DNA of 64,000 nt from NCBI RefSeq assembly GCF_036971445.1, contig NC_091480.1, positions 99,324,001 through 99,388,000 of the forward strand, written 5' to 3'. Source of the DNA: Narcine bancroftii. Lineage: Eukaryota. Positions 1 to 64,000 of this stretch are shown piece by piece; within the stretch, counting starts at the first letter, position 1, and every line of letters begins with the position of its first letter. A program made the translations under genes and the position numbers. Under the pieces are notes generated by a model. The model was not told the origin of the DNA, did no database searches, and saw only the letters and a list, made by a program, of their open reading frames with translations.

Positions 1-428
1 GGACTTCAGGAATGGAGTTCCAGGGAAAGGTTAAATAGGTGAGGACTTTATTTCATGGAGGGTAGAAGAATGAGGGGAGATTTGATAGAGGGATTTAAAA
101 TTATGAGGGGGATAAACAGAGTAAATGTAGACAGGCTTTTTCCACTGAGGGTAGGTGAGATATAAAGCAGAGGACATGGGTTAAGGGTGAAAGGGGAAAA
201 GTTTAGGGGGAACTTCTTCACACAGAGAGTGGTGGGAGTATGGAACGAGCTTCCAGCTGAAGCAGTGAATGTGGGCTCACTTTTAACATTTATGAGGAAT
301 TTGGACAGGTACATGGATGGGAGAGGTATGGAGGGTGCAGGTCAGTGGGAATAGGCAAAAAAAAAGGTTTGGTGCAGATTAGAAGGGCCGAAGAGGCCTG
401 TTTCTGTGCTGTAATGTTCTATGGTTCT
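1..428 (+). mobile_element. CR1/HER1-like LINE 3' end fragment
   Basis: Degenerate ORF2 tail (RRMRGDLIEGFKIMRGINRV...GNFFTQRVVGVWNELP) and a TGTTCTATGGTTCT-type 3' tail; similar to the 3' end of the young copy at 58.2-60.2 kb. Confidence 0.8.
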
Positions 429-979
429 GCCCTCTGTATGAAGTGCCCTCTAATGTTCCCTTTAAATATTTCACCCTTCCCCCCTTAACCCATGCCCTCT
501 AGTTCTTTTCAACCCTAACCCCAAAGGAAAAAGCTTGCTTGTATTTCTATAACCATCATAATTTTGTACATCTCTATCAAATCTCCCCTCATTTTCTGAT
601 GCTCCAGGAAATGAAGTCCTAACCTGCAACTCAGTTCAAGTCCCATCAACATTCTTGCAAATCTTCTCTGCACTCTTTCACTCTGTGGCCTGAGTGTTGT
701 TAGACTTCAGCAGTCAGAGTAGTGGAGCAGGGATGGGGGGGGTGAGGTGGTGGAGGACAGGTTATTGGCCAAGGAGATCATTGACACTGGTTCATTTGTC
801 CCTCCAGTGAGTTGGGAAGATTTCACAGAGCCAGGGTTAGAGATATGTTGACAGTGCCTTGTGGTACTTGCTATTAGAAGACCAGGACACAGAAATATAC
901 AGGTAGACAGGGATCACTGCTGTCCTGTGGATCATGACTATAGAATCAGGTCTACAGCACTAAAATAATGGACAGAAGC

Positions 980-1081
980 TGGCACACAGGGGTAGTAAAT
1001 GCTCCTCCTTTCACATCTCATTCATGTGTGTGGCACACAGGGGTAGTAAATGCTCCTCCTTTCACACCTCATTCATGTGTG
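980..1081. repeat. 51-bp tandem duplication, 2 copies
   Basis: tggcacacaggggtagtaaatgctcctcctttcaca(t/c)ctcattcatgtgtg at 980-1030 and 1031-1081, one mismatch. Confidence 0.9.
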
Positions 1082-3302
1082 ACAAATGCCCTCCAATTAT
1101 TGTTGGATCATTAGGTCATTTGCTTCACTTTAACAAAAGGATCAAAAATAAGGTGGAAGAAAGCTCAGAAAAGATTCTCAAGATTCTTACCACGACTATT
1201 GGAGACTGAGTTATAAGGAGACATTGGATGGGACATTTTTTTTCCCTGGGGCATAGGTGAGGTTTATAACATCAGGAGGTGGATGGCCAATCTTTTTATC
1301 GTGATTGAGGAGTCTAAAGTTTAATTTCAAGTTCATTATTGTCTGACTGTAGATACCCAGCTAGGATGCATTGGTTTAAAAGTGAGAGGAGAACGCTTTA
1401 AAAGGTACCGGTGGAAAACTTTTTCACTAAAAGGGTAGTGGGTGTAGGAATGAGCAGTCCGAGAACATTGAAACAGAAACCATTTAAAAAAATGTTTAGG
1501 CAGGTACTTGGATAGGAAAGATTTGGAGGGATGTGGCCCAATGCAGGTAAATAAGACTAACTCAGATGTATAACCTTGTCAGCTTGGACAAGTTGGGCCA
1601 AGGGGCCAGTTTACATATTCTCTCTATAGCTCTGTGACTCTATGACCTTATATTGGTGAAAGCAATAAAGTGCCATGATTAGATAATGCCTGTGTAAACA
1701 TAGATGGGGCTATTAACTCTATTTAATTTGTGCTTTAGTGAAAGTCACTTATCATCACCCACCCCGCTCTTGAAAAGGAGAAGCAGAGGAGACATCCCTA
1801 CAGAATGGTGACATAGCAGCAGACCAACAAGGGGTTCAGCAGCAGAAGGTCCCACACAGGCTGTGGGAGATTGAACAGAAGTCTACACAGCTGCATCAGC
1901 TGCGGGAGCACTGGAGGCAAATCCACAGGTACTCAGTGACTTTCTTGCTTCTCTTTCTCTCTTACTGTAAGGAGCGCCAGGCAATACTAATGGCAACTGT
2001 TTGTCTGCCTTAAGGCAGGCAGTATGTAATCTTGTGTAATATTATGATTTGCACTGAATCAAGAAAAACAACCCAGGTAACTGAGTTGTGGGATTTGGTT
2101 TAAGGAAGCAGTACTTGACTGCCCTCTGTAGGTTTACACACCTAAGTACCCTCAGGCACAAATGCCACGATCATCAGGGAAGTGGCCCAAAACTGAAACA
2201 TAAGGTGAAGGAACAGACCTGGGTCAGCAATGACAACATTGGATATCCAGGGAAATTAGAAGCAATTATTTGAATAGGGAAGGATGTGTCCAACATGGTG
2301 ATATAAAGAGAAACAAGGAAGTCTGCAGACTCCGATTGTAGTAAATACACAAAACTCAGCAGCTCCTGCAGAGTCCTTAGAAGGCAAAGATATACAACCA
2401 ATATTTCAGGCCTGAGCCCTTCTTCAAGGTAAATGATGTAATGTGGTGTTACAAAGTTCCTGAATCAACAAAAAAAATTTAAATTAAATTTCCAAATTTA
2501 GGTGCAGTTGGCAAGGCCAGCATTTACTCTCCATCTCTAGGTGAATGTTGATGCGTTGGAGATTTGGATTGTGACCTGAATGATATTGAAGCACGAGCAA
2601 GGATATGCATCCTTGGAGAGTTATAGCTATAGACACATAGAACCAAGGGATGGACCTAAAGTCGACAGGGAAGGTAAAAGGTCTGCAAATATCACCAAAC
2701 ACACCTGAGCACTGCCATAAAGTCAAAGCCGGAACAATTAGTGTTACCGTCCATTCATATGACAAATGAGAATTCTTTGAATTCATGAATTCTTCTAATA
2801 TTTCTAGTCAGGAATACTTGGAGAACTGCATCATGTTTTGGTGAGGGTTACTGAGGCTTTGGAAGGGGTGGAGGAGAAGCTTAGAAGCAACATGACATCA
2901 AGATCATCAATAAGCTAGAAAAAAACTTTTGAGAAATATAATCTTTAAAGTGCGCTGAAGAGATGAAGTGATTAGTTTGCTTTCATGTTGGGAATGCATT
3001 TCCATTAGATAGGACCAGGATTTTTAGAGTCATTTTAACGGAGATATCAGCTCAGGAATATTGGGAAGGGCTGTTGGTTTTGTCAGGGTTATTGATTTGC
3101 CGAAGTATCTTCACCTTGAAGAAATTCTGTGGACTCCTCACAATAGCCAAACTTGGCAAAGGCCATTTCCAACAATCAATCATTTACACTGGACTATGAA
3201 GATTTTGACTCCTGAATATTTTGGCTACTGATTACAAAAATTACCTTGAAAAATTCTTATTTCATGCCTTTTTTAGGTATAACCTATTTTTGTGTACCCT
3301 GT

Positions 3303-3565
3303 CATACATCAACCAAACGTGCAACATGTTTCATTTTCTTCATTCGCACTTAGACTTCTTCCTTGCAGATCTTGGTGCAGTGACGAACATGCTGAAAGGT
3401 TTCACCAAGACATTGTGACCATGGAAAAGTGTTATCAAGGCAACTGGAATCCATAAATGCTGACCAGCTATTAATTGACACTGACGCGAGGGGCATCAGA
3501 TGCTGAGTACAAATTAAAATCAACAGCAAAACATTGTTAGGTCAGTTGAACTAATGCAATGTGTT
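3303..3565 (+). mobile_element. Degraded C-terminal fragment of a CMC-superfamily (Chapaev3-like) transposase
   Basis: Translates, with frameshifts and stops, to CNM..HFLHSHLDFFLADLGAV.DEHAERFHQDIVTMEKCYQGNWNP*ML..Y..TL.R.ASDAEYK, the conserved HFLHSHLDFF...ERFHQDI..MEKRYQG tail; family name assigned from memory. Confidence 0.7.
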
Positions 3566-4249
3566 ATCAGGCCTTGATGAAGACCTCAAGCCCAAACTTT
3601 GGTTCTGTATCTTTGCTAGATAAAGCACACCGTTTGATCTGCTGAGTTTCTCCAGCATTGTGCTTTTACTTCAACCATGGTGTCTGCAGACTTTCGTGTT
3701 TATTTCTCACATGGACTTCCCCGACACACTGAGCAAGGATATCTGACTGTAGACCTGGAATATCTCTGTAGATCCTGCACAGGTACTGTTCTTCACCAGC
3801 TTATCTGGGTCTCACTGACTTCAGGGTAGCACTTACCCATCTCAACCACCACGATCTCCCTGCCTATGCCTTTTCCACCTCCTTCCCCACTTCCACCAAT
3901 TGCTCCAGCATCCATTCAGAGTAGCAACACTGTCCAGTAGCCAGAAGAGTGCTGCTTGTATTGTCGTACATCTCTTTCAGAGACACAATTGCTTGGCTAA
4001 CTGAGACTTGTACCAGGCCAAACACTTATGCAGCATTAAAAAGAGAAATTCCACAGTTCTGTTCTGTGAAGCTTGTAATTGAAAATTCTGAAGTGAATGG
4101 GAACTTTTACAAACAGCGTGAGAGGTGGTAACAACAATAAAACATTAACCCTGATTCTGTCTGCCATGCAGGGCATTCCATTTTCTGTGTTCAGATTTCC
4201 AGCAAATGCAGCAATTTGCTTTTGTGGCATTTTAAGATGTCATCAGAAT

Positions 4250-4880
4250 TAGAATCAAAATCAGGTTCATTGCCTGATGTGTCATGAAATTTGTTGTTTT
4301 ATAGCAGTATTGTGCAGAACAAGGTGCAAAATTACCGACAAATTACAATTCCACAGATACAAGATTTAAAATAGAATAACTAGTGCAAGAAAAAAGAATA
4401 AGTGTGATGGTGTCCTTAGGTTCATTGTCTGTGGAGAAATCTGATGATGGAAGGGAAGAAACTCTTTGTGCAACTTTGAGTGTGTATCTTCAGGTTCCTA
4501 TACCTCCTTCCTGATGGTAGTATTGAGAAGAGGGCATGGCCCTGGCTGGTGAGGATCCTTGATTTCTTGAGACACTGCCTCTTAAAGATGTCCTTAATGG
4601 AGTGAAGACAAATGCCCATGATGGCACTGGCCAAGTTCACAACCCTCTGTAGCCTGTTCCTGTCCTGTGCATTGGCATCTCCAGACCAGACAGTGTTGCA
4701 ACCAGTCAGAATGCTTTCCACAGTCCACCTTTAGAAATTTGCAAGAGTCTTTGATGACATACCAAATCTCTCCAACTCTTCACAAATTATAACCACTGGC
4801 GAACCTTCTTCATGATTGGATCAACGTGACGGCTCCAGGATAGGTCTTCAGAGATATTGACACTCAGGAATTTAAAGTCA
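4250..4880 (-). mobile_element. Rex1/Babar-like LINE 3' fragment
   Basis: ORF 4422-4721: ESILTGC.TVW.G....DR.RLQRVV...GHALFSILPSGRRYR.L...T....SFFP..IRFL, typical of the Rex1-clade C-terminus. Confidence 0.75.
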
Positions 4881-4961
4881 AATATCCACATGGATGTGGT
4901 TATCCATCCTTTAACTCTAACTAAACAATCATGAATCACTGAAAATATTTGGTTAACGCTC

Positions 4962-4967
4962 TTTATT
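4962..4967 (-). terminator. Candidate polyadenylation signal AATAAA for FAM187A (or for a CCDC103-FAM187A transcript)
   Basis: tttatt on + strand about 630 nt downstream of the FAM187A stop, in non-repetitive sequence. Confidence 0.5.
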
Positions 4968-5595
4968 AAATAAACCCATTGTGAAAATGAATAACAAAAC
5001 CTTCATGCATTGTAACTAAGGAACAGACACCAAACATACTTGCATCCCAGGGAAGCAATGTCCCAGAAGCTCCAGTTAGAACATCATCAGTATGCTTCAT
5101 TCCAATTGACAGTTGTGAATCCCAGATGTTCTGTAGAACGCTGCTGGGAGCGCAATAATGGTAATGATTAAAGATATTGCTATTTGTTGTCTTCTGTTGT
5201 TTGCTGTTGGTTTTCCACATGTGAAACTTTACTAGCTACCTAGGTTTGGAATTCTAACTCTTCCCAGTAGGTTGGTAACAAAAGTCAGTCTCCTTTAATG
5301 GTTAACTATATCGCTATCACATTTTGGCTAATGAGGTAAAGCCCCCCAAATCATAGCCCTAATTTCAGATAGCCATTTTAATCACTGTCGAGCTGATCTT
5401 TAATTTGGAGCATATATTTTATATTTACAAAAGGCTTGTGGACATGCAGCTAAACACCCAAACCACACAGGCATTTGGCCTAACCCTCCCTGTTGACAAC
5501 CAAACCCCCCAAGTCCCATTGACCAATAACACGATTCCACACAGACTTTGGCCAATTTCTTTGAGCAGGTAGTGGATAAATGTCTGCTTCCTGCA

Positions 5596-6843
5596 TTAAA
5601 AACAATCAAAATAATAATTGATGCATTTCATACATTTGATAAAGATAAATATTATCAGCAATATGAAGTAAGAGATGAGAATGGTTTTCATTGCAAAGAT
5701 CGACTCGGGATCCGTGAAATTTCTATGGATCCTCGGTGGAAGGCCAATCGTCAGCCTAATTCCAGCCACCATTTTGCCTTGTTTCCAGCAAAAATAGGTC
5801 CCAATGTCATTCAGCTGAAAGGCACGGAAGACTAGGTGATTGCCATGATCAATGTACATTCTCATGCTTTTGTTCACACCCATCATGTACTCCTGCCTGT
5901 AGAGCCGGAATTGCCCCTTGTCCCATGCTACTGCATGCTCTGCCTTGGCTCCAGGACAGGCAAGAGTTAAGGGGTATGATATGGGTTGGATATGTGTCTG
6001 CACTGGGATTTGGGGGATCTTTTTATTTTTGTCATTGGTGTATCCAAAAAGGTCGTAGCTGAACATCTGCCCTTCAACAGAAGGGTAACGTGTTGGGCAC
6101 TGCACAAAGCAGCTTCGCACCAGAATCTCCGCTCTTCGCTTCTTCAGTGTGGGCCAGTACCTGTAAGGGACAGCAGCAGACCCACAGGAAACTGCATCAT
6201 GCATGGTCCTCTTGTACCTGAGGTAGAGGTATGGGCTATGGAAATAACACAAGCCAATGCGCCGTTGCTCTGCTCTCACACCGCATCGATCACACACGGT
6301 CCAGTCCCAGTACAGCGTAAAGATCTTGTAGGTCTTTGTCTCCACATCCCCTTGGGGCTGCTCCTTCTGGTCCTGGAAAGTAATGTGCGCTTTGCGGTAA
6401 CTTTGCACGTCAATGTCGTAACCGTAGAAATAGTCACCCTTCACAGAGCCACACATGTAATGCCCCGAATCCTGGGGCTGAGCATTGAAAACCACCAGGC
6501 TAAACATCAAGATAGTGAACCGTGAGTTAATTTTGGACCCGGAACGTATTTGGGAAGAATCCAAGATCTTCGTTCCATTGAAGTCACTCAGCACCTTGGT
6601 GTATCCCTTGCCCAGTTTCTTTTGATAGTACCAGACCACCGAAGGCACGTCCTCAGGCTTACAGAGACAAGGGAGTTCAAAACTCATATCGGCCAGGTAG
6701 GCAGCATTCTGGAACAGTAAGAAGGCAGGGCAGGACTGTATCTTGAATATATCCTCTTTCTCTTCTATCACAAACTCACTACCAGAAGCAGGCAGAACCC
6801 ACAGAAGGGATAGGCACAAAACAACAATATGTGGGAGCAACAT
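5596..6843 (-). CDS. FAM187A: Ig-like V-type domain-containing protein FAM187A (type I membrane protein, 415 aa, single coding exon)
   Basis: Signal peptide; CPAFLLFQNAAYLADMSFELPCLCKP..VVWYYQK; DSGHYMC Ig motif; WDWTVCDRCGVRAEQRRIGLC; second Ig (LACPGAKAEHAVAWDK...DIGTYFCW); C-terminal TM helix; lies just downstream of CCDC103 as in mammals. Confidence 0.93.
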   Translation of the reverse strand: MLLPHIVVLCLSLLWVLPASGSEFVIEEKEDIFKIQSCPAFLLFQNAAYLADMSFELPCLCKPEDVPSVVWYYQKKLGKGYTKVLSDFNGTKILDSSQIRSGSKINSRFTILMFSLVVFNAQPQDSGHYMCGSVKGDYFYGYDIDVQSYRKAHITFQDQKEQPQGDVETKTYKIFTLYWDWTVCDRCGVRAEQRRIGLCYFHSPYLYLRYKRTMHDAVSCGSAAVPYRYWPTLKKRRAEILVRSCFVQCPTRYPSVEGQMFSYDLFGYTNDKNKKIPQIPVQTHIQPISYPLTLACPGAKAEHAVAWDKGQFRLYRQEYMMGVNKSMRMYIDHGNHLVFRAFQLNDIGTYFCWKQGKMVAGIRLTIGLPPRIHRNFTDPESIFAMKTILISYFILLIIFIFIKCMKCINYYFDCF

Positions 6844-7209
6844 TTTCTGATAGTCTGGCCCAATCTGGCTCCAGACTGAAAGGCAATGATGTGAAGACTA
6901 ACGGTTACATTCTAGAAGGAATAGATTTAGGTTCTAGAACATCTCCTTTATGAATAAAGAAAGTGCTTCTCCAATAGGAATTCCAGAGCTAATTTAGTGC
7001 TCAGATGCAAGTGCTGTTAGACACTGATGTTCTATGAAGAGGGATTGTGGAATACAGAGGGGGATTGGACTGCCGTTTAACTCAATCATCCCAGTTCTTG
7101 AATTGAACATCTTTTTCCTCCAATTTCTCAGCAATGTGAATCATTTTATCAAGAAAGATGTTGGCCTTCACTGTTTAACTCAAATTGAGAAATTGCAGCA
7201 CTGGTTGGA

Positions 7210-7346
7210 AGAGAGAAAGAGATATAGAGAAAGAGGGAGGGAGGGAGAGATAGAAAAAGGAGAGGAGGAAGGGAAAGAAGAGAGAGAGAAGGGAGAGGGA
7301 GAAAGAAGGGGAGAGAGAGAGAGAGACAAGAGGGAGGGAGAGAGAG
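7210..7346. repeat. GA-rich low-complexity polypurine tract
   Basis: Nearly pure G/A run (gagagaaagagatatagagaaagagggagggagggagaga...). Confidence 0.85.
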
Positions 7347-8789
7347 ATTTGTTTGACTGCAGCAAGTAAGAATTTTGGTGCATTTGTACATTGTACAATT
7401 TTATGACAATAAACTCATATTCATCACATTCACCTTGCTCAGGTCCTTTTTAAATCTTTCCCTGTTCAGCTAAAATCCAGCTTCAGATACCAGGAAAAAG
7501 ACTGTGACTCTGTAAGGTTCCCCCCCCACCCCCTCACCTTCTTATGCACAAAGAAGTTCCAGCCTATCCAGCCTCTCTTTAACTGAAGTAAAAACACAAT
7601 GCTGGAGAAACTCAGCAGGTCAAACTTTGTACTTTAGAGAGCAAAGATAAGGATAAAGAACCAACGTTTTTGGCCTTAGCCCTTCAAGATATGAGCAAAA
7701 TGTAGACTGGCAACTGATTAAAATGGTGGGGGGGGAGGAGCTCATAGTCCCACAGGCTGGAGGTTAATGTGGAGAAGGGAGGGCGGGCACACCAAAAAAT
7801 GCGAGGGTGGGGGGGGGGGGTTGGCTCTGTGAATGGAGGGAGGAGTGGATGGAGAGCTGAAGGGATGGAGACAGAGAGGGAGAATGGGGAGTGGTCTAGC
7901 AAAAACTGGATAAGTCAATGTTAATGACATTCAGTTAGAGAGTGCCCAGAAAGAATATTCATTTAAAAGCACAATGCTGGAGAAACTCAGCTGGTTAAAC
8001 AGTGCATTTTATAGAGCAAAGATAAAGATACTTAACCAACGTTTTGGCCTTGAGTCCTTCATCAAGGTATGAGCAAAATGTCACATTAGGTGTTGTTCCT
8101 CCAAATTGCAGGGGCAATGCAAACATAATTCAAATGAAACCTGCAGACTTGGTAACATTTTTGTGAGGGATAACTAGTTGCCACTTTCTCCTTTCATTAT
8201 CTGAAAGTTAAAATAACCAAATGAGTTCTGAAGGAGGAAAAATCATTTAAACTTCAGCACAAACAATTCCATCTCAACCATACCTGAACTATCTGGAATA
8301 TTAATGTATGCTGACACATTCAGGTGCCTTGCTGTTCAGCGTGGGTGATCATCTCTCCATCCATCACAATCTTGGACCCTCCAAGTTGTCGCTGTTGCCT
8401 CTCCTGTTCTTCTTTGGCGAAGGCTCCATCTTTGAGACCAATAGTTGATGTTGAGTTCGTGATTATTCAAGGGAAAATACTAAAGTGATTTCCTGTTGCC
8501 TTCTTCAGTTGCAGTGTCCGTACTGGACAGGTAATCCTGGCTATTGGTCATCAGATTCATCTGCCCAGCGTTTTTAGTTTTACGACCATAAATTTGAATT
8601 TGAAGAATCCGCTTGTAAAAACCATCTGCAATCCATGGCTTCCCGTGACCCTGAGTGGGAGGCTAAACAGGGACTACACCTTGCCCAAGGGTGACCTGTA
8701 GGCTATCGGACGGAAGGAGCGCCTTACACCTCCTTTTGCTGAGTAATTACGCAGCACCGACACCGCATGACACAGCGTGGTCTATATGG

Positions 8790-9655
8790 ATTCCCCAGGA
8801 GTCAGTGTTAGGGACACTTCTTTTTATGTTGTATATCAATGATTTAGATTTTGCAATCAATGGCTTTGTGGCCAAGTTTACAGATGATTCGAAGATAGGT
8901 GAAGAAGCAGGTAGTGTTGAGAAAATATAGACTGCAAAAGGGTTGAGGCAATTAGAATAAGCAGAGAAATGGCAAATGAAATACAATATTGGAAAGTGCA
9001 TTCATTTTGACAGAAGAAATAAATGGGCGGACTATTTTCTAAATTGGGAGAAAACTGAAAATACCCAGATGCGAAGGGACTTGGAAGTGGGTGGTGAAGA
9101 AGGCAAATCCAATGCTGGTGTTCCCTTCAAGAGGAATAGAAGAGCAGGGATGTGATATTGATGCTTTGTAAGTCACTGGTGAGACCTCGCTTGGAGAATT
9201 GTGAGCAATTTTGGGCTCCACATTTAAGAAAGGATATGCTGACATTAGGGAGGATTCAAAGAAAGTTCATAAGGATGATTCTGGGAATGATTGGTTTATC
9301 ATGTAAGGGGATCTCATCGAAACATTTTGAATATTGAAAGGCATGTACAGAGTAGATGTAGAAAGGTAGTTTCCCCTGGTGGGAGAAACAAAGACAAGAG
9401 GGCTTGGAGGGTGTCCACTTAGAACAGAAATGCAGAAACATTTCTTCAGCCAGAGGGTGGAGAATCTGTGGAATTTGCTCCTACAGGCACTTGTGGAGGC
9501 CATCATTGAATTTAAGGCAGAGATTGATAAGTTTTTGATTAGCCAGGGCATCAAAGGTTATGGGGAGAAGGCCGGGAAGTGGGGAAATGGATCAGCTCAT
9601 GATTAAATAGCAAGGAAGACAATGGCTGAATAGCCTATTTCTGCTCCTATGTCTA
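8790..9655 (+). mobile_element. CR1-like LINE RT/3' fragment, degraded
   Basis: PQESVLGTLLFMLYINDLD...KFTDDSKIG and LVRPRLENCEQFWAPHLRKD motifs. Confidence 0.8.
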
Positions 9656-9944
9656 ATATTAGAGCTGGAAGAGTTTGCCAGGGCTGAGAGGGAGACTAGA
9701 AAACCAGGAAAAAGAGAAAGATACCATTCCCTGAACAGGGAGGCAGGAACTGGCATTTGGAGCTTAGTACAGTATCTGTGCCACATACACCCCAAAGTGA
9801 AGGGTTCAGCAGCTTTAACAAATTGATAGGTATATTTAGAAACTTAACTGAGGAGAAAGAGAAGTATTGATAAATGTATTTTTCCTTATTTGAGTGATGG
9901 GTGGGAGATGTGGCTATCATCAATTTTCTTAAATATTTTAATTT

Positions 9945-10150
9945 AGACATCCAATAATTGGCCCTTCCAGCCCACGTGCCCGAACCCAATTAATCTACAA
10001 GCCTGTGTATTTTTGGAGGGTAGGAGGAAACCGGAGCGCTTGGAGTAAAACCATGCAGATACGGGAAGAACGTACAAAATCCTCACATGCGGAGGTTGAT
10101 TCGAACCCAGGTCGCTGATGCTGTAATAGTATTGCACTACACACTGCATT
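9945..10150 (-). mobile_element. tRNA-derived HE1/V-SINE-like SINE
   Basis: On minus strand: B-box GGGTTCGAATC followed by the central TTGTACGTTCTTCCCGT..CTCCGGTTTCCTCC domain. Confidence 0.65.
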
Positions 10151-10524
10151 ATTTTTCCCAGTCCCAGTGGTCAGTCTTCTCTCCCAGCTACTCTGAAATG
10201 GTCATGTCACTGCCAGTGATGGAGCCCGTATATCTACAAAACAACCAAGACATTACCCAACCAAGATGTGGCATGCTAACCATTTCATGTTCAAAGTCCT
10301 CACTGCATGTGGAGTGATGGTGCATACACAATTTTTCTGCTATGTGTAATGATTGGTTTATAATAGTAAAAAGTAAAATTATTTCAATAACATCTATCAG
10401 AGGAAGGTCAGCTACTATTTACATTGCAACCTGTAATAAAGCACATTGAAACTCAAGTATTAACAGAATATGACTGGTTGGGAGGTGCTCCAAGGTTAAT
10501 TATCTTCAATATAACTTTCCAACA

Positions 10525-10576
10525 TTACCCCTCCAAAAATCTTCGTCCGCGAAGCCAAGCCAAAGAAGAGAAAAAA
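10525..10576 (+). mobile_element. Extremely 5'-truncated RTE LINE insertion (about 52 bp) with 12-bp TSD
   Basis: Matches the 3' terminus of the RTE copies at 23817 and 43335 (ctcca.aaatcttcgtccgcgaagccaagccaaagaag); flanked by aactttccaaca at 10513-10524 and 10577-10588. Confidence 0.8.
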
Positions 10577-11410
10577 AACTTTCCAACAAATATCAATGCT
10601 TCAAAAAGCAGTTTAATTGATTTAATTTGAATTAGTAAAGCATGAAGCATAAATTCAGTGGAGTAAATTCTTTGCTTAAAGCAACCTGAAATGAAGAACA
10701 CCATAGATTGGAACTGACAACCCTGAAACACAAATAGACTGTGGTTAAAACCACAGTGCAAGCAACTGTCTGTTTCAGATGTGTACCACCCAGATGGGAC
10801 TAAGTGTTGAAGAGGGGAATTGACAAATCAAAAATACAATGGCTATTTGGGATACTTTACCCTGGGCTGCACATCCTCAATCTAATATGTTGCAGATCAA
10901 GGGATTACGGACACTTAAGAAATCAAGGGATGTGGGGATAAAACAAGAAAATAGAGTTGATGTTGAAATTCAGTCATGATCTTATTGAGAGGTATAACAA
11001 CCTCTTGTTGCTGGGTTTTTTTTCATTGCTTCTCACACTGTTAGAGAAACACAATATCTGCAGATGCTGGAATCTTGTGCAAAGAAATGCTGGAGGAACT
11101 CAGCAGGTCCAACAGCATCCATGGGTAGACGAGGCCAGTCAACATTTCGAGTGTGAACCTTTTATCAAGTCAAAAGTAGAAAAGGTGAAATTTCCCTCTT
11201 TACATATAGTAATTTCACCCATCCTATATGATTTTTGATAAAGTCTTCACACCCAAAATGTTAACTGACCATGGGTGCTGTCTGACCTGCTGAGTTCTTC
11301 CAGCAATTCTTTTTTTTTGTTTAGACTGACACTCCATTTAGAAAACAAAACCTCAGGAATTCACAAGAGTATGAAAAGCGAGAGACTAGTTCAGAGTTAT
11401 GAAGACTGGA

Positions 11411-11869
11411 CTAACTAAACTTATACAGCTTTGTTAATTGCTGGAGTGTTGCCATGCTCATTTCCTCCTCAGTAGCACATTCCTCTTTTGCATTTCCCTC
11501 AGGATCCATCTCGGTTTCACTTTGCTGCTGTAAAGCTCCACTCAGCTGCTGCTCCAGCACCTGAACCAACCTTCGGCCTTTCTCCCTCTCTCTGCTGCTC
11601 AGGAAATCTACACTCAGGCTGAACCGTTGAGTCTGAGAAAGATGCAGTAGGATCCAATAAATTGCTTCAGCATCACCCGGTTGTAAATGATCACAAAGTA
11701 TGACCAGAAATTCACCAAGGAGTCCGAATCCAATTTCAGCATGGAAAATTCTTCCCAAGAGCTGGGCACCTAAGGCGAGCAGGAAGGCATACTTCTCTGG
11801 TTCCGTACAATAGTACCTTCTCCAGTCTCGGCTAAACTCTGCTGCTGTCCTCGGCTGGGAATCTGTGGG
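11411..11869 (-). CDS. CCDC103: CCDC103/DNAAF19 last coding exon (RPAP3_C-like domain)
   Basis: QPRTAAEFSRDWRR...LGRIFHAEIGFGLLGEFLVIL...RFSLSVDFLSSRERE matches the CCDC103 C-terminal domain; acceptor ctaactcttcccaaatcacAG at 11871-11870 in phase 0; stop TAG at 11413-11411. Confidence 0.92.
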   Translation of the reverse strand, partial: PTDSQPRTAAEFSRDWRRYYCTEPEKYAFLLALGAQLLGRIFHAEIGFGLLGEFLVILCDHLQPGDAEAIYWILLHLSQTQRFSLSVDFLSSREREKGRRLVQVLEQQLSGALQQQSETEMDPEGNAKEECATEEEMSMATLQQLTKLYKFS

Positions 11870-12419
11870 CTGTGATTTGGGAAGAGTTAGCATGACAAGA
11901 CAATGGTTTCAAACAATGTTGTTTCAATCACAGTGGCAGTCAGGCAGTCTCAACCCCTTCCGTGGGGACGTGCTCAAAACAGAAAATGTGTCCATGACAC
12001 AATATTAATTTAGCAATCTCATTCAGTAGTTAAGACAAGTCAGCTGTTCTGAGTATGAAATTGAAGCAGGGTACCGAGATAGTGTAAATGGAGCTCCTCT
12101 ATACAGTAACAATAGTTGTCTGGAACAATGAAAATGGTGAGTATTAACTCTGGGTCTCTTGCAATGATATTAACAGTGACTGCCCCAATGGAAGGAAGCA
12201 GGAGAAAAAATATTCTGAGCTCAGTGATATGGAGACGGATTCACATTCAAAGAGCAGGGTGATACTATTACAGAATTCACCTCCCTACGCCAGGATTTAT
12301 CAGATACACAAACTAGCGCATCTCAATGCTACCAGGTAACAAGCAGGTAGGTGGGAGGGATGAGAGGTAACCAAGGGAATTAATTTGCTCCATGGCAAAT
12401 TAACACCTAGTACGAAACA

Positions 12420-12935
12420 CTTGGAATATTGTATGTAGGTTTGGTCGCCAGCAACAGGAAGAATGTTATAAATTTGGAAAGGGTATAGAGAGGCTTTATA
12501 AAGCTGTTGCCAGGGTTAGGGAAGTGGAGTTACTGTGAGACATTGAAAAAACTAGGCTTTTTCCTTGGAGCAAAGGAGGTTGAAAGGGAATCTTATTTAG
12601 GTCTATAAAATCACAAGAGGTATTGATCAGGTGAATAATGACAGTCTGTTTCCTAGAGTGGGAGAATCTAAGACAAGAGGGCATAACTATAAGGCAAGAA
12701 GAGGGTGGGATACAGAAATGACGTGAGGGGACAGATCTTCACTCAGGGAGTGGTGGGCACATGGAACAAGCTGCTGGACAAAGCAGTGGAGGCAGGTATG
12801 TTAGCTTCCTTGATGGAACACCTGGATAAGTACATGGCTGGAAGGGGATTGGAGGAGTGTGGGTCGAATGTGGGAAAGAGTTGGATCGACATGGACAAGC
12901 TGGGCCTGTTTCCCTGCTGTAGAACTCTATGACTC
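12420..12935 (+). mobile_element. CR1-like LINE 3' fragment
   Basis: Degenerate CR1 ORF2 tail (IFTQGVVGTWNKL) and CTCTATGACTCCATG tail. Confidence 0.7.
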
Positions 12936-13854
12936 CATGCACTTCAATTTGCAGCATTCAAGATTTAATTTATTGTCGTGCAATAAAGACAGTGCAATAT
13001 TAAATGAAATTTGTTTTTCTCTGACAGATTTGGCATCAGCAGAAATTGCCTGAAGCATCTCTTACAGTCAGAGAAAGAGAAGCAAAAGAGAGTTCCCTTA
13101 GAGTCACCGGGTGTCCCTGAATTTGCCTCCAGGGCTCCCGCAGCCATACATACCATGCCTCCTCCTGACAAATGTTTCCTTCAGTGACAGTGTTAATCCA
13201 AATGAAGGCCGAAGATGGAAGTTTCCTTCCATGAGACACCGATGGGAGAGAAAGTAAGAAGAGATTATCTGCACAGACAGGAAGCATGAGCTCAGAAAGC
13301 CTGGGTTCTTTGAGCGTCGCCTCTCCTGTCTATGGTCCAGCAATGTTTGACTGCTCCTACATACAAAAGGTGGGACTCCAGAGGTTTTAGGATGGGGTGA
13401 TAGCAGGTTCAGAAGTTGTTCCAAAAGGTTTCAGATAAGAGCAGAAATAATTAAGTACTCAGAAAAAAAAATGGGAGAAAAGGAATGGCATAAAAATAGT
13501 AAGATGCAAGTAAAACTCAAACAGGACTTGCAGATAAAGTAGGCTGAAATAAATGAAATGCAAACACAGAAAAGAGGGAACTGAAGTGGAAAGGGAAACT
13601 CGTGCAATGATATGGTCAAAAACTGATTTTCAACCATGCATGAGTGTAACAGAAGGAGTGTAAAAGTGTGAAGGACAAAACTGTAATGGAAAAATAAATC
13701 AGATTTCATTTAAAATAAATGAAGAGCAGACCAAGAGGGCACATTGAATTGGGAAGACATCAGAGCAGAGATGGTATTCCTTGGGGGATCATCCAATCAG
13801 GCAACATGGGTTAAAACTGGAAACAAGATCATATTGTTGGGAGTATAATATAGA

Positions 13855-13961
13855 GGTATTGTTCATAACTTCACACATTGGACACATTGCATTCTACCTT
13901 CACTTTAGAATTCTTTGTGAGTGTCCTGAGTCAGAAAAATCATTCTACACGACATTATTAT
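13855..13961. repeat. 107-bp inverted repeat, left arm (partner 15691-15797)
   Basis: Reverse complement of 15691-15797 with one mismatch; also visible as the shared peptide VLFITSHIGHIAFYLHFRILCECPESEKS in ORFs 13781+ and 15680-. Confidence 0.92.
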
Positions 13962-15012
13962 CAATTTTCAGTGGGGATTAGAGACCAAATATGTCAGGAG
14001 ATTGCAGAGAGGTCAAGTCAAGGCAAGTCAAGTTTATTGTCATCTGATTTCACAAGTACAATCTGACCAAACGGCATTCTTCGGTCCTCGGTGCAAAACA
14101 TGCAGACACACAACCAGACATAACACACATATAGACAAACAATACATCTGCAGGACAAATATTTCATCCATACAAATAAATAAATAAATACATAGATGTT
14201 GTTTCATGAATGGTGAGAGCCTCGGAGAGTTAATGTGAGCAGTTCTTTGGTCGTTCCACATTCTCACTGTCTATGGGAAGAAGCTATTCCTCAGCAAGGT
14301 GCAAGAATGGTAGTAATAGTAGAGGATTTTAACCTCCAAATACAACCTCGACTACCATAGTGCTAAGAGTTTGGATGAGATGGAAGTTGTTAAATGTTTC
14401 TCAAGCATTATGTGGTCCAACTAGAGGGGCAATGTTTGACCTCCGCTTGGGAAATAAGACAGGGCAAGTTACTGAAGTGTCAGGGGAGGAACACTTTGGG
14501 ACCAATGGCCTTAGTTTTTAAATAGTTATGGAAAAGCTGTGGACTGGTGCACAAGTTAAAGCCCTGAATCGGGGCAGGACAATATTTGATGATATTAAAA
14601 AGGAACTTACAGAGGTTGATTGGGAGAGGATGCTGGCAGGTTAAGGGATAGTTGAAAAGTTGGAGGCTTTTAAAAGTGAGTGAGCATGTTCCTGTTGGAG
14701 AGAATGGAATCCAGATAACAAGAGTTTTTGAGGTCTCCAAGAAAAAGGAGGTATATGTCAGTACAGGTGTGGGATCAAGTTAATCCTAGAGGAGTATAGG
14801 GGATTTAGGAAAACACTCAAGAGGAAATTAGCAGGCACAAAGGGAACATGAGGAGGCAGGTTTGGCAGATAAATATTCTACAAGTTCTGGACTTGACCAT
14901 GAGAGAAACAGTTCACTCGTGCCTTTACTTCTAAATAATCCGAATGATAAATACAGGATTTCATTGACCCCAACACTTCAAAAGCTCCTTACTCGAAGTA
15001 CTGAATACTGAC

Positions 15013-15142
15013 CTTGGATAATCCCACCTGAACACTGCTCTTTGTACGTGATAACCTCACACATGTATTCCAGGGTTGATTTCTTGATCCCGATTTATCT
15101 CGCAATTCCAAGGGCTTCAGATGGGAAGCTAATACAATATCC
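15013..15142 (-). CDS. CCDC103: CCDC103/DNAAF19 middle coding exon (130 bp)
   Basis: Acceptor tgtgttctccAG; reads (R)DIVLASHLKPLELRDKSGSRNQPWNTC...GLSK; donor AAG|GTCAGT; phase 2 in and phase 0 out, matching both neighbouring exons; IVLASHLKPLE is the conserved CCDC103 motif. Confidence 0.92.
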
Positions 15143-15690
15143 CTGGAGAACACAAATGGCAAGATAGGATTTACTCACCGCATGCCTTCACATTTCCATC
15201 CTTTTGAACTTTTCACTTTTGCCATGCAAGCAAAATTAAAAAGGCAATCATTCACTAAATTATCTAGGAATAACAGGTTGAACTTTCTAGTCTTGCCCTC
15301 TATGGTTTGGCAACTTCTGTGGTACTAACTAATTCTAAATAGGACCTAACATTAACTAAGATCTTCAGTCTTAATACATAGATAGTTAACTTGTCAGTGC
15401 ATCCTTTGTGATCTCAATCATCAGCAATTTCTGACTGATGGAAACTGATTGTTATGCATGGTTCTCAGTACTATTACAATCCAGGGAGTGCCTAAAAAAA
15501 GAATAGTCCTCGTGCTTAGAAGAACACGATCAGTGGCAATTTCCATGGTCAACCTGTATAACCTTTTTTTTCCCCAGAATTACACCCACTGAACGCTGCA
15601 CCAAATCTTAAAAAAAATCTTTTAATCAAGCTACGAATTCATTTTGCAATTATTTTAAATTAGCATTACAGAAACTGCCTCAGGCCATCA

Positions 15691-15797
15691 ATAATAATGT
15701 CGTGTAGAGTGATTTTTCTGACTCAGGACACTCACAAAGAATTCTAAAGTGAAGGTAGAATGCAATGTGTCCAATGTGTGAAGTTATGAACAATACC
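15691..15797. repeat. 107-bp inverted repeat, right arm (partner 13855-13961)
   Basis: See left arm. Confidence 0.92.
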
Positions 15798-17229
15798 AAA
15801 TGTAACCAAATATCACACAGACTGGTTAAAATATAAAACCAAAACCATGAAAGTACATTAAAAAACATACCAGGGGTCTAGGTTAATTAGGTGTATATTG
15901 GACGGCACAGGCTCATGGGCTAAAAGAGCTTGTTACCATGCTGTATGTCTAATCTTTTTTAAAAATCATTGGATGAGAGGTTTCAACTATCAGATCCATT
16001 TGCAACCCTTTGCTACTCTGTAAAAATGATCAAAGGAACCTCAGAATAAGAGACTTCCTATCTTTACACCAACTCTTTCTTGAAAAGTAATTAGATGTTA
16101 ATGGGACACACATTAATGAATTGGCAAATACACAGTAGGTCTTAGGAAAGAAGGGTTACACAAGCTGTGAATCCCCAGAATCCTGTCTGATTTATGTCAT
16201 TCTACTATTTATTTCACGCAACTAGCATTTTTCTTTTAGATCATGTTAGTTTACACTCATTATAGAAAGCAGACCTCGTGCACAGCAATCCAAGGATTCT
16301 ACAATGACGCGATTGTAATCCCAATTACTGTAGGTAGTAAATTTTTCTTGGAATTCTGAAAATTTTACATTTAATTTTACTTCTCTGTTTTCCCTTGCTC
16401 TCACTCTAATCTTTTGTTTACTTTTACTGTATGAGATTTGTTTCCAAATCATCCTCTTCTCATTTTTTTTCTCTCAATTCTACCAGCCCAGTTCATTAAA
16501 GTCTAGGTTGTCCATTGTACTTTCTTTCCTGATGTCAGCTTCGATTAACACCTGATGTGTTACATTTGAGCTGAAGCTGTATGTCTTAACTTGATGTCCC
16601 ATTAGGTGCCTCACTGTAGTAAGATTTAGCCCATTGCATTTGTGGGCTGTCCATTTTTAATACAACACTTCAGCTCCCTGTCAGTGTAGTTGTCTTATAA
16701 AACAATCCTAAGACATGAAATTGCTGCTCTGAACCAGAGTGAAATCAGTACCCACACAATGGAAGTGTTGCCCTAAACGAGCTTCTCAAGAGAGACCTGC
16801 ATTTGCATTGTGCCTCTCACGTCTATTTTAAAACAGCTAAAATACTTTTTAGCCAAATAAATATTCTTAAGGTGAAGTTACCATTGTAACAGGAAACGGA
16901 AAATAATTCTAACATTCAGAAAACCAAGGAAAATAAAGAAAGTTTGTGAGAGTCAGGGGAAAGCAAATAATTTTCACATCACAGGCATCCAGAAACAACA
17001 ATTTGTCATCTTGAAAATAATCTATTTTAGAAAAATTCATGTTGGAATAAAATTAAAAATAGGACATTGGTGACACATTTTACTACTCTACAAAGCAGTG
17101 CCATTGAATCTTTTAATTCCAAATGAAAGAGAAAGCAGGAAAAAAGTAGAAATTCTGTCTGTCCCACATGAAAAAGAATCTCTGGTGAGTATCTGGTACA
17201 AAATGAATAATTTAACTGGTACAAGAAAA

Positions 17230-19100
17230 AAAAATTACTCCAAAAACACCCTTGTTTTAGAATAGACTAATTCCTCTAGCTATGCACTGATAATTTAATT
17301 CTACATGCATAGTTCCATAAAGGGATCAGATATGTTGAAGATTGTTATGTACAAGGGCAATTAATGTCATTTGAACAATTAAAAAATAAATAACAATACA
17401 ATCTTTTGTTACTTTCAGCTAAGAGCTTTTCTTAGAGAAGGATATCCGACTATGACATTACCAGAGTGAAGTGAAATGGAGATTCTAATTCAAAAGGGGA
17501 CCACAAAGAAGTTATGTATTCTTTAATCCAGTTGGGTACTCCTAAACGGGAGTTACATAGATCAAAAACAAAGATGGGAATCAGGCTTGAATATTAGTTT
17601 TTTGGGGTTTTTTTTAATAAACTTTATTTATTTAAAGAATCATTAATAGTAATATAAAGTACATTCCAAAAAGACAATTTTATGAATATACATAAAAAAT
17701 AAAAATAAAAATAAAGACAACTTTTTAAAAAATCCCCACCCATCAGCCAGCTCTCTTAAGGAGAGCTAAAAATATATAATAAACTAAGAATATATAATAA
17801 ATCAAAATACATCTAAATGCATATATTCCAAATATGCTAACCACTTATTAACAAAAAAAGAATAATTATCATGTAGATTATATGTAATTTTTTCTATAAC
17901 AACACAAGCTTTCAATTCATTCTGCCATCACATTATATTAATCACTGTTATCTTTCCAAGTACTTGCTACACATTTTCGAGCTACAGACAATGCTAAATA
18001 CATAAATGCAATTTGAAATTTATCCAACCCTAATCCCTTTAAAGAAATCATATAACCCATTAAAAAATAGATGGATCTAATGGTAACAAAATTATATAAT
18101 TTTTCAAAAATTAATTTAATTTCATTCCAGAATGGTTGTACATACATACAAGACCAAACAGCATGTAAAAAAGTTCCAGTACATACACCACATCTAAAAC
18201 AAGAATCTGAATTACTAAAACCATATTTTTAGGCTTGAATATTAGTATTGATGATAAGACCTGGTTGAACTTATGCTACAACTGCATGAACAACACAATT
18301 AATGTAAGATATAGGCTGGTGTAATATAATTTTTTGTATCAGCTTTATCTTACCCCACAAAAATTACATAAACTAAATCCTAATTTTTCTGATATATGTT
18401 TTCGATGCAGGGAAAAAAACGGATACTTTTTTTTACATTCCACCTGGTCATGTTCAAAATTGAAACCCTTTTGGGGAAACAAGAGTTTTATTAAATCAAA
18501 TTATTGGGAAACAATTGCCTCTAAGTCCAGAATTGTTTCTTTTAGGAAATATTACAGACTTAAAACCTAAAATGAGGCAGTCCAAATATCAATTAGAGTT
18601 TCTTAAAATTGGATTGGCAGTGGTCAGGAAATGTATAGCAGTTACCTGATTCAACCTTGGAACTAGCCTATTGGAACACCAAAATGCATAGTTGCGTTCC
18701 CCTGGAAAAAATCACTTACAACTGAAGGAATAAATACAACATGGTTTTGCAGGTATGGGAACCTTACTTACAAAATGTAGGGTTGAATACTTAATAAATA
18801 AGATACTATTCTATTTCTTTTTCTTCCTTTTATTTGAATTTAGATAAAAATAATTGGGTCTCTTCATCGTTGAATTGGGTTTCATATCTAGATCACTCCT
18901 CTTTTTCATTTCTTTCTCCTATTTCCTTTTCTTTCTTTGACTTTTTTCCTTTTTCACCTTTTTTCTTTTTCATTAGGGGTTTTGTTTGGGGAAGGGGAAT
19001 AGGGGTCATATTTGGAATATGTATTAATGACTCACATCTAATTACTTATCTGTGATGATAATTTGGTATTGTTTGTTGATAAAATCAAAAATATTCAAAA
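17230..19100 (+). mobile_element. L1-clade LINE 3' fragment interrupted by a nested antisense L1
   Basis: LYLTPQKLHKLNPNFSDICFRC...H.TWSCSKLKPFW (ORF2 C-terminal CCHC region); A-rich end near 19100. Confidence 0.75.
17599..18230 (-). mobile_element. Nested 5'-truncated L1 with 16-bp TSD
   Basis: TSD aggcttgaatattagt at 17583-17598 and 18231-18246; T-tract (polyA on minus) and tttatt signal at left end; ORF 17938-18147 VQPFW...LSVARKCVASTWK. Confidence 0.85.
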
Positions 19101-19577
19101 AAAAGGAAAAAGAATCTCTGGGTTGTATGTGATGTTATGTACAGCATGTACTCTGACAATACATCGGAACTTTGACTCGACTTTGTCTTACTGTCTCTTC
19201 CGAAAAATTACTTCACGAAAAGTGCAACATTCCAAGTGCAGCAGCAGTTTGTTCTTTTATTCCTTCCTCCCGCCCCAAAGTCTTTGAAATTAAACTTGGA
19301 TGCAGATCCCTGACAAAGCAGTCCATAATTCTGTGATGGTTCAAGCTGTAGAGCTTATGTACAACCAAAATATTAAAAGCAAAAATTTGCAGTTATGATC
19401 TCTCTTATACAGTTTGTAAATATTCCAAAATACTTTTGAAACTCTACTTTGAGATGCATTTATCCTGATTGCCTGCAAATAGTCCCTAGAGTGCAGGCAA
19501 TAAAATGGTTGTTCAAGATTCCTTTATTGTCATGTAACAGTACAGAACATGTAATATTACACAAAGTAGTCTTCTGC

Positions 19578-20483
19578 CAGTGGCAGATTAACCATTAGGC
19601 TGAGTAGGCTTAAGTCTAGGGACCCGGAAGGGAGGAGAGCCTGTCACAACCACTGGAACACCAATGTAACCACTTGTCAATATGGGCTCACGTTAGTCCT
19701 GGGTCTACCCATCAATCAAGGCCCGTGGAAGTACCCCATTCTCCTGTAAATCAGCACCGAGGTCTCAGTCCCATCTATCATTTCAGGTTCCTCTGGTCCC
19801 AATACTACTTGTCAATCAATGCACACATTTGTACACGTGTGTAAGTCTGATGTCTGCCTCCTGCAGTGAGCTTGGCTCATGTCCATTTTATTCAATGCTC
19901 AGCATCACTCATGGGATGTTTACTTTTTTAAACAAAACTCTGCCTTCTCCTGTGTAATTTTGTATCAAGACTGAGTTTTTTTTTTAAGAATTGTTTTTAT
20001 TTATCCTTTTGTAATTATGCGGGGCGAGCAGACGGCTTCTGTAAGGTAAAGCTTTGTTTGATTTTAATGAAGTTTTTCCTCCCCTCCTCAACCAAACACC
20101 AACCGGTGTATTTGCAGCACATCCATGATGGATACATTTAGAATATGCGAGGGCATCACGCCCAAAGGCTAATAAATGGAACAATTTTTTAGATTTACAT
20201 GCTGCTATTGACACTTTTGTAAACTAAAAGCACGGAAGATTTTTAAATTACAAATGTAAAGAAAATGAAAAATAATTGAATAAAAGGGCAGTAATTCATC
20301 CATATAACTTTATATTATACATGTAGTACATTATACATACACAACCATTTAAGTTAGTTAACATAACAACATCACTTTATTCTATTCAACGAAGGGTGGG
20401 GGCTGTGGGGCAGGGGGGCAAGATCAAGGGGAGCCTTACTCAAGCTCAGCCTATGGGCCCAGGTGGTAGTTAATCTGCCACTG
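19578..20483. mobile_element. Non-autonomous hAT DNA transposon (906 bp)
   Basis: Perfect 15-bp TIRs CAGTGGCAGATTAAC / GTTAATCTGCCACTG; 8-bp TSD TCTTCTGC at 19570-19577 and 20484-20491; no transposase ORF. Confidence 0.9.
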
Positions 20484-22176
20484 TCTTCTGCAGACAGAAT
20501 CACTATTGGTGTTGCCTGGAGCCCTTTACAGTAAGAGAGAAAGAGAAGCAAGGGTCCATTCAGAGACATTGAGCGTCTGTGGATTCACCTCCAGAGCTCC
20601 CGCAGCCTCTGCAGCCACACAGATTCCTGTTTGATCCATCAGCCTTCGGGAGCCCTTCTTGGCCTCAGCAACTTCTCAATTCCCATGAACCAGTCTCCAG
20701 CAGTTCGCACCCCGAGCGGGTCCCCTGACCAAAAGTTGTCATAGCCTGTGTGTGCCCTTCATCAATTGAGCCCCTCACTGGTCCAATGTCATGGTCACCA
20801 TCCTGTAGGGTCATTGTTTTTCCAACTAAGCCTGCATTTTATATTTATATTAATTGATGAACCTCTACAGATCAGCCTCTCACTATCTATCCTTTGATTT
20901 TTAATTCCTAGAAGGCTCTGAAAGGATGGAAAGTGACAATTGGCAAGTTATTGGCAAAATGTGTTAGAACTGCATAATTCCAGATCAATTAGCACAAGTA
21001 CCTGTAGAATAGAAACTGAAAATGAAGCACTAAATTTATGAAGTAAAAAAAACCGCATCAAAAATTATGAGGGCATAATTGGCCATTGTTTAAGGGTTTC
21101 TAAAATACAACTTTTCATCAGCGTATATTCGGAATTAATATGGCCTGCTAAAATGAAGGAATTGAGAAAGGCATTTATTTCGGTTGGTGACACTCACCAG
21201 GTGCCAGCAATAACCAAAGACAAGATCATTTTTTTCCTGAAGGAACAGAACTATTCAGTACAAGATCTGATTTGGACTGGAAGGGCAGGTAAACAGCCAA
21301 GGGATTCAACATCTCTTCACACAAACCAAGACTGATATGGTCCAATCATGTAAGATCATAAGATATTGGAGCAGAAATAGGCCACTCAGCCCATTGAGTC
21401 TGTCCCACCATTCAATCATAAGTTGAACCATTTTACCCCTTAGCCCCATTGCCCGGCCTTCTCCTCATAATCTATGATCCCCTGGCTAATCGAGAACCTA
21501 TCAATCTCTGCCTTAAATACACCGAATGACTTGGCCTCCACAACCACTTGTAGCAACAAATTCCACAGATTCACCAAATTCACCATCATTTCTGTTCTAT
21601 GCGGACACCCTTCAATCCTGAAGTTGTGCCCTCTAGTCCTAGACTCTCCCATCATGGGAAATGTGAGGGTTGGGTATCGACAAAAATGATAAATCCTCGG
21701 CCTGATTTGGCGGTGGTCAGATCAGATTCTTAGTGCAACTTAATTTCTGTTATGAGCTATCCTAACGCCTTTTATGAAAATCTCATAAATTATGTGACCT
21801 TCAATGGTGTGGTTCGCAGAAAAGCATTGTCAAGTATCTCTGTGTAACATCTCATTGCATATGTGTCATCATGCACCCCTTCAGTAATAAGCTGCTTGCA
21901 CTTAACCTAGCAGTTGTGTTCTGGATACACCACAATATAAGCAGCAATTTTCCAGTTACTAATGAATGAATGGTGCAATGATGGACTGGAAGTGAAGGAG
22001 GGGCCAGTTAGACGGGGACTGGATAGGCTGGTGAAGTACAATACTCATGGGAGGCATGTTGCTTGTGCCAAGTGAATCAGAAGCACCAAATGTTCTCTAC
22101 ATCCTGATACATTAGAATCTACAACAACTGGATGTAAAATGTTGACATTCCTTTGCAAAATGAAATTTATCATTAC

Positions 22177-22319
22177 CTAAATTCTTCATAGGATCCCACT
22201 TTCTGATGGACAGCCCTAAACTTGGCATCGTTTTCTCTTTTATGTTTCTCATCGAGAGCCACGGCAACCTCTAACTCCCGCTCCAGAGCCTGAAAATCAA
22301 GGGTCTCACTCTCTTCCAT
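22177..22319 (-). CDS. CCDC103: CCDC103/DNAAF19 first coding exon (coiled-coil / dynein-attachment N-terminal domain)
   Basis: [47 protein letters not shown](R) aligns with human [48 protein letters not shown]; donor AG|GTAATG at 22176; acceptor cctgttttccAG 9 nt upstream of the ATG implies a non-coding exon 1. Confidence 0.93.
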
Positions 22320-23654
22320 TTGTACCAACTGGAAAACAGGACAATAATTACATGTTAAGATGTAGTTCACACATCTTTAAGGAGTGATAAAACTGCTGCT
22401 CAACAAAGCAGCCACCTAGTGCTGGTGCTCAAACCAATACCCACTCATTGTTTCATTTCAGACCATGGACTGATCCTCCGAACCACTGCTCATCATTGTT
22501 CCAAGTTGTCGAATGATTTGCCACCCCATTTGGTAGAAAGAAGATATCATACAGGAGTTAAGCAAGTCAGCCTTTTTAACCTGCTCAACCATTCAATAAG
22601 ATCAGTTGATCCAACCTTGGCCTCACCACACACTTCCACTCACTCCATACACTTTATTGACCGATATTTAAATGGGCCTTTTTTTCCACCTAGAACACAT
22701 TTGATCTCGCAGACTTCACAGACGCCCGTGATGGGCAATGCCAAAGGTTCATATCTCTCGCTGATAGAAGAAATCCCCATTTATTTGACATGGATTATTA
22801 CCCTACCATGATATATAAACCCTCAAGGTTAAACATTCTCTCGGCATCTACGAGATTAAATCATATATCAACTTCTTTTCCATCCGGCAATTAACCTAGT
22901 GACCTTCTGTACTCTGTCATAGAATCTGCAACACAGAAAAAGGCCCTTCAGCTCAATGTCCATGCCAACCAAGTTAGTGCCACGTGCCTGCATTCAGCCC
23001 ATATCCCTTGTCTTGAATGCAAGAACATCCTTCCTTAGTAATGGAACCAAAACGTGTACAGTACTCCTGCTGCAACCGCACTAATGCCCTGTAAAATTGT
23101 ACCACGTTTATACTTTCTTACTTCACTAACCTTTGTACAAGGGGCCACCTTCCATTAGCTTTCCTACTCACTTGCTTGACCTGCATGCTAATTTTTTCCA
23201 TGCAGCACAAAGCTTTGTCGTGGCACACTGTTCAAACTATTTGCTTTTTCATTCTGAATACTCTCACATTTAGAACATAGAACACTGCAGCTTAATACAG
23301 GCCCTTCAACCCTCGATGTGGTGCTGACCCATATGTTCCTTCCAAAAAAGTACTAAACCCTCCTGCCTCGTAACCCTCCATTTTTCTTTCATCCATGTGC
23401 CTGTCTTCATTTCCCCAGACTCTCCTGCCTTTTCTTTCCCACTCATGCCTGATCTAATCTATATCCCTTTCCAGATTATCCGTGCACTCTTTGGAAATTT
23501 AATAACCTACCTACTTTGTACTATCAACAAATTAAAATGAAATATACTTGGTTCCTTCATCCATTAATATAAATTATAAATATTTGAGCACCCAAAGAGT
23601 CAGATTACCTATCTGAAAATGATTCTCAACCTTCTATCAGTTAGCTCCAGGAAC

Positions 23655-23729
23655 GTGTGAAAAAGAAAAAGTGTATATCATGGCTAATGTGATTTATGGT
23701 GTGAAAAATAAAAAATAAAAAAAATAAAA
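23655..23729 (+). mobile_element. Short poly(A)-tailed retroposed insert (probably the extreme 3' end of an L1) with 16-bp TSD
   Basis: TSD agttagctccaggaac at 23639-23654 and 23730-23745; A-rich tail containing AATAAA. Confidence 0.8.
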
Positions 23730-23816
23730 AGTTAGCTCCAGGAACATCCATGCCAAAATGCTAATCCTAACCCTTCTTAGTAATATTTTGGACTCTAAAG
23801 ACTTCCTATTTGTTGT

Positions 23817-24524
23817 CTTCTTTGGCTTGGCTTCGCGGATGAAGATTTATGGAGGGGGTAAAAAGTCCACGTCAGCTGCAGGCTCGTTTGTGGCTGACAA
23901 GTCCGATGCGGGACAGGCAGACACGATTGCAGCGGTTGCAAGGGAAAATTGGTTGGTTGGGGTTGGGTGTTGGGTTTTTCCTCCTTTGCCTTTTGTCAGT
24001 GAGGTGGGCTCTGCGGTCTTCTTCAAAGGAGGTTGCTGCCCGCCAAACTGTGAGGCGCCAAGATGCACGGTTTGAGGCGTTATCAGCCCACTGGCGGTGG
24101 TCAATGTGGCAGGCACCAAGAGATTTCTTTAGGCAGTCCTTGTACCTTTACTTTGGTGCACCTCTGTCACGGTGGCCAGTGGAGAGCTCGCCATATAACA
24201 TGATCTTGGGAAGGCGATGGTCCTCCATTCTGGAGACGTGACCCATCCAGCGCAGCTGGATCTTCAGCAGCGTGGACTCGATGCTGTCGACCTCTGCCAT
24301 CTCGAGTACTTCGACGTTAGGGGTGTAAGCGCTCCAATGGATGTTGAGGATGGAGCGGAGACAACGCTGGTGGAAGCGTTCTAGGAGCCGTAGGTGGTGC
24401 CGGTAGAGGACCCATGATTCGGAGCCGAACAGGAGTGTGGGTATGACAACGGCTCTGTATACGCTTATCTTTGTGAGGTTTTTCAGTTGGTTGTTTTTCC
24501 AGACTCTTTTGTGTAGTCTTCCAA
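23817..24524 (-). mobile_element. Young 5'-truncated RTE-clade LINE
   Basis: Minus strand reads FGRLHKRVW...VYRAVVIPTLLFGSESW...QLRWMGHVSRMEDHRLPKIMLYGEL...CNRCNRVCLSRIGLVSHKRAC (one internal stop); CpGs retained; 9-bp TSD atttgttgt at 23808-23816 and 24525-24533. Confidence 0.9.
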
Positions 24525-25353
24525 ATTTGTTGTATTCTCATGTTATCTACACTGACTTTGCTTAATTGCCTTATGGTTTTCTATCTTCTTAATAATGGAT
24601 TCCAGCATTTTTCTGATTATAAATGTTCAGCCAAATGCAAGATTCCTGCTTCCTGTTTCCCTCCTTTCTTGAATAGTGAATACTCAGACTTTTTTTTCCA
24701 TTTCTCCATCACAGAATAGTACACCACAAATCAGCCCGTTTGACCCATGACATCCAGAGTGACCATCAAATACATCCACAAAAATTTTTTCTATGTCCCC
24801 ACCAACAAACCTTCCCCTACCCCATTTCCCCCTAATGAAAAGCAAATGGCAGCCCTACTACAGCTGCTGTGATGGGCAGAGATGCCACTGGTGAGATGTG
24901 TGTGGTGGCACTAGACAGAGTATAGAGGAGGTTCACCAGGATGTTGCCTGGATTGGTGGACCCTACTGACAAGTAGAAATTCTGCTTTGCCTGCAGGGAA
25001 AAGAATCACAGGGTTGTATGTGACATCACATAGGTACTCTGACAATAAATCTGAACTTTGAACTCTAGTTATGGCAAGAGATGCCCTTGTTTTCTCTGGA
25101 GCAAAGCGGCCTGAAGGGTGACCCAAGAGAGGTATATAAAATAAGATGAATAAACAGTGCAGAGTCAAACTCTTTTCCCCATGTTATGAGGATACAAAAC
25201 ATGAGGGGGTGGGGTGAGGGTGAGTGGAAGAAGGTTTAAAAAGAATCTGATGACAAGTTTCTTCTTCACAGAGAGTGGCTGATACCAGGAACTTGCTGCC
25301 AGAGGAGGTATCAGATACAATTACTGTATGTAAGAGAAACTTGGACACTTGTG

Positions 25354-26736
25354 TGACTCACTTGATTCACTTACATCTTCCTACAAGTAAAACATTCCCG
25401 CTTAAATAAAGCTCATCTTCAAAAAGCTAAAAGGAATGGTGGATTGGCACTTCCTAATTTTAAATTTTATTGCTGGGTGGTCAATATACGGAATTTGCTT
25501 CTTTTGTTACACTTTGATAATCTACTTGTCTGGCCTCTTTATTGTAGAAATGGAACTTAAATTTACTAAAAGAATTTATATGTTGGAAATTTTAGGGCTT
25601 TTTATTTATCTTCTTCTTTATATAAACTAACTGATAATCCAATACCATTTAGGTTTTTTGGATTTCAGAGTTTTTCTCTTGTCAGCCCTATTATATCTAA
25701 TCATCTTTTTCAACCTTCTATGCAAAATACTGTCTTTAATGACTGGCATAGATTGTGTATAAAATGTTTTAAAGACCTTTTTATTTGAAACAATTTTGCT
25801 TCCTTTGAACAATTGGTGGTAAAATTTAACTTACCAAGCATTCATTTTTTTTATATTTACAAGTTAGACATTTTGTTCAATCTCAGATCCATGACTTTCC
25901 ATGAATCCCTGAGGCAAACATCCTTGATACACCTTTTGATTTACAACTTTCCCATAAAAGTTTAATATCTCTTATTATTAATAATTTGTTTGTTTTAAGA
26001 ATAGCCTCGTTAGTTAAAACCAAGAACGATTGAGAATAGGATTTGAATCTTTCATTCTCAGATGAGGTTTGGGACTCTATTTGTAATCTGAATAATTCAA
26101 CCTCCTTTTGTACCTAACATGCCTTGTTGCAATTTAAAGCAGTCCATAGAGTACATAGGTCTAAAGTTAAATTGTATTGTTTTTATTCAATATAAATACT
26201 CTGTGTGATAAATGTAAAATTGGTGATTCTTCTTTGGTTCACATGTTCTGGATTTACCCTAGTTTAGAAAAATTTTGGAAAATGTCTTTCAAACATTATC
26301 ATTGATTCTTAAATTCAAATTAGAACTTTGCCCTTTAATTGCTCTAACTCAAAACCAAATTTTATCTTTTACTTCATCGTTACCCAGATGCGCAATTTTG
26401 ATTAAATAGAAAGACATTACTCCACCCACACACACACAATGGTTAAGTGATATTATGTCTTATCTAAGTTTAGAAAAATAATAGATATCCCATCAAAGAA
26501 TGAAATATTAACTTCCAAAAGGCGTGGGCCCCATTTATGGATCATTATCGTAACCCAAAGAATTCAGGATGTTCTGAAGATTGTTGTCACTTGATTCCTA
26601 CATGTCAGCTTTTAACCTTGCGTAGTGGGTTTTGAATTATGAGGGGTTTTTTTCTCTTCTTTTGAATCCTACAAAACAATATATCTGTACTGTTCAATTC
26701 TGCATAAAGTAAACATCAATAAAAATATTAAAAAAA
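25354..26736 (+). mobile_element. Degraded L1 3' fragment inserted into a CR1 tail
   Basis: L1-like ..GGLALPNF.FY and CDKCK......L.HMFW motifs; ends AATAAA plus A-run; TSD gacacttgtg at 25344-25353 and 26737-26746. Confidence 0.75.
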
Positions 26737-27614
26737 GACACTTGTGAAGATGTGGATGGATATGGACCTAATGTAGGCACATGGGTGAAAAGAGGTCAGC
26801 GCGAACTGAAAGGATGGTTTTTGTGGCAACAAATGCTGGACTGAGCAGGTGAATGGAAATGGAGAGCAGGGTCCCAAACAATTCCCTCCCTGGATGCTGC
26901 CTGACCACCCCCTTCCCTCCAGCTCAAGCACCTTCACTCCTTGCACTGAAGCAGCAAGGATCTCCTGGTGGCCAGTCAATTTAATTCCACTTTACATTCC
27001 CAAACAGGCATGTCTGTCCATGGGCACACACAGTTAGAAGAACAACACCTATCCATCTTGGCAGTCTCCAACCAAACTCCATCAACATTGAACTCCAATT
27101 TCCAATAACTTCTCCTTTAATATCTATCCCCCTGCGTGTCCCTACCCCCTCCATATGTTTCCTTCACCCCCTGACCTGTTTCCCACACTTTCCTTCCTCT
27201 AGCTCCCCACCTCCTTCCCTTCATCTACTGTCCTCCCCTATCAGAGTGTCTCTTCCTCACCCCTCCATCTCCTCTGGCTTCTTGCATTTTTCCCATTTTT
27301 TTCCTTCTCCTTTACCAACCCACTCTCTTAAAACAATGCAGCACAAGTCCTTCCACTCTCGATGTTGTGCCGATCTCTAAATGCCAAAAGATAAATACTA
27401 AACCTTCCCTGCCCCATAACCCTCTACTTTACCTCCATCTATGAGAGTCTCTTAAATATCCCTAATGTTCCAGTCTCCACCACCATTCCTGGCAAGGCAT
27501 TCAAGGCACCTCCAACTCTGTAAAAACAAAACTTCCCCATGAAGTCACCACCAAACTTTCCTCCACACACTTTGCCTTCCCCTGTGTTCATCTATTGCCA
27601 GACAGCAGACATCA

Positions 27615-28294
27615 CCCCTCCCCACCTTCATTCCCCCCTCCCCACCTTCATTCCCCCCTCCCCACCTTCATTCCCCCCTCCCCACCTTCATTCCCCCACT
27701 CCGCACCTTCATCCCCCCCACTTTCATCCCCCTCCCCACTTTCATTCCCCCTCCCCACCTTCATTCCCCCTCCCCACCTTCATCCCCCCTCCACACCTTC
27801 ATCCCCCCTCCCCACCTTCATCCCACCTTCATCCCCCCTCCCCACCTTCATCCCACCTTCATCCCCCCCTCCCCACCTTCATCCCACCTTCATTCCCCCC
27901 TCCCCACCTTCATTCCCCCCTCCCCACCTTCATCCCCCCTCCCCACCTTCATCCCCCTCCCCACCTTCATCCCCCCTCCCCACCTTCATCCCCCCCTCCC
28001 CACCTTCATCCCCCCCTCCCCACCTTCATCCCCCCCTCCCCACCTTCATCCCCCCCTCCCCACCTTCATTCCCCCCTCCCCACCTTCATTCCCCCCTCCC
28101 CACCTTCATCCCCCTCCCCACCTTCATCCCCCCCTCCCCACCTTCATCCCCCCCTCCCCACCTTCATCCCCCCCTCCCCACCTTCATCCCCCCCTCCCCA
28201 CCTTCATCCCCCTCCCCACCTTCATCCCCCTCCCCATCTTCATCCCCCTCCCCATCTTCATCCCCCTCCCCATCTTCATCCCCCCTCCCCACCT
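27615..28294. repeat. C-rich minisatellite, about 20-bp unit CCCCACCTTCAT(C/T)CCCCCCT, about 34 copies
   Basis: Exact 20-nt periodicity visible at 28021-28200; G-rich on the minus strand. Confidence 0.95.
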
Positions 28295-28329
28295 GCATTT
28301 TCTCCGTCTTCCCCTGCATTCATCTATCC

Positions 28330-28630
28330 CCTCGACTCGACCCTCTACCCTTTACGCCGCCCCCGCACTAAAGTCTCGCTGCGATCCCTCCAGACGGTCG
28401 TTCCGGCTACTGACCCCCCCAGGCCGGACCCTCCGCTCCGATCCACCGGACCGTCCGCTGTTGCCACGGTTACCGGCCGCGCCGCGCGTGCCGTTGCCCT
28501 GACAATGGGCCTGTTGCCACGTGACCGTCGACGTGCCGCGGCGGGGTAACGACTGGTGGTCGAGGGAAGGGAGCTGGTGCCGCTGATGGGACCCCAACAC
28601 CGGAGCTCAAGTAAGGCCGCGTCCGTTCCG
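28330..28630. promoter_or_regulatory. CpG-rich island, probable (bidirectional) promoter of CCDC103
   Basis: Only non-transposon CpG-dense segment in the window; about 6 kb upstream of the CCDC103 ATG exon, which requires a non-coding exon 1; plus-strand donor CAA|GTAAGG at 28610/28611. Confidence 0.75.
28460..28550. promoter_or_regulatory. Cluster of RFX X-box-like motifs plus an E-box
   Basis: GTTGCCACGGTTAC (28460-28473), GTTGCCCTGACAAT (28493-28506), GTTGCCACGTGAC (28513-28525, containing CACGTG), half-site GGTAAC (28545-28550); consensus GTNRCC-N0-3-RGYAAC; CCDC103 is a motile-cilia gene. Confidence 0.7.
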
Positions 28631-28732
28631 CACAGCAAAGGACTGCTAGCCCCAGCTCCCACCCCTCCATACCTTTCCCTAGCGCCTGCTCAGTCCGCTT
28701 CCCCTTTGACAGGATCCAGGTGAACTGGGAAC

Positions 28733-30259
28733 TGGGCCAAGGATGGGCAGGGGGAGACAAGAGGAGGAGCTGCACTTTGGTGGGTTAAGGATGGGGGCCG
28801 AGGATGGGCAGGGGGAGACAAGAGGAGGTGGTGCACTTTGGTGGGTTAAGGATGGGGGCCAAGGATGGGCAGGGGGAGACAAGAGGAGGAGCTGCACTTT
28901 GGTGGGTTAAGGATGGTGGGCCAAGGATGGGCAGGGGGAGACAAGAGGAGTTGGTGCACTTTGGTGGGTTAAGGATGGGGGCCAAGGATGGGCAGGGGGA
29001 GACAAGAGGAGGAGCTGCACTTTGGTGGGTTAAGGATGGGGGCCAAGGATGGGCAGGGGGAGACAAGAGGAGTTGGTGCACTTTGGTGGGTTAAGGATGG
29101 GGGCCAAGGATGGGCAGGGGGAGACAAGAGGAGGTGGTGCACTTTGGTGGGTTAAGGATGGGGGCCAAGGATGGGCAGGGGGAGACAAGAGGAGGAGCTG
29201 CACTTTGGTGGGTTAAGGATGGTGGGCCAAGGATGGGCAGGGGGAGACAAGAGGAGTTGGTGCACTTTGGTGGGTTAAGGATGGGGGCCAAGGATGGGCA
29301 GGGGGAGACAAGAGGAGGAGCTGCACTTTGGTGGGTTAAGGATGGGGGCCAAGGATGGGCAGGGGGAGACAAGAGGAGGAGCTGCACTTTGGTGGGTTAA
29401 GGATGGGGGCCAAGGATGGGCAGGGGGAGACGAGGAAGAAGGTGCACTTTGGTGGGTTAAGGATGGTGGGCCAAGGATGGGCAGGGGGAGACAAGAGGAG
29501 GAGCTGCACTTTGGTGGGTTAAGGATGGGGGCCAAGGATGGGCAGGGGGAGACGAGGAAGAAGGTGCACTTTGGTGGGTTAAGGATGGTGGGCCAAGGAT
29601 GGGCAGGGGGAGACAAGAGGAGGAGCTGCACTTTAGTGGGTTAAGGATGGTGGGCCAAGGATGGGCAGGGGGAGACAAGAGGAGTTGGTGCACTTTGGTG
29701 GGTTAAGGATGGGGGCCAAGGATGGGCAGGGGGAGACAAGAGGAGGAGGTGCACTTTGGTGGGTTAAGGATGGTGGGCCAAGGATGGGCAGGGGGAGACA
29801 AGAGGAGTTGGTGCACTTTGGTGGGTTAAGGATGGGGGCCAAGGATGGGCAGGGGGAGACAAGAGGAGGAGCTGCACTTTGGTGGGTTAAGGATGGTGGG
29901 CCAAGGATGGGCAGGGGGAGACAAGAGGAGGAGCTGCACTTTGGTGGGTTAAGGATGGGGGCCAAGGATGGGCAGGGGGAGACAAGAGGAGGAGCTGCAC
30001 TTTGGTGGGTTAAGGATGGGGGCCAAGGATGGGCAGGGGGAGACAAGAGGAGGAGCTGCACTTTGGTGGGTTAAGGATGGTGGGCCAAGGATGGGCAGGG
30101 GGAGACAAGAGGAGGAGCTGCACTTTGGTGGGTTAAGGATGGTGGGCCAAGGATGGGCAGGGGGAGACAAGAGGAGGGAGGTGCACTTTGGTGGGTTAAG
30201 GATGGGGGCCAAGGATGGGCAGGGGGAGACGAGGAAGGGAGTGTACTTTGGTGGGTTAA
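28733..30259. repeat. G-rich minisatellite, 61-62-bp unit, about 25 copies
   Basis: Unit gccaaggatgggcagggggagacaagaggaggagctgcactttggtgggttaaggatgggg with few variants. Confidence 0.97.
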
Positions 30260-30324
30260 CGTGAAACCAAGGCAGGGTGACCTGTGAATGATTGGAGCCT
30301 GGGCTGCATGACAGAACAGAGGAA

Positions 30325-31155
30325 CTTTGGCATATTGAACACTGCAGCACAGAAATCAGGCCTTTTGGCCCTTTTAGTCTGTACTGAAGCATCATTCCAC
30401 TTGTCCCACTGACCTGCACCCATTCCAATACCATCCAGACCTCTCCCATCCATGCATCTATCGAATTTATTCTTAAAACTTGATCCTACATTTGCCAGTC
30501 AGATAGCAGCTCATTCCACCCTCCCACCACTCTCTGAGTGAAGAAGTTCCTCCTAAACCTTTCCCCATTTTCCCCTAAAGACATGCCCTCTAATGTTTAT
30601 CTCTTCTAATTTAAGTGGAAAGAGCCTGCTCATATTTACTCTGTCTGATCCCCTCATAATTTTGTAAACCTCTATCAAATTTCCTCTCATTCTTCTACAC
30701 TCTTAGGGATTAAGTCCTGTAGCTCAACTCGAAGACCCAGCAACATCCTAGTAAATTCTTCTCTGCACACTTTCAATCTTACTGATAGCTATCCTGTAGT
30801 TAGATGACCAAAACTACAAACAACACTCCAAATTTGGCCTCACCAATGTCTTATACAACTTCACCATAACATCCCAATTCCTATACTCAATACTTTAATT
30901 TATGAAGGCCAAGATGCCAAAGCTTTCTTTACAACCCTGTCCACCTGTGACACCACTTTCAGGGAATTATGTATCTGCATTCCAAGATCCCTTTGTTCCT
31001 CCGAAATCCTCAGTGCCCGACCATTTACTATGCATGTCCTTTCTTGGTTTGTCCTTCCAAAATGCAATACCTCATACTTGTCTGCATTAAATACCATCTG
31101 CCATTTTCTGACCCATTTTTCCAGTTGGTCCAGATCCTTCTGAAAGCTTTGAACA
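30325..31155 (-). mobile_element. CR1-like LINE 3' fragment
   Basis: FQKDLDQLEKWVRKWQMVFNADKYEVLHFGRTN..EEQRDLGMQIHNSLKV. Confidence 0.8.
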
Positions 31156-32914
31156 TAGTTCTGTGACAGTGGTGACACGGGTAGACAGAGTGATGTAGGC
31201 ATTTGGCATCGTTGCCCTCGTTGGTCAGACCATTGAATACAAGAGCTAGGACCTTATGCTATAACTGTACACCAAAATACCCTAATTAACCTGTTTATTT
31301 TTGAATGGTGGGAGGAAACCCTCGCAGACATGGGGAGAACGTACAAACTCCTCACAGACAATGCCGGTTTCTAACCTGTATCGCAGGCTCTTTCATAGCA
31401 TTGTGTTAACTGTGCCACCCTTGGGGTAAGATATCTTGCAGCTGGAAAATGAACAGAGAAGATTCATCTGAATGTAACTGGGACTGACAAGTTTAAAATA
31501 TAAGGAGATGGTTTGAGTTTTCTCCTTGCAGCATAGGAGGCTGAAGAAGGGGGAAGGAAAACTTATAGATGTGTATAACATTATGAGGTGCATGGATAAA
31601 AAAAATAGTCATGGACTTTTTCCCAATATAGGGAAATCTAAAACTGGAGAACATAGATTAAAAGTGAGTTGGGAGAGATTTCAAAGTGACCTGAGAGGCA
31701 TGTTTTTGACAGAGTGTGGTGAGTGTGTAGAATGAACTGCCAGGACAGGTTCATGCATTGAAAGTGTTTGGAGGGATATGGGCCAAATCCTGGTAAATGA
31801 GACTAGCTTGGGTCGACAATTTGGTAGGCATGGAAAAGTTTAACCGAATGGCATATTCCCATGCTGTAAAACTCTATGACTATGCTATTTCCCAAATTTT
31901 AACCCCCCCCCGACCCTAGTATAAGGGTCTTCTCCTGAATTCCGTTTGATTGGAATATTTGGTGCCTCTCAGCTTGAATTAATCCACGTGGAATCATCTA
32001 ACCTTTGTTGTGAAGATGCAAGGTCACCTCAGCTGTTTTTCATGTAAAGCACACAGTCTTTTTCAGATTTTCGAGATGTCTCCAGGCTCTGAGTTCTAAA
32101 ATTTTTCCTTTATTCACTTTCTCTGCATGCGCATGTCATTTTTATAAAGACATAATGAAAATCTCTTTTTTTTCCAGCATTTTCTGCTTGTATTTATGAT
32201 AGGGAGACCAGATCTACAAGAGTGGTCTAATTCAAATTCTAGGTCAATTTTTTCTGCATTTACATTTTAATCTGGATATTCAATAATTTTCTTATATATT
32301 CTGACATTTTTGTTACCTTGTGCAACAAAAATGCACTACATTTGTATCTCATTTTTTTTTCTGTTCCTTTAAATTATTTCCAAATTATAATTGGTCTTTC
32401 TATGCCTCCTGCCAAAACTCCATGCACTTTTGTTTATTCATTTCCAGCAATTACTTTTATAATTTTGAATTCTAAGTAGTCACATAACACATTGCCACAA
32501 GCACCACAAACATGGGAGTCTTTCACAAATGAAGTTATTAATTTGATCTGTTCATATTATTTCTGTAAACAAATAACCACAATCCCAGCACTGAGGGTAG
32601 TAGGCTTCTGGAGGAGATGGTTGACACAGGTACTGTTGCAGTGTTTAAGAAAAATTTGTATGGATACATACATGGACCAAATATGTATAGAGGGCCAGAC
32701 TCGTTCAGTGGGGCTTGTGTGGGTGGGGTCTTTGGTTGGCATAGACAAATTGGGACAAAGGGCTGTTTCTATGCTACATAATGCCAGTACCAGTTTTACC
32801 ATTTAGATCCAGCTTTATATCCAGTTTCAGCCCATTTGTATTCAGTCACATCTTTAATGTCTGTGATGTCCCATGCTTTTTGCAATTCTATCCTCTTTTT
32901 ATTTCAATTTAAAA

Positions 32915-33125
32915 AATTAGACATACAGCGTGGTAACAGACCCTTTCAGCCCATGAGCCCGTGCCCCCTGATTAACCTCCAACCCCCGGTACATTTTGAA
33001 ACGTGGGAGGAAACCAGAGCCCCCAGTCACAGGGAGAATGTCCAAACACATTACAAACAGCGCCGAATTCAAACCCAGGTGGCTGGCGCTGTAATAGTGT
33101 CGTGTTAACCACTACACTAATCATG
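32915..33125 (-). mobile_element. HE1/V-SINE-like SINE
   Basis: Same tRNA-like head (GGGTTTGAATTC) and body as the copies at 9945 and 57450. Confidence 0.65.
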
Positions 33126-33257
33126 TATTCTTTGTGTAGATAAAAATCTGGTGCAGATGCTGAGACATGACCTTGCCTTTTGAAATTAATCTTAATAATA
33201 TTCTTGGCTTTCAGATATTTTTCTTGAAGATTCTAATATCTTTCCAGCCAATAGGAT

Positions 33258-33890
33258 ATGTCAATGCTCTCAAATTTTTGCAAAGCCTTTCAAAATTTTT
33301 GCTGCAAATATTGCATAGGCGATGATAGTCTTTCACAACAGACAAAGCCAATATTACACAACAGAGGAAAAAAGCAAAGTGGTTCAAGGAAAGAAATCCA
33401 TTTCACCAACAGTTCCTTTGAGACGAAGGGTATGCAGCTGAATGAAAGGAAACCAATAAAAGAGCAGAAAAAGAAAACAGAGAATCCAAAGGTTGAGGAT
33501 TCAAAAGGCCAAAAGGGGAAGCTTTCTCCAGTGCTCAGAGGCAGAGCACGCAGACAGACCAGCAGGGAGAGTGTAAATGGTAGACACAGCAGTGTAGCAC
33601 ACAGGGCCCAAGGAAACCGATCCACCAGCAGAGAGAGGACAAAGGACAAAAACTATCCCAAAGGCAACAAAGGAAAGATAGGCAAACAGCCCAGCAAAGA
33701 GAGCCTGAAAGTCAGAAACAATCCAGCAATGAAGAGAGGCAAATCAAACAGGCAGGCCAAGAGAGAAGTGATGAACGTCAGAAAAGGTTCAGCAGTACAC
33801 AAAGAGAGCAGAAGCAGTCAGCTCAGCAAAAAGCCAGGGACCAAAAAAAATCACAGTATCCAGAAAGATTACAGGGAGATGGTGCAGTAA
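33258..33890 (+). CDS. Putative orphan 210-aa Lys/Arg/Ser-rich protein with N-terminal Cys cluster and five degenerate 22-aa repeats
   Basis: Non-transposon ORF; acceptor ttcttggctttcAG at 33213-33214; in-frame upstream TGA at 33225-33227; AATAAA at 34425-34430; no homologue recognised. Confidence 0.5.
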   Translation: MSMLSNFCKAFQNFCCKYCIGDDSLSQQTKPILHNRGKKQSGSRKEIHFTNSSFETKGMQLNERKPIKEQKKKTENPKVEDSKGQKGKLSPVLRGRARRQTSRESVNGRHSSVAHRAQGNRSTSRERTKDKNYPKGNKGKIGKQPSKESLKVRNNPAMKRGKSNRQAKREVMNVRKGSAVHKESRSSQLSKKPGTKKNHSIQKDYREMVQ

Positions 33891-36144
33891 ACAGAAGATA
33901 AGTGATCATTAAATGACTGCTGGATACACAGGGAAAGCAAGCAGTCAGCACCATGAAAAGTGAGTGAGAAAAGTCATTGCAGTGGAGAGAGTTTGAGCAG
34001 GTGGCAGGTCAGATAGAGGTTTGAGAAGGGAAGATGCCACAGCAACCACAGAGAAAGTGAAAGGCAGGTTGTGGGGGGAAAAAAGGCAGTGCAGTGCACC
34101 GAGGAAAATGAAGCCAATGCCCCACAAGATAAAATGAACAGAAAGACACTGGGGTTTGCAAAGGGAGATTGAGTAGGGGCCCAGTTCAAGCAAATGAGAG
34201 GCGACAGAGACAGAACTATCTGTTCAAACACAGAGACTCATACAAAAACTAGTGGAGCACAGAATCAGCAAGAAACACACCACAGAAAGACAAATTAAAA
34301 AAATGGCAAACAATGTGTGAGTTAAAATAATTAATAACTATGACATGTTTTTGTGTTGCTTCCAGAATTTGTTTAAACATTTGGGTTGAGATATTCGCTC
34401 ATGCTCATACATCTCATCCCAATCAATAAATATATGTTGAGGAAATTAGATGACAATAGTATGGTGCCAACTGCCAAGACAACTTGAACACCCATGCAAA
34501 ACAGTCCAACAATTGGCAAAAAATGTTAAACAAAAATGTCTATAGATGCTGGGATTGCATGCAATGCACAAATCTGCTGTATAAACTTATCAGGTCACAT
34601 AACATTCATAAGAATTAAAGGGAAGCCAATGTTTTGCCCCTGGGCTCTTTGTCAGGAATAGGCTCAGGCCTGAAATGTCAGTTACCCTTCATTGCCTCTG
34701 GATGCTGCATGACCTGCTGAGTTTCTCCAGTTTGGGCCTGGGCCCTTCAGCAGGTATAAGCAAAAACAGTCAGGCTCTAGAATAAAAAGGAGGAGAGTGG
34801 GGGGGGGGGGGTGGGGGTGGGAGAAAAGAGCAGGGGGAGGAACAAAAGTTAATAAGAACATAAGAAATGGGATCAGGAGTCACCCATCCGACCCATCAAA
34901 CCTGCTCCACCATTCAATAAGATCATGGCTCATCAGACATAGGAACTTGGGTTTTATAGAGTACGAACATAAGGATGTTTTGTTGAAGTTCTATAAACTC
35001 TGATTTCTTGCAGTGGGACATAGTGTGCAATTCTGGGAGCACACAAAAGAGAGGGTGTCCCCTGCACAAAAGGTGGTTCAATGGAGAAGTTGAGGTTATT
35101 CTCCTCAGAGGAGAGAAGATTGCCCAGAGATTTCATGGAAGTGTTCAAACATCACAGAGGTTTAGGTAAAGTGAAGAAAGAAAAGGAATTGGCAAGTGAA
35201 GGAAAGTATTTGTGGGTTAAAGTGAAACAGCTACAGAAAGGGACTAGTTTCCTGCCATGTAGTGACCAGAATTTTACTGAGAACCAAACTATTCTAACAT
35301 TCCAACTTGTATTCCAGACCTGAGCTTATAAAAAATAATTTCCTGTGCCCTTCTAAATACTTGTTGACCTGTTCTGCTACTGTTAAAGTCATGGAATCAT
35401 ACCACATGTCAACAGCTGTTCATGCCACCCATCCATATTAATCCCATCTTCCAGCATTTACTCTATAGCATTTCAATGTCGGAACAATTAATCACAGTTA
35501 TTGCTTCCAGTATTCTCTCCTGGTACTCAATCACTCTCTTGGTGAAAGGCCTTCCTCAGATCCTCTCCAAATCAGATTGTTTTCACAACGTACTCTATGT
35601 ATTCAATAATTTCCTTAGACTTTCCTGAGACAATAATTAAAGGCTTAAGTTTAGAAAATGAACTCGAAATTAGTCTTTTCACATTCTCAGGATCATCCTA
35701 AGTACTTCATGGGCCCAAACCTTTTGGCCAGTCTCACATGTGAATCCTTATCAAAGGCCTTATTGAAGTCGATATAAACTACATCTACTGCAGTGTCTTC
35801 ATCAATACACTTTGTAACCTCCAAAAAAAAAAATCAGGTTTGTCAGACAGGATCTGCAATAGTCAAAACTATGCTGGCTATCTCTGATTCAAAGTCCCTG
35901 CCCTTCCAAGTGATCATCAATCCTGTCTGTAAGAATTTTGTCCAATAGATTCCTGATATCACTTCACAGGTCTTACCTGTTGCCCTTAAAAATTAGAACA
36001 AAATTTACCATTATCCCATAAGCTGCTACCTCACCTCTGGACATAGAATATAAAAAATGTCAGCCAGACCTCCAGACATTTCTTTCCTTGTCTTCCATTG
36101 AAGCCTGAGATAAATCTGTGGTCATGCACTGCACTGTCCCTCTT

Positions 36145-38040
36145 TAGAACATAAAACATTCCGGCACAGTACAGGCTCTTCAACCTACGCTGTTGTGCTG
36201 ACCCATGTATACCTACTCAACGATCTAAACCTTTCCTACCTCACACCCATTACCCTCTATTTGTCTTGCATCCACATGCATATCCAAGAATCTATTAAAT
36301 GTCCTCATTGTCCCAGCCTCCACCACTACCCTTGGCAATGCATTCCAGGTACACTCTACTCTCTGTGTCAAAAACTTCCCCCTGATGTCTCCCCTAAACT
36401 ATCTTCTCCTCACCATAAGGAAGTACTGAAGAAGGTTCATGCCTGAAACGTCGGTCATATATCTCTACTCCCTAAGGGTGCTGCGATACCAGTTGAGTTC
36501 CTCCAGCATCTCTGTCTTTTAACTCCCCTCACATTGTACAGATGTCCTCTGGTATTTGCTACAGTGGTTCAGGAATAAAGCTGCTGGCTGCCCACCCTAT
36601 CTATGCCTCTCTATGAAGACACCTCTCATTCTTCTTTGCTCCAAAGAGAAAAACCCTAGCTCTGTTAACCTTGCCTCTTAAGCCATATTTTCCAATCCAG
36701 GCAACATTCTGGTCAATCTCTTCTGCACCCGCTCTAAAGCCTCTACATCCTTTCTGCAATGAGGTGACCAGAACTGAACACAATATTCCAAATGTGGTCT
36801 AACCAAAGTTTTAAAGACCTGCAATATTACCTCACAGCTCTTGAACTCAATCCTCCAACTAACGAAGGCAAGCATACCGTAACTACCCTATCAAACTGCA
36901 CAACAACCTTCAGATGTATGGATTTGGACCCCAAGGTCCCTCCATTCCCCCACACTGTTAACTATGTACTCTGCCTTCAAGTTCAACCTTCCAAAATGCA
37001 TCACTTTGCAATTATCAAGATTGAACTCTGCCACTTTTACACCCAACTCTACATCCTGTCTATATTTTGTTGAAACCTACCAACCTTCATGTCATCAGCA
37101 AATGTACTGACCCATCCCTCTACTTCTTCAACCAGTAGTTTATTAAATCCACAAAGAGCAGGAGCCCAGAACAAATCCCTGTGGAACTCCACTCGTCACT
37201 GACCTCTAGACAGAATATGTTCTATCTACCACTACCCTCTATTTTCTGCAGGCAAGCTCATTCTGAATCTGCACAGCAAAGGTTCCATGGATCCCATGCC
37301 TCATGACTTTCTGAATGTCACATCGGGGAACTTGTCAAATGCCTTATGAAAATCCATATAAACCACATCTACCATCCTACCTTCAATTTCTTTTGTCATT
37401 CTCTCAAAAAATTAAATTCAGCTCATGCCCCTTCACAAAGCCACGTTGACTATCCCTGAGAAGACTATGCTTCTCTAAATGCTCATGAATCCTGTCCCTA
37501 AGAATCCTCTCCAATAGTTTGTCCACCACTGATGTAAGACTCATTGATGTATAATTCCCAGGATTCTCCCTGTTCCCTTTTTTAAACAAGGGGACTACAT
37601 CTTCCATCCTTCAATCCCCCAGTACTCTCCCCCCACCCCAGCCATGGAGGATGCAAAGATCATTGCCAAAGCCCCAACAATCTCTTCCTTCCTGTAGTAA
37701 CCCAGGTATATTTCACCCATTTGCTGGGCTTATCAAACTGAATGTTTTTAAGATTCAGTTCCTCTTTCTTAATCTCAATACATAAACCTGTTCTGTAGTG
37801 ATCTCATATTTACCAAGGTCTGTCCCTCTCTCTCGTGAGAACTGAAGGAAAATATTCATTTAGGATCTCCCCTACCTCCTCCACCTCTAGACACACATTT
37901 CTTCCTTTATCTTGAAGCAACCCTACCGTAACTTTGGTCAAGCTTCTGTTCTTTCATGTATGTATGTAACATTTTTAGGTTTTCCCTAATCCTACTTGCC
38001 AAGGCCTTCTCATGGCCTCTTTTAACTCTCCTTAAGTTCC
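36145..38040 (-). mobile_element. CR1-like LINE fragment with internal deletions and a small Penelope-like insert near 36415-36520
   Basis: VVPLFKKGNRENPGNY.SMSLTSVVDKLLE..SQRGFVKG and LVRPHLEYCVQFWSPHCRKDVEALERVQKR. Confidence 0.85.
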
Positions 38041-38969
38041 TTCCTGGGTATTGACTGACTATTTCTTTCCATGAATGCTGTTGGGCCTGCTGAGTGCCTC
38101 CACCAATTCTTTCTCAGCACCTGACAACAGATTGATCAGATTTCAGCTTCCAAAGAGATTTGGGCGGTGAAAGAATGTGTGCTACCATGGAGCGTCAAGT
38201 TGAGCTAATCAGAGCTCTGGTAATGGTGAGCTAGGAACAGATCATTCTGCAGCATGAGCAGATTTCTGCTGAATGGGTGGAGTGAAGCCTCATTGGACAA
38301 AACCATAGTCATCAGGGACTGGGTAGATCCTGTGACAGGTGAGTGCTGAGGTTGGCAAGGATGGAGACCACCTGTAGTTTGATGACATGTGTTTGCATTT
38401 TTAGACATTTTCTAGGATTAGAGTGTCACTGACAAGGCCAGAATTTAATTCCCATTTTAAAAAGTGTGGATTGTGACAGCAGATGTGATTAATTTAGCTT
38501 CACTACCAGGCTGAGATCTACTGACCCCTCTTATCAGAGATAAGACTTCCTTTTATCACCCCCTAGCTTCTCACTTTATTCCCATTTCTCCATCCAGTTT
38601 CCACTTCCCACCTGAACCCGCCAATCACTTGCCAACTCCTGCTCCTCCCACCCATTTATTTCAGCTTCTGCCCTCTTTTTTTCCCCAATCCCGATGAAGT
38701 GTTCCAGCCAGAGATGTTGAATGTATGATCTTCCACAGATGCTGCCTGATCCGCTGAGTTCCTCCAGCATTTTGTGATGCTCCAGTTTTCATGCAGTCTT
38801 TCTGGTTTGCCTCTTGGTGATATGGGGAGAGCGGCAGAAACATTTTCTAAGTGAACTCCATGTGTGGGTGCATAAATGAGGCAGTGACCGGAGGTTTTGT
38901 CCATTGGTGTGGTATGAACATAGACCTACAGACAATGTACAGTCTGCCATTACTGTTTAATGCAAACTC

Positions 38970-39672
38970 CATAGAATGTAACAGTATAGAAAACAGGCCA
39001 TTTAGCCCTTCTAGTCTGTGCCAACCACTATTTTGCTAGTCCCACTAACCTGCTCCCACTCCATAACCCTCCAGATCTCTCCCATCCATGTATCTATCCA
39101 ATCCATTTTTAAAACTCAAGATCAAGCCCACATTCACATCAGATGACACCCCATTCCACACTCCCACCACTCTGAGTGAAGAACTTTCCCCTAATGTTTC
39201 CTCAAACCTTTCCCCTTTCAGCTTAAAACTATGACCCCCTCATATTTATTTTTCCCAATCTAAGTGGAAAAAGCCTACTTGCATCCATTCTGTCTATACC
39301 TCTCATAATCTTGTAAACCTCTATCAAATCTCCCCTCATTCTTCTTCACACCAATGAATAAAGTTCTAACCTATTTAATCTTTCCCTGTACTCAACTCCT
39401 GAAAACCTGGCAATATCCTAGTAAATCTTCTCTGCACTCTTTCAATCTTATTGATATCCTTCCAGTAGTTAGGTGACCAAAACTGCACACAATAGTCCAA
39501 ATTTGGCCTTCAACAATGTCTTAAACAACTTCAACAACTCCTAAACTCAATACTTTGATTTCTAAAATCTAAGATGTCAAAAATCCTGTCCACCTACAAC
39601 ACTACCTTCAGGGAACAATGTATTTGTATTCCCAGATCTCTTTGCTCCCCCACACTGTTCAGTGCCCTCCCA

Positions 39673-39753
<81 letters not shown>

Positions 39754-41040
39754 ATAGTTTGGTTTCCCCTTCCAAAATGCATCACTTCACACTTATTCTG
39801 CATTAAACTTCATCTGCCATTTTTTGGCCCATTCTCCCAGTTTAAATCCCTCTGCAAGCTTTGAAAATCTTCCTTGTTGTCTACTACATCTCCTATCTTT
39901 GTTAACAGCAAACTTGCTGATCCAATTTATCACATTACCATCCAGATCATTGAGATAGACAACAAACAATAATGGTCCCAATACAGATCCCGGAGGCACA
40001 CCACTCAACACAGGCCTCCAGTCTGAGAAGCAACCATCAACTACTATTCTCTGTTTTCTCCCACACAGCCAATTTCAAGTTCCGTTTACAACCTCTCCAT
40101 GGATACCTAGTGTCTTATCCTTTTAAACTAACCTCCCATGTGAGACCTTGTCAAAGGCTTTACTTAAGTCCATGTAGTCAATATCCATAGCCTTTCTTCA
40201 TCTACCTTCTTGGTAACCTTGAAAAGCTCTACAAGATTTATTATACGATGCACAAAGCTATACTGACTGTCCTTAATCACCCCATGGCTGTCCAAATATC
40301 TATGTATCTTATCTCTCAGAACTCCTTCCAATAATTTACATACTACTGACATCATGCTCACCGATCTATAATTACCTGGTTTATTTTTGGAATTTTTTAA
40401 GCAATGGGACACATAAGCTACCTTCCAATCCTCTGGCACCTCACCCATGGCTAAGACTTTTTGAATATATTTGCCAGAGCCCCTGCAATTTTTATACTAG
40501 CCTCCCACAAGGTCCAAGAGGATTTATCTGCCTTTATTCACTGTAAGGCAGCAAGCACCTGAACCTCCTTAATCTGCATATGTTCCATGACCCTTCTGTT
40601 TGTTTCCCTCCCTTCCTTACGCACTAGGCCAGTTACCTGAGTAAATTATGGTGCAAAAAAAAACTAAGATCTCCCCCATTACTTGAGGCTCAATCTGATC
40701 AATATCATTCTCTAGAGGACCAAATTCTCCCCTTACTATCCTTGTAGGAACCCTTCAGGTTTACCTTCACATTATCTGCCAAAGCAACCTCTTGTCTTCT
40801 TTTTGTCTTCCTAATTTCTTTTTTGAGTATTTTCTTCCTTTTTCTGTGCTATTCAAGTAGCTTCTTGTAACCAATACTTGCTCCTTGTTACCAATACTTG
40901 CTATACACCCACTTCTGTTTCTTAACCAGATTTCCAATATCCCTTGAAAAATCAGGATTCCCTCTGCCTGTTAACTTTGCCTTTAATCCTAACAGGAACA
41001 TGCAAATTCTTCACTTGCAAAATTTCACGTTTGAAGGTCA
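38970..41040 (-). mobile_element. CR1-like LINE, about 2-kb 5'-truncated and degraded copy
   Basis: GEVPEDWKVAYV..NKPGNYRSVS; SGVPPGSVLGPLLFVVYLNDLD; KWQMKFNAE. Confidence 0.85.
39678..39751. repeat. (TG)37 microsatellite inside a CR1 copy
   Basis: Pure dinucleotide run. Confidence 0.97.
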
Positions 41041-43334
41041 TTAATTATGAAGTCATCAGAAGGTCCAATTCAATGAATGTGAAAAAGAAGTTGAGTATCT
41101 TTTGATGCTAATTGAGAGGAATTGAAACCAACTGCTTCATCCCTATGACAGTCAACTGAGGAATTTAGATCAATTTACTAATGTTCATACCCTGCCCAAA
41201 TAAGTTGTTACAAGCCATGATCCAGACAGGCAGAACAGGCTGGGGTGACAGGTCAGATAAATGCAAGGAGGAATATGATTGATGTGTGAATACCGACAGA
41301 ACCCGGACTTTTTAATTAAATATTGAAAAAGAAAAGAAAACTGACTTTTCATGTGAAAATTGACAACAGATTCCACATCCTTGTTGGTCATTTATAATGG
41401 ACTGTATCCCACAACAGAGCCACATAAAAACTTGTTACAAGTCATCTGACTGTGCATGTACAGAAGTACTGTTAGCATAGCAGTTAGGACAATGTTTTTT
41501 CAGCACGAGTACCCAGGTTCGAATCTGGTGCTGTCTCGAAGAAATTTGGATGTTCTCCTGTGTCTGCTTGGGTTTCCTCCATTTTCCACATTCCAAAGAC
41601 ATATGGGGTGAGTAGGTTGATTAGTCATGTGGGTGTGTTTGAGTGGTGCGGGATTGTGGCCGGAAGGGACTGTTAACGTGCTGTATCTCCAAACAAGATA
41701 CAACCACACAAAACAATGTTTCTCCAAACTACAGTGCATACACATATACACAGTACATAAAGATCTTAAATAAATAAATATACACACATTTTGGAATAAT
41801 TTACTCAGTTATAGGATGCTGGTCATCAATCTCACAGCCTGTGGAAGAAGCTATTTCCCAGCCTGACAGTCCTGATTTTGATGCTCCTGTACCTGTAGTG
41901 GGTTAAAGATACTGTGTAAAAACACACAGTGAATGCTGGAGCAACTCAGTTGGTGTCTCCAGGTCTATAGATACTGAAAGGCTGGCTGAGTTTCTCCAAT
42001 ATTTACTCTGTATTTTTACTACAATCACAGCTTCAGCTGACTTTTGTGTTTGAATGTTGTCGATGGAGGAAAGGGAGACCCCAGTGATCTTCTTGGCTAT
42101 TTTGAAGATCCTCTATGTTAATTTCTGGTCCGATGCTTTCCAGCTAATATCCCACACAATGCTGCAGCCAACAGCACCCTCTCAATTATGCTCCTATAAA
42201 ATTGTTGTTATCTCAAAATTCAAGAAGAGGGATCAACTCACCTTGTTGATAAGTTGGAGGCGACGTGACTACAGCTCAATTCAGCTCTCCAGACTCTGGG
42301 TGCACATTACCTTAAGTATGTAGCTGTACACAATGTCTGAGGCACCGGAACTGGTGGACGAGCACCAGAGAGTGGTTGAGGGATCTACTGTGGTCTGAAA
42401 TATTCACTGGTGATGACTCTAGCTCTGTCTGAGGTCCTGACAGCTGAGGTTAATGTCTAGAGTGTCACCATTGGAGGCTTGGAGGACAGCAGTGTGGCTT
42501 AAGTCAATGTGGAGGCCAGGGCAGCCCAGCCTGGGGTCGGGACGACCGATGTGGAGCCCAGGGTTTGTCTCTGGACGAAGTTGGCAAAGTGCTTGAGGGC
42601 TTGCCTCACAGGTTATGGAGCTGAATTGTGGACTGTTTGCAGGGCTGGGACTTCTCCAAGCTGCTGGGGCATTCCTGAGGGGTCACCTTGTAGGGGCTGG
42701 TAGTAATGTAGGTGCGTGTGGGGCATGGATGTGCTTATATTATAACCCCAGGCAACTTACTCAAGCTACCAAGGGGTTGGTTTCTAGTCAAAGAATTGGT
42801 GGCACAGAATTTTCATTTTTTTTAAATAAATTGTGTTTAATCTAAATTACTTCTATTTTACCCTAATGATGCACTAGTTTCCAAGAGTGTTGTCTCATTT
42901 ACTGCTTCTCATCATGATGGCTGCAGCTTTAAGAAATGATGATCAGCTTCAAATTTGTATTGATTCCTTTGACCTCAGATAAAAGTCTTGTCCTCGCTTT
43001 TGTAGTTGTATAGGGAGCTGCAACGCCTGCCCAGATGGTTTGGGCTTGTAGGGTACAGGGCTGAGTCGGCTGCACCAGTGTGTTTAGGTACCTTGTCACT
43101 GCCCACGCATTTCTCCAACCCATTACTATTCTGCGAGATGATTCTCTGGTCCAGTGTCTAGTCTTTTGTGTTTGCTGATATTGTGCTTTGTGTATTCTTT
43201 TATTAATTGCTATACAGCACTTTGGAGCAACATTCTGTGGTGTTTAAACTATGCTATATTAATAAATATTCAAATCAATTCAATAAGTGCTGTGAGAATA
43301 CAATGTCAGTGATTCCAGACCTGTAGGGTGATTT

Positions 43335-43583
43335 TCTTTCTTTGGCTTGGCTTCGCGGACGAAGATTTATGGAGGGGGTAAAAAGTCCACGTCAGCTGCA
43401 GGCTCGTTTGTGGCTGACCAGTCCGATGCGGGACAGGCAGACACGATTGCAGCGGTTGCAAGGGAAAATTGGTTGGTTGGGGTTGGGTGTTGGGTTTTTC
43501 CTCCTTTGCCTTTTGTCAGTGAGGTGGGCTCTGCGGTCTTCTTCAAAGGAGGCTGCTGCCCGCCAAACTGTGAGGCGCCAAGA
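43335..43583 (-). mobile_element. Young RTE LINE, 3'-terminal about 250 bp
   Basis: Nearly identical to 23817-24063 (about 3 substitutions seen by eye); encodes FPCNRCNRVCLSRIGLVSHKRACS. Confidence 0.9.
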
Positions 43584-43705
43584 ATGTAAATTCAGTGTAA
43601 ATTCTTTGTGATTTAAAACATGGGGAACAGTGTCGTATAAATAAAATTTACTGTAAAGAGTCATTGTTGCCTGAGACTGTAATTTCTTTATGGTTTATGT
43701 CACTA

Positions 43706-44229
43706 GGCCTTTTCACATGGCAGTGTAAAATGAAGATTCTGGGGAAATTTTCCCGTGAACCTGCAGTGTGAAAAGGTCAGTCTGGAATTTTAACTGGGTC
43801 CATGGCCCTACCTACAAGGTAGGCCCTGGGAAATGTTCCCTGACTACCCTCTCCCTGCATCACGTGGGCGATTAAAATTAAAACATACCTCCTAACAACA
43901 GCAGGCCACTTCGGCACGTCGCAATGGCGACACAATGAGGGATGAATGGTTGTCCTCATTAACCATAATCCCTCACGTAGCTGGATTTTCCAGAGTGGTT
44001 CCAGCTGCGTGAGGGATTATGGGAAATGAAGTTGGCCATTCATCCACCATTGTGCGGCGGTTGCAACGTGCCGAAGTGGCCTGCTGTTGTTAGGAGGTAA
44101 GTATATTTTAATTTTAATCGCCCACGTGATGCAGCACAAAAGCGCTGACATCACAAGGCTTCCCCTACTCAGCCATTTGCCTTTTCATATTGCAGGGAGA
44201 GGGTAGTAAGAGAATATTTCCTGGGGCCT
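43706..44229. mobile_element. Palindromic foldback / MITE-like element (possibly Harbinger-type)
   Basis: Inverted arms 43855-43985 vs 44000-44134 and 43821-43859 vs 44191-44229; recurring GCCTTTTCACA..GCAG motif at 43707, 43761-43778 (inverted) and 44179. Confidence 0.7.
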
Positions 44230-45775
44230 TGGGAAACAAAGAAGCAAGAAGAACCCAGTGGGTCAAGCAGCATCCATGAAGAGAAATAGTTGATCAACAT
44301 TTCATGTCGTGACCCTTTAACTTAATATAGGGTCCTGACGTGAAACATTGGCTATCTTTCCATGGATTCTGCCTGACCTGCTGAGTCCCACCTGCTTCTT
44401 TCAGTTTAATGCAATATCCATCCCTGCTTCTGTACATGGTGGCTGTTGCTTCCAGTACTTGCAACCCCTCATGTGAAGAAATAGGCCATGCTTCCCTTCA
44501 GCCCTGTTAACTCCATTTATTTGGAGCTGGGGTCACCTGTAACCATCTGCTGTCCATCTTTGAACCACAATACCCATATCGGTCTCATCAATTGAAGTTG
44601 CTCTCCAAGCCACACCCCATCCTGACTTGGAAATGTATTCCCTTTTCTCCACTGTAACTAGGTAAAGTTCTGGAGCCACCTCTTTAACAGTGCTGTAGTA
44701 CACCAGTGCCTTGAGGACAGCAGTGGATCAAGAAGATGGTGACAAAGAATTTAATGGTACTTTAAAATGAGCCGCTGCCCAGGTTCTGAAATCTTCAGCC
44801 TGTTTTACAACAGGCATTTCACTTTCCAAATACATTTGCATAGTGTTGCACAGCATTTCCTCTTTCTCTCCAAGTTCCGAAAACAGAACAGCGGCCTATT
44901 TCTCAATACTGAGCTACTGGGAAATTGCAAGCAATTTGTCCCTCATGGTAAACAAAGAAGTGCTGAAGGAACTCAGCAGGTCAGTCAGCACCCATGGGTA
45001 GAAATGGGTAGTCAACATTTCAGGTCTGAGCCCTTTATCAAGACTAAAATAGAATAGGGGGAAAAAGAAGCTGGAAGAGGGTCCCAGAGGTGCTAGAGTA
45101 AATGACAGAAAGCATAGGAGATGGAGAAAGTGGGAAAGGGAGATTCAATTGGAAAGGGGAGGGGGAAGAAAAGATAAAAGTATGGGAGTAGACCAGAGAT
45201 GAAAACAGTGGAATCAGATGTGGCTGGGGGTGGGGGGCGGGGGGGGGGGGGGGGAAGGGAAGGTTACCTAAAATTAGAAAACTTAACATTCGTACTGTTA
45301 ACTTTAAGGGTGTTCAGGAGAAATATAATTTGTTGCTCCTCAAGTCTACATTTGGCCTCACCCCAACAATGGATAAGGCCAAAGACAGACATGTCACTGT
45401 AGGAATGGGGAGTTAAAATGGTTGGCAGCAGAAAACTCAAGTTAATACCCACAGAGTATAGGTAATACTCATTTGACATTTTTCCAGTGACTTTGGAACT
45501 AACATAACTTGGATAAAAAAGATAGTGTGGATTTGTGGAATTTAGAAAACCTTTGATTATATAGCATATAAAACATTACTAATAACAAAAGCTAGAGTGT
45601 ACATTATTGGTATGGATTGCAGATTGGTTAATGTGAGTGGGAAGGGAAGGTTGAGATTCACTGATCCAGACCCAATTATTTCTGAAATATTTTGCTTGAG
45701 AAATATTGTCATTGGCCCATTCCCTTTAAAGTTCTGAAACCGTGCACATAACGAGTCAATTAGATACGATTAAAA

Positions 45776-45894
45776 CAGGGTTTTCAAACCTTTTTCTTTC
45801 CACCCACATACCAATCCCTTACTATTCATAGAGCACTTATGGCACAGGGAATAATTAAAGTGGTATGTGGAAATAAAAAGAGTGAGAACCACTG
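45776..45894. mobile_element. Small hAT-Charlie-like MITE
   Basis: Imperfect TIRs CAGGGGTTTTCAAAC / TGAGAACCACTG; internal palindromy (cacatacca/tggtatgtg); TSD not clear. Confidence 0.55.
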
Positions 45895-45896
45895 AT

Positions 45897-48290
45897 CTAT
45901 CAGGATCCCGAAATACTTAATTACCTCTTTTGGCCATTTAAATTGAGTATTTCTTCGACAAAGACTATAATCTCCTTGTGTAAGAGGCATAACTTAACTT
46001 TTATCCCAATTTATTTTATAACCTGAGATCTTACCATATTTTTCCAGATTTAGATATAGTTTCTGTAAAGAAATTTCTGTTTCTGTCAGATTTATCAAAA
46101 CGTCATCTGCAAATAATCTAATTTGATACTCTTCCTGATCAATCTTAAACCCCTCATTTCTAAATCGCTCCTAAGTACTTCTGCTAGTGGCTTTATAGCA
46201 GAGCTGGGGGTAAAGGATAGCCTTGTCTACTAGATCTCGCTAACTGAAATGGAGCGGGCATTTGACCATTAGTTACTACTTTCGCTTTAGGATTACTATA
46301 TAGTACCTTAATCCAGTTTATAAAAGTTTGGCCAAACTCCAGCACTTTAAACAAAAGTCCCACTCCAATCTATCAAATGCTTTTTCTGCATCTAGGGCCA
46401 CTACTACACTCAAATTTTCCCTTTTTTGTGCTGCATGTATGATACTAATTAACCTAACCACATTATCCATCGACTGTTTCATTTTCACAAATCCTATCTG
46501 ATCCATGCTTATTAATTTAGGAAATAATTTATTAACTCAATTCACCAATATTTTAGCCAGTATTTTATAATCTGCATTTAATAATAAGATGGGTCTATAC
46601 AAAAAAAGTTTTTTAAGGATCGCTTTCATTTTTTGGTGTCACAATAATTATTGCTGTTCAAAATGAATCTGGAAGTGTATAAGTCATTGATGCTTGATCT
46701 AACATTTCCATAAAAATAGGAATCAATACGTCTTTATATTCTTTATAAAATTCAGATGGAAAACCAGCTTCCCCTGGGGATTTATTGCTTTGTAATTAAC
46801 TTATTGCCCTCTTTACCTCTAATTGTGTAAAACATGCCCTCAATTCTGTTTGTTCTTCCATATTTAATAAAGGTAAATTTATCCTTGATAAATACCTATT
46901 TTATCATATTTTAAGGACTATGAACTATATAGATTAGAATAAAAGTTTTTAAAAGTTTCATTTATTTCTCGAGGTTTATAACTGATCACATTTGAATCAT
47001 TTTTATGTGTTAATCATTCTTGAAGCCCTGTTCTGATTTCAATTGCCATGCAAGTACTTTATGTGCTCATTCACCTAATTCATAGTTCTTATAATAATTT
47101 TTTCCATTCTCTAGATTTGTAATGTATTATATTGAAGTTTTTTTTATTAATTAATTGTCTTTGCTTGTATTCAGAACTTTACTTATGAAGATCTTTTTCC
47201 AATACCTTTATTTCTTGCTCCAATTGATCTACCTCTTTCATATAATCTTTCTTAATTTTAGCGGTAAAACATAATTTGTCCTCTCAAATAGCCTTTTAAC
47301 ATATCCCATGTTACAAATTTATCTTTCACTGAATTCAAATTATTATCACAAAATAACTGAATTTGCTTTCTAATAAAATCGCAATTTTTTTTCTTTTTAA
47401 TAATACCTGTATTTAATCCAGTCTCCATCTACATATTAATTTCTCTTTATCTGGCATCATAATAATAATTTCAAATGCAAATGGTCAGGTTAAATTTTAG
47501 TTTTATATTCATCATCTAATATCCTGCCTTGTATTTGTGAAAATAGTAAAATTAAGTCAAATCTAGAATAAGAAGCATGTCCATTTGAATAAAAAGTGTC
47601 GTCTCTTTCTCTAGGATGAATTCTCCTCCACACATCTATTCAATTCAAGTCTCTCATTCTACCCAAGTTGATTTTGTTGCTTTAGTTCTCATTGGTCCTC
47701 TTGTAGTTCTATCTAGAATTGGATCAAAACAAAAATTAAAGTCTCCTCCTATCAAAATATTGTCGTGGGAATCTGCTAAATTCAAAAAAGTTTCTTGAAT
47801 AAATCTTTCATCATCTACATTTGGTGTATAAAGATTAAGAAGTGTCCATAGTTCCAAAAATATTTGACAATATACCATCACATATCTCCCAGCAGTATGA
47901 CATTGTGTGTTTTAATTGGGATATTCTTTTTAACTAAAATTGTCACACCTCTTGCCTTAGAATTAAAAGAAGAAGCAACTTCATGTCCAATCCAATCTCT
48001 TTAACTTCAAATGTTCTTTTTCAGTTAAATGAGTTTCTTGCAAGAAGAGCTATATCTAATCCCATCTTCTTAATATATATTGATCTTCATCCTCTTCTCT
48101 GCTAGATGCGGGAGAGCGATGTCAAAAGAAGGCCTTCTAGTGGATCACTCACATGGGGAGCAACTCGGATGCTAGCTCCCTGCTTCTCACCAGCAGTAGG
48201 CCTCAAGTCTCTTCCTGTCTTCGCATCATGTTGGGTTCCAGGTAAGACTGCAGCAGATTTTTCTTCTTTTGGAGATGTTTAAGTGTTGTA
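45897..48290 (-). mobile_element. Degraded L1-clade LINE (APE endonuclease and RT N-terminal part of ORF2)
   Basis: LLNLYTPNVDD..ILIGGDFN..DPILD (endonuclease) and DQIGFVK..SMDNVVRLI..VALDAEKAFDRLEWDF (RT). Confidence 0.85.
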
Positions 48291-48599
48291 TAGGTATTTA
48301 AAGTAAAAACACAAAATGCTGGAGAAACTCAGCAGGTCAAACAGTGTCCCTTATGTAGCAACGGCAGAGATACATAACTGATGTTTTGGGCTTGAGCCCA
48401 TCATCAAAGTATGAGAAAATGCTGGTGAGTGTCAGAACAAAAGAGTGGGGGGGGGGGGGAGGTAGGTGGCAGGAGTACCTGTCCAAATTTTTATTAAATG
48501 TCAAAATCGAGCCTGACATAATCTTGCCCTTAACACATGACCTCTATATCTTGTCTTGCTAACCTCAGTGGAAAAAGCCTCTTTACTGTGAGGTTCAAG

Positions 48600-50420
48600 G
48601 ACTCTCCCACCATCCTTCATTACCACAATGGGAACAGGCATTGAGATCATGGGAATACATGAAGTTGAGATGGGAAGAAGTAGAAAATAAGCAAAGCTTC
48701 TTCTTCCACTTATTCCAGTGCAAGGTTCCCATTTGATTTGCCAGATCTGGTTATCACAGAGACGGCTAGATTGAGAAGAAGCATCCAAGGTGAGGAAGCA
48801 AAGGTCGTCTGGAAAAGATGAGATACGCAGTTCCTCAAAGTACAGCCAGTTCCTCACAGTGTGAAGGAAGAGTTTGGGAATAAGCTGGAGAGACCACAGG
48901 GAACAAGAATCATTGAACAATTTGAGTTTTCTGATTGGGCTGCTCCAACTGTTCCTGTATCATTAAGATTTGTGAAGATTTACATTAATGATCCACAGAG
49001 AATCAAAAATAGACAAATCCCCCACAGATCCCATTGAGGTGGAACAGGTATCTCCATAACCTTTGTTATATCAAAGCAGATCGAGTTGGACAGATGTTCA
49101 AATGAATAGTTAACAATACATACTCACACTGGACTGTTCCAGTGCAATTTATTTCCTTTGTGATGGTATCTGCTCCAAGCATCTTCTAGAGGATAGTTTG
49201 ATGTGAGGGACAGTGAGAAAGTTCATTTTGCGAGCAGCCCCAGCTGGTCAACCTATACATAGTAGAGCAGTAAAAACACACCATGCAGAGTTACAGATGC
49301 AGAGAGAGAGAGAGATCAGTTCAAACAAAGCCAAGGCGGCATTATTTTACAGTAATTTAGGAGTCTGATAGTGGCAGGACATAAATTGTCTTTGACTCTG
49401 GCGTGATCTCACACTTGTGAATCTTCTTCATGGTTGGAGGAGCATGAAGAGAGTGTGGCTGGGGCAGGATGTCTTTCATGATGTTGGCTGTTTTTCCAAG
49501 GCAGAGGTAGTATAGACAGAGTCGATGGAGGGGAGGGTGATGTGTGTGATGCTAAGCTCCATTCGTGAGTCTGGGGTTTCTTGTGATCTCGTCTTGGCAG
49601 AGCAATTCCCGACCCACACAGTGATGCATCTGATAGGTGCATCAGCACAATTTGCTGAAAAACACAGGGGACATACTGAATTCCCTCAGACCTCTGGGGA
49701 AGCACTTTCTTGGCCATCATGTCAATGTGGTTGGATGCGGACGTCATTGGAGATGCTTTCCTCTATGAACTGAAATCTCTCTACTTTCTCCACCTCAGCA
49801 TTGTTGATGTGTTCTGGGGAATGAGCTCTGTCCATTTTCCATAAGCTTATTTCCAGATCCTTAGTCTTGCTGACAGTGAGGGAGAGATATTTGTCCTGGC
49901 ACCAAGCCACTAGTCCCAACAAGATAGTAGTTAAACTTAGCTGTAAGGTAGATTCTGAGGGATTCCATCGATTGGTGACAAAACCACGCAATGCTGGATC
50001 CATCTGGTCCAACCAGCTTGACAGATTTGAAGGCCTATTTATGTACAATGGTTAAGTGAAACATAAATTGTTAATCACAAGGCAAAGGATATGGGTGAAA
50101 TGCTGGCACGTGGAACAAGCCTAGAATGCATGGGCATGGGGCCAATTTTATGACGATGAAAAAAGAAATGAATAAAGAAACAAGAGGAGCTAAATTGGTA
50201 GCTTCTGAGTTCATAGATGCTGATTCATTATGATCCAGTGAAAGAGATGCAACTGGCCTGTGATGTGTCACCTTATGGCACTGACATAGTTTTGTCACTC
50301 TGCAGAGAGCTACAGCCATTCAGTTTTTCAAGTCTCTTTCCAAAGCAGAGCAGCACTACACGTGAAAAGCCAGATGGTTTAGCTTCGGTGTACATTTGGT
50401 GAAGTCCCATAAGGACAAGT
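48600..50420 (+). mobile_element. Degraded Gypsy pol remnants (RT and RNase H), split by an antisense Rex1-like LINE at about 49300-49910
   Basis: KVQPVPHSVKEE...IIEQFEFSDWAAPTVPV (about 48840-48960); TIHTHTGLFQCN (about 49115-49150); LIHYDPVKEMQLACDVSPYG (about 50220-50280). Confidence 0.7.
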
Positions 50421-51124
50421 ACGACTGGATAGTTTATTATTTTTACAATTCACAAAAGTGCTGGTGAAACTCAGCAGGTCATGCAGCATCCACAGGAAGC
50501 AAAGGTATATAACCAATGTTTCGGGCATGAGCTGTTTGTCATGGTATGACCAGAAAAACATGTAGGTACCTGAATAAAAAGGTGGAAGGAGCAGGGATAA
50601 AGGGGCAGTGGGAGGAGCACAGCCGACAGCCAAGAGGTCATAGGCGTGCAAGGGCAGAAAAGCTGGACTGATATGGGGGGAGGGGACATCTCTGAATAGA
50701 GAGGGAAGAGGGTGGGGAGCTGGAGGAAAGGAGACAGAAGGATAGAAAGAGTGAGACAGGAAGAAGCCTAACAGAAACCAGAGGATGATGTTAATGCCAT
50801 AATAGATGGCATGATAGGTGTTGTTTCTTCAATTTGGCAATGAGGTGACCTTGATTTGGCAGAGCTGGAAGCCATGGTTAGACATGTATGGAAATGGTGT
50901 GTGGAATTAAAGGAACGTTTGGGGCCCTGAATGATGTTGAAGAAGGTGTACATGCAAGTGTTTTATATATCTGAAGGGTAAATTTCTTCGACACCCAGTG
51001 ACCTGGGTTTGAATTGCCGCTCTCTGTAAGGTGTCCATACATTCTAACTCTGTATGCATTTGTTTCCTCCGGGTGCTCCTGTTTCCTCCCATGTTCCAAA
51101 ATGTGCTAATCACAAATATGAAGG

Positions 51125-52095
51125 CAGGGAACACTATTCTGGGCCCCAAATGGTCCCTCCAAGTGAAGCAACATTTCACTTGTGAATCTGTAGGGGTTGT
51201 CCACTTCATTTGATGTTCCTGCTGTGGCCTCCTCTACATCGGAGAGATTGGACACAGACTGGGAGATTGTTTTGTTGAACACCTCGTGACAGTCCGCTGC
51301 AAAAAGAGACCTCCCATTGGCCATCCATTTTAATTCCACATCCCATTCCCACACTGACATGTCTGTCCGTGATCTCAAACACTGCCAAACCAAGGCTACT
51401 GCAAATTGAAGGAACAACCCCTAATATTCTATCTGGGCACCCTCCAACCTGACGGTGTTAACATCAACTTTTCCAGTTTCTGNNNNNNNNNNNNNNNNNN
51501 NNNNNNNNNNNNNNNNNNNNNNNNNNNNNNNNNNNNNNNNNNNNNNNNNNNNNNNNNNNNNNNNNNNNNNNNNNNNNNNNNNNNNNNNNNNNNNNNNNNN
51601 NNNNNNNNNNNNNNNNNNNNNNNNNNNNNNNNNNNNNNNNNNNNNNNNNNNNNNNNNNNNNNNNNNNNNNNNNNNNNNNNNNNNNNNNNNNNNNNNNNNN
51701 NNNNNNNNNNNNNNNNNNNNNNNNNNNNNNNNNNNNNNNNNNNNNNNNNNNNNNNNNNNNNNNNNNNNNNNNNNNNNNNNNNNNNNNNNNNNNNCCCTCA
51801 CCAACTTCTTCCCTCCCCCTATCACTTCTCAGCTTTATTTTTCTCCTTCCTCTTATCTATATCCACCTATGGCCTCTTGGCCATTGCCCTATGTCCTCCC
51901 CCTTCCCCTTCTTCAATCCTCCCACCAACTTTTTATTCAGGTGCCTGCTTGCCTTCTGCCCATACATTGACGAAGGGCTCAGGCCTGAAACGTTGGTTAC
52001 CCTCTGCTTCATAGGGTCACTGCATGAGCTGCTGAGTTTCTCCAACACTTTGATGCATTGTACTACAACCTCAGCATCTGCAGACTTTATTGTTT
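51125..52095 (+). mobile_element. Penelope-like element 3' part (GIY-YIG endonuclease plus terminal repeat), spanning the N gap
   Basis: FTCESVGVVHFI.CSCCGLLYIGEIGHRLGDCFVEHL...LPLAIHFNS..H..TDM...EQPLIFYLGTLQPDGVN; related copies at about 26.8-27.1, 45.2-45.4(-), 50.5-50.9(-), 52.7-53.3 and 56.1-56.6 kb. Confidence 0.8.
51483..51794. other. Assembly gap (312 N)
   Basis: Run of N. Confidence 1.
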
Positions 52096-52659
52096 CGCAC
52101 CCGTGAAGAGATGAGGCAAGGGGAAGGAAACTGATCAGATATGTTTCGAGTAAAAGGGGAAGGCGTACACAGCAGGTTCCAGCCTGAGGTCAAATGGGGG
52201 ATGAAAAACTGAACTGAAACTGGGTCAAAACGCATCTGTCACTGAAGTTTTCTTCAGCATTTCAGCTCGACCTTTAACTTTTTGACAAAGTCTCCAACTT
52301 GAAATATTAACTCTCTTTCCCTTTCTGCAGTTGTAGCCTGACCTTCTTGATCGGTGTCTACTTTGGATTTCCACTTTCTGCATGGTTTGGTTTATATTCA
52401 AGGGGTCACCAAGCCCACGAGGCAACCAGAGCAGAAGGTGGCTAGACCAGCATACAAGAAATCAGACAGTGAAATTTCCTCTCCCACAGCCCTCACTGAA
52501 GATCATCACAGGGAAGTGGCTATGTATGCTGTCTACGAGAGCTCTTTTATCAGTTTTTTCATTCAGGGTGTGTGGATATTTCTGATAACACAGCATTTAT
52601 TTCTCCTTTCTGAAAGTACATGTCAGGAGCAAGTCAACCATGTTAATTTCTGCCACCTA

Positions 52660-53345
52660 CAATGGAATCCCACCAGACACATCTTCCCCTCCACTATCTA
52701 CTTTCTATAGGGAACATTCCTTCCCACAATTTTCCCATCAGTATTTACCCCTATGACCAGAAGCTGTGCTACACTTGCACCTACACCTCCTCCCTCGCCA
52801 CCATTCGAGGACCCAAACAGTCCCTCTAAATGAAGCAACTCTTCTTGTGTATCTGCAAGGGTCTTTATCTACTGCATCTGGTGCTCCCGTTGTGGCCGTT
52901 TCTACATCGGAGAGATTACTTTGTTGAGCACCTTCACTCTGTCCGCTGCAATAGCAAGGACCTCCCAGTGGTCAACCACTTTAATTCCAAACACCTTTGT
53001 CATACTGACATGTATGACAATGGCCTCATGTACTGCCAATTTGAGGTCACCCAAAAATTGGAGGAACAATAAAAAAACAGTCTCCAACCAGACATCGATA
53101 TTGACTTCTCCAATTTATGTTCACCCCTTACCCCAGTCTCCCTCTTTCCCAATCTGACTCCATTCCTCCGGCTCCCTATGCCCTTCCCTTCCTTCTCCAT
53201 TCAGAGAGCTACCCTTAGCCCTCTGCCCTCTTCTCCATCACCTCAGTTTCTTTCCTGGCTAATCTTCCACCTGTAACTGCCTATGGCCTCTTACCTGTTG
53301 GCCTGTGCTCTGCCCCTGCCCCTTCCTCCCTCCTCTCCCCCTACT
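52660..53345 (+). mobile_element. Penelope-like element fragment (GIY-YIG)
   Basis: YCIWCSRCGRFYIG...FVEHLHSVRCNSKDLPVVNHFNS..CHTDM. Confidence 0.75.
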
Positions 53346-53361
53346 TTTTTATTTTGCTGTC

Positions 53362-54090
53362 TGTAGCGTGAATAAAAGCTCTCACAATTGGAAGGAGAAT
53401 AAGTGCTTTTATTAGCTTATAACTGAGGGTAGGGTCTCACAGTAGTCTTCGGAAGGGTTCTGGGTTTAGGTAGGAAACCACGGTTATATGTGAGCAGATA
53501 TGGGTGGAACCAGCCATCAGTGCAACACACTACCAGTGAACCCCAGTTCACTGCATTTACCCCTTCCTGAAGAATTTAGGGTCTGTGAATGAAGATAGAG
53601 AACATGGGTTCAGAGAGAAAAAAAGTCGAAAAATATTGCTTCTCCTGAGAAGGACTGGACCATGAGTGGTTGGGAGTGTAGTTCCTGATGCCGACCTTCT
53701 TTCGAAATTGAATAGAAACTCGTGAGGAGTAGCATTGATTGCGGTATATAGTAGCGACAGAATGGAATGGTGCACCATAGGAAGGATTTCCTGCCAGTGT
53801 GAGTCTGGAAGGCCTCTTGACTTCAGGGCCAGTTTGATTGCCTTCCAGACCGTTAAGTTCTCCTTTTCAACCTGCCCATTCCCCCGCGGGGGTTGTAGCT
53901 AGTAGTCCTGCTGGACGCGGTGCCCTTCACCTGACGCAGCTCGTCACTCATAAAGGATGAGCCCCAGTCGCTATGAATATAGCTGGGATACCCGAACAGA
54001 GCGAAAATGGAATCTAAGGCCTTTATGACTGACAAAGTGGACATGTCTGGACATGGAATGGCGAACAGGAAGCGGGAGTACTCATCTTTG
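53362..54090 (-). mobile_element. Gypsy LTR retrotransposon remnant: integrase core, polypurine tract and 194-bp 3' LTR (53362-53555)
   Basis: DEYSRFLFAIPCPDMS...FGYPSYIHSDWGSSFMSDEL...SRTTSYNPRG (rve core); PPT AGGAAGGGGTAAA abutting a TG...CA LTR that contains TATAA and AATAAA on the minus strand. Confidence 0.82.
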
Positions 54091-55029
54091 CCACACGAAG
54101 TAGTTGGCCAATCCAAGAAGACATCTGTTTAAAGGAATTGAGGAAGGTTTAGAGGAGATGACAGACATAATTTTTTTTTTAACACAGTGAGCAGTGGATC
54201 CCTGGAATATACTGGCAAGAGTAGTGGTGAGGCAGATATAATTGGGATATTTAAAAGACTGAGAGCACATGGGGTTGTGAAACAATCAGAGAGCTATGAT
54301 CTGTGAGGGAGGGAAAGGGTAAGATAGATGGTGGACTGGGTTTCTATAGGTTGGCACAACATCATGAGCCAAAGGGCCCATACTGTGCTATTCTGTTCTC
54401 TGTTGTGCGGAGCATAGACTGAGAATGGCAGAGGACCCAACATCTAAAATAGAAGGGTGCCATCCTTAACACGCCTCCAACATTCCCTGCCATGTGTCAA
54501 CTCCACCTCCTAACTCATCCATGTTCTGCGCAAACACCATGGGCAGAGAGGCCTACTGTAATTGTGTTGTTCTAGCCCTCGATACCTGATAGGCAACTCT
54601 ATTGCCCTCAGTCCTGGGAGCACCATTGCCCTGGGGTCCAATACCTTGAGGCTTTCTCAGCACTAGAAATGTCTTGCTCAGAGATTGTTCTGTACAAGCA
54701 CCATATTGGCACGCCCTTTGGCCCATCGAGTTTGTGCTGACCACTCACTCCTACCCTAATCCCATTTTATTCGTCCCATATTCTCACCAACTCCTCCCAC
54801 ATCCTATACACTGGGGCCCAGTTTACCATGACCACTTAACTCACTAACCTGCACATCTATGAGATGTGGGAGGAAACAAGCATCCAGAGGAAATCCATGT
54901 GGTCACAGGGAGAACATGCAAACTCCAAAGCAGTAGCTCTATTCACTGCACAACTATGCCTGCCTGCAACATTTAACTACTCTGAACTGTTCCACAAGCC
55001 TGAAAGAATAGCTGGAAGCAGGCAAGGCT

Positions 55030-55552
55030 ACCGGCCACCATTATGTCAACCTTCTACCGGAGCTCTATTGAGAGTATCCCGGCCAACTGCATCTCAGTGC
55101 GGTACGGATGCTGAGAGAAATGGATCAGAGGTCAGTCCACAGGCCCATAAGAGTGGCAGAGAGGATCACTGGAGTCTCCCTCCCTCCATCAATGTGATTT
55201 ACCAGGATCATTGTCTGAGAGGGTGGACAAAATATTGAGGACTCCTACCACCTTCCCCATTGGGAAAGAGATCCAGGAGGATCAGAGCCAGCACCACCAG
55301 GCTGAGGAACAACTTCTTCCCACGGGCAGTGAGAATGCTGAACAACCAAAGGAACTGCTCACACTCACCCTCCAAGACTCTCATTCATGAAACAGCATTT
55401 ATTTATTTATTTGTTTATATGAATACTTGTCCCGCATACAATTTATTTGTCTGTATATGTGTTATGTCTGTATGTTTTGCACTGAGGATCAGAGAATTCT
55501 GTCTCGTCAGGTTGTACTTCAATAATCAGATGACAATAAGCTTGACGACTTG
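55030..55552 (+). mobile_element. Rex1/Babar-like LINE 3' fragment
   Basis: GKRSRRIRASTTRLRNNFFPRAVRMLN; CTTGACGACTTGA-type tail. Confidence 0.7.
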
Positions 55553-57449
55553 AAAAAGCTGCTGTTTTTGATTCAAAGTCCTTCAGTTCATGCCCTTGAA
55601 CTGGTCACTGAGAGGGAGATTTGGAACTGCAGATTTTCCAACTTATAATGGGATGTGCTGTTGAAGAGATGATGCCGTTGAATATCAAAGGTACATCGCA
55701 AGACTCTCTCTTGCTGGAGGTGATCATTCCTGGCACTCTTGTGGCACTTATCAGCTCCTGCAGATGGTTGCAGCACTTTTTTATGTGGAAATTGTTGCCA
55801 AGGAAACAGTGGTTTACATGCTGGAAGTAAAATAAAGCACAGATCTTCAGTATTATAAACATCATAAAGATTGTGCAGTAAACAGGGAATGTCATCACAC
55901 TGCAGTAATGTTTTTGTAAAAATGATCCAGACTCATTAAGGATATAATTGCAGATTATGTGTTTAGGAAAATTAGTTATGGGGGGGGGTTCATTCCATCT
56001 CTCATTTCACTGCTGTCATTCAGACAAACTGTCATTCATTTTCAACACAAAATCGTGAGGGATTTAGAGAGGGGTAAATGCAGACAGACTCTTTCCACTG
56101 AGTTTGAGACAAGAACAGGAGCACCTTGGCTCTATACACCCCAATAGTGTGGATCTCCCAGTGGCCACCCATTTCAGTTATCCAACCCATTCCCTTGCCA
56201 GCATGTCTGTCCATGGTATCATGTACTGCCAGCCTGAGACCACCTGTAACTTGGAGGAACAACACCTCATCTTCCAACTGGGCACCCTCTGACCATTTAG
56301 CATTAATATCGACTTCTCTAGTTAAAAAACACCACCTCCTTCTTCAACCCCCCCCCCCAAGTCTTTCCATTCCCTGTCACTTTTTGCACAGGCATGATAG
56401 CTTCTCACCTAGTCCCTTATCACATCCAATTATGTTGGTCTGGATTCCTCCCCCATTGTTTGAATTCGGAGACTTTCTGATATACTGTACTGTTCACAGC
56501 TTCTGCCTTTTCAAATTTTTCCTTGAAGAAAGGCTCAGGCCTGAAACATCAGCAATATTTTTTTTTCTCCTTTCGATGCTGAAAAGACTGACTGAGTTTC
56601 TCCAGCATTTTGGTGTGTTTACGTCTGCAGCCTATTGTATTTCGCAAGACCCAAGGGGACACGGATTAAGGGTGATAAGTGAAATATTTCAGGGGACAAT
56701 TAGGGGAAATTTCTTCACTCTGAGGGTGGTAGGGAGTGTGGTGGATGAGGATTTGATTTCAGCTTTTAATAGAATAGACAGGTACATGGATGGAAGAGGT
56801 ATAGAGAGCTATGGTCGATGGCATTAGGCAGAAAAATAGTTTGTCATGAGCTAGGTGGTCTGGAGAGCCTGTTTCTGTGCTGTACTTTTCTATGGCTCTA
56901 TTGTTATATGATCTGTGGCTCCACTTCACTTTATTGCTTTTACTTCACATCCCTTTCTCCCTTACAATTCCATCCCAGACCTTTGGAGAGGGACTCCCAG
57001 GTTTCTATCGTTCTTTGATTTAAGAGGTTCCCTCCAAAGTGTTCACAAGGAGAACAGGACACAAGATCTCAGATAGTTTAACCAAGTGTTCGGTTTAGAC
57101 GTAAAAACACAAAAATCTGAAGACACTGTGGTTGAAGGTACTTGACCTGCTGAGTTTATCCAGCATTGTGTTTTTATTTATAATGTACAGTTTGGCAGGA
57201 AAAGCAAGAAATAATTTCTTATGGTCTTACAATTTAATAGGAAGTGAATTTTAAAGTATATTCTTTGTCTTTAGATGCATGAATCTAATGATTGGAGGAA
57301 GGGTAATGTAGTTCAGATCTATGGAATGGATATTTCCTGCCAAATGGGGACTCTAGGAAGATTGCAACATTCTGAATAAAGGCAGAGGCAGGTAGTGTCA
57401 TAAGCTGAATGTTCTGGGCATCAGCACCGAGTGCATCAATTTAAAAAAT

Positions 57450-57675
57450 TTAATTTAGACATACAGCACAGAAACAGGCCATTTTGGCCCACAACCCCAT
57501 GCCACCCAATTAGCCTATAACTCCCAGCACATTTTAAGCGGTGGGAGGAAACCGGAGCCCCTGGGGAAAATACACACAGACATGGAGAGAACATACAAAC
57601 TCCTTGCAGACAGCACGGGATTTGAACCCAATTCCCGATCACTGGTACTGTAACAGCGTTGTGCTAACCATGCCC
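57450..57675 (-). mobile_element. HE1/V-SINE-like tRNA SINE, well preserved
   Basis: Minus strand GGCATGGTTAGCACAACG...GGGTTCAAATCCC (B-box)...GTTTGTATGTTCTCTCC...CTCCGGTTTCCTCCC; CR1-like 3' tail. Confidence 0.75.
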
Positions 57676-58232
57676 CCTCATCTAGGAGTGCTGGTAAAAT
57701 AGACTTCACCAGGTGGTCAGGGAAACTCTCCCATGCTTAGAGTCATAGCTTTGCATTTCTGCCTCACACTGAGTCCATGCAGATGGACACGCCAGGGATA
57801 TCAGAAGTGGCTATGGTTACAGAGACCAGGGCAAGCAGTGTGGCAGCAGAGACCAGTGTGAACAGGGAGAGAGGAGATCAGGCCCAAGATGGTTATGGCA
57901 GCTACAGAGCTCACTCCAGGCCCATGACACCCTTTCTGCCACATCTCATCAGGAAGTTGCTCTAACTTTTATTTTAAATGTTATGTCCTTGCAAGATTCA
58001 AGGCAGCCACCATCATCCCGGGGCCCAAAAGAGCAATGGTAACTGGACTAAATAACTACCGCCCAGTGGCACTGACCTCTGTTCAAACTCCTGACTCACA
58101 ACTGCACTGCCAGGTTCATTTCTAACATGGCATGGCTTTGTGATAGGCAGGTCATGCCTTATGGGCTTAATGGTGCTTTTCGAGGCGGTGACAAAGGAAA
58201 TTAATGAGGGTAAGGCAGTGTATTTTAATAAG

Positions 58233-60205
58233 GGTCAGTGCTGGAAACTGGTATAAGAAGCATGAAATTAAGGAGATGTTTGAAAAATACATTGAATGTA
58301 AGAGGAATCTTAAGAGAGGAATTAGGAAAGCTAAAAGAAGGTACGAGGAGACTATCGCAAGCAGGGTGAAAATTAATCCAAAAGGGTTCTACAAATATGT
58401 TAATGGTAAAAGGAAAGCGAGAGACAAAATTGGTCCCTTAGAAAATCAGAGCGGAAAACTGTGTGTGGAGCCTAGAGAAATGGGGGAGATATTGAACAGT
58501 TTCTTTTCTTCGGTATTCACCAAGGAGAAGGATATTGGGATATGTGAGATAAAAAAAGCAAATTGGGTAAATATGGAGAATATAGTGATTACGAAAGATG
58601 TAGTGTTAGGGCTTTCGAGGAATATAAAGGTGGATAAGTCTCCGGGACCAGACGGCATCTTCCCCAGGACGTTGAGAGAAGTAAAGGAGGAAATAGCAGA
58701 GGCTCTGATGGTAATTTTCCAAATGTCATTAGAGATGGGGATAGTGCCAGAGGATTGGCGTATTCCGTTATTTAAAAAGGGTTCAAGGAGGAAGCCTGGC
58801 AATTATCGGCCTGTAAGTTTGACGTCTGTGGTAGGTAAATTAAGGGAGAAAGTTCTTAGAGATAGTACTTATAAATATCTGGATAGACAGGGTCTGATCA
58901 GGAGCACTCAACACGGATTTGTGGGCGGAAGGTCCTGTTTGACCAATCTGATTGAATTTTTTGAAGAGGTGACTAGGAATGTAGATGAGTGTAGCGCGGT
59001 GGATGTTGTCTATATGGACTTCAGTAAGGCCTTCGATAAGGTACCACATGGAAGGTTAGTTAGGAAGGTGCAGTCTTTAGGTATAAATTTTGAGATAGTC
59101 AAATGGATTGAACATTGGCTGAAAGGGAGAGGCCAGAGAGTGGTAGTGGAAAATTGTCTGTCAGGTTGGAGGCCGGTGACCAGTGGTGTGCCTCAGGGAT
59201 CTGTATTGGGCCCATTGTTGTTCGTTATATACATTAATTATCTAGATGATGGGGTGGTGAATTGGATTAGTAAATATGAAGACGATACTAAGATAGGCGG
59301 AATAGTGGATAATGAAGAAGGTTTTCAAGGATTGTAGAGGGATTTGGGCTGCTTAGAAAAGTGGGCTGAAAAATGGCAGATGGAATTCAATGCTGATAAG
59401 TGTGAGGTGCTTCATTTTGGTAAGAAGAATCAGAACAGGACATACGTGGTAAATGGGAGAGCATTGATGAATACAGAAGAGCAGAAGGATTTAGGAGTAA
59501 CGGTACATCGTACCCTGAAGGTAGAAACTCACGTGAATAGGGTGGTGAAGAAAGCTTTTAGTATGCTGGCCTTTATCAATCATTGCATGGAATATAGGAG
59601 TTGGGAAATGATGTTGAGATTGTATAAGGCGTTGGTGTGGCCTAATTTAGAGTTCTGTGTGCAGTTCTGGTTGCCTAATTATAGGAAGGATATAAACAGA
59701 GTGGAGAGAGTGCAGAGAAGATTTACCAGAATGTTACCTGGGTTTAAGCATCTGGAGTACAGGGAGAGATTGGGCAGATTAGGTCTTTATTCTTTGGAGC
59801 GTAGAAGGTTGAGAGGGGATTTGATAGAGGTATTTAAGATTATGAAAGGGATAGATAGAGTGGATGTGGATAGACTATTTCCGTTAAGAGTAGGAGAGAT
59901 TGAAACAAGAGGACATAAGTTAAGAGTTAAGGGGCAGAGGTTTAGAGGTAACATGAGGGGGAACTTCTTTACTCAGAGAGTGGTAGCGGTGTGGAACGAG
60001 CTTCCGGGAGAAATAGTGGCGGCAGAGTCCATTTTATTATTTAAGAAAAAGCTGGACAGGTATATGGATGAGAAGAAGGTGGAGGGTTATGGTCATTGTG
60101 CAGGGAGGTGGGACTAGAGAGGAGTGTTTAGTTTGATGCGGACTAGAAGGGCCTAATGGCCTGTTTCTGTGCTGTAATTGTTATGTTATATGTTATGTTA
60201 TGTTA
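58233..60205 (+). mobile_element. Young 5'-truncated CR1/HER1 LINE (RT domain and 3' end) nested in an older CR1
   Basis: ORFs 58204-59337 and 59344-60117 are in the same frame, split by one TAG; KSPGPDG, NYRPVSLTS, QHGF, DFSKAFDKVPH, GVPQGSVLGP, YEDD motifs; (TGTTA)n tail; the older host resumes at 60206. Confidence 0.95.
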
Positions 60206-60810
60206 CAAGGTCCTCCATAATTGTCTCATTCAGAAAGACATTATCCATGAGATCCAAGGAGCTTTGACTGCTTGGATTCAGAATTGGCTTGCTGCAGAAA
60301 GCAGAGATTGTTGTAAATGGAATGTGTTCTGCCTGAAGAACATTGACAAGTGATGTTCCACAGAAATCTGTTCTGTGACCCCCTGCTCTTTGTGATTTTT
60401 ATAAATGACTTGGAGTAAGATGTGGAGGGTGGGTCAGTAATTTTGCAGATGATACAAAGGTTGGAGGTTTTGTAGAGATTGTTGTTGGTCACAACAAGAT
60501 AGAGTCAGGATGCAGAGTTGGACAGAGAAGTGGCAGGTGGAGTTCAATCCAAATAAATGTGAAGGGATTCACTTTGGAAGGTCAAACTTGAAGGTGAAAT
60601 ATGTGGTTAATGGAAGATTCTTAATAGTTTGCAGGAACAGAGAGATTTTGGGGTTCAGGTCCATAAATCCCTCAAGGTTTCCACACAAGATGACAGGGTG
60701 GTTAAGAAGGTATATGATGTGTTCACCTTCATTAGTCAGAAGATTGAGCTCAAGAGCAAATAATGTTGCAGCTCTATTAAGCAATGGTCAGTCCACACTT
60801 GGAATGTTGT
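60206..60810 (+). mobile_element. Older CR1 fragment, continuing the piece at about 58130-58232
   Basis: Host reads HGFVIGRSCL..FEAVTKEINEGKAV..FNK before the insertion and KVLH..L.AWIQNWL..FADDTKVGG..KWQVEFNPNKCE after it. Confidence 0.8.
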
Positions 60811-61739
60811 GTTGCTACCTCAAGGCTTTGACCTTGAATAGATGTAAGAACAGGTATCTTGCTTAGTTTTGGCTTTGAACATTTATGCAGAAGTGGATAC
60901 TGAGATGGGTGGTAACAGAGTGTTGGTGTTGTGGGATCCTGATCACTCAAGGGATTTGGAGTTCTCTATATTTATTCTCATTGTAAGAGAATGGGACAAT
61001 GTGCTCATTCCGTACCACAGTTGGGGAGGTTGAGAAGCCGTCTTGTTGACTCATTTGTGCTTAGGAAGCCTGGACAATGTTGTTATGGGACTCTCTCTAA
61101 AACAGTGAATGAGTAAGCATGCAGGAAAATTACATTTACTTCCAAGTGAGTATGCCTGAGTTTAACTTGCATGTGATAGTGTAACCAAGCAACGGCAGGC
61201 CTTATCTTTTTGGATGGTGCAGCTTGAAACCTCTCCTTGTGATGAGGGGGAAGTGTTGATGAATTAATGACATCGACTTGGTGCACAGCACATAATGAAG
61301 GCATTGTATCATTGCTAGGTTGCAGTGAATGGTTGGGCGCCTTTCTGCTGAAGATTTCTCAATGTGTGAAGCTAAATAGAAATTGGCAGAGAGGGGCTCT
61401 TGTGTTGTCACCAGTTGCAGCTTTCTTGGTCCTCCTCCACTTCTCCCTCCTCTTCCTGCCTCTGGTCCTGCAGTTACAGAGTACCAGGGCCTTCCTGGAC
61501 ACGAGCAGGACATGGAGCAGGATCACCCCCATGTTCCTGGTGCTCCTCTTGTGAGATCTCCAGCACAACAAAGAGCCTGTACTACCTCACAGAGATGAGA
61601 TGAAGTAACATTGTTCTCAATCTGGCCGAATGGCTGAAGGACAAGGAGTGCCTTCGACTTCCTTGGGATAACAAGTGATATGATCTTTCTATGAATGTCA
61701 CACTGCACTGACCTGATGGATTACATATTTTCTGCAATT

Positions 61740-62420
61740 CAGGGTGTCTGTTGTCATAGGTTCCAAGATACAGTGGAAAAACTCTCTTTTGCATGCTACC
61801 CAGGCAAGTCAACTCATATTTCAGTACAGCAGGTTGTACAATAATAAAACAGGTGTAGGGTGTAGAGTAACAATGTGAGGCATGTAGTGTCACAGTGAAG
61901 ACAAAGGGCAGTGTTCAGAAATAAATGAAGTAAAACAGTGCATTTACCATCTGTTACCAATGAAGGGTCCATTTGAGATTCTGAAAACAGCAGGAAAGGA
62001 AGGGTCCTTCAATCTGGAGGTTCATAGTATTTCCCGCCCGAAGGAAGGGAAGAAGAGAGTGTGACTGGGTGGGATGGGTCCTTTAATGCATTGGCAGCTT
62101 TTCCATGACAAGGGGAGGTGCCGATGTCCTGGGAGGGAGAGGGAGGTATTTGCATGGTGGCCTGAGCTGTGTTCATAATTCTCTGCAGTTTGTTACGGTT
62201 TTGGGCACACCAGTTCTTGTTCCACACAATGATGCATCTCGACAAGAGAGAAAAATTCAGGAACATGGCAAATTTCCTTTGGCTTCCAAGAGGGTTGTTG
62301 GTGTACTTTCCTGATTGTAGCATTGATGTGGTGGGACCAGGGAAGGATGCTGGCAATACCTGTACCTAAGAACTTCAGTCTCTCCACTTTATTCATCTCA
62401 GCACCACTGATAGATACAGG
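61740..62420 (-). mobile_element. Rex1/Babar-like LINE fragment
   Basis: VERLKFLG..I...L.WSHHI; QNRNKLQRIMNTAQ; KAANALKDPSHP...LPSG. Confidence 0.7.
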
Positions 62421-63139
62421 GATATATGCTCCTCTACCCTATATCAAGTTCAAGTTCATTATCATCTGATTGTACAAGTGCAACCCAATGAAACAGCATT
62501 TTCCAGTCCTCAGTTCAAAACATATAAACATGCATATCTACATAACACACAAACAGACAATACATATGCAATACATGTATACATATACGAAAATAAAAAA
62601 TATTGATAATAAATATTAGTCTCGGAGGGTTTGTATGAGCTGTTCAGCATTCTCACTGCCCGTGGGAAGAAAGATAGTGTTGGACCAGTCCATAATTAGT
62701 GTATCAAGGGGAGATTCAAGAGCCTGATGTCTGTTGGAAAGAAGTTGTTCTTGCACTATGCTTCGGTCACCCCAATATAGGAAGGACATGGAGGCTTTTG
62801 AAAGGGTACAGATTTACCACGATGCAGTCTGGATTACAGGAAATGAGCAGAAAGGAAAGGTTGCTTTCTCTGGTTCATCGGGGTCTGAGGGAGATCTGAT
62901 CAAAGTTTATAAAATTATGAGAGGAATAGATAGGGGAGACAGTCAGAATCATTTTCCCAAGGTAAAAGCATGACATACCAGAAGACCTGTGTTTAAGATT
63001 AGGGAGGGAATGTTTAAAGGAGATGTGCATGGCAAGTTTTTCACACAGAGTGGTGGGGCTGCCAGGGTTAGTGCTGGAAGCTGGTAGACAGTAATATTTG
63101 CCATTCACACACGTGAATATGGAAGGAACAGAGGGATAT

Positions 63140-63745
63140 TGTGGTAAACCATTTCATATATGTTGGTACTTATTTTAATTTATCTGGACATGCCCCTTGT
63201 TGACTCTACCTGTAGCGCCTCCCACTGTCCCCTGATAAAAGTGACTATGCCTCAGCTCCCTCCTCAGTCTAGGACAGTCGATCAGCATGGATGTGCCTCC
63301 ATTCTGTTGTTAATAAAGGCCTGTCAGTTCTTCGATAACTTCTAGTTTTTTGAAGTAATTGATGATGAATCAATCTGATTAACAACAGTTTTTTTATATA
63401 TAATGAAACTTGAAAAGCTGGAATTCAACCCATGCATGCCTGATGCATCCAACAGCTTCGAACTCTGGCTGCATTGCTTTGAAGAGTACTTGCAGGCCTC
63501 CTCTACTATAATTTGATTAGAGAACGACAGACTGCAAGTACTGTATTCCCTGGTCGGGCCCCCGGTATATTAGATGATCAGGGACTCCCAGTCATACCCA
63601 AAGACTATGGAAATACTGAACAGCCAGTACCTGAGGAAGGTAAATGAGGTCTACATTAGGCACCTCCTGGCTGCCCGAAAACAGCGACCCGGGGAATCGA
63701 GCGCCGAATACCTTCGGGCCCTGTGAGCTCTCGGACAGGCCTGAT
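63140..63745 (+). mobile_element. Gypsy remnant: candidate 5' LTR (about 63140-63372) and degraded gag
   Basis: TG...CA segment containing AATAAA, followed by KLEKLEFNP..PDASNSFELWLHCFEEYL...VNEVYIRHLLAARKQRPGESSAEYLRAL. Confidence 0.65.
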
Positions 63746-64000
63746 TCCCCCAAAATCCATCACCTCACATTCGAAGGATTAAATTCCTTTTGCTAATTCT
63801 TGACAGATCTTACCAATTGATCAATATCACTCTGCAGTGAAGGATGCCCACCTCACTATTGACATTACCAATCTTCACACTTGTAAACTAGCTAATCACA
63901 TCCAGATATCATTGCTTATAAGAAATCAATAGATGCCAGCACAAATGGCCACAAAAACAATTCTTGACCATCATCCTTGGCCTTATGTCTCCAAACCCAA

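Follow-up and report, generated by a model that had tools for sequence, protein, structure and literature searches.

A spliced, single-copy gene for a basic 22-residue repeat protein in Narcine bancroftii, likely sharing a CpG island promoter with CCDC103

A stretch of 64,000 nt from Narcine bancroftii (contig NC_091480.1, positions 99,324,001 to 99,388,000 of the forward strand; here called the window, in which nucleotide coordinates are counted from its first letter) carries a 210-aa open reading frame (ORF) across a CpG island from CCDC103. An earlier note, made from the letters alone, had described it as an orphan repeat protein, and the locus thus raises two questions: whether the frame belongs to a gene and, if so, what its product does. 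We found that the frame belongs to a spliced, single-copy, two-exon protein-coding gene without a name. The splice from a donor at 28610 to 33215 proposed in that note was recovered, together with a second donor at 28719, and the gene is organized as follows.

28584 to 28610, plus strand: exon 1, short form, with donor CAA/GTAAGG; its 5' end lies at or before 28584, and it matches the loose end of one contig of sequencing run X1.
28690 to 28719, plus strand: 3'-terminal part of the long exon 1, with a second donor, CAG/GTGAAC; it matches the loose end of a second X1 contig.
28611 to 33214, plus strand: intron, 4604 nt from the first donor and 4495 nt from the second.
33215 to 34221, plus strand: exon 2 as covered by 82 X1 contigs, at high depth to 34215.
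33258 to 33890, plus strand: coding sequence, 210 aa, pI 10.7, K+R 26%, net charge +37.
34294 to 34299, plus strand: ATTAAA, candidate polyadenylation signal, nearer than 34425 to the end of RNA contig cover.
34425 to 34430, plus strand: AATAAA, candidate signal named in the earlier note; X1 contig cover ends by 34221.

The evidence for transcription comes from X1, a public sequencing run presumed to be RNA and one of three listed runs, which contained 66% of the sampled words. Between 33135 and 34520 it yielded 82 contigs, with a summed contig depth of about 4,100 to 24,000 across the exon 2 bins (33215 to 34215) versus 4.75 in the intron bin before the acceptor, although such contig depth cannot rank genes against each other. 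At the acceptor, two X1 contigs have loose ends that agree exactly with the CpG island and its X-boxes, and each match is followed in the genome by GT, giving exon ends at 28610 and 28719; each junction comes from one contig, whose donor side was matched against the island by script. Because spliced ends and a thousand-fold depth step at the acceptor are RNA-like, we read X1 as RNA and the locus as transcribed in two spliced forms from the island. The other two runs, X2 and X3 (presumed RNA), gave no contigs at the locus, possibly through a filter effect, and this is at most a weak hint of tissue restriction.

Both donors share the acceptor TTTCAG, which ends at 33214 as the earlier note had placed it, and the intron contains interspersed repeats along with a 1.5-kb array of a 61-bp minisatellite. 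Between the acceptor and the main ATG there are three stops in frame (33225, 33234, and 33252), where the note had seen one. An upstream ATG sits within exon 1 at 28586. From it, the long form opens a frame of 48 codons that terminates before the main ATG, whereas the short form opens one of 42 codons that overlaps the main ATG and could lower translation of the main ORF; this overlap counts against the functional reading that we favor below. At the other end, the AATAAA at 34425 is present, but its use as the 3' end, which the note had put near 34450, found no support, as X1 cover stops at 34215 to 34221 without a genomic loose end there. The end of cover at 34221 does not in itself fix the 3' end, since contigs may have been filtered out.

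The chance of 210 open codons at the local composition is 3e-6. Repeat masking against 414 kb of the window plus its flanks left no masked bases in 33135 to 34520, and the 3.3-Gb genome gave one match to the whole protein, to its N-terminal 50 aa, and to the DNA (a search that skips very common words). An origin from a transposon was therefore rejected: the ORF has a single genomic copy, is unmasked in the local repeat comparison, and lacks a transposon domain, so the earlier description of it as not transposon-derived holds. The 242 ORFs of at least 55 aa in 30300 to 64000 yielded nothing but retroelement families and a single LDLRAD1_C match below threshold. An assignment of the ORF to EFTUD2 or some other known gene, as one of its exons, was likewise rejected: EFTUD2 lies 6.2 Mb off, and the two splice junctions lead in ahead of stops in frame.

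The protein does have a relative, contrary to the statement that no homologue is recognizable. When 1.84 billion representative proteins were scanned in full with HMMER, two matches came back. One, P0002, is an algal repeat protein (E 1.5e-7) that was rejected because a single short stretch was matched seven times. The other, P0001 (the relative P0001/P0005), is a nameless 204-aa Logan protein with 46% identity and an E value of 4.5e-18, and when searched back against the ray genome its sole match was the locus of the 33258 to 33890 ORF (E 2.4e-20). By these sequence comparisons P0001 is a true relative, presumably from another cartilaginous fish. Its cluster has nine members, all from Logan assemblies and none named, which sit on 42 contig records of 0.9 to 2.3 kb at longest and show six amino acid variants besides a rare A/V one. 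Overall identity between the two proteins is 38 to 46% (alignment z 25 against shuffles), in keeping with the proposal of a fast-evolving protein, and more than 200 codons stay open in the relative with the same start region, cysteine cluster, and repeat register, so that the frame is conserved in a second organism. By block, identity is 12/17 in the N-terminal head, 25/57 with several gaps in the linker, 42/92 without gaps in the repeat block, and 5/16 in the tail; these statements on conservation compare two distinct sequences.

Searches of other collections gave a consistent picture. Pfam contained no family matching the whole ORF at E<=1, nor, at E<=10, any for two segments of the ORF or for P0005; this lack of a MAP6/STOP or other Pfam match also weighs against the reading favored below. 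PDB sequences gave no match at E<=10, and the ESM Atlas no usable match for either protein. In a word-index protein search, none of 68 candidates was confirmed with a single-protein query, 1 of 1,988 with a two-sequence profile, and none of 7,218 among longer proteins, while a metagenome scan produced 70 pattern matches and no confirmed one. The ray protein itself is absent from a collection of 15 billion sequences, the protein collections searched hold no named relative, and the protein searches run found none in bony vertebrates. Given this absence, and as far as the collections searched extend, the gene is probably unannotated as a protein. A search of mostly open-access literature found no published description.

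Both proteins are small (about 24 kDa), basic, and Ser-rich, with pI 10.7 to 11.4, K+R of 25.7% in the ray protein and 27.9% in the relative, 8 to 10% acidic residues (17 to 20 in number), and 12 and 15 [RK]xx[ST] sites, respectively. An AlphaFold2 model built on the two-sequence alignment had no confident fold (mean pLDDT 47.8, pTM 0.11), which would be expected of a disordered protein and equally of an alignment of two sequences. The relative is the richer in Arg, with 16 RS/SR pairs versus 6 and several nuclear-localization-like runs. Two parts of the protein, a cysteine head and a repeat block, can be delimited.

33258 to 33317, plus strand: cluster of cysteines at the N terminus (C8-x6-C15C16-x2-C19), the block with the highest conservation.
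33552 to 33815, plus strand: four 22-aa units with consensus R-Q-x-S-R-E-S-(hydrophobic)-N-x-R...(K/R)-G, gap-free and in register across both proteins.
33816 to 33887, plus strand: degenerate fifth unit and tail.

The head includes FCKAFQNFCCKYC at aa 7 to 19, as the earlier note stated. All four cysteines and the motif K-A-F-x-N-F are kept in the relative, and the head alignment scores z 8.0 against shuffles. The cysteines lie among Phe and Lys, and the head lacks Gly2, a signal peptide, and any long hydrophobic or transmembrane stretch; by analogy with MAP6d1, such a composition has the look of an S-acylation site. Its helical hydrophobic moment is 0.48 (p 0.018) in the ray protein versus 0.21 (p 0.59) in the relative, and the absence of an amphipathic signal from the relative's head is a point against the reading favored below.

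The 22-aa period is sound at both levels. In the whole protein, autocorrelation is strongest at lag 22 (z 4.1, family-wise p 0.003, 3000 shuffles), rising to z 6.1 (p 0.0003, 3000 shuffles) in aa 90 to 210, and the top lags in the DNA are 66 and 132; the relative independently shows the same period (p 0.001). Five consecutive units had been claimed. Four of them stand, with leave-one-out DNA scores of 21.8, 11.9, 28.9, and 18.5, but the fifth is degenerate: it scores -12.3 and matches the eight true units of both species at only 2 to 5 of 22 residues. Positions R1, S4, R5, and E6 are each kept in seven of those eight units (four per species). Pairing of units across species gave the best score for the true order among all 24 (40, the next being 37), and the units were therefore already distinct in the common ancestor, the length of each having been kept since. 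The relative has in addition a 21-aa unit-like stretch ahead of unit 1.

The suggestion that an IHRESK just past the stop is a decayed sixth unit fared poorly. It lies at 33924, which is 129 nt past VHKESR instead of 132, and two stops precede it; the DNA around it resembles the boundary of units 4 and 5 at a pointwise p of 0.017, a value that as the best of seven segments is not significant after correction. At best, it is a faint remnant of a unit, one codon out of register. We also considered the 3' UTR as a decayed run of units and set this aside as weak: the best ungapped UTR score has p 0.22, and one 12-residue match falls in another frame (E 0.002).

Upstream, the gene faces CCDC103, and the relevant features are listed below.

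28300 to 28733, strand not applicable: unique CpG island of about 430 bp between 20-bp and 61-bp minisatellites, candidate shared promoter.
28460 to 28550, strand not applicable: predicted RFX X-box-like sites, with 14-mers at 28460 (2 mismatches) and 28493 (3 mismatches) and five half-sites in all.
22177 to 22328, minus strand: first coding exon of CCDC103 (PF15867, E 5.3e-11), whose acceptor lies 9 nt ahead of the ATG.
Near 15130, minus strand: CCDC103 middle exon.
11414 to 11908, minus strand: CCDC103 RPAP3_C exon.
5599 to 6897, minus strand: FAM187A-like gene with Ig domains.

The X1 junctions place exon 1 of the ray gene in the island. On the other side, the acceptor 9 nt before the CCDC103 ATG implies a non-coding first exon further towards the island, a candidate minus-strand donor lies near 28414 within it, and no other CpG-rich stretch between it and the first coding exon is free of repeats, the one at 23809 to 24525 being a repeated element. 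Head-to-head sharing is therefore likely: the island probably serves as promoter for the ray gene on the plus strand and for CCDC103 on the minus strand, the CCDC103 side being deduced from gene anatomy. X-box half-sites number 5 in 490 bp versus 0.44 expected from the window mean, sites with at most two mismatches number 4 in the 64-kb window versus 1 in 350 kb of other stretches, and the X-box near the start that marks an RFX-driven pair is present as a motif match. RFX2 sites cluster at the starts of mouse spermiogenesis genes, which RFX2 governs through X-boxes (PMC4498915). X-boxes also mark ciliated somatic cells, and those in the island may serve CCDC103 alone, which speaks against our functional reading.

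The wider region is shuffled relative to human 17q21-23. EFTUD2, which has a PHOSPHO-type phosphatase gene next to it, maps to 93.14 Mb, NMT to 99.77 Mb, and HEXIM to 86.6 Mb; an ACE-like exon lies about 100 kb away on the left flank, and LIMD2-like and MAP3K2/3-like exons lie 30 to 180 kb away on the right. Unique ORFs of the flanks were scanned from the longest downwards (150 of 833, 75 of 345, and 71 of 263), which could leave small genes undetected. SPATA32, considered as a positional orthologue, gave no genome match, but the controls were equally blank.

What the protein does can be proposed from its sequence with differing degrees of confidence. That it is made is almost certain. We predict that RFX factors probably drive the gene from a promoter shared with CCDC103 and, slightly less surely, that its main site of expression is the male germ line. 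Fast change is typical of reproductive proteins, and spermatids are the likeliest site because the X-box promoter points to RFX2 and spermiogenesis and because the rapid divergence fits a reproductive protein. The Cys/Phe/Lys head has a slightly better than even chance of being S-acylated by a DHHC enzyme, which would keep the protein attached to the cytosolic side of a membrane. The R-x-x-S-R-E-S core is a predicted target for basophilic kinases, and we give roughly even odds to the prediction that the repeats, which carry an evenly spread positive charge (about +4 to +7 in every 22 residues), bind a polyanion (likeliest tubulin tails or acidic lipids) and are switched off by such kinases. 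Taken together, these predictions lead to the tentative reading, for which the chances fall somewhat short of even, that the gene encodes a spermatid protein membrane-anchored by S-acylated cysteines, with disordered basic repeats on an acidic cytoskeleton under phospho-control. Fatty-acylated N-terminal cysteines would anchor the protein to the membrane, the disordered basic repeats would grip the acidic polymer and so link membrane to cytoskeleton, and a phosphate added to each unit by basophilic kinases would lead to release.

The main rival, which we hold to be unlikely though a serious contender, is a spermatid chromatin protein resembling transition proteins or protamines, whose repeats would bind DNA, whose serines would be phosphorylated for loading and then stripped to allow condensation, and whose cysteines would bind zinc or form disulfides. 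A net charge of +37, the high pI, and the abundance of Ser would suit it, as would the deep presumed-RNA cover in one of three runs; the Arg/RS richness, basic runs, and nuclear-localization-like runs of the relative suit a chromatin role too, which weighs against the membrane-to-cytoskeleton one. Protamine-like proteins span 6 to 40 kDa and are variable (PMC11607694), and TNP2 is poorly conserved across species (PMC9258737). However, K+R of 26 to 28% with 17 to 20 acidic residues contrasts with about 40% in transition proteins, Glu is kept in seven of eight units, and neutralization of DNA does not need a strict 22-aa period. Moreover, the cysteines sit among Phe at the extreme N terminus, and H1 winged-helix, protamine, and TP2 matches are lacking.

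Other placements of the protein appear less probable still. It may be a structural protein of the sperm accessory fibers of elasmobranchs (e.g., the two longitudinal columns by the axoneme), cross-linked via its N-terminal cysteines and not lipid-anchored; we think this improbable. Being repetitive, basic, and fast-changing, having a conserved cysteine cluster, and adjoining a motile-cilium gene would fit such a role, and elasmobranch flagella have two accessory columns (PMC11856307), but the four cysteines are few and all at one end, and neither a coiled coil nor a fold is predicted. No more credence goes to a basic, membrane-associated protein that acts in the soma rather than in the germ line, be it in motile-ciliated epithelium, nervous tissue, or the electric organ. 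X1 may derive from any tissue, all ciliated cells can use RFX promoters, and acylated basic disordered proteins such as MAP6d1 are common in neurons; nevertheless, 38 to 46% identity and six variants among nine cluster members are more in line with fast-changing reproductive proteins, and the searches returned no bony-vertebrate relative. Divergent transcripts are common at CpG promoters, and together with the upstream ATG at 28586 and the want of a named database protein this would suit a non-coding RNA that runs divergently from the CCDC103 promoter and has an incidental ORF; more than 200 codons open in two organisms, with the same start region, cysteine cluster, and repeat register, make that reading very improbable.

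The spermatid tether that we favor invites a bolder extension, which we regard as a long shot: a sperm membrane-to-microtubule tether specific to sharks and rays, independent of MAP6/SAXO, whose 22-residue period reads a lattice, which helps to build the helical head or the column-reinforced tail, and which took the CCDC103 promoter slot held by EFTUD2 in mammals. When extended, 22 residues reach about 8 nm, which equals the interval between tubulin dimers, and this arithmetical match could explain why the period is gap-free whereas the linker is gapped. The fixed period allows a direct test of lattice binding. The gene is a candidate component of the unexplained sperm machinery of elasmobranchs (helical head, accessory columns) or an unrecognized chromatin protein. 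More generally, an apparently abundant and conserved gene without a named entry in the collections searched suggests that homology-based annotation can miss lineage-restricted genes of sharks and rays.

Compared with known families, the ray protein has no sequence match to MAP6/SAXO, transition proteins, H1-type protamine-like proteins, or cylicins, although its design resembles the first two. In MAP6d1, Cys 5, 10, and 11 at the N terminus are palmitoylated and target the protein to the Golgi and plasma membrane, and microtubules are bound via a separate module (PMC4272302). Like MAP6 and MAP6d1 (STOP, SL21), the ray protein is small and has clustered N-terminal cysteines ahead of a separate binding region, an analogy of design only. 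Unlike them, it has C-x6-CC-x2-C in place of the C-x4-CC of MAP6d1, its 22-aa RQxSRES units differ from both Mn and Mc modules, and the Mn module (Pfam STOP family) was found in neither it nor P0005. With TNP2 and protamine-like proteins, it shares basic, Ser-rich composition, cysteines towards the N terminus, rapid change, and a size within 6 to 40 kDa (PMC11607694 and PMC9258737). It differs in its lower K+R (transition proteins have about 19% K and 21% R; PMC9258737), its conserved acidic residue per unit, and its regular 22-aa period; there was no TP1/TP2 family match, and searches of Pfam and PDB and the lack of a confident fold gave no sign of the H1-type winged helix of PL-I. The ray protein is also basic, repetitive, and poorly folded in the manner of cylicins, but its units are of Arg/Ser type, it is much shorter, it carries a cysteine head, and Pfam detected no cylicin N-terminal domain. 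Cylicins, themselves basic and repetitive, belong to the cytoskeleton of the mammalian sperm head and are built on KKD/KKE triplets. The closest parallel for the locus is the human EFTUD2-CCDC103 pair, EFTUD2 being the head-to-head partner of human CCDC103. The ray likewise has CCDC103 followed by FAM187A and a divergent gene across a CpG island, but here that divergent gene is the nameless basic repeat gene, and EFTUD2 is megabases distant. With head-to-head sharing likely, this ciliary gene would have a promoter partner other than in mammals, and the partner represents a small protein family that is new and yet of a familiar kind: lineage-restricted, basic, disordered, and repeat-bearing.

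The promoter island probably shared by the unnamed gene and CCDC103 is enclosed on both sides by minisatellites, each of which likely lies within the first intron of one of the two genes. These two minisatellites, together with a set of retroelement reading frames, are as follows.

27615-28299: G/C-skewed 20-bp minisatellite, 36 copies, on one side of the promoter island
28734-30259: G/C-skewed 61-bp minisatellite, 25 copies, on the other side of the promoter island
58192-60117, plus strand: long LINE-type reverse transcriptase reading frames, broken by a stop

Several further CpG islands in the flanks (stretches L006, L010, L022, and L037) also overlap repeated sequence.

Within the island, an upstream ATG (28586-28588) opens a reading frame that runs into the main ORF when the short form is spliced, whereas no such overlap arises in the long form; donor choice could therefore alter translation of the unnamed gene. 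At the other end of the ORF, one contig from X1, a public run presumed to be RNA, carries an extra A in an A-run at 33842 (depth, 834 of about 25,900), which would frameshift the final codons and is likely slippage. In the 3' UTR, 12 residues encoded in another frame match the latter half of unit 4 (34078-34115; E of 0.002 in a six-sequence search), which hints that the repeat array may formerly have been longer. Among the nine database versions of the relative (P0001 and P0003 to P0010), several amino acid sites vary, and five versions start at the second Met without the Cys head, which is probably a gene-calling effect.

CCDC103-FAM187A is surrounded by ACE-, LIMD2-, and MAP3K-like genes; a weak PTR2 (peptide transporter) match below the family cutoff lies between the ACE-like gene and FAM187A (L029:8716-8988, minus strand). 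EFTUD2, adjoined by a PHOSPHO-type phosphatase gene, is located at 93.14 Mb on the same contig (L037 to L040), 6.2 Mb from the CCDC103 region at 99.35 Mb; in human, EFTUD2 and CCDC103 form a head-to-head pair.
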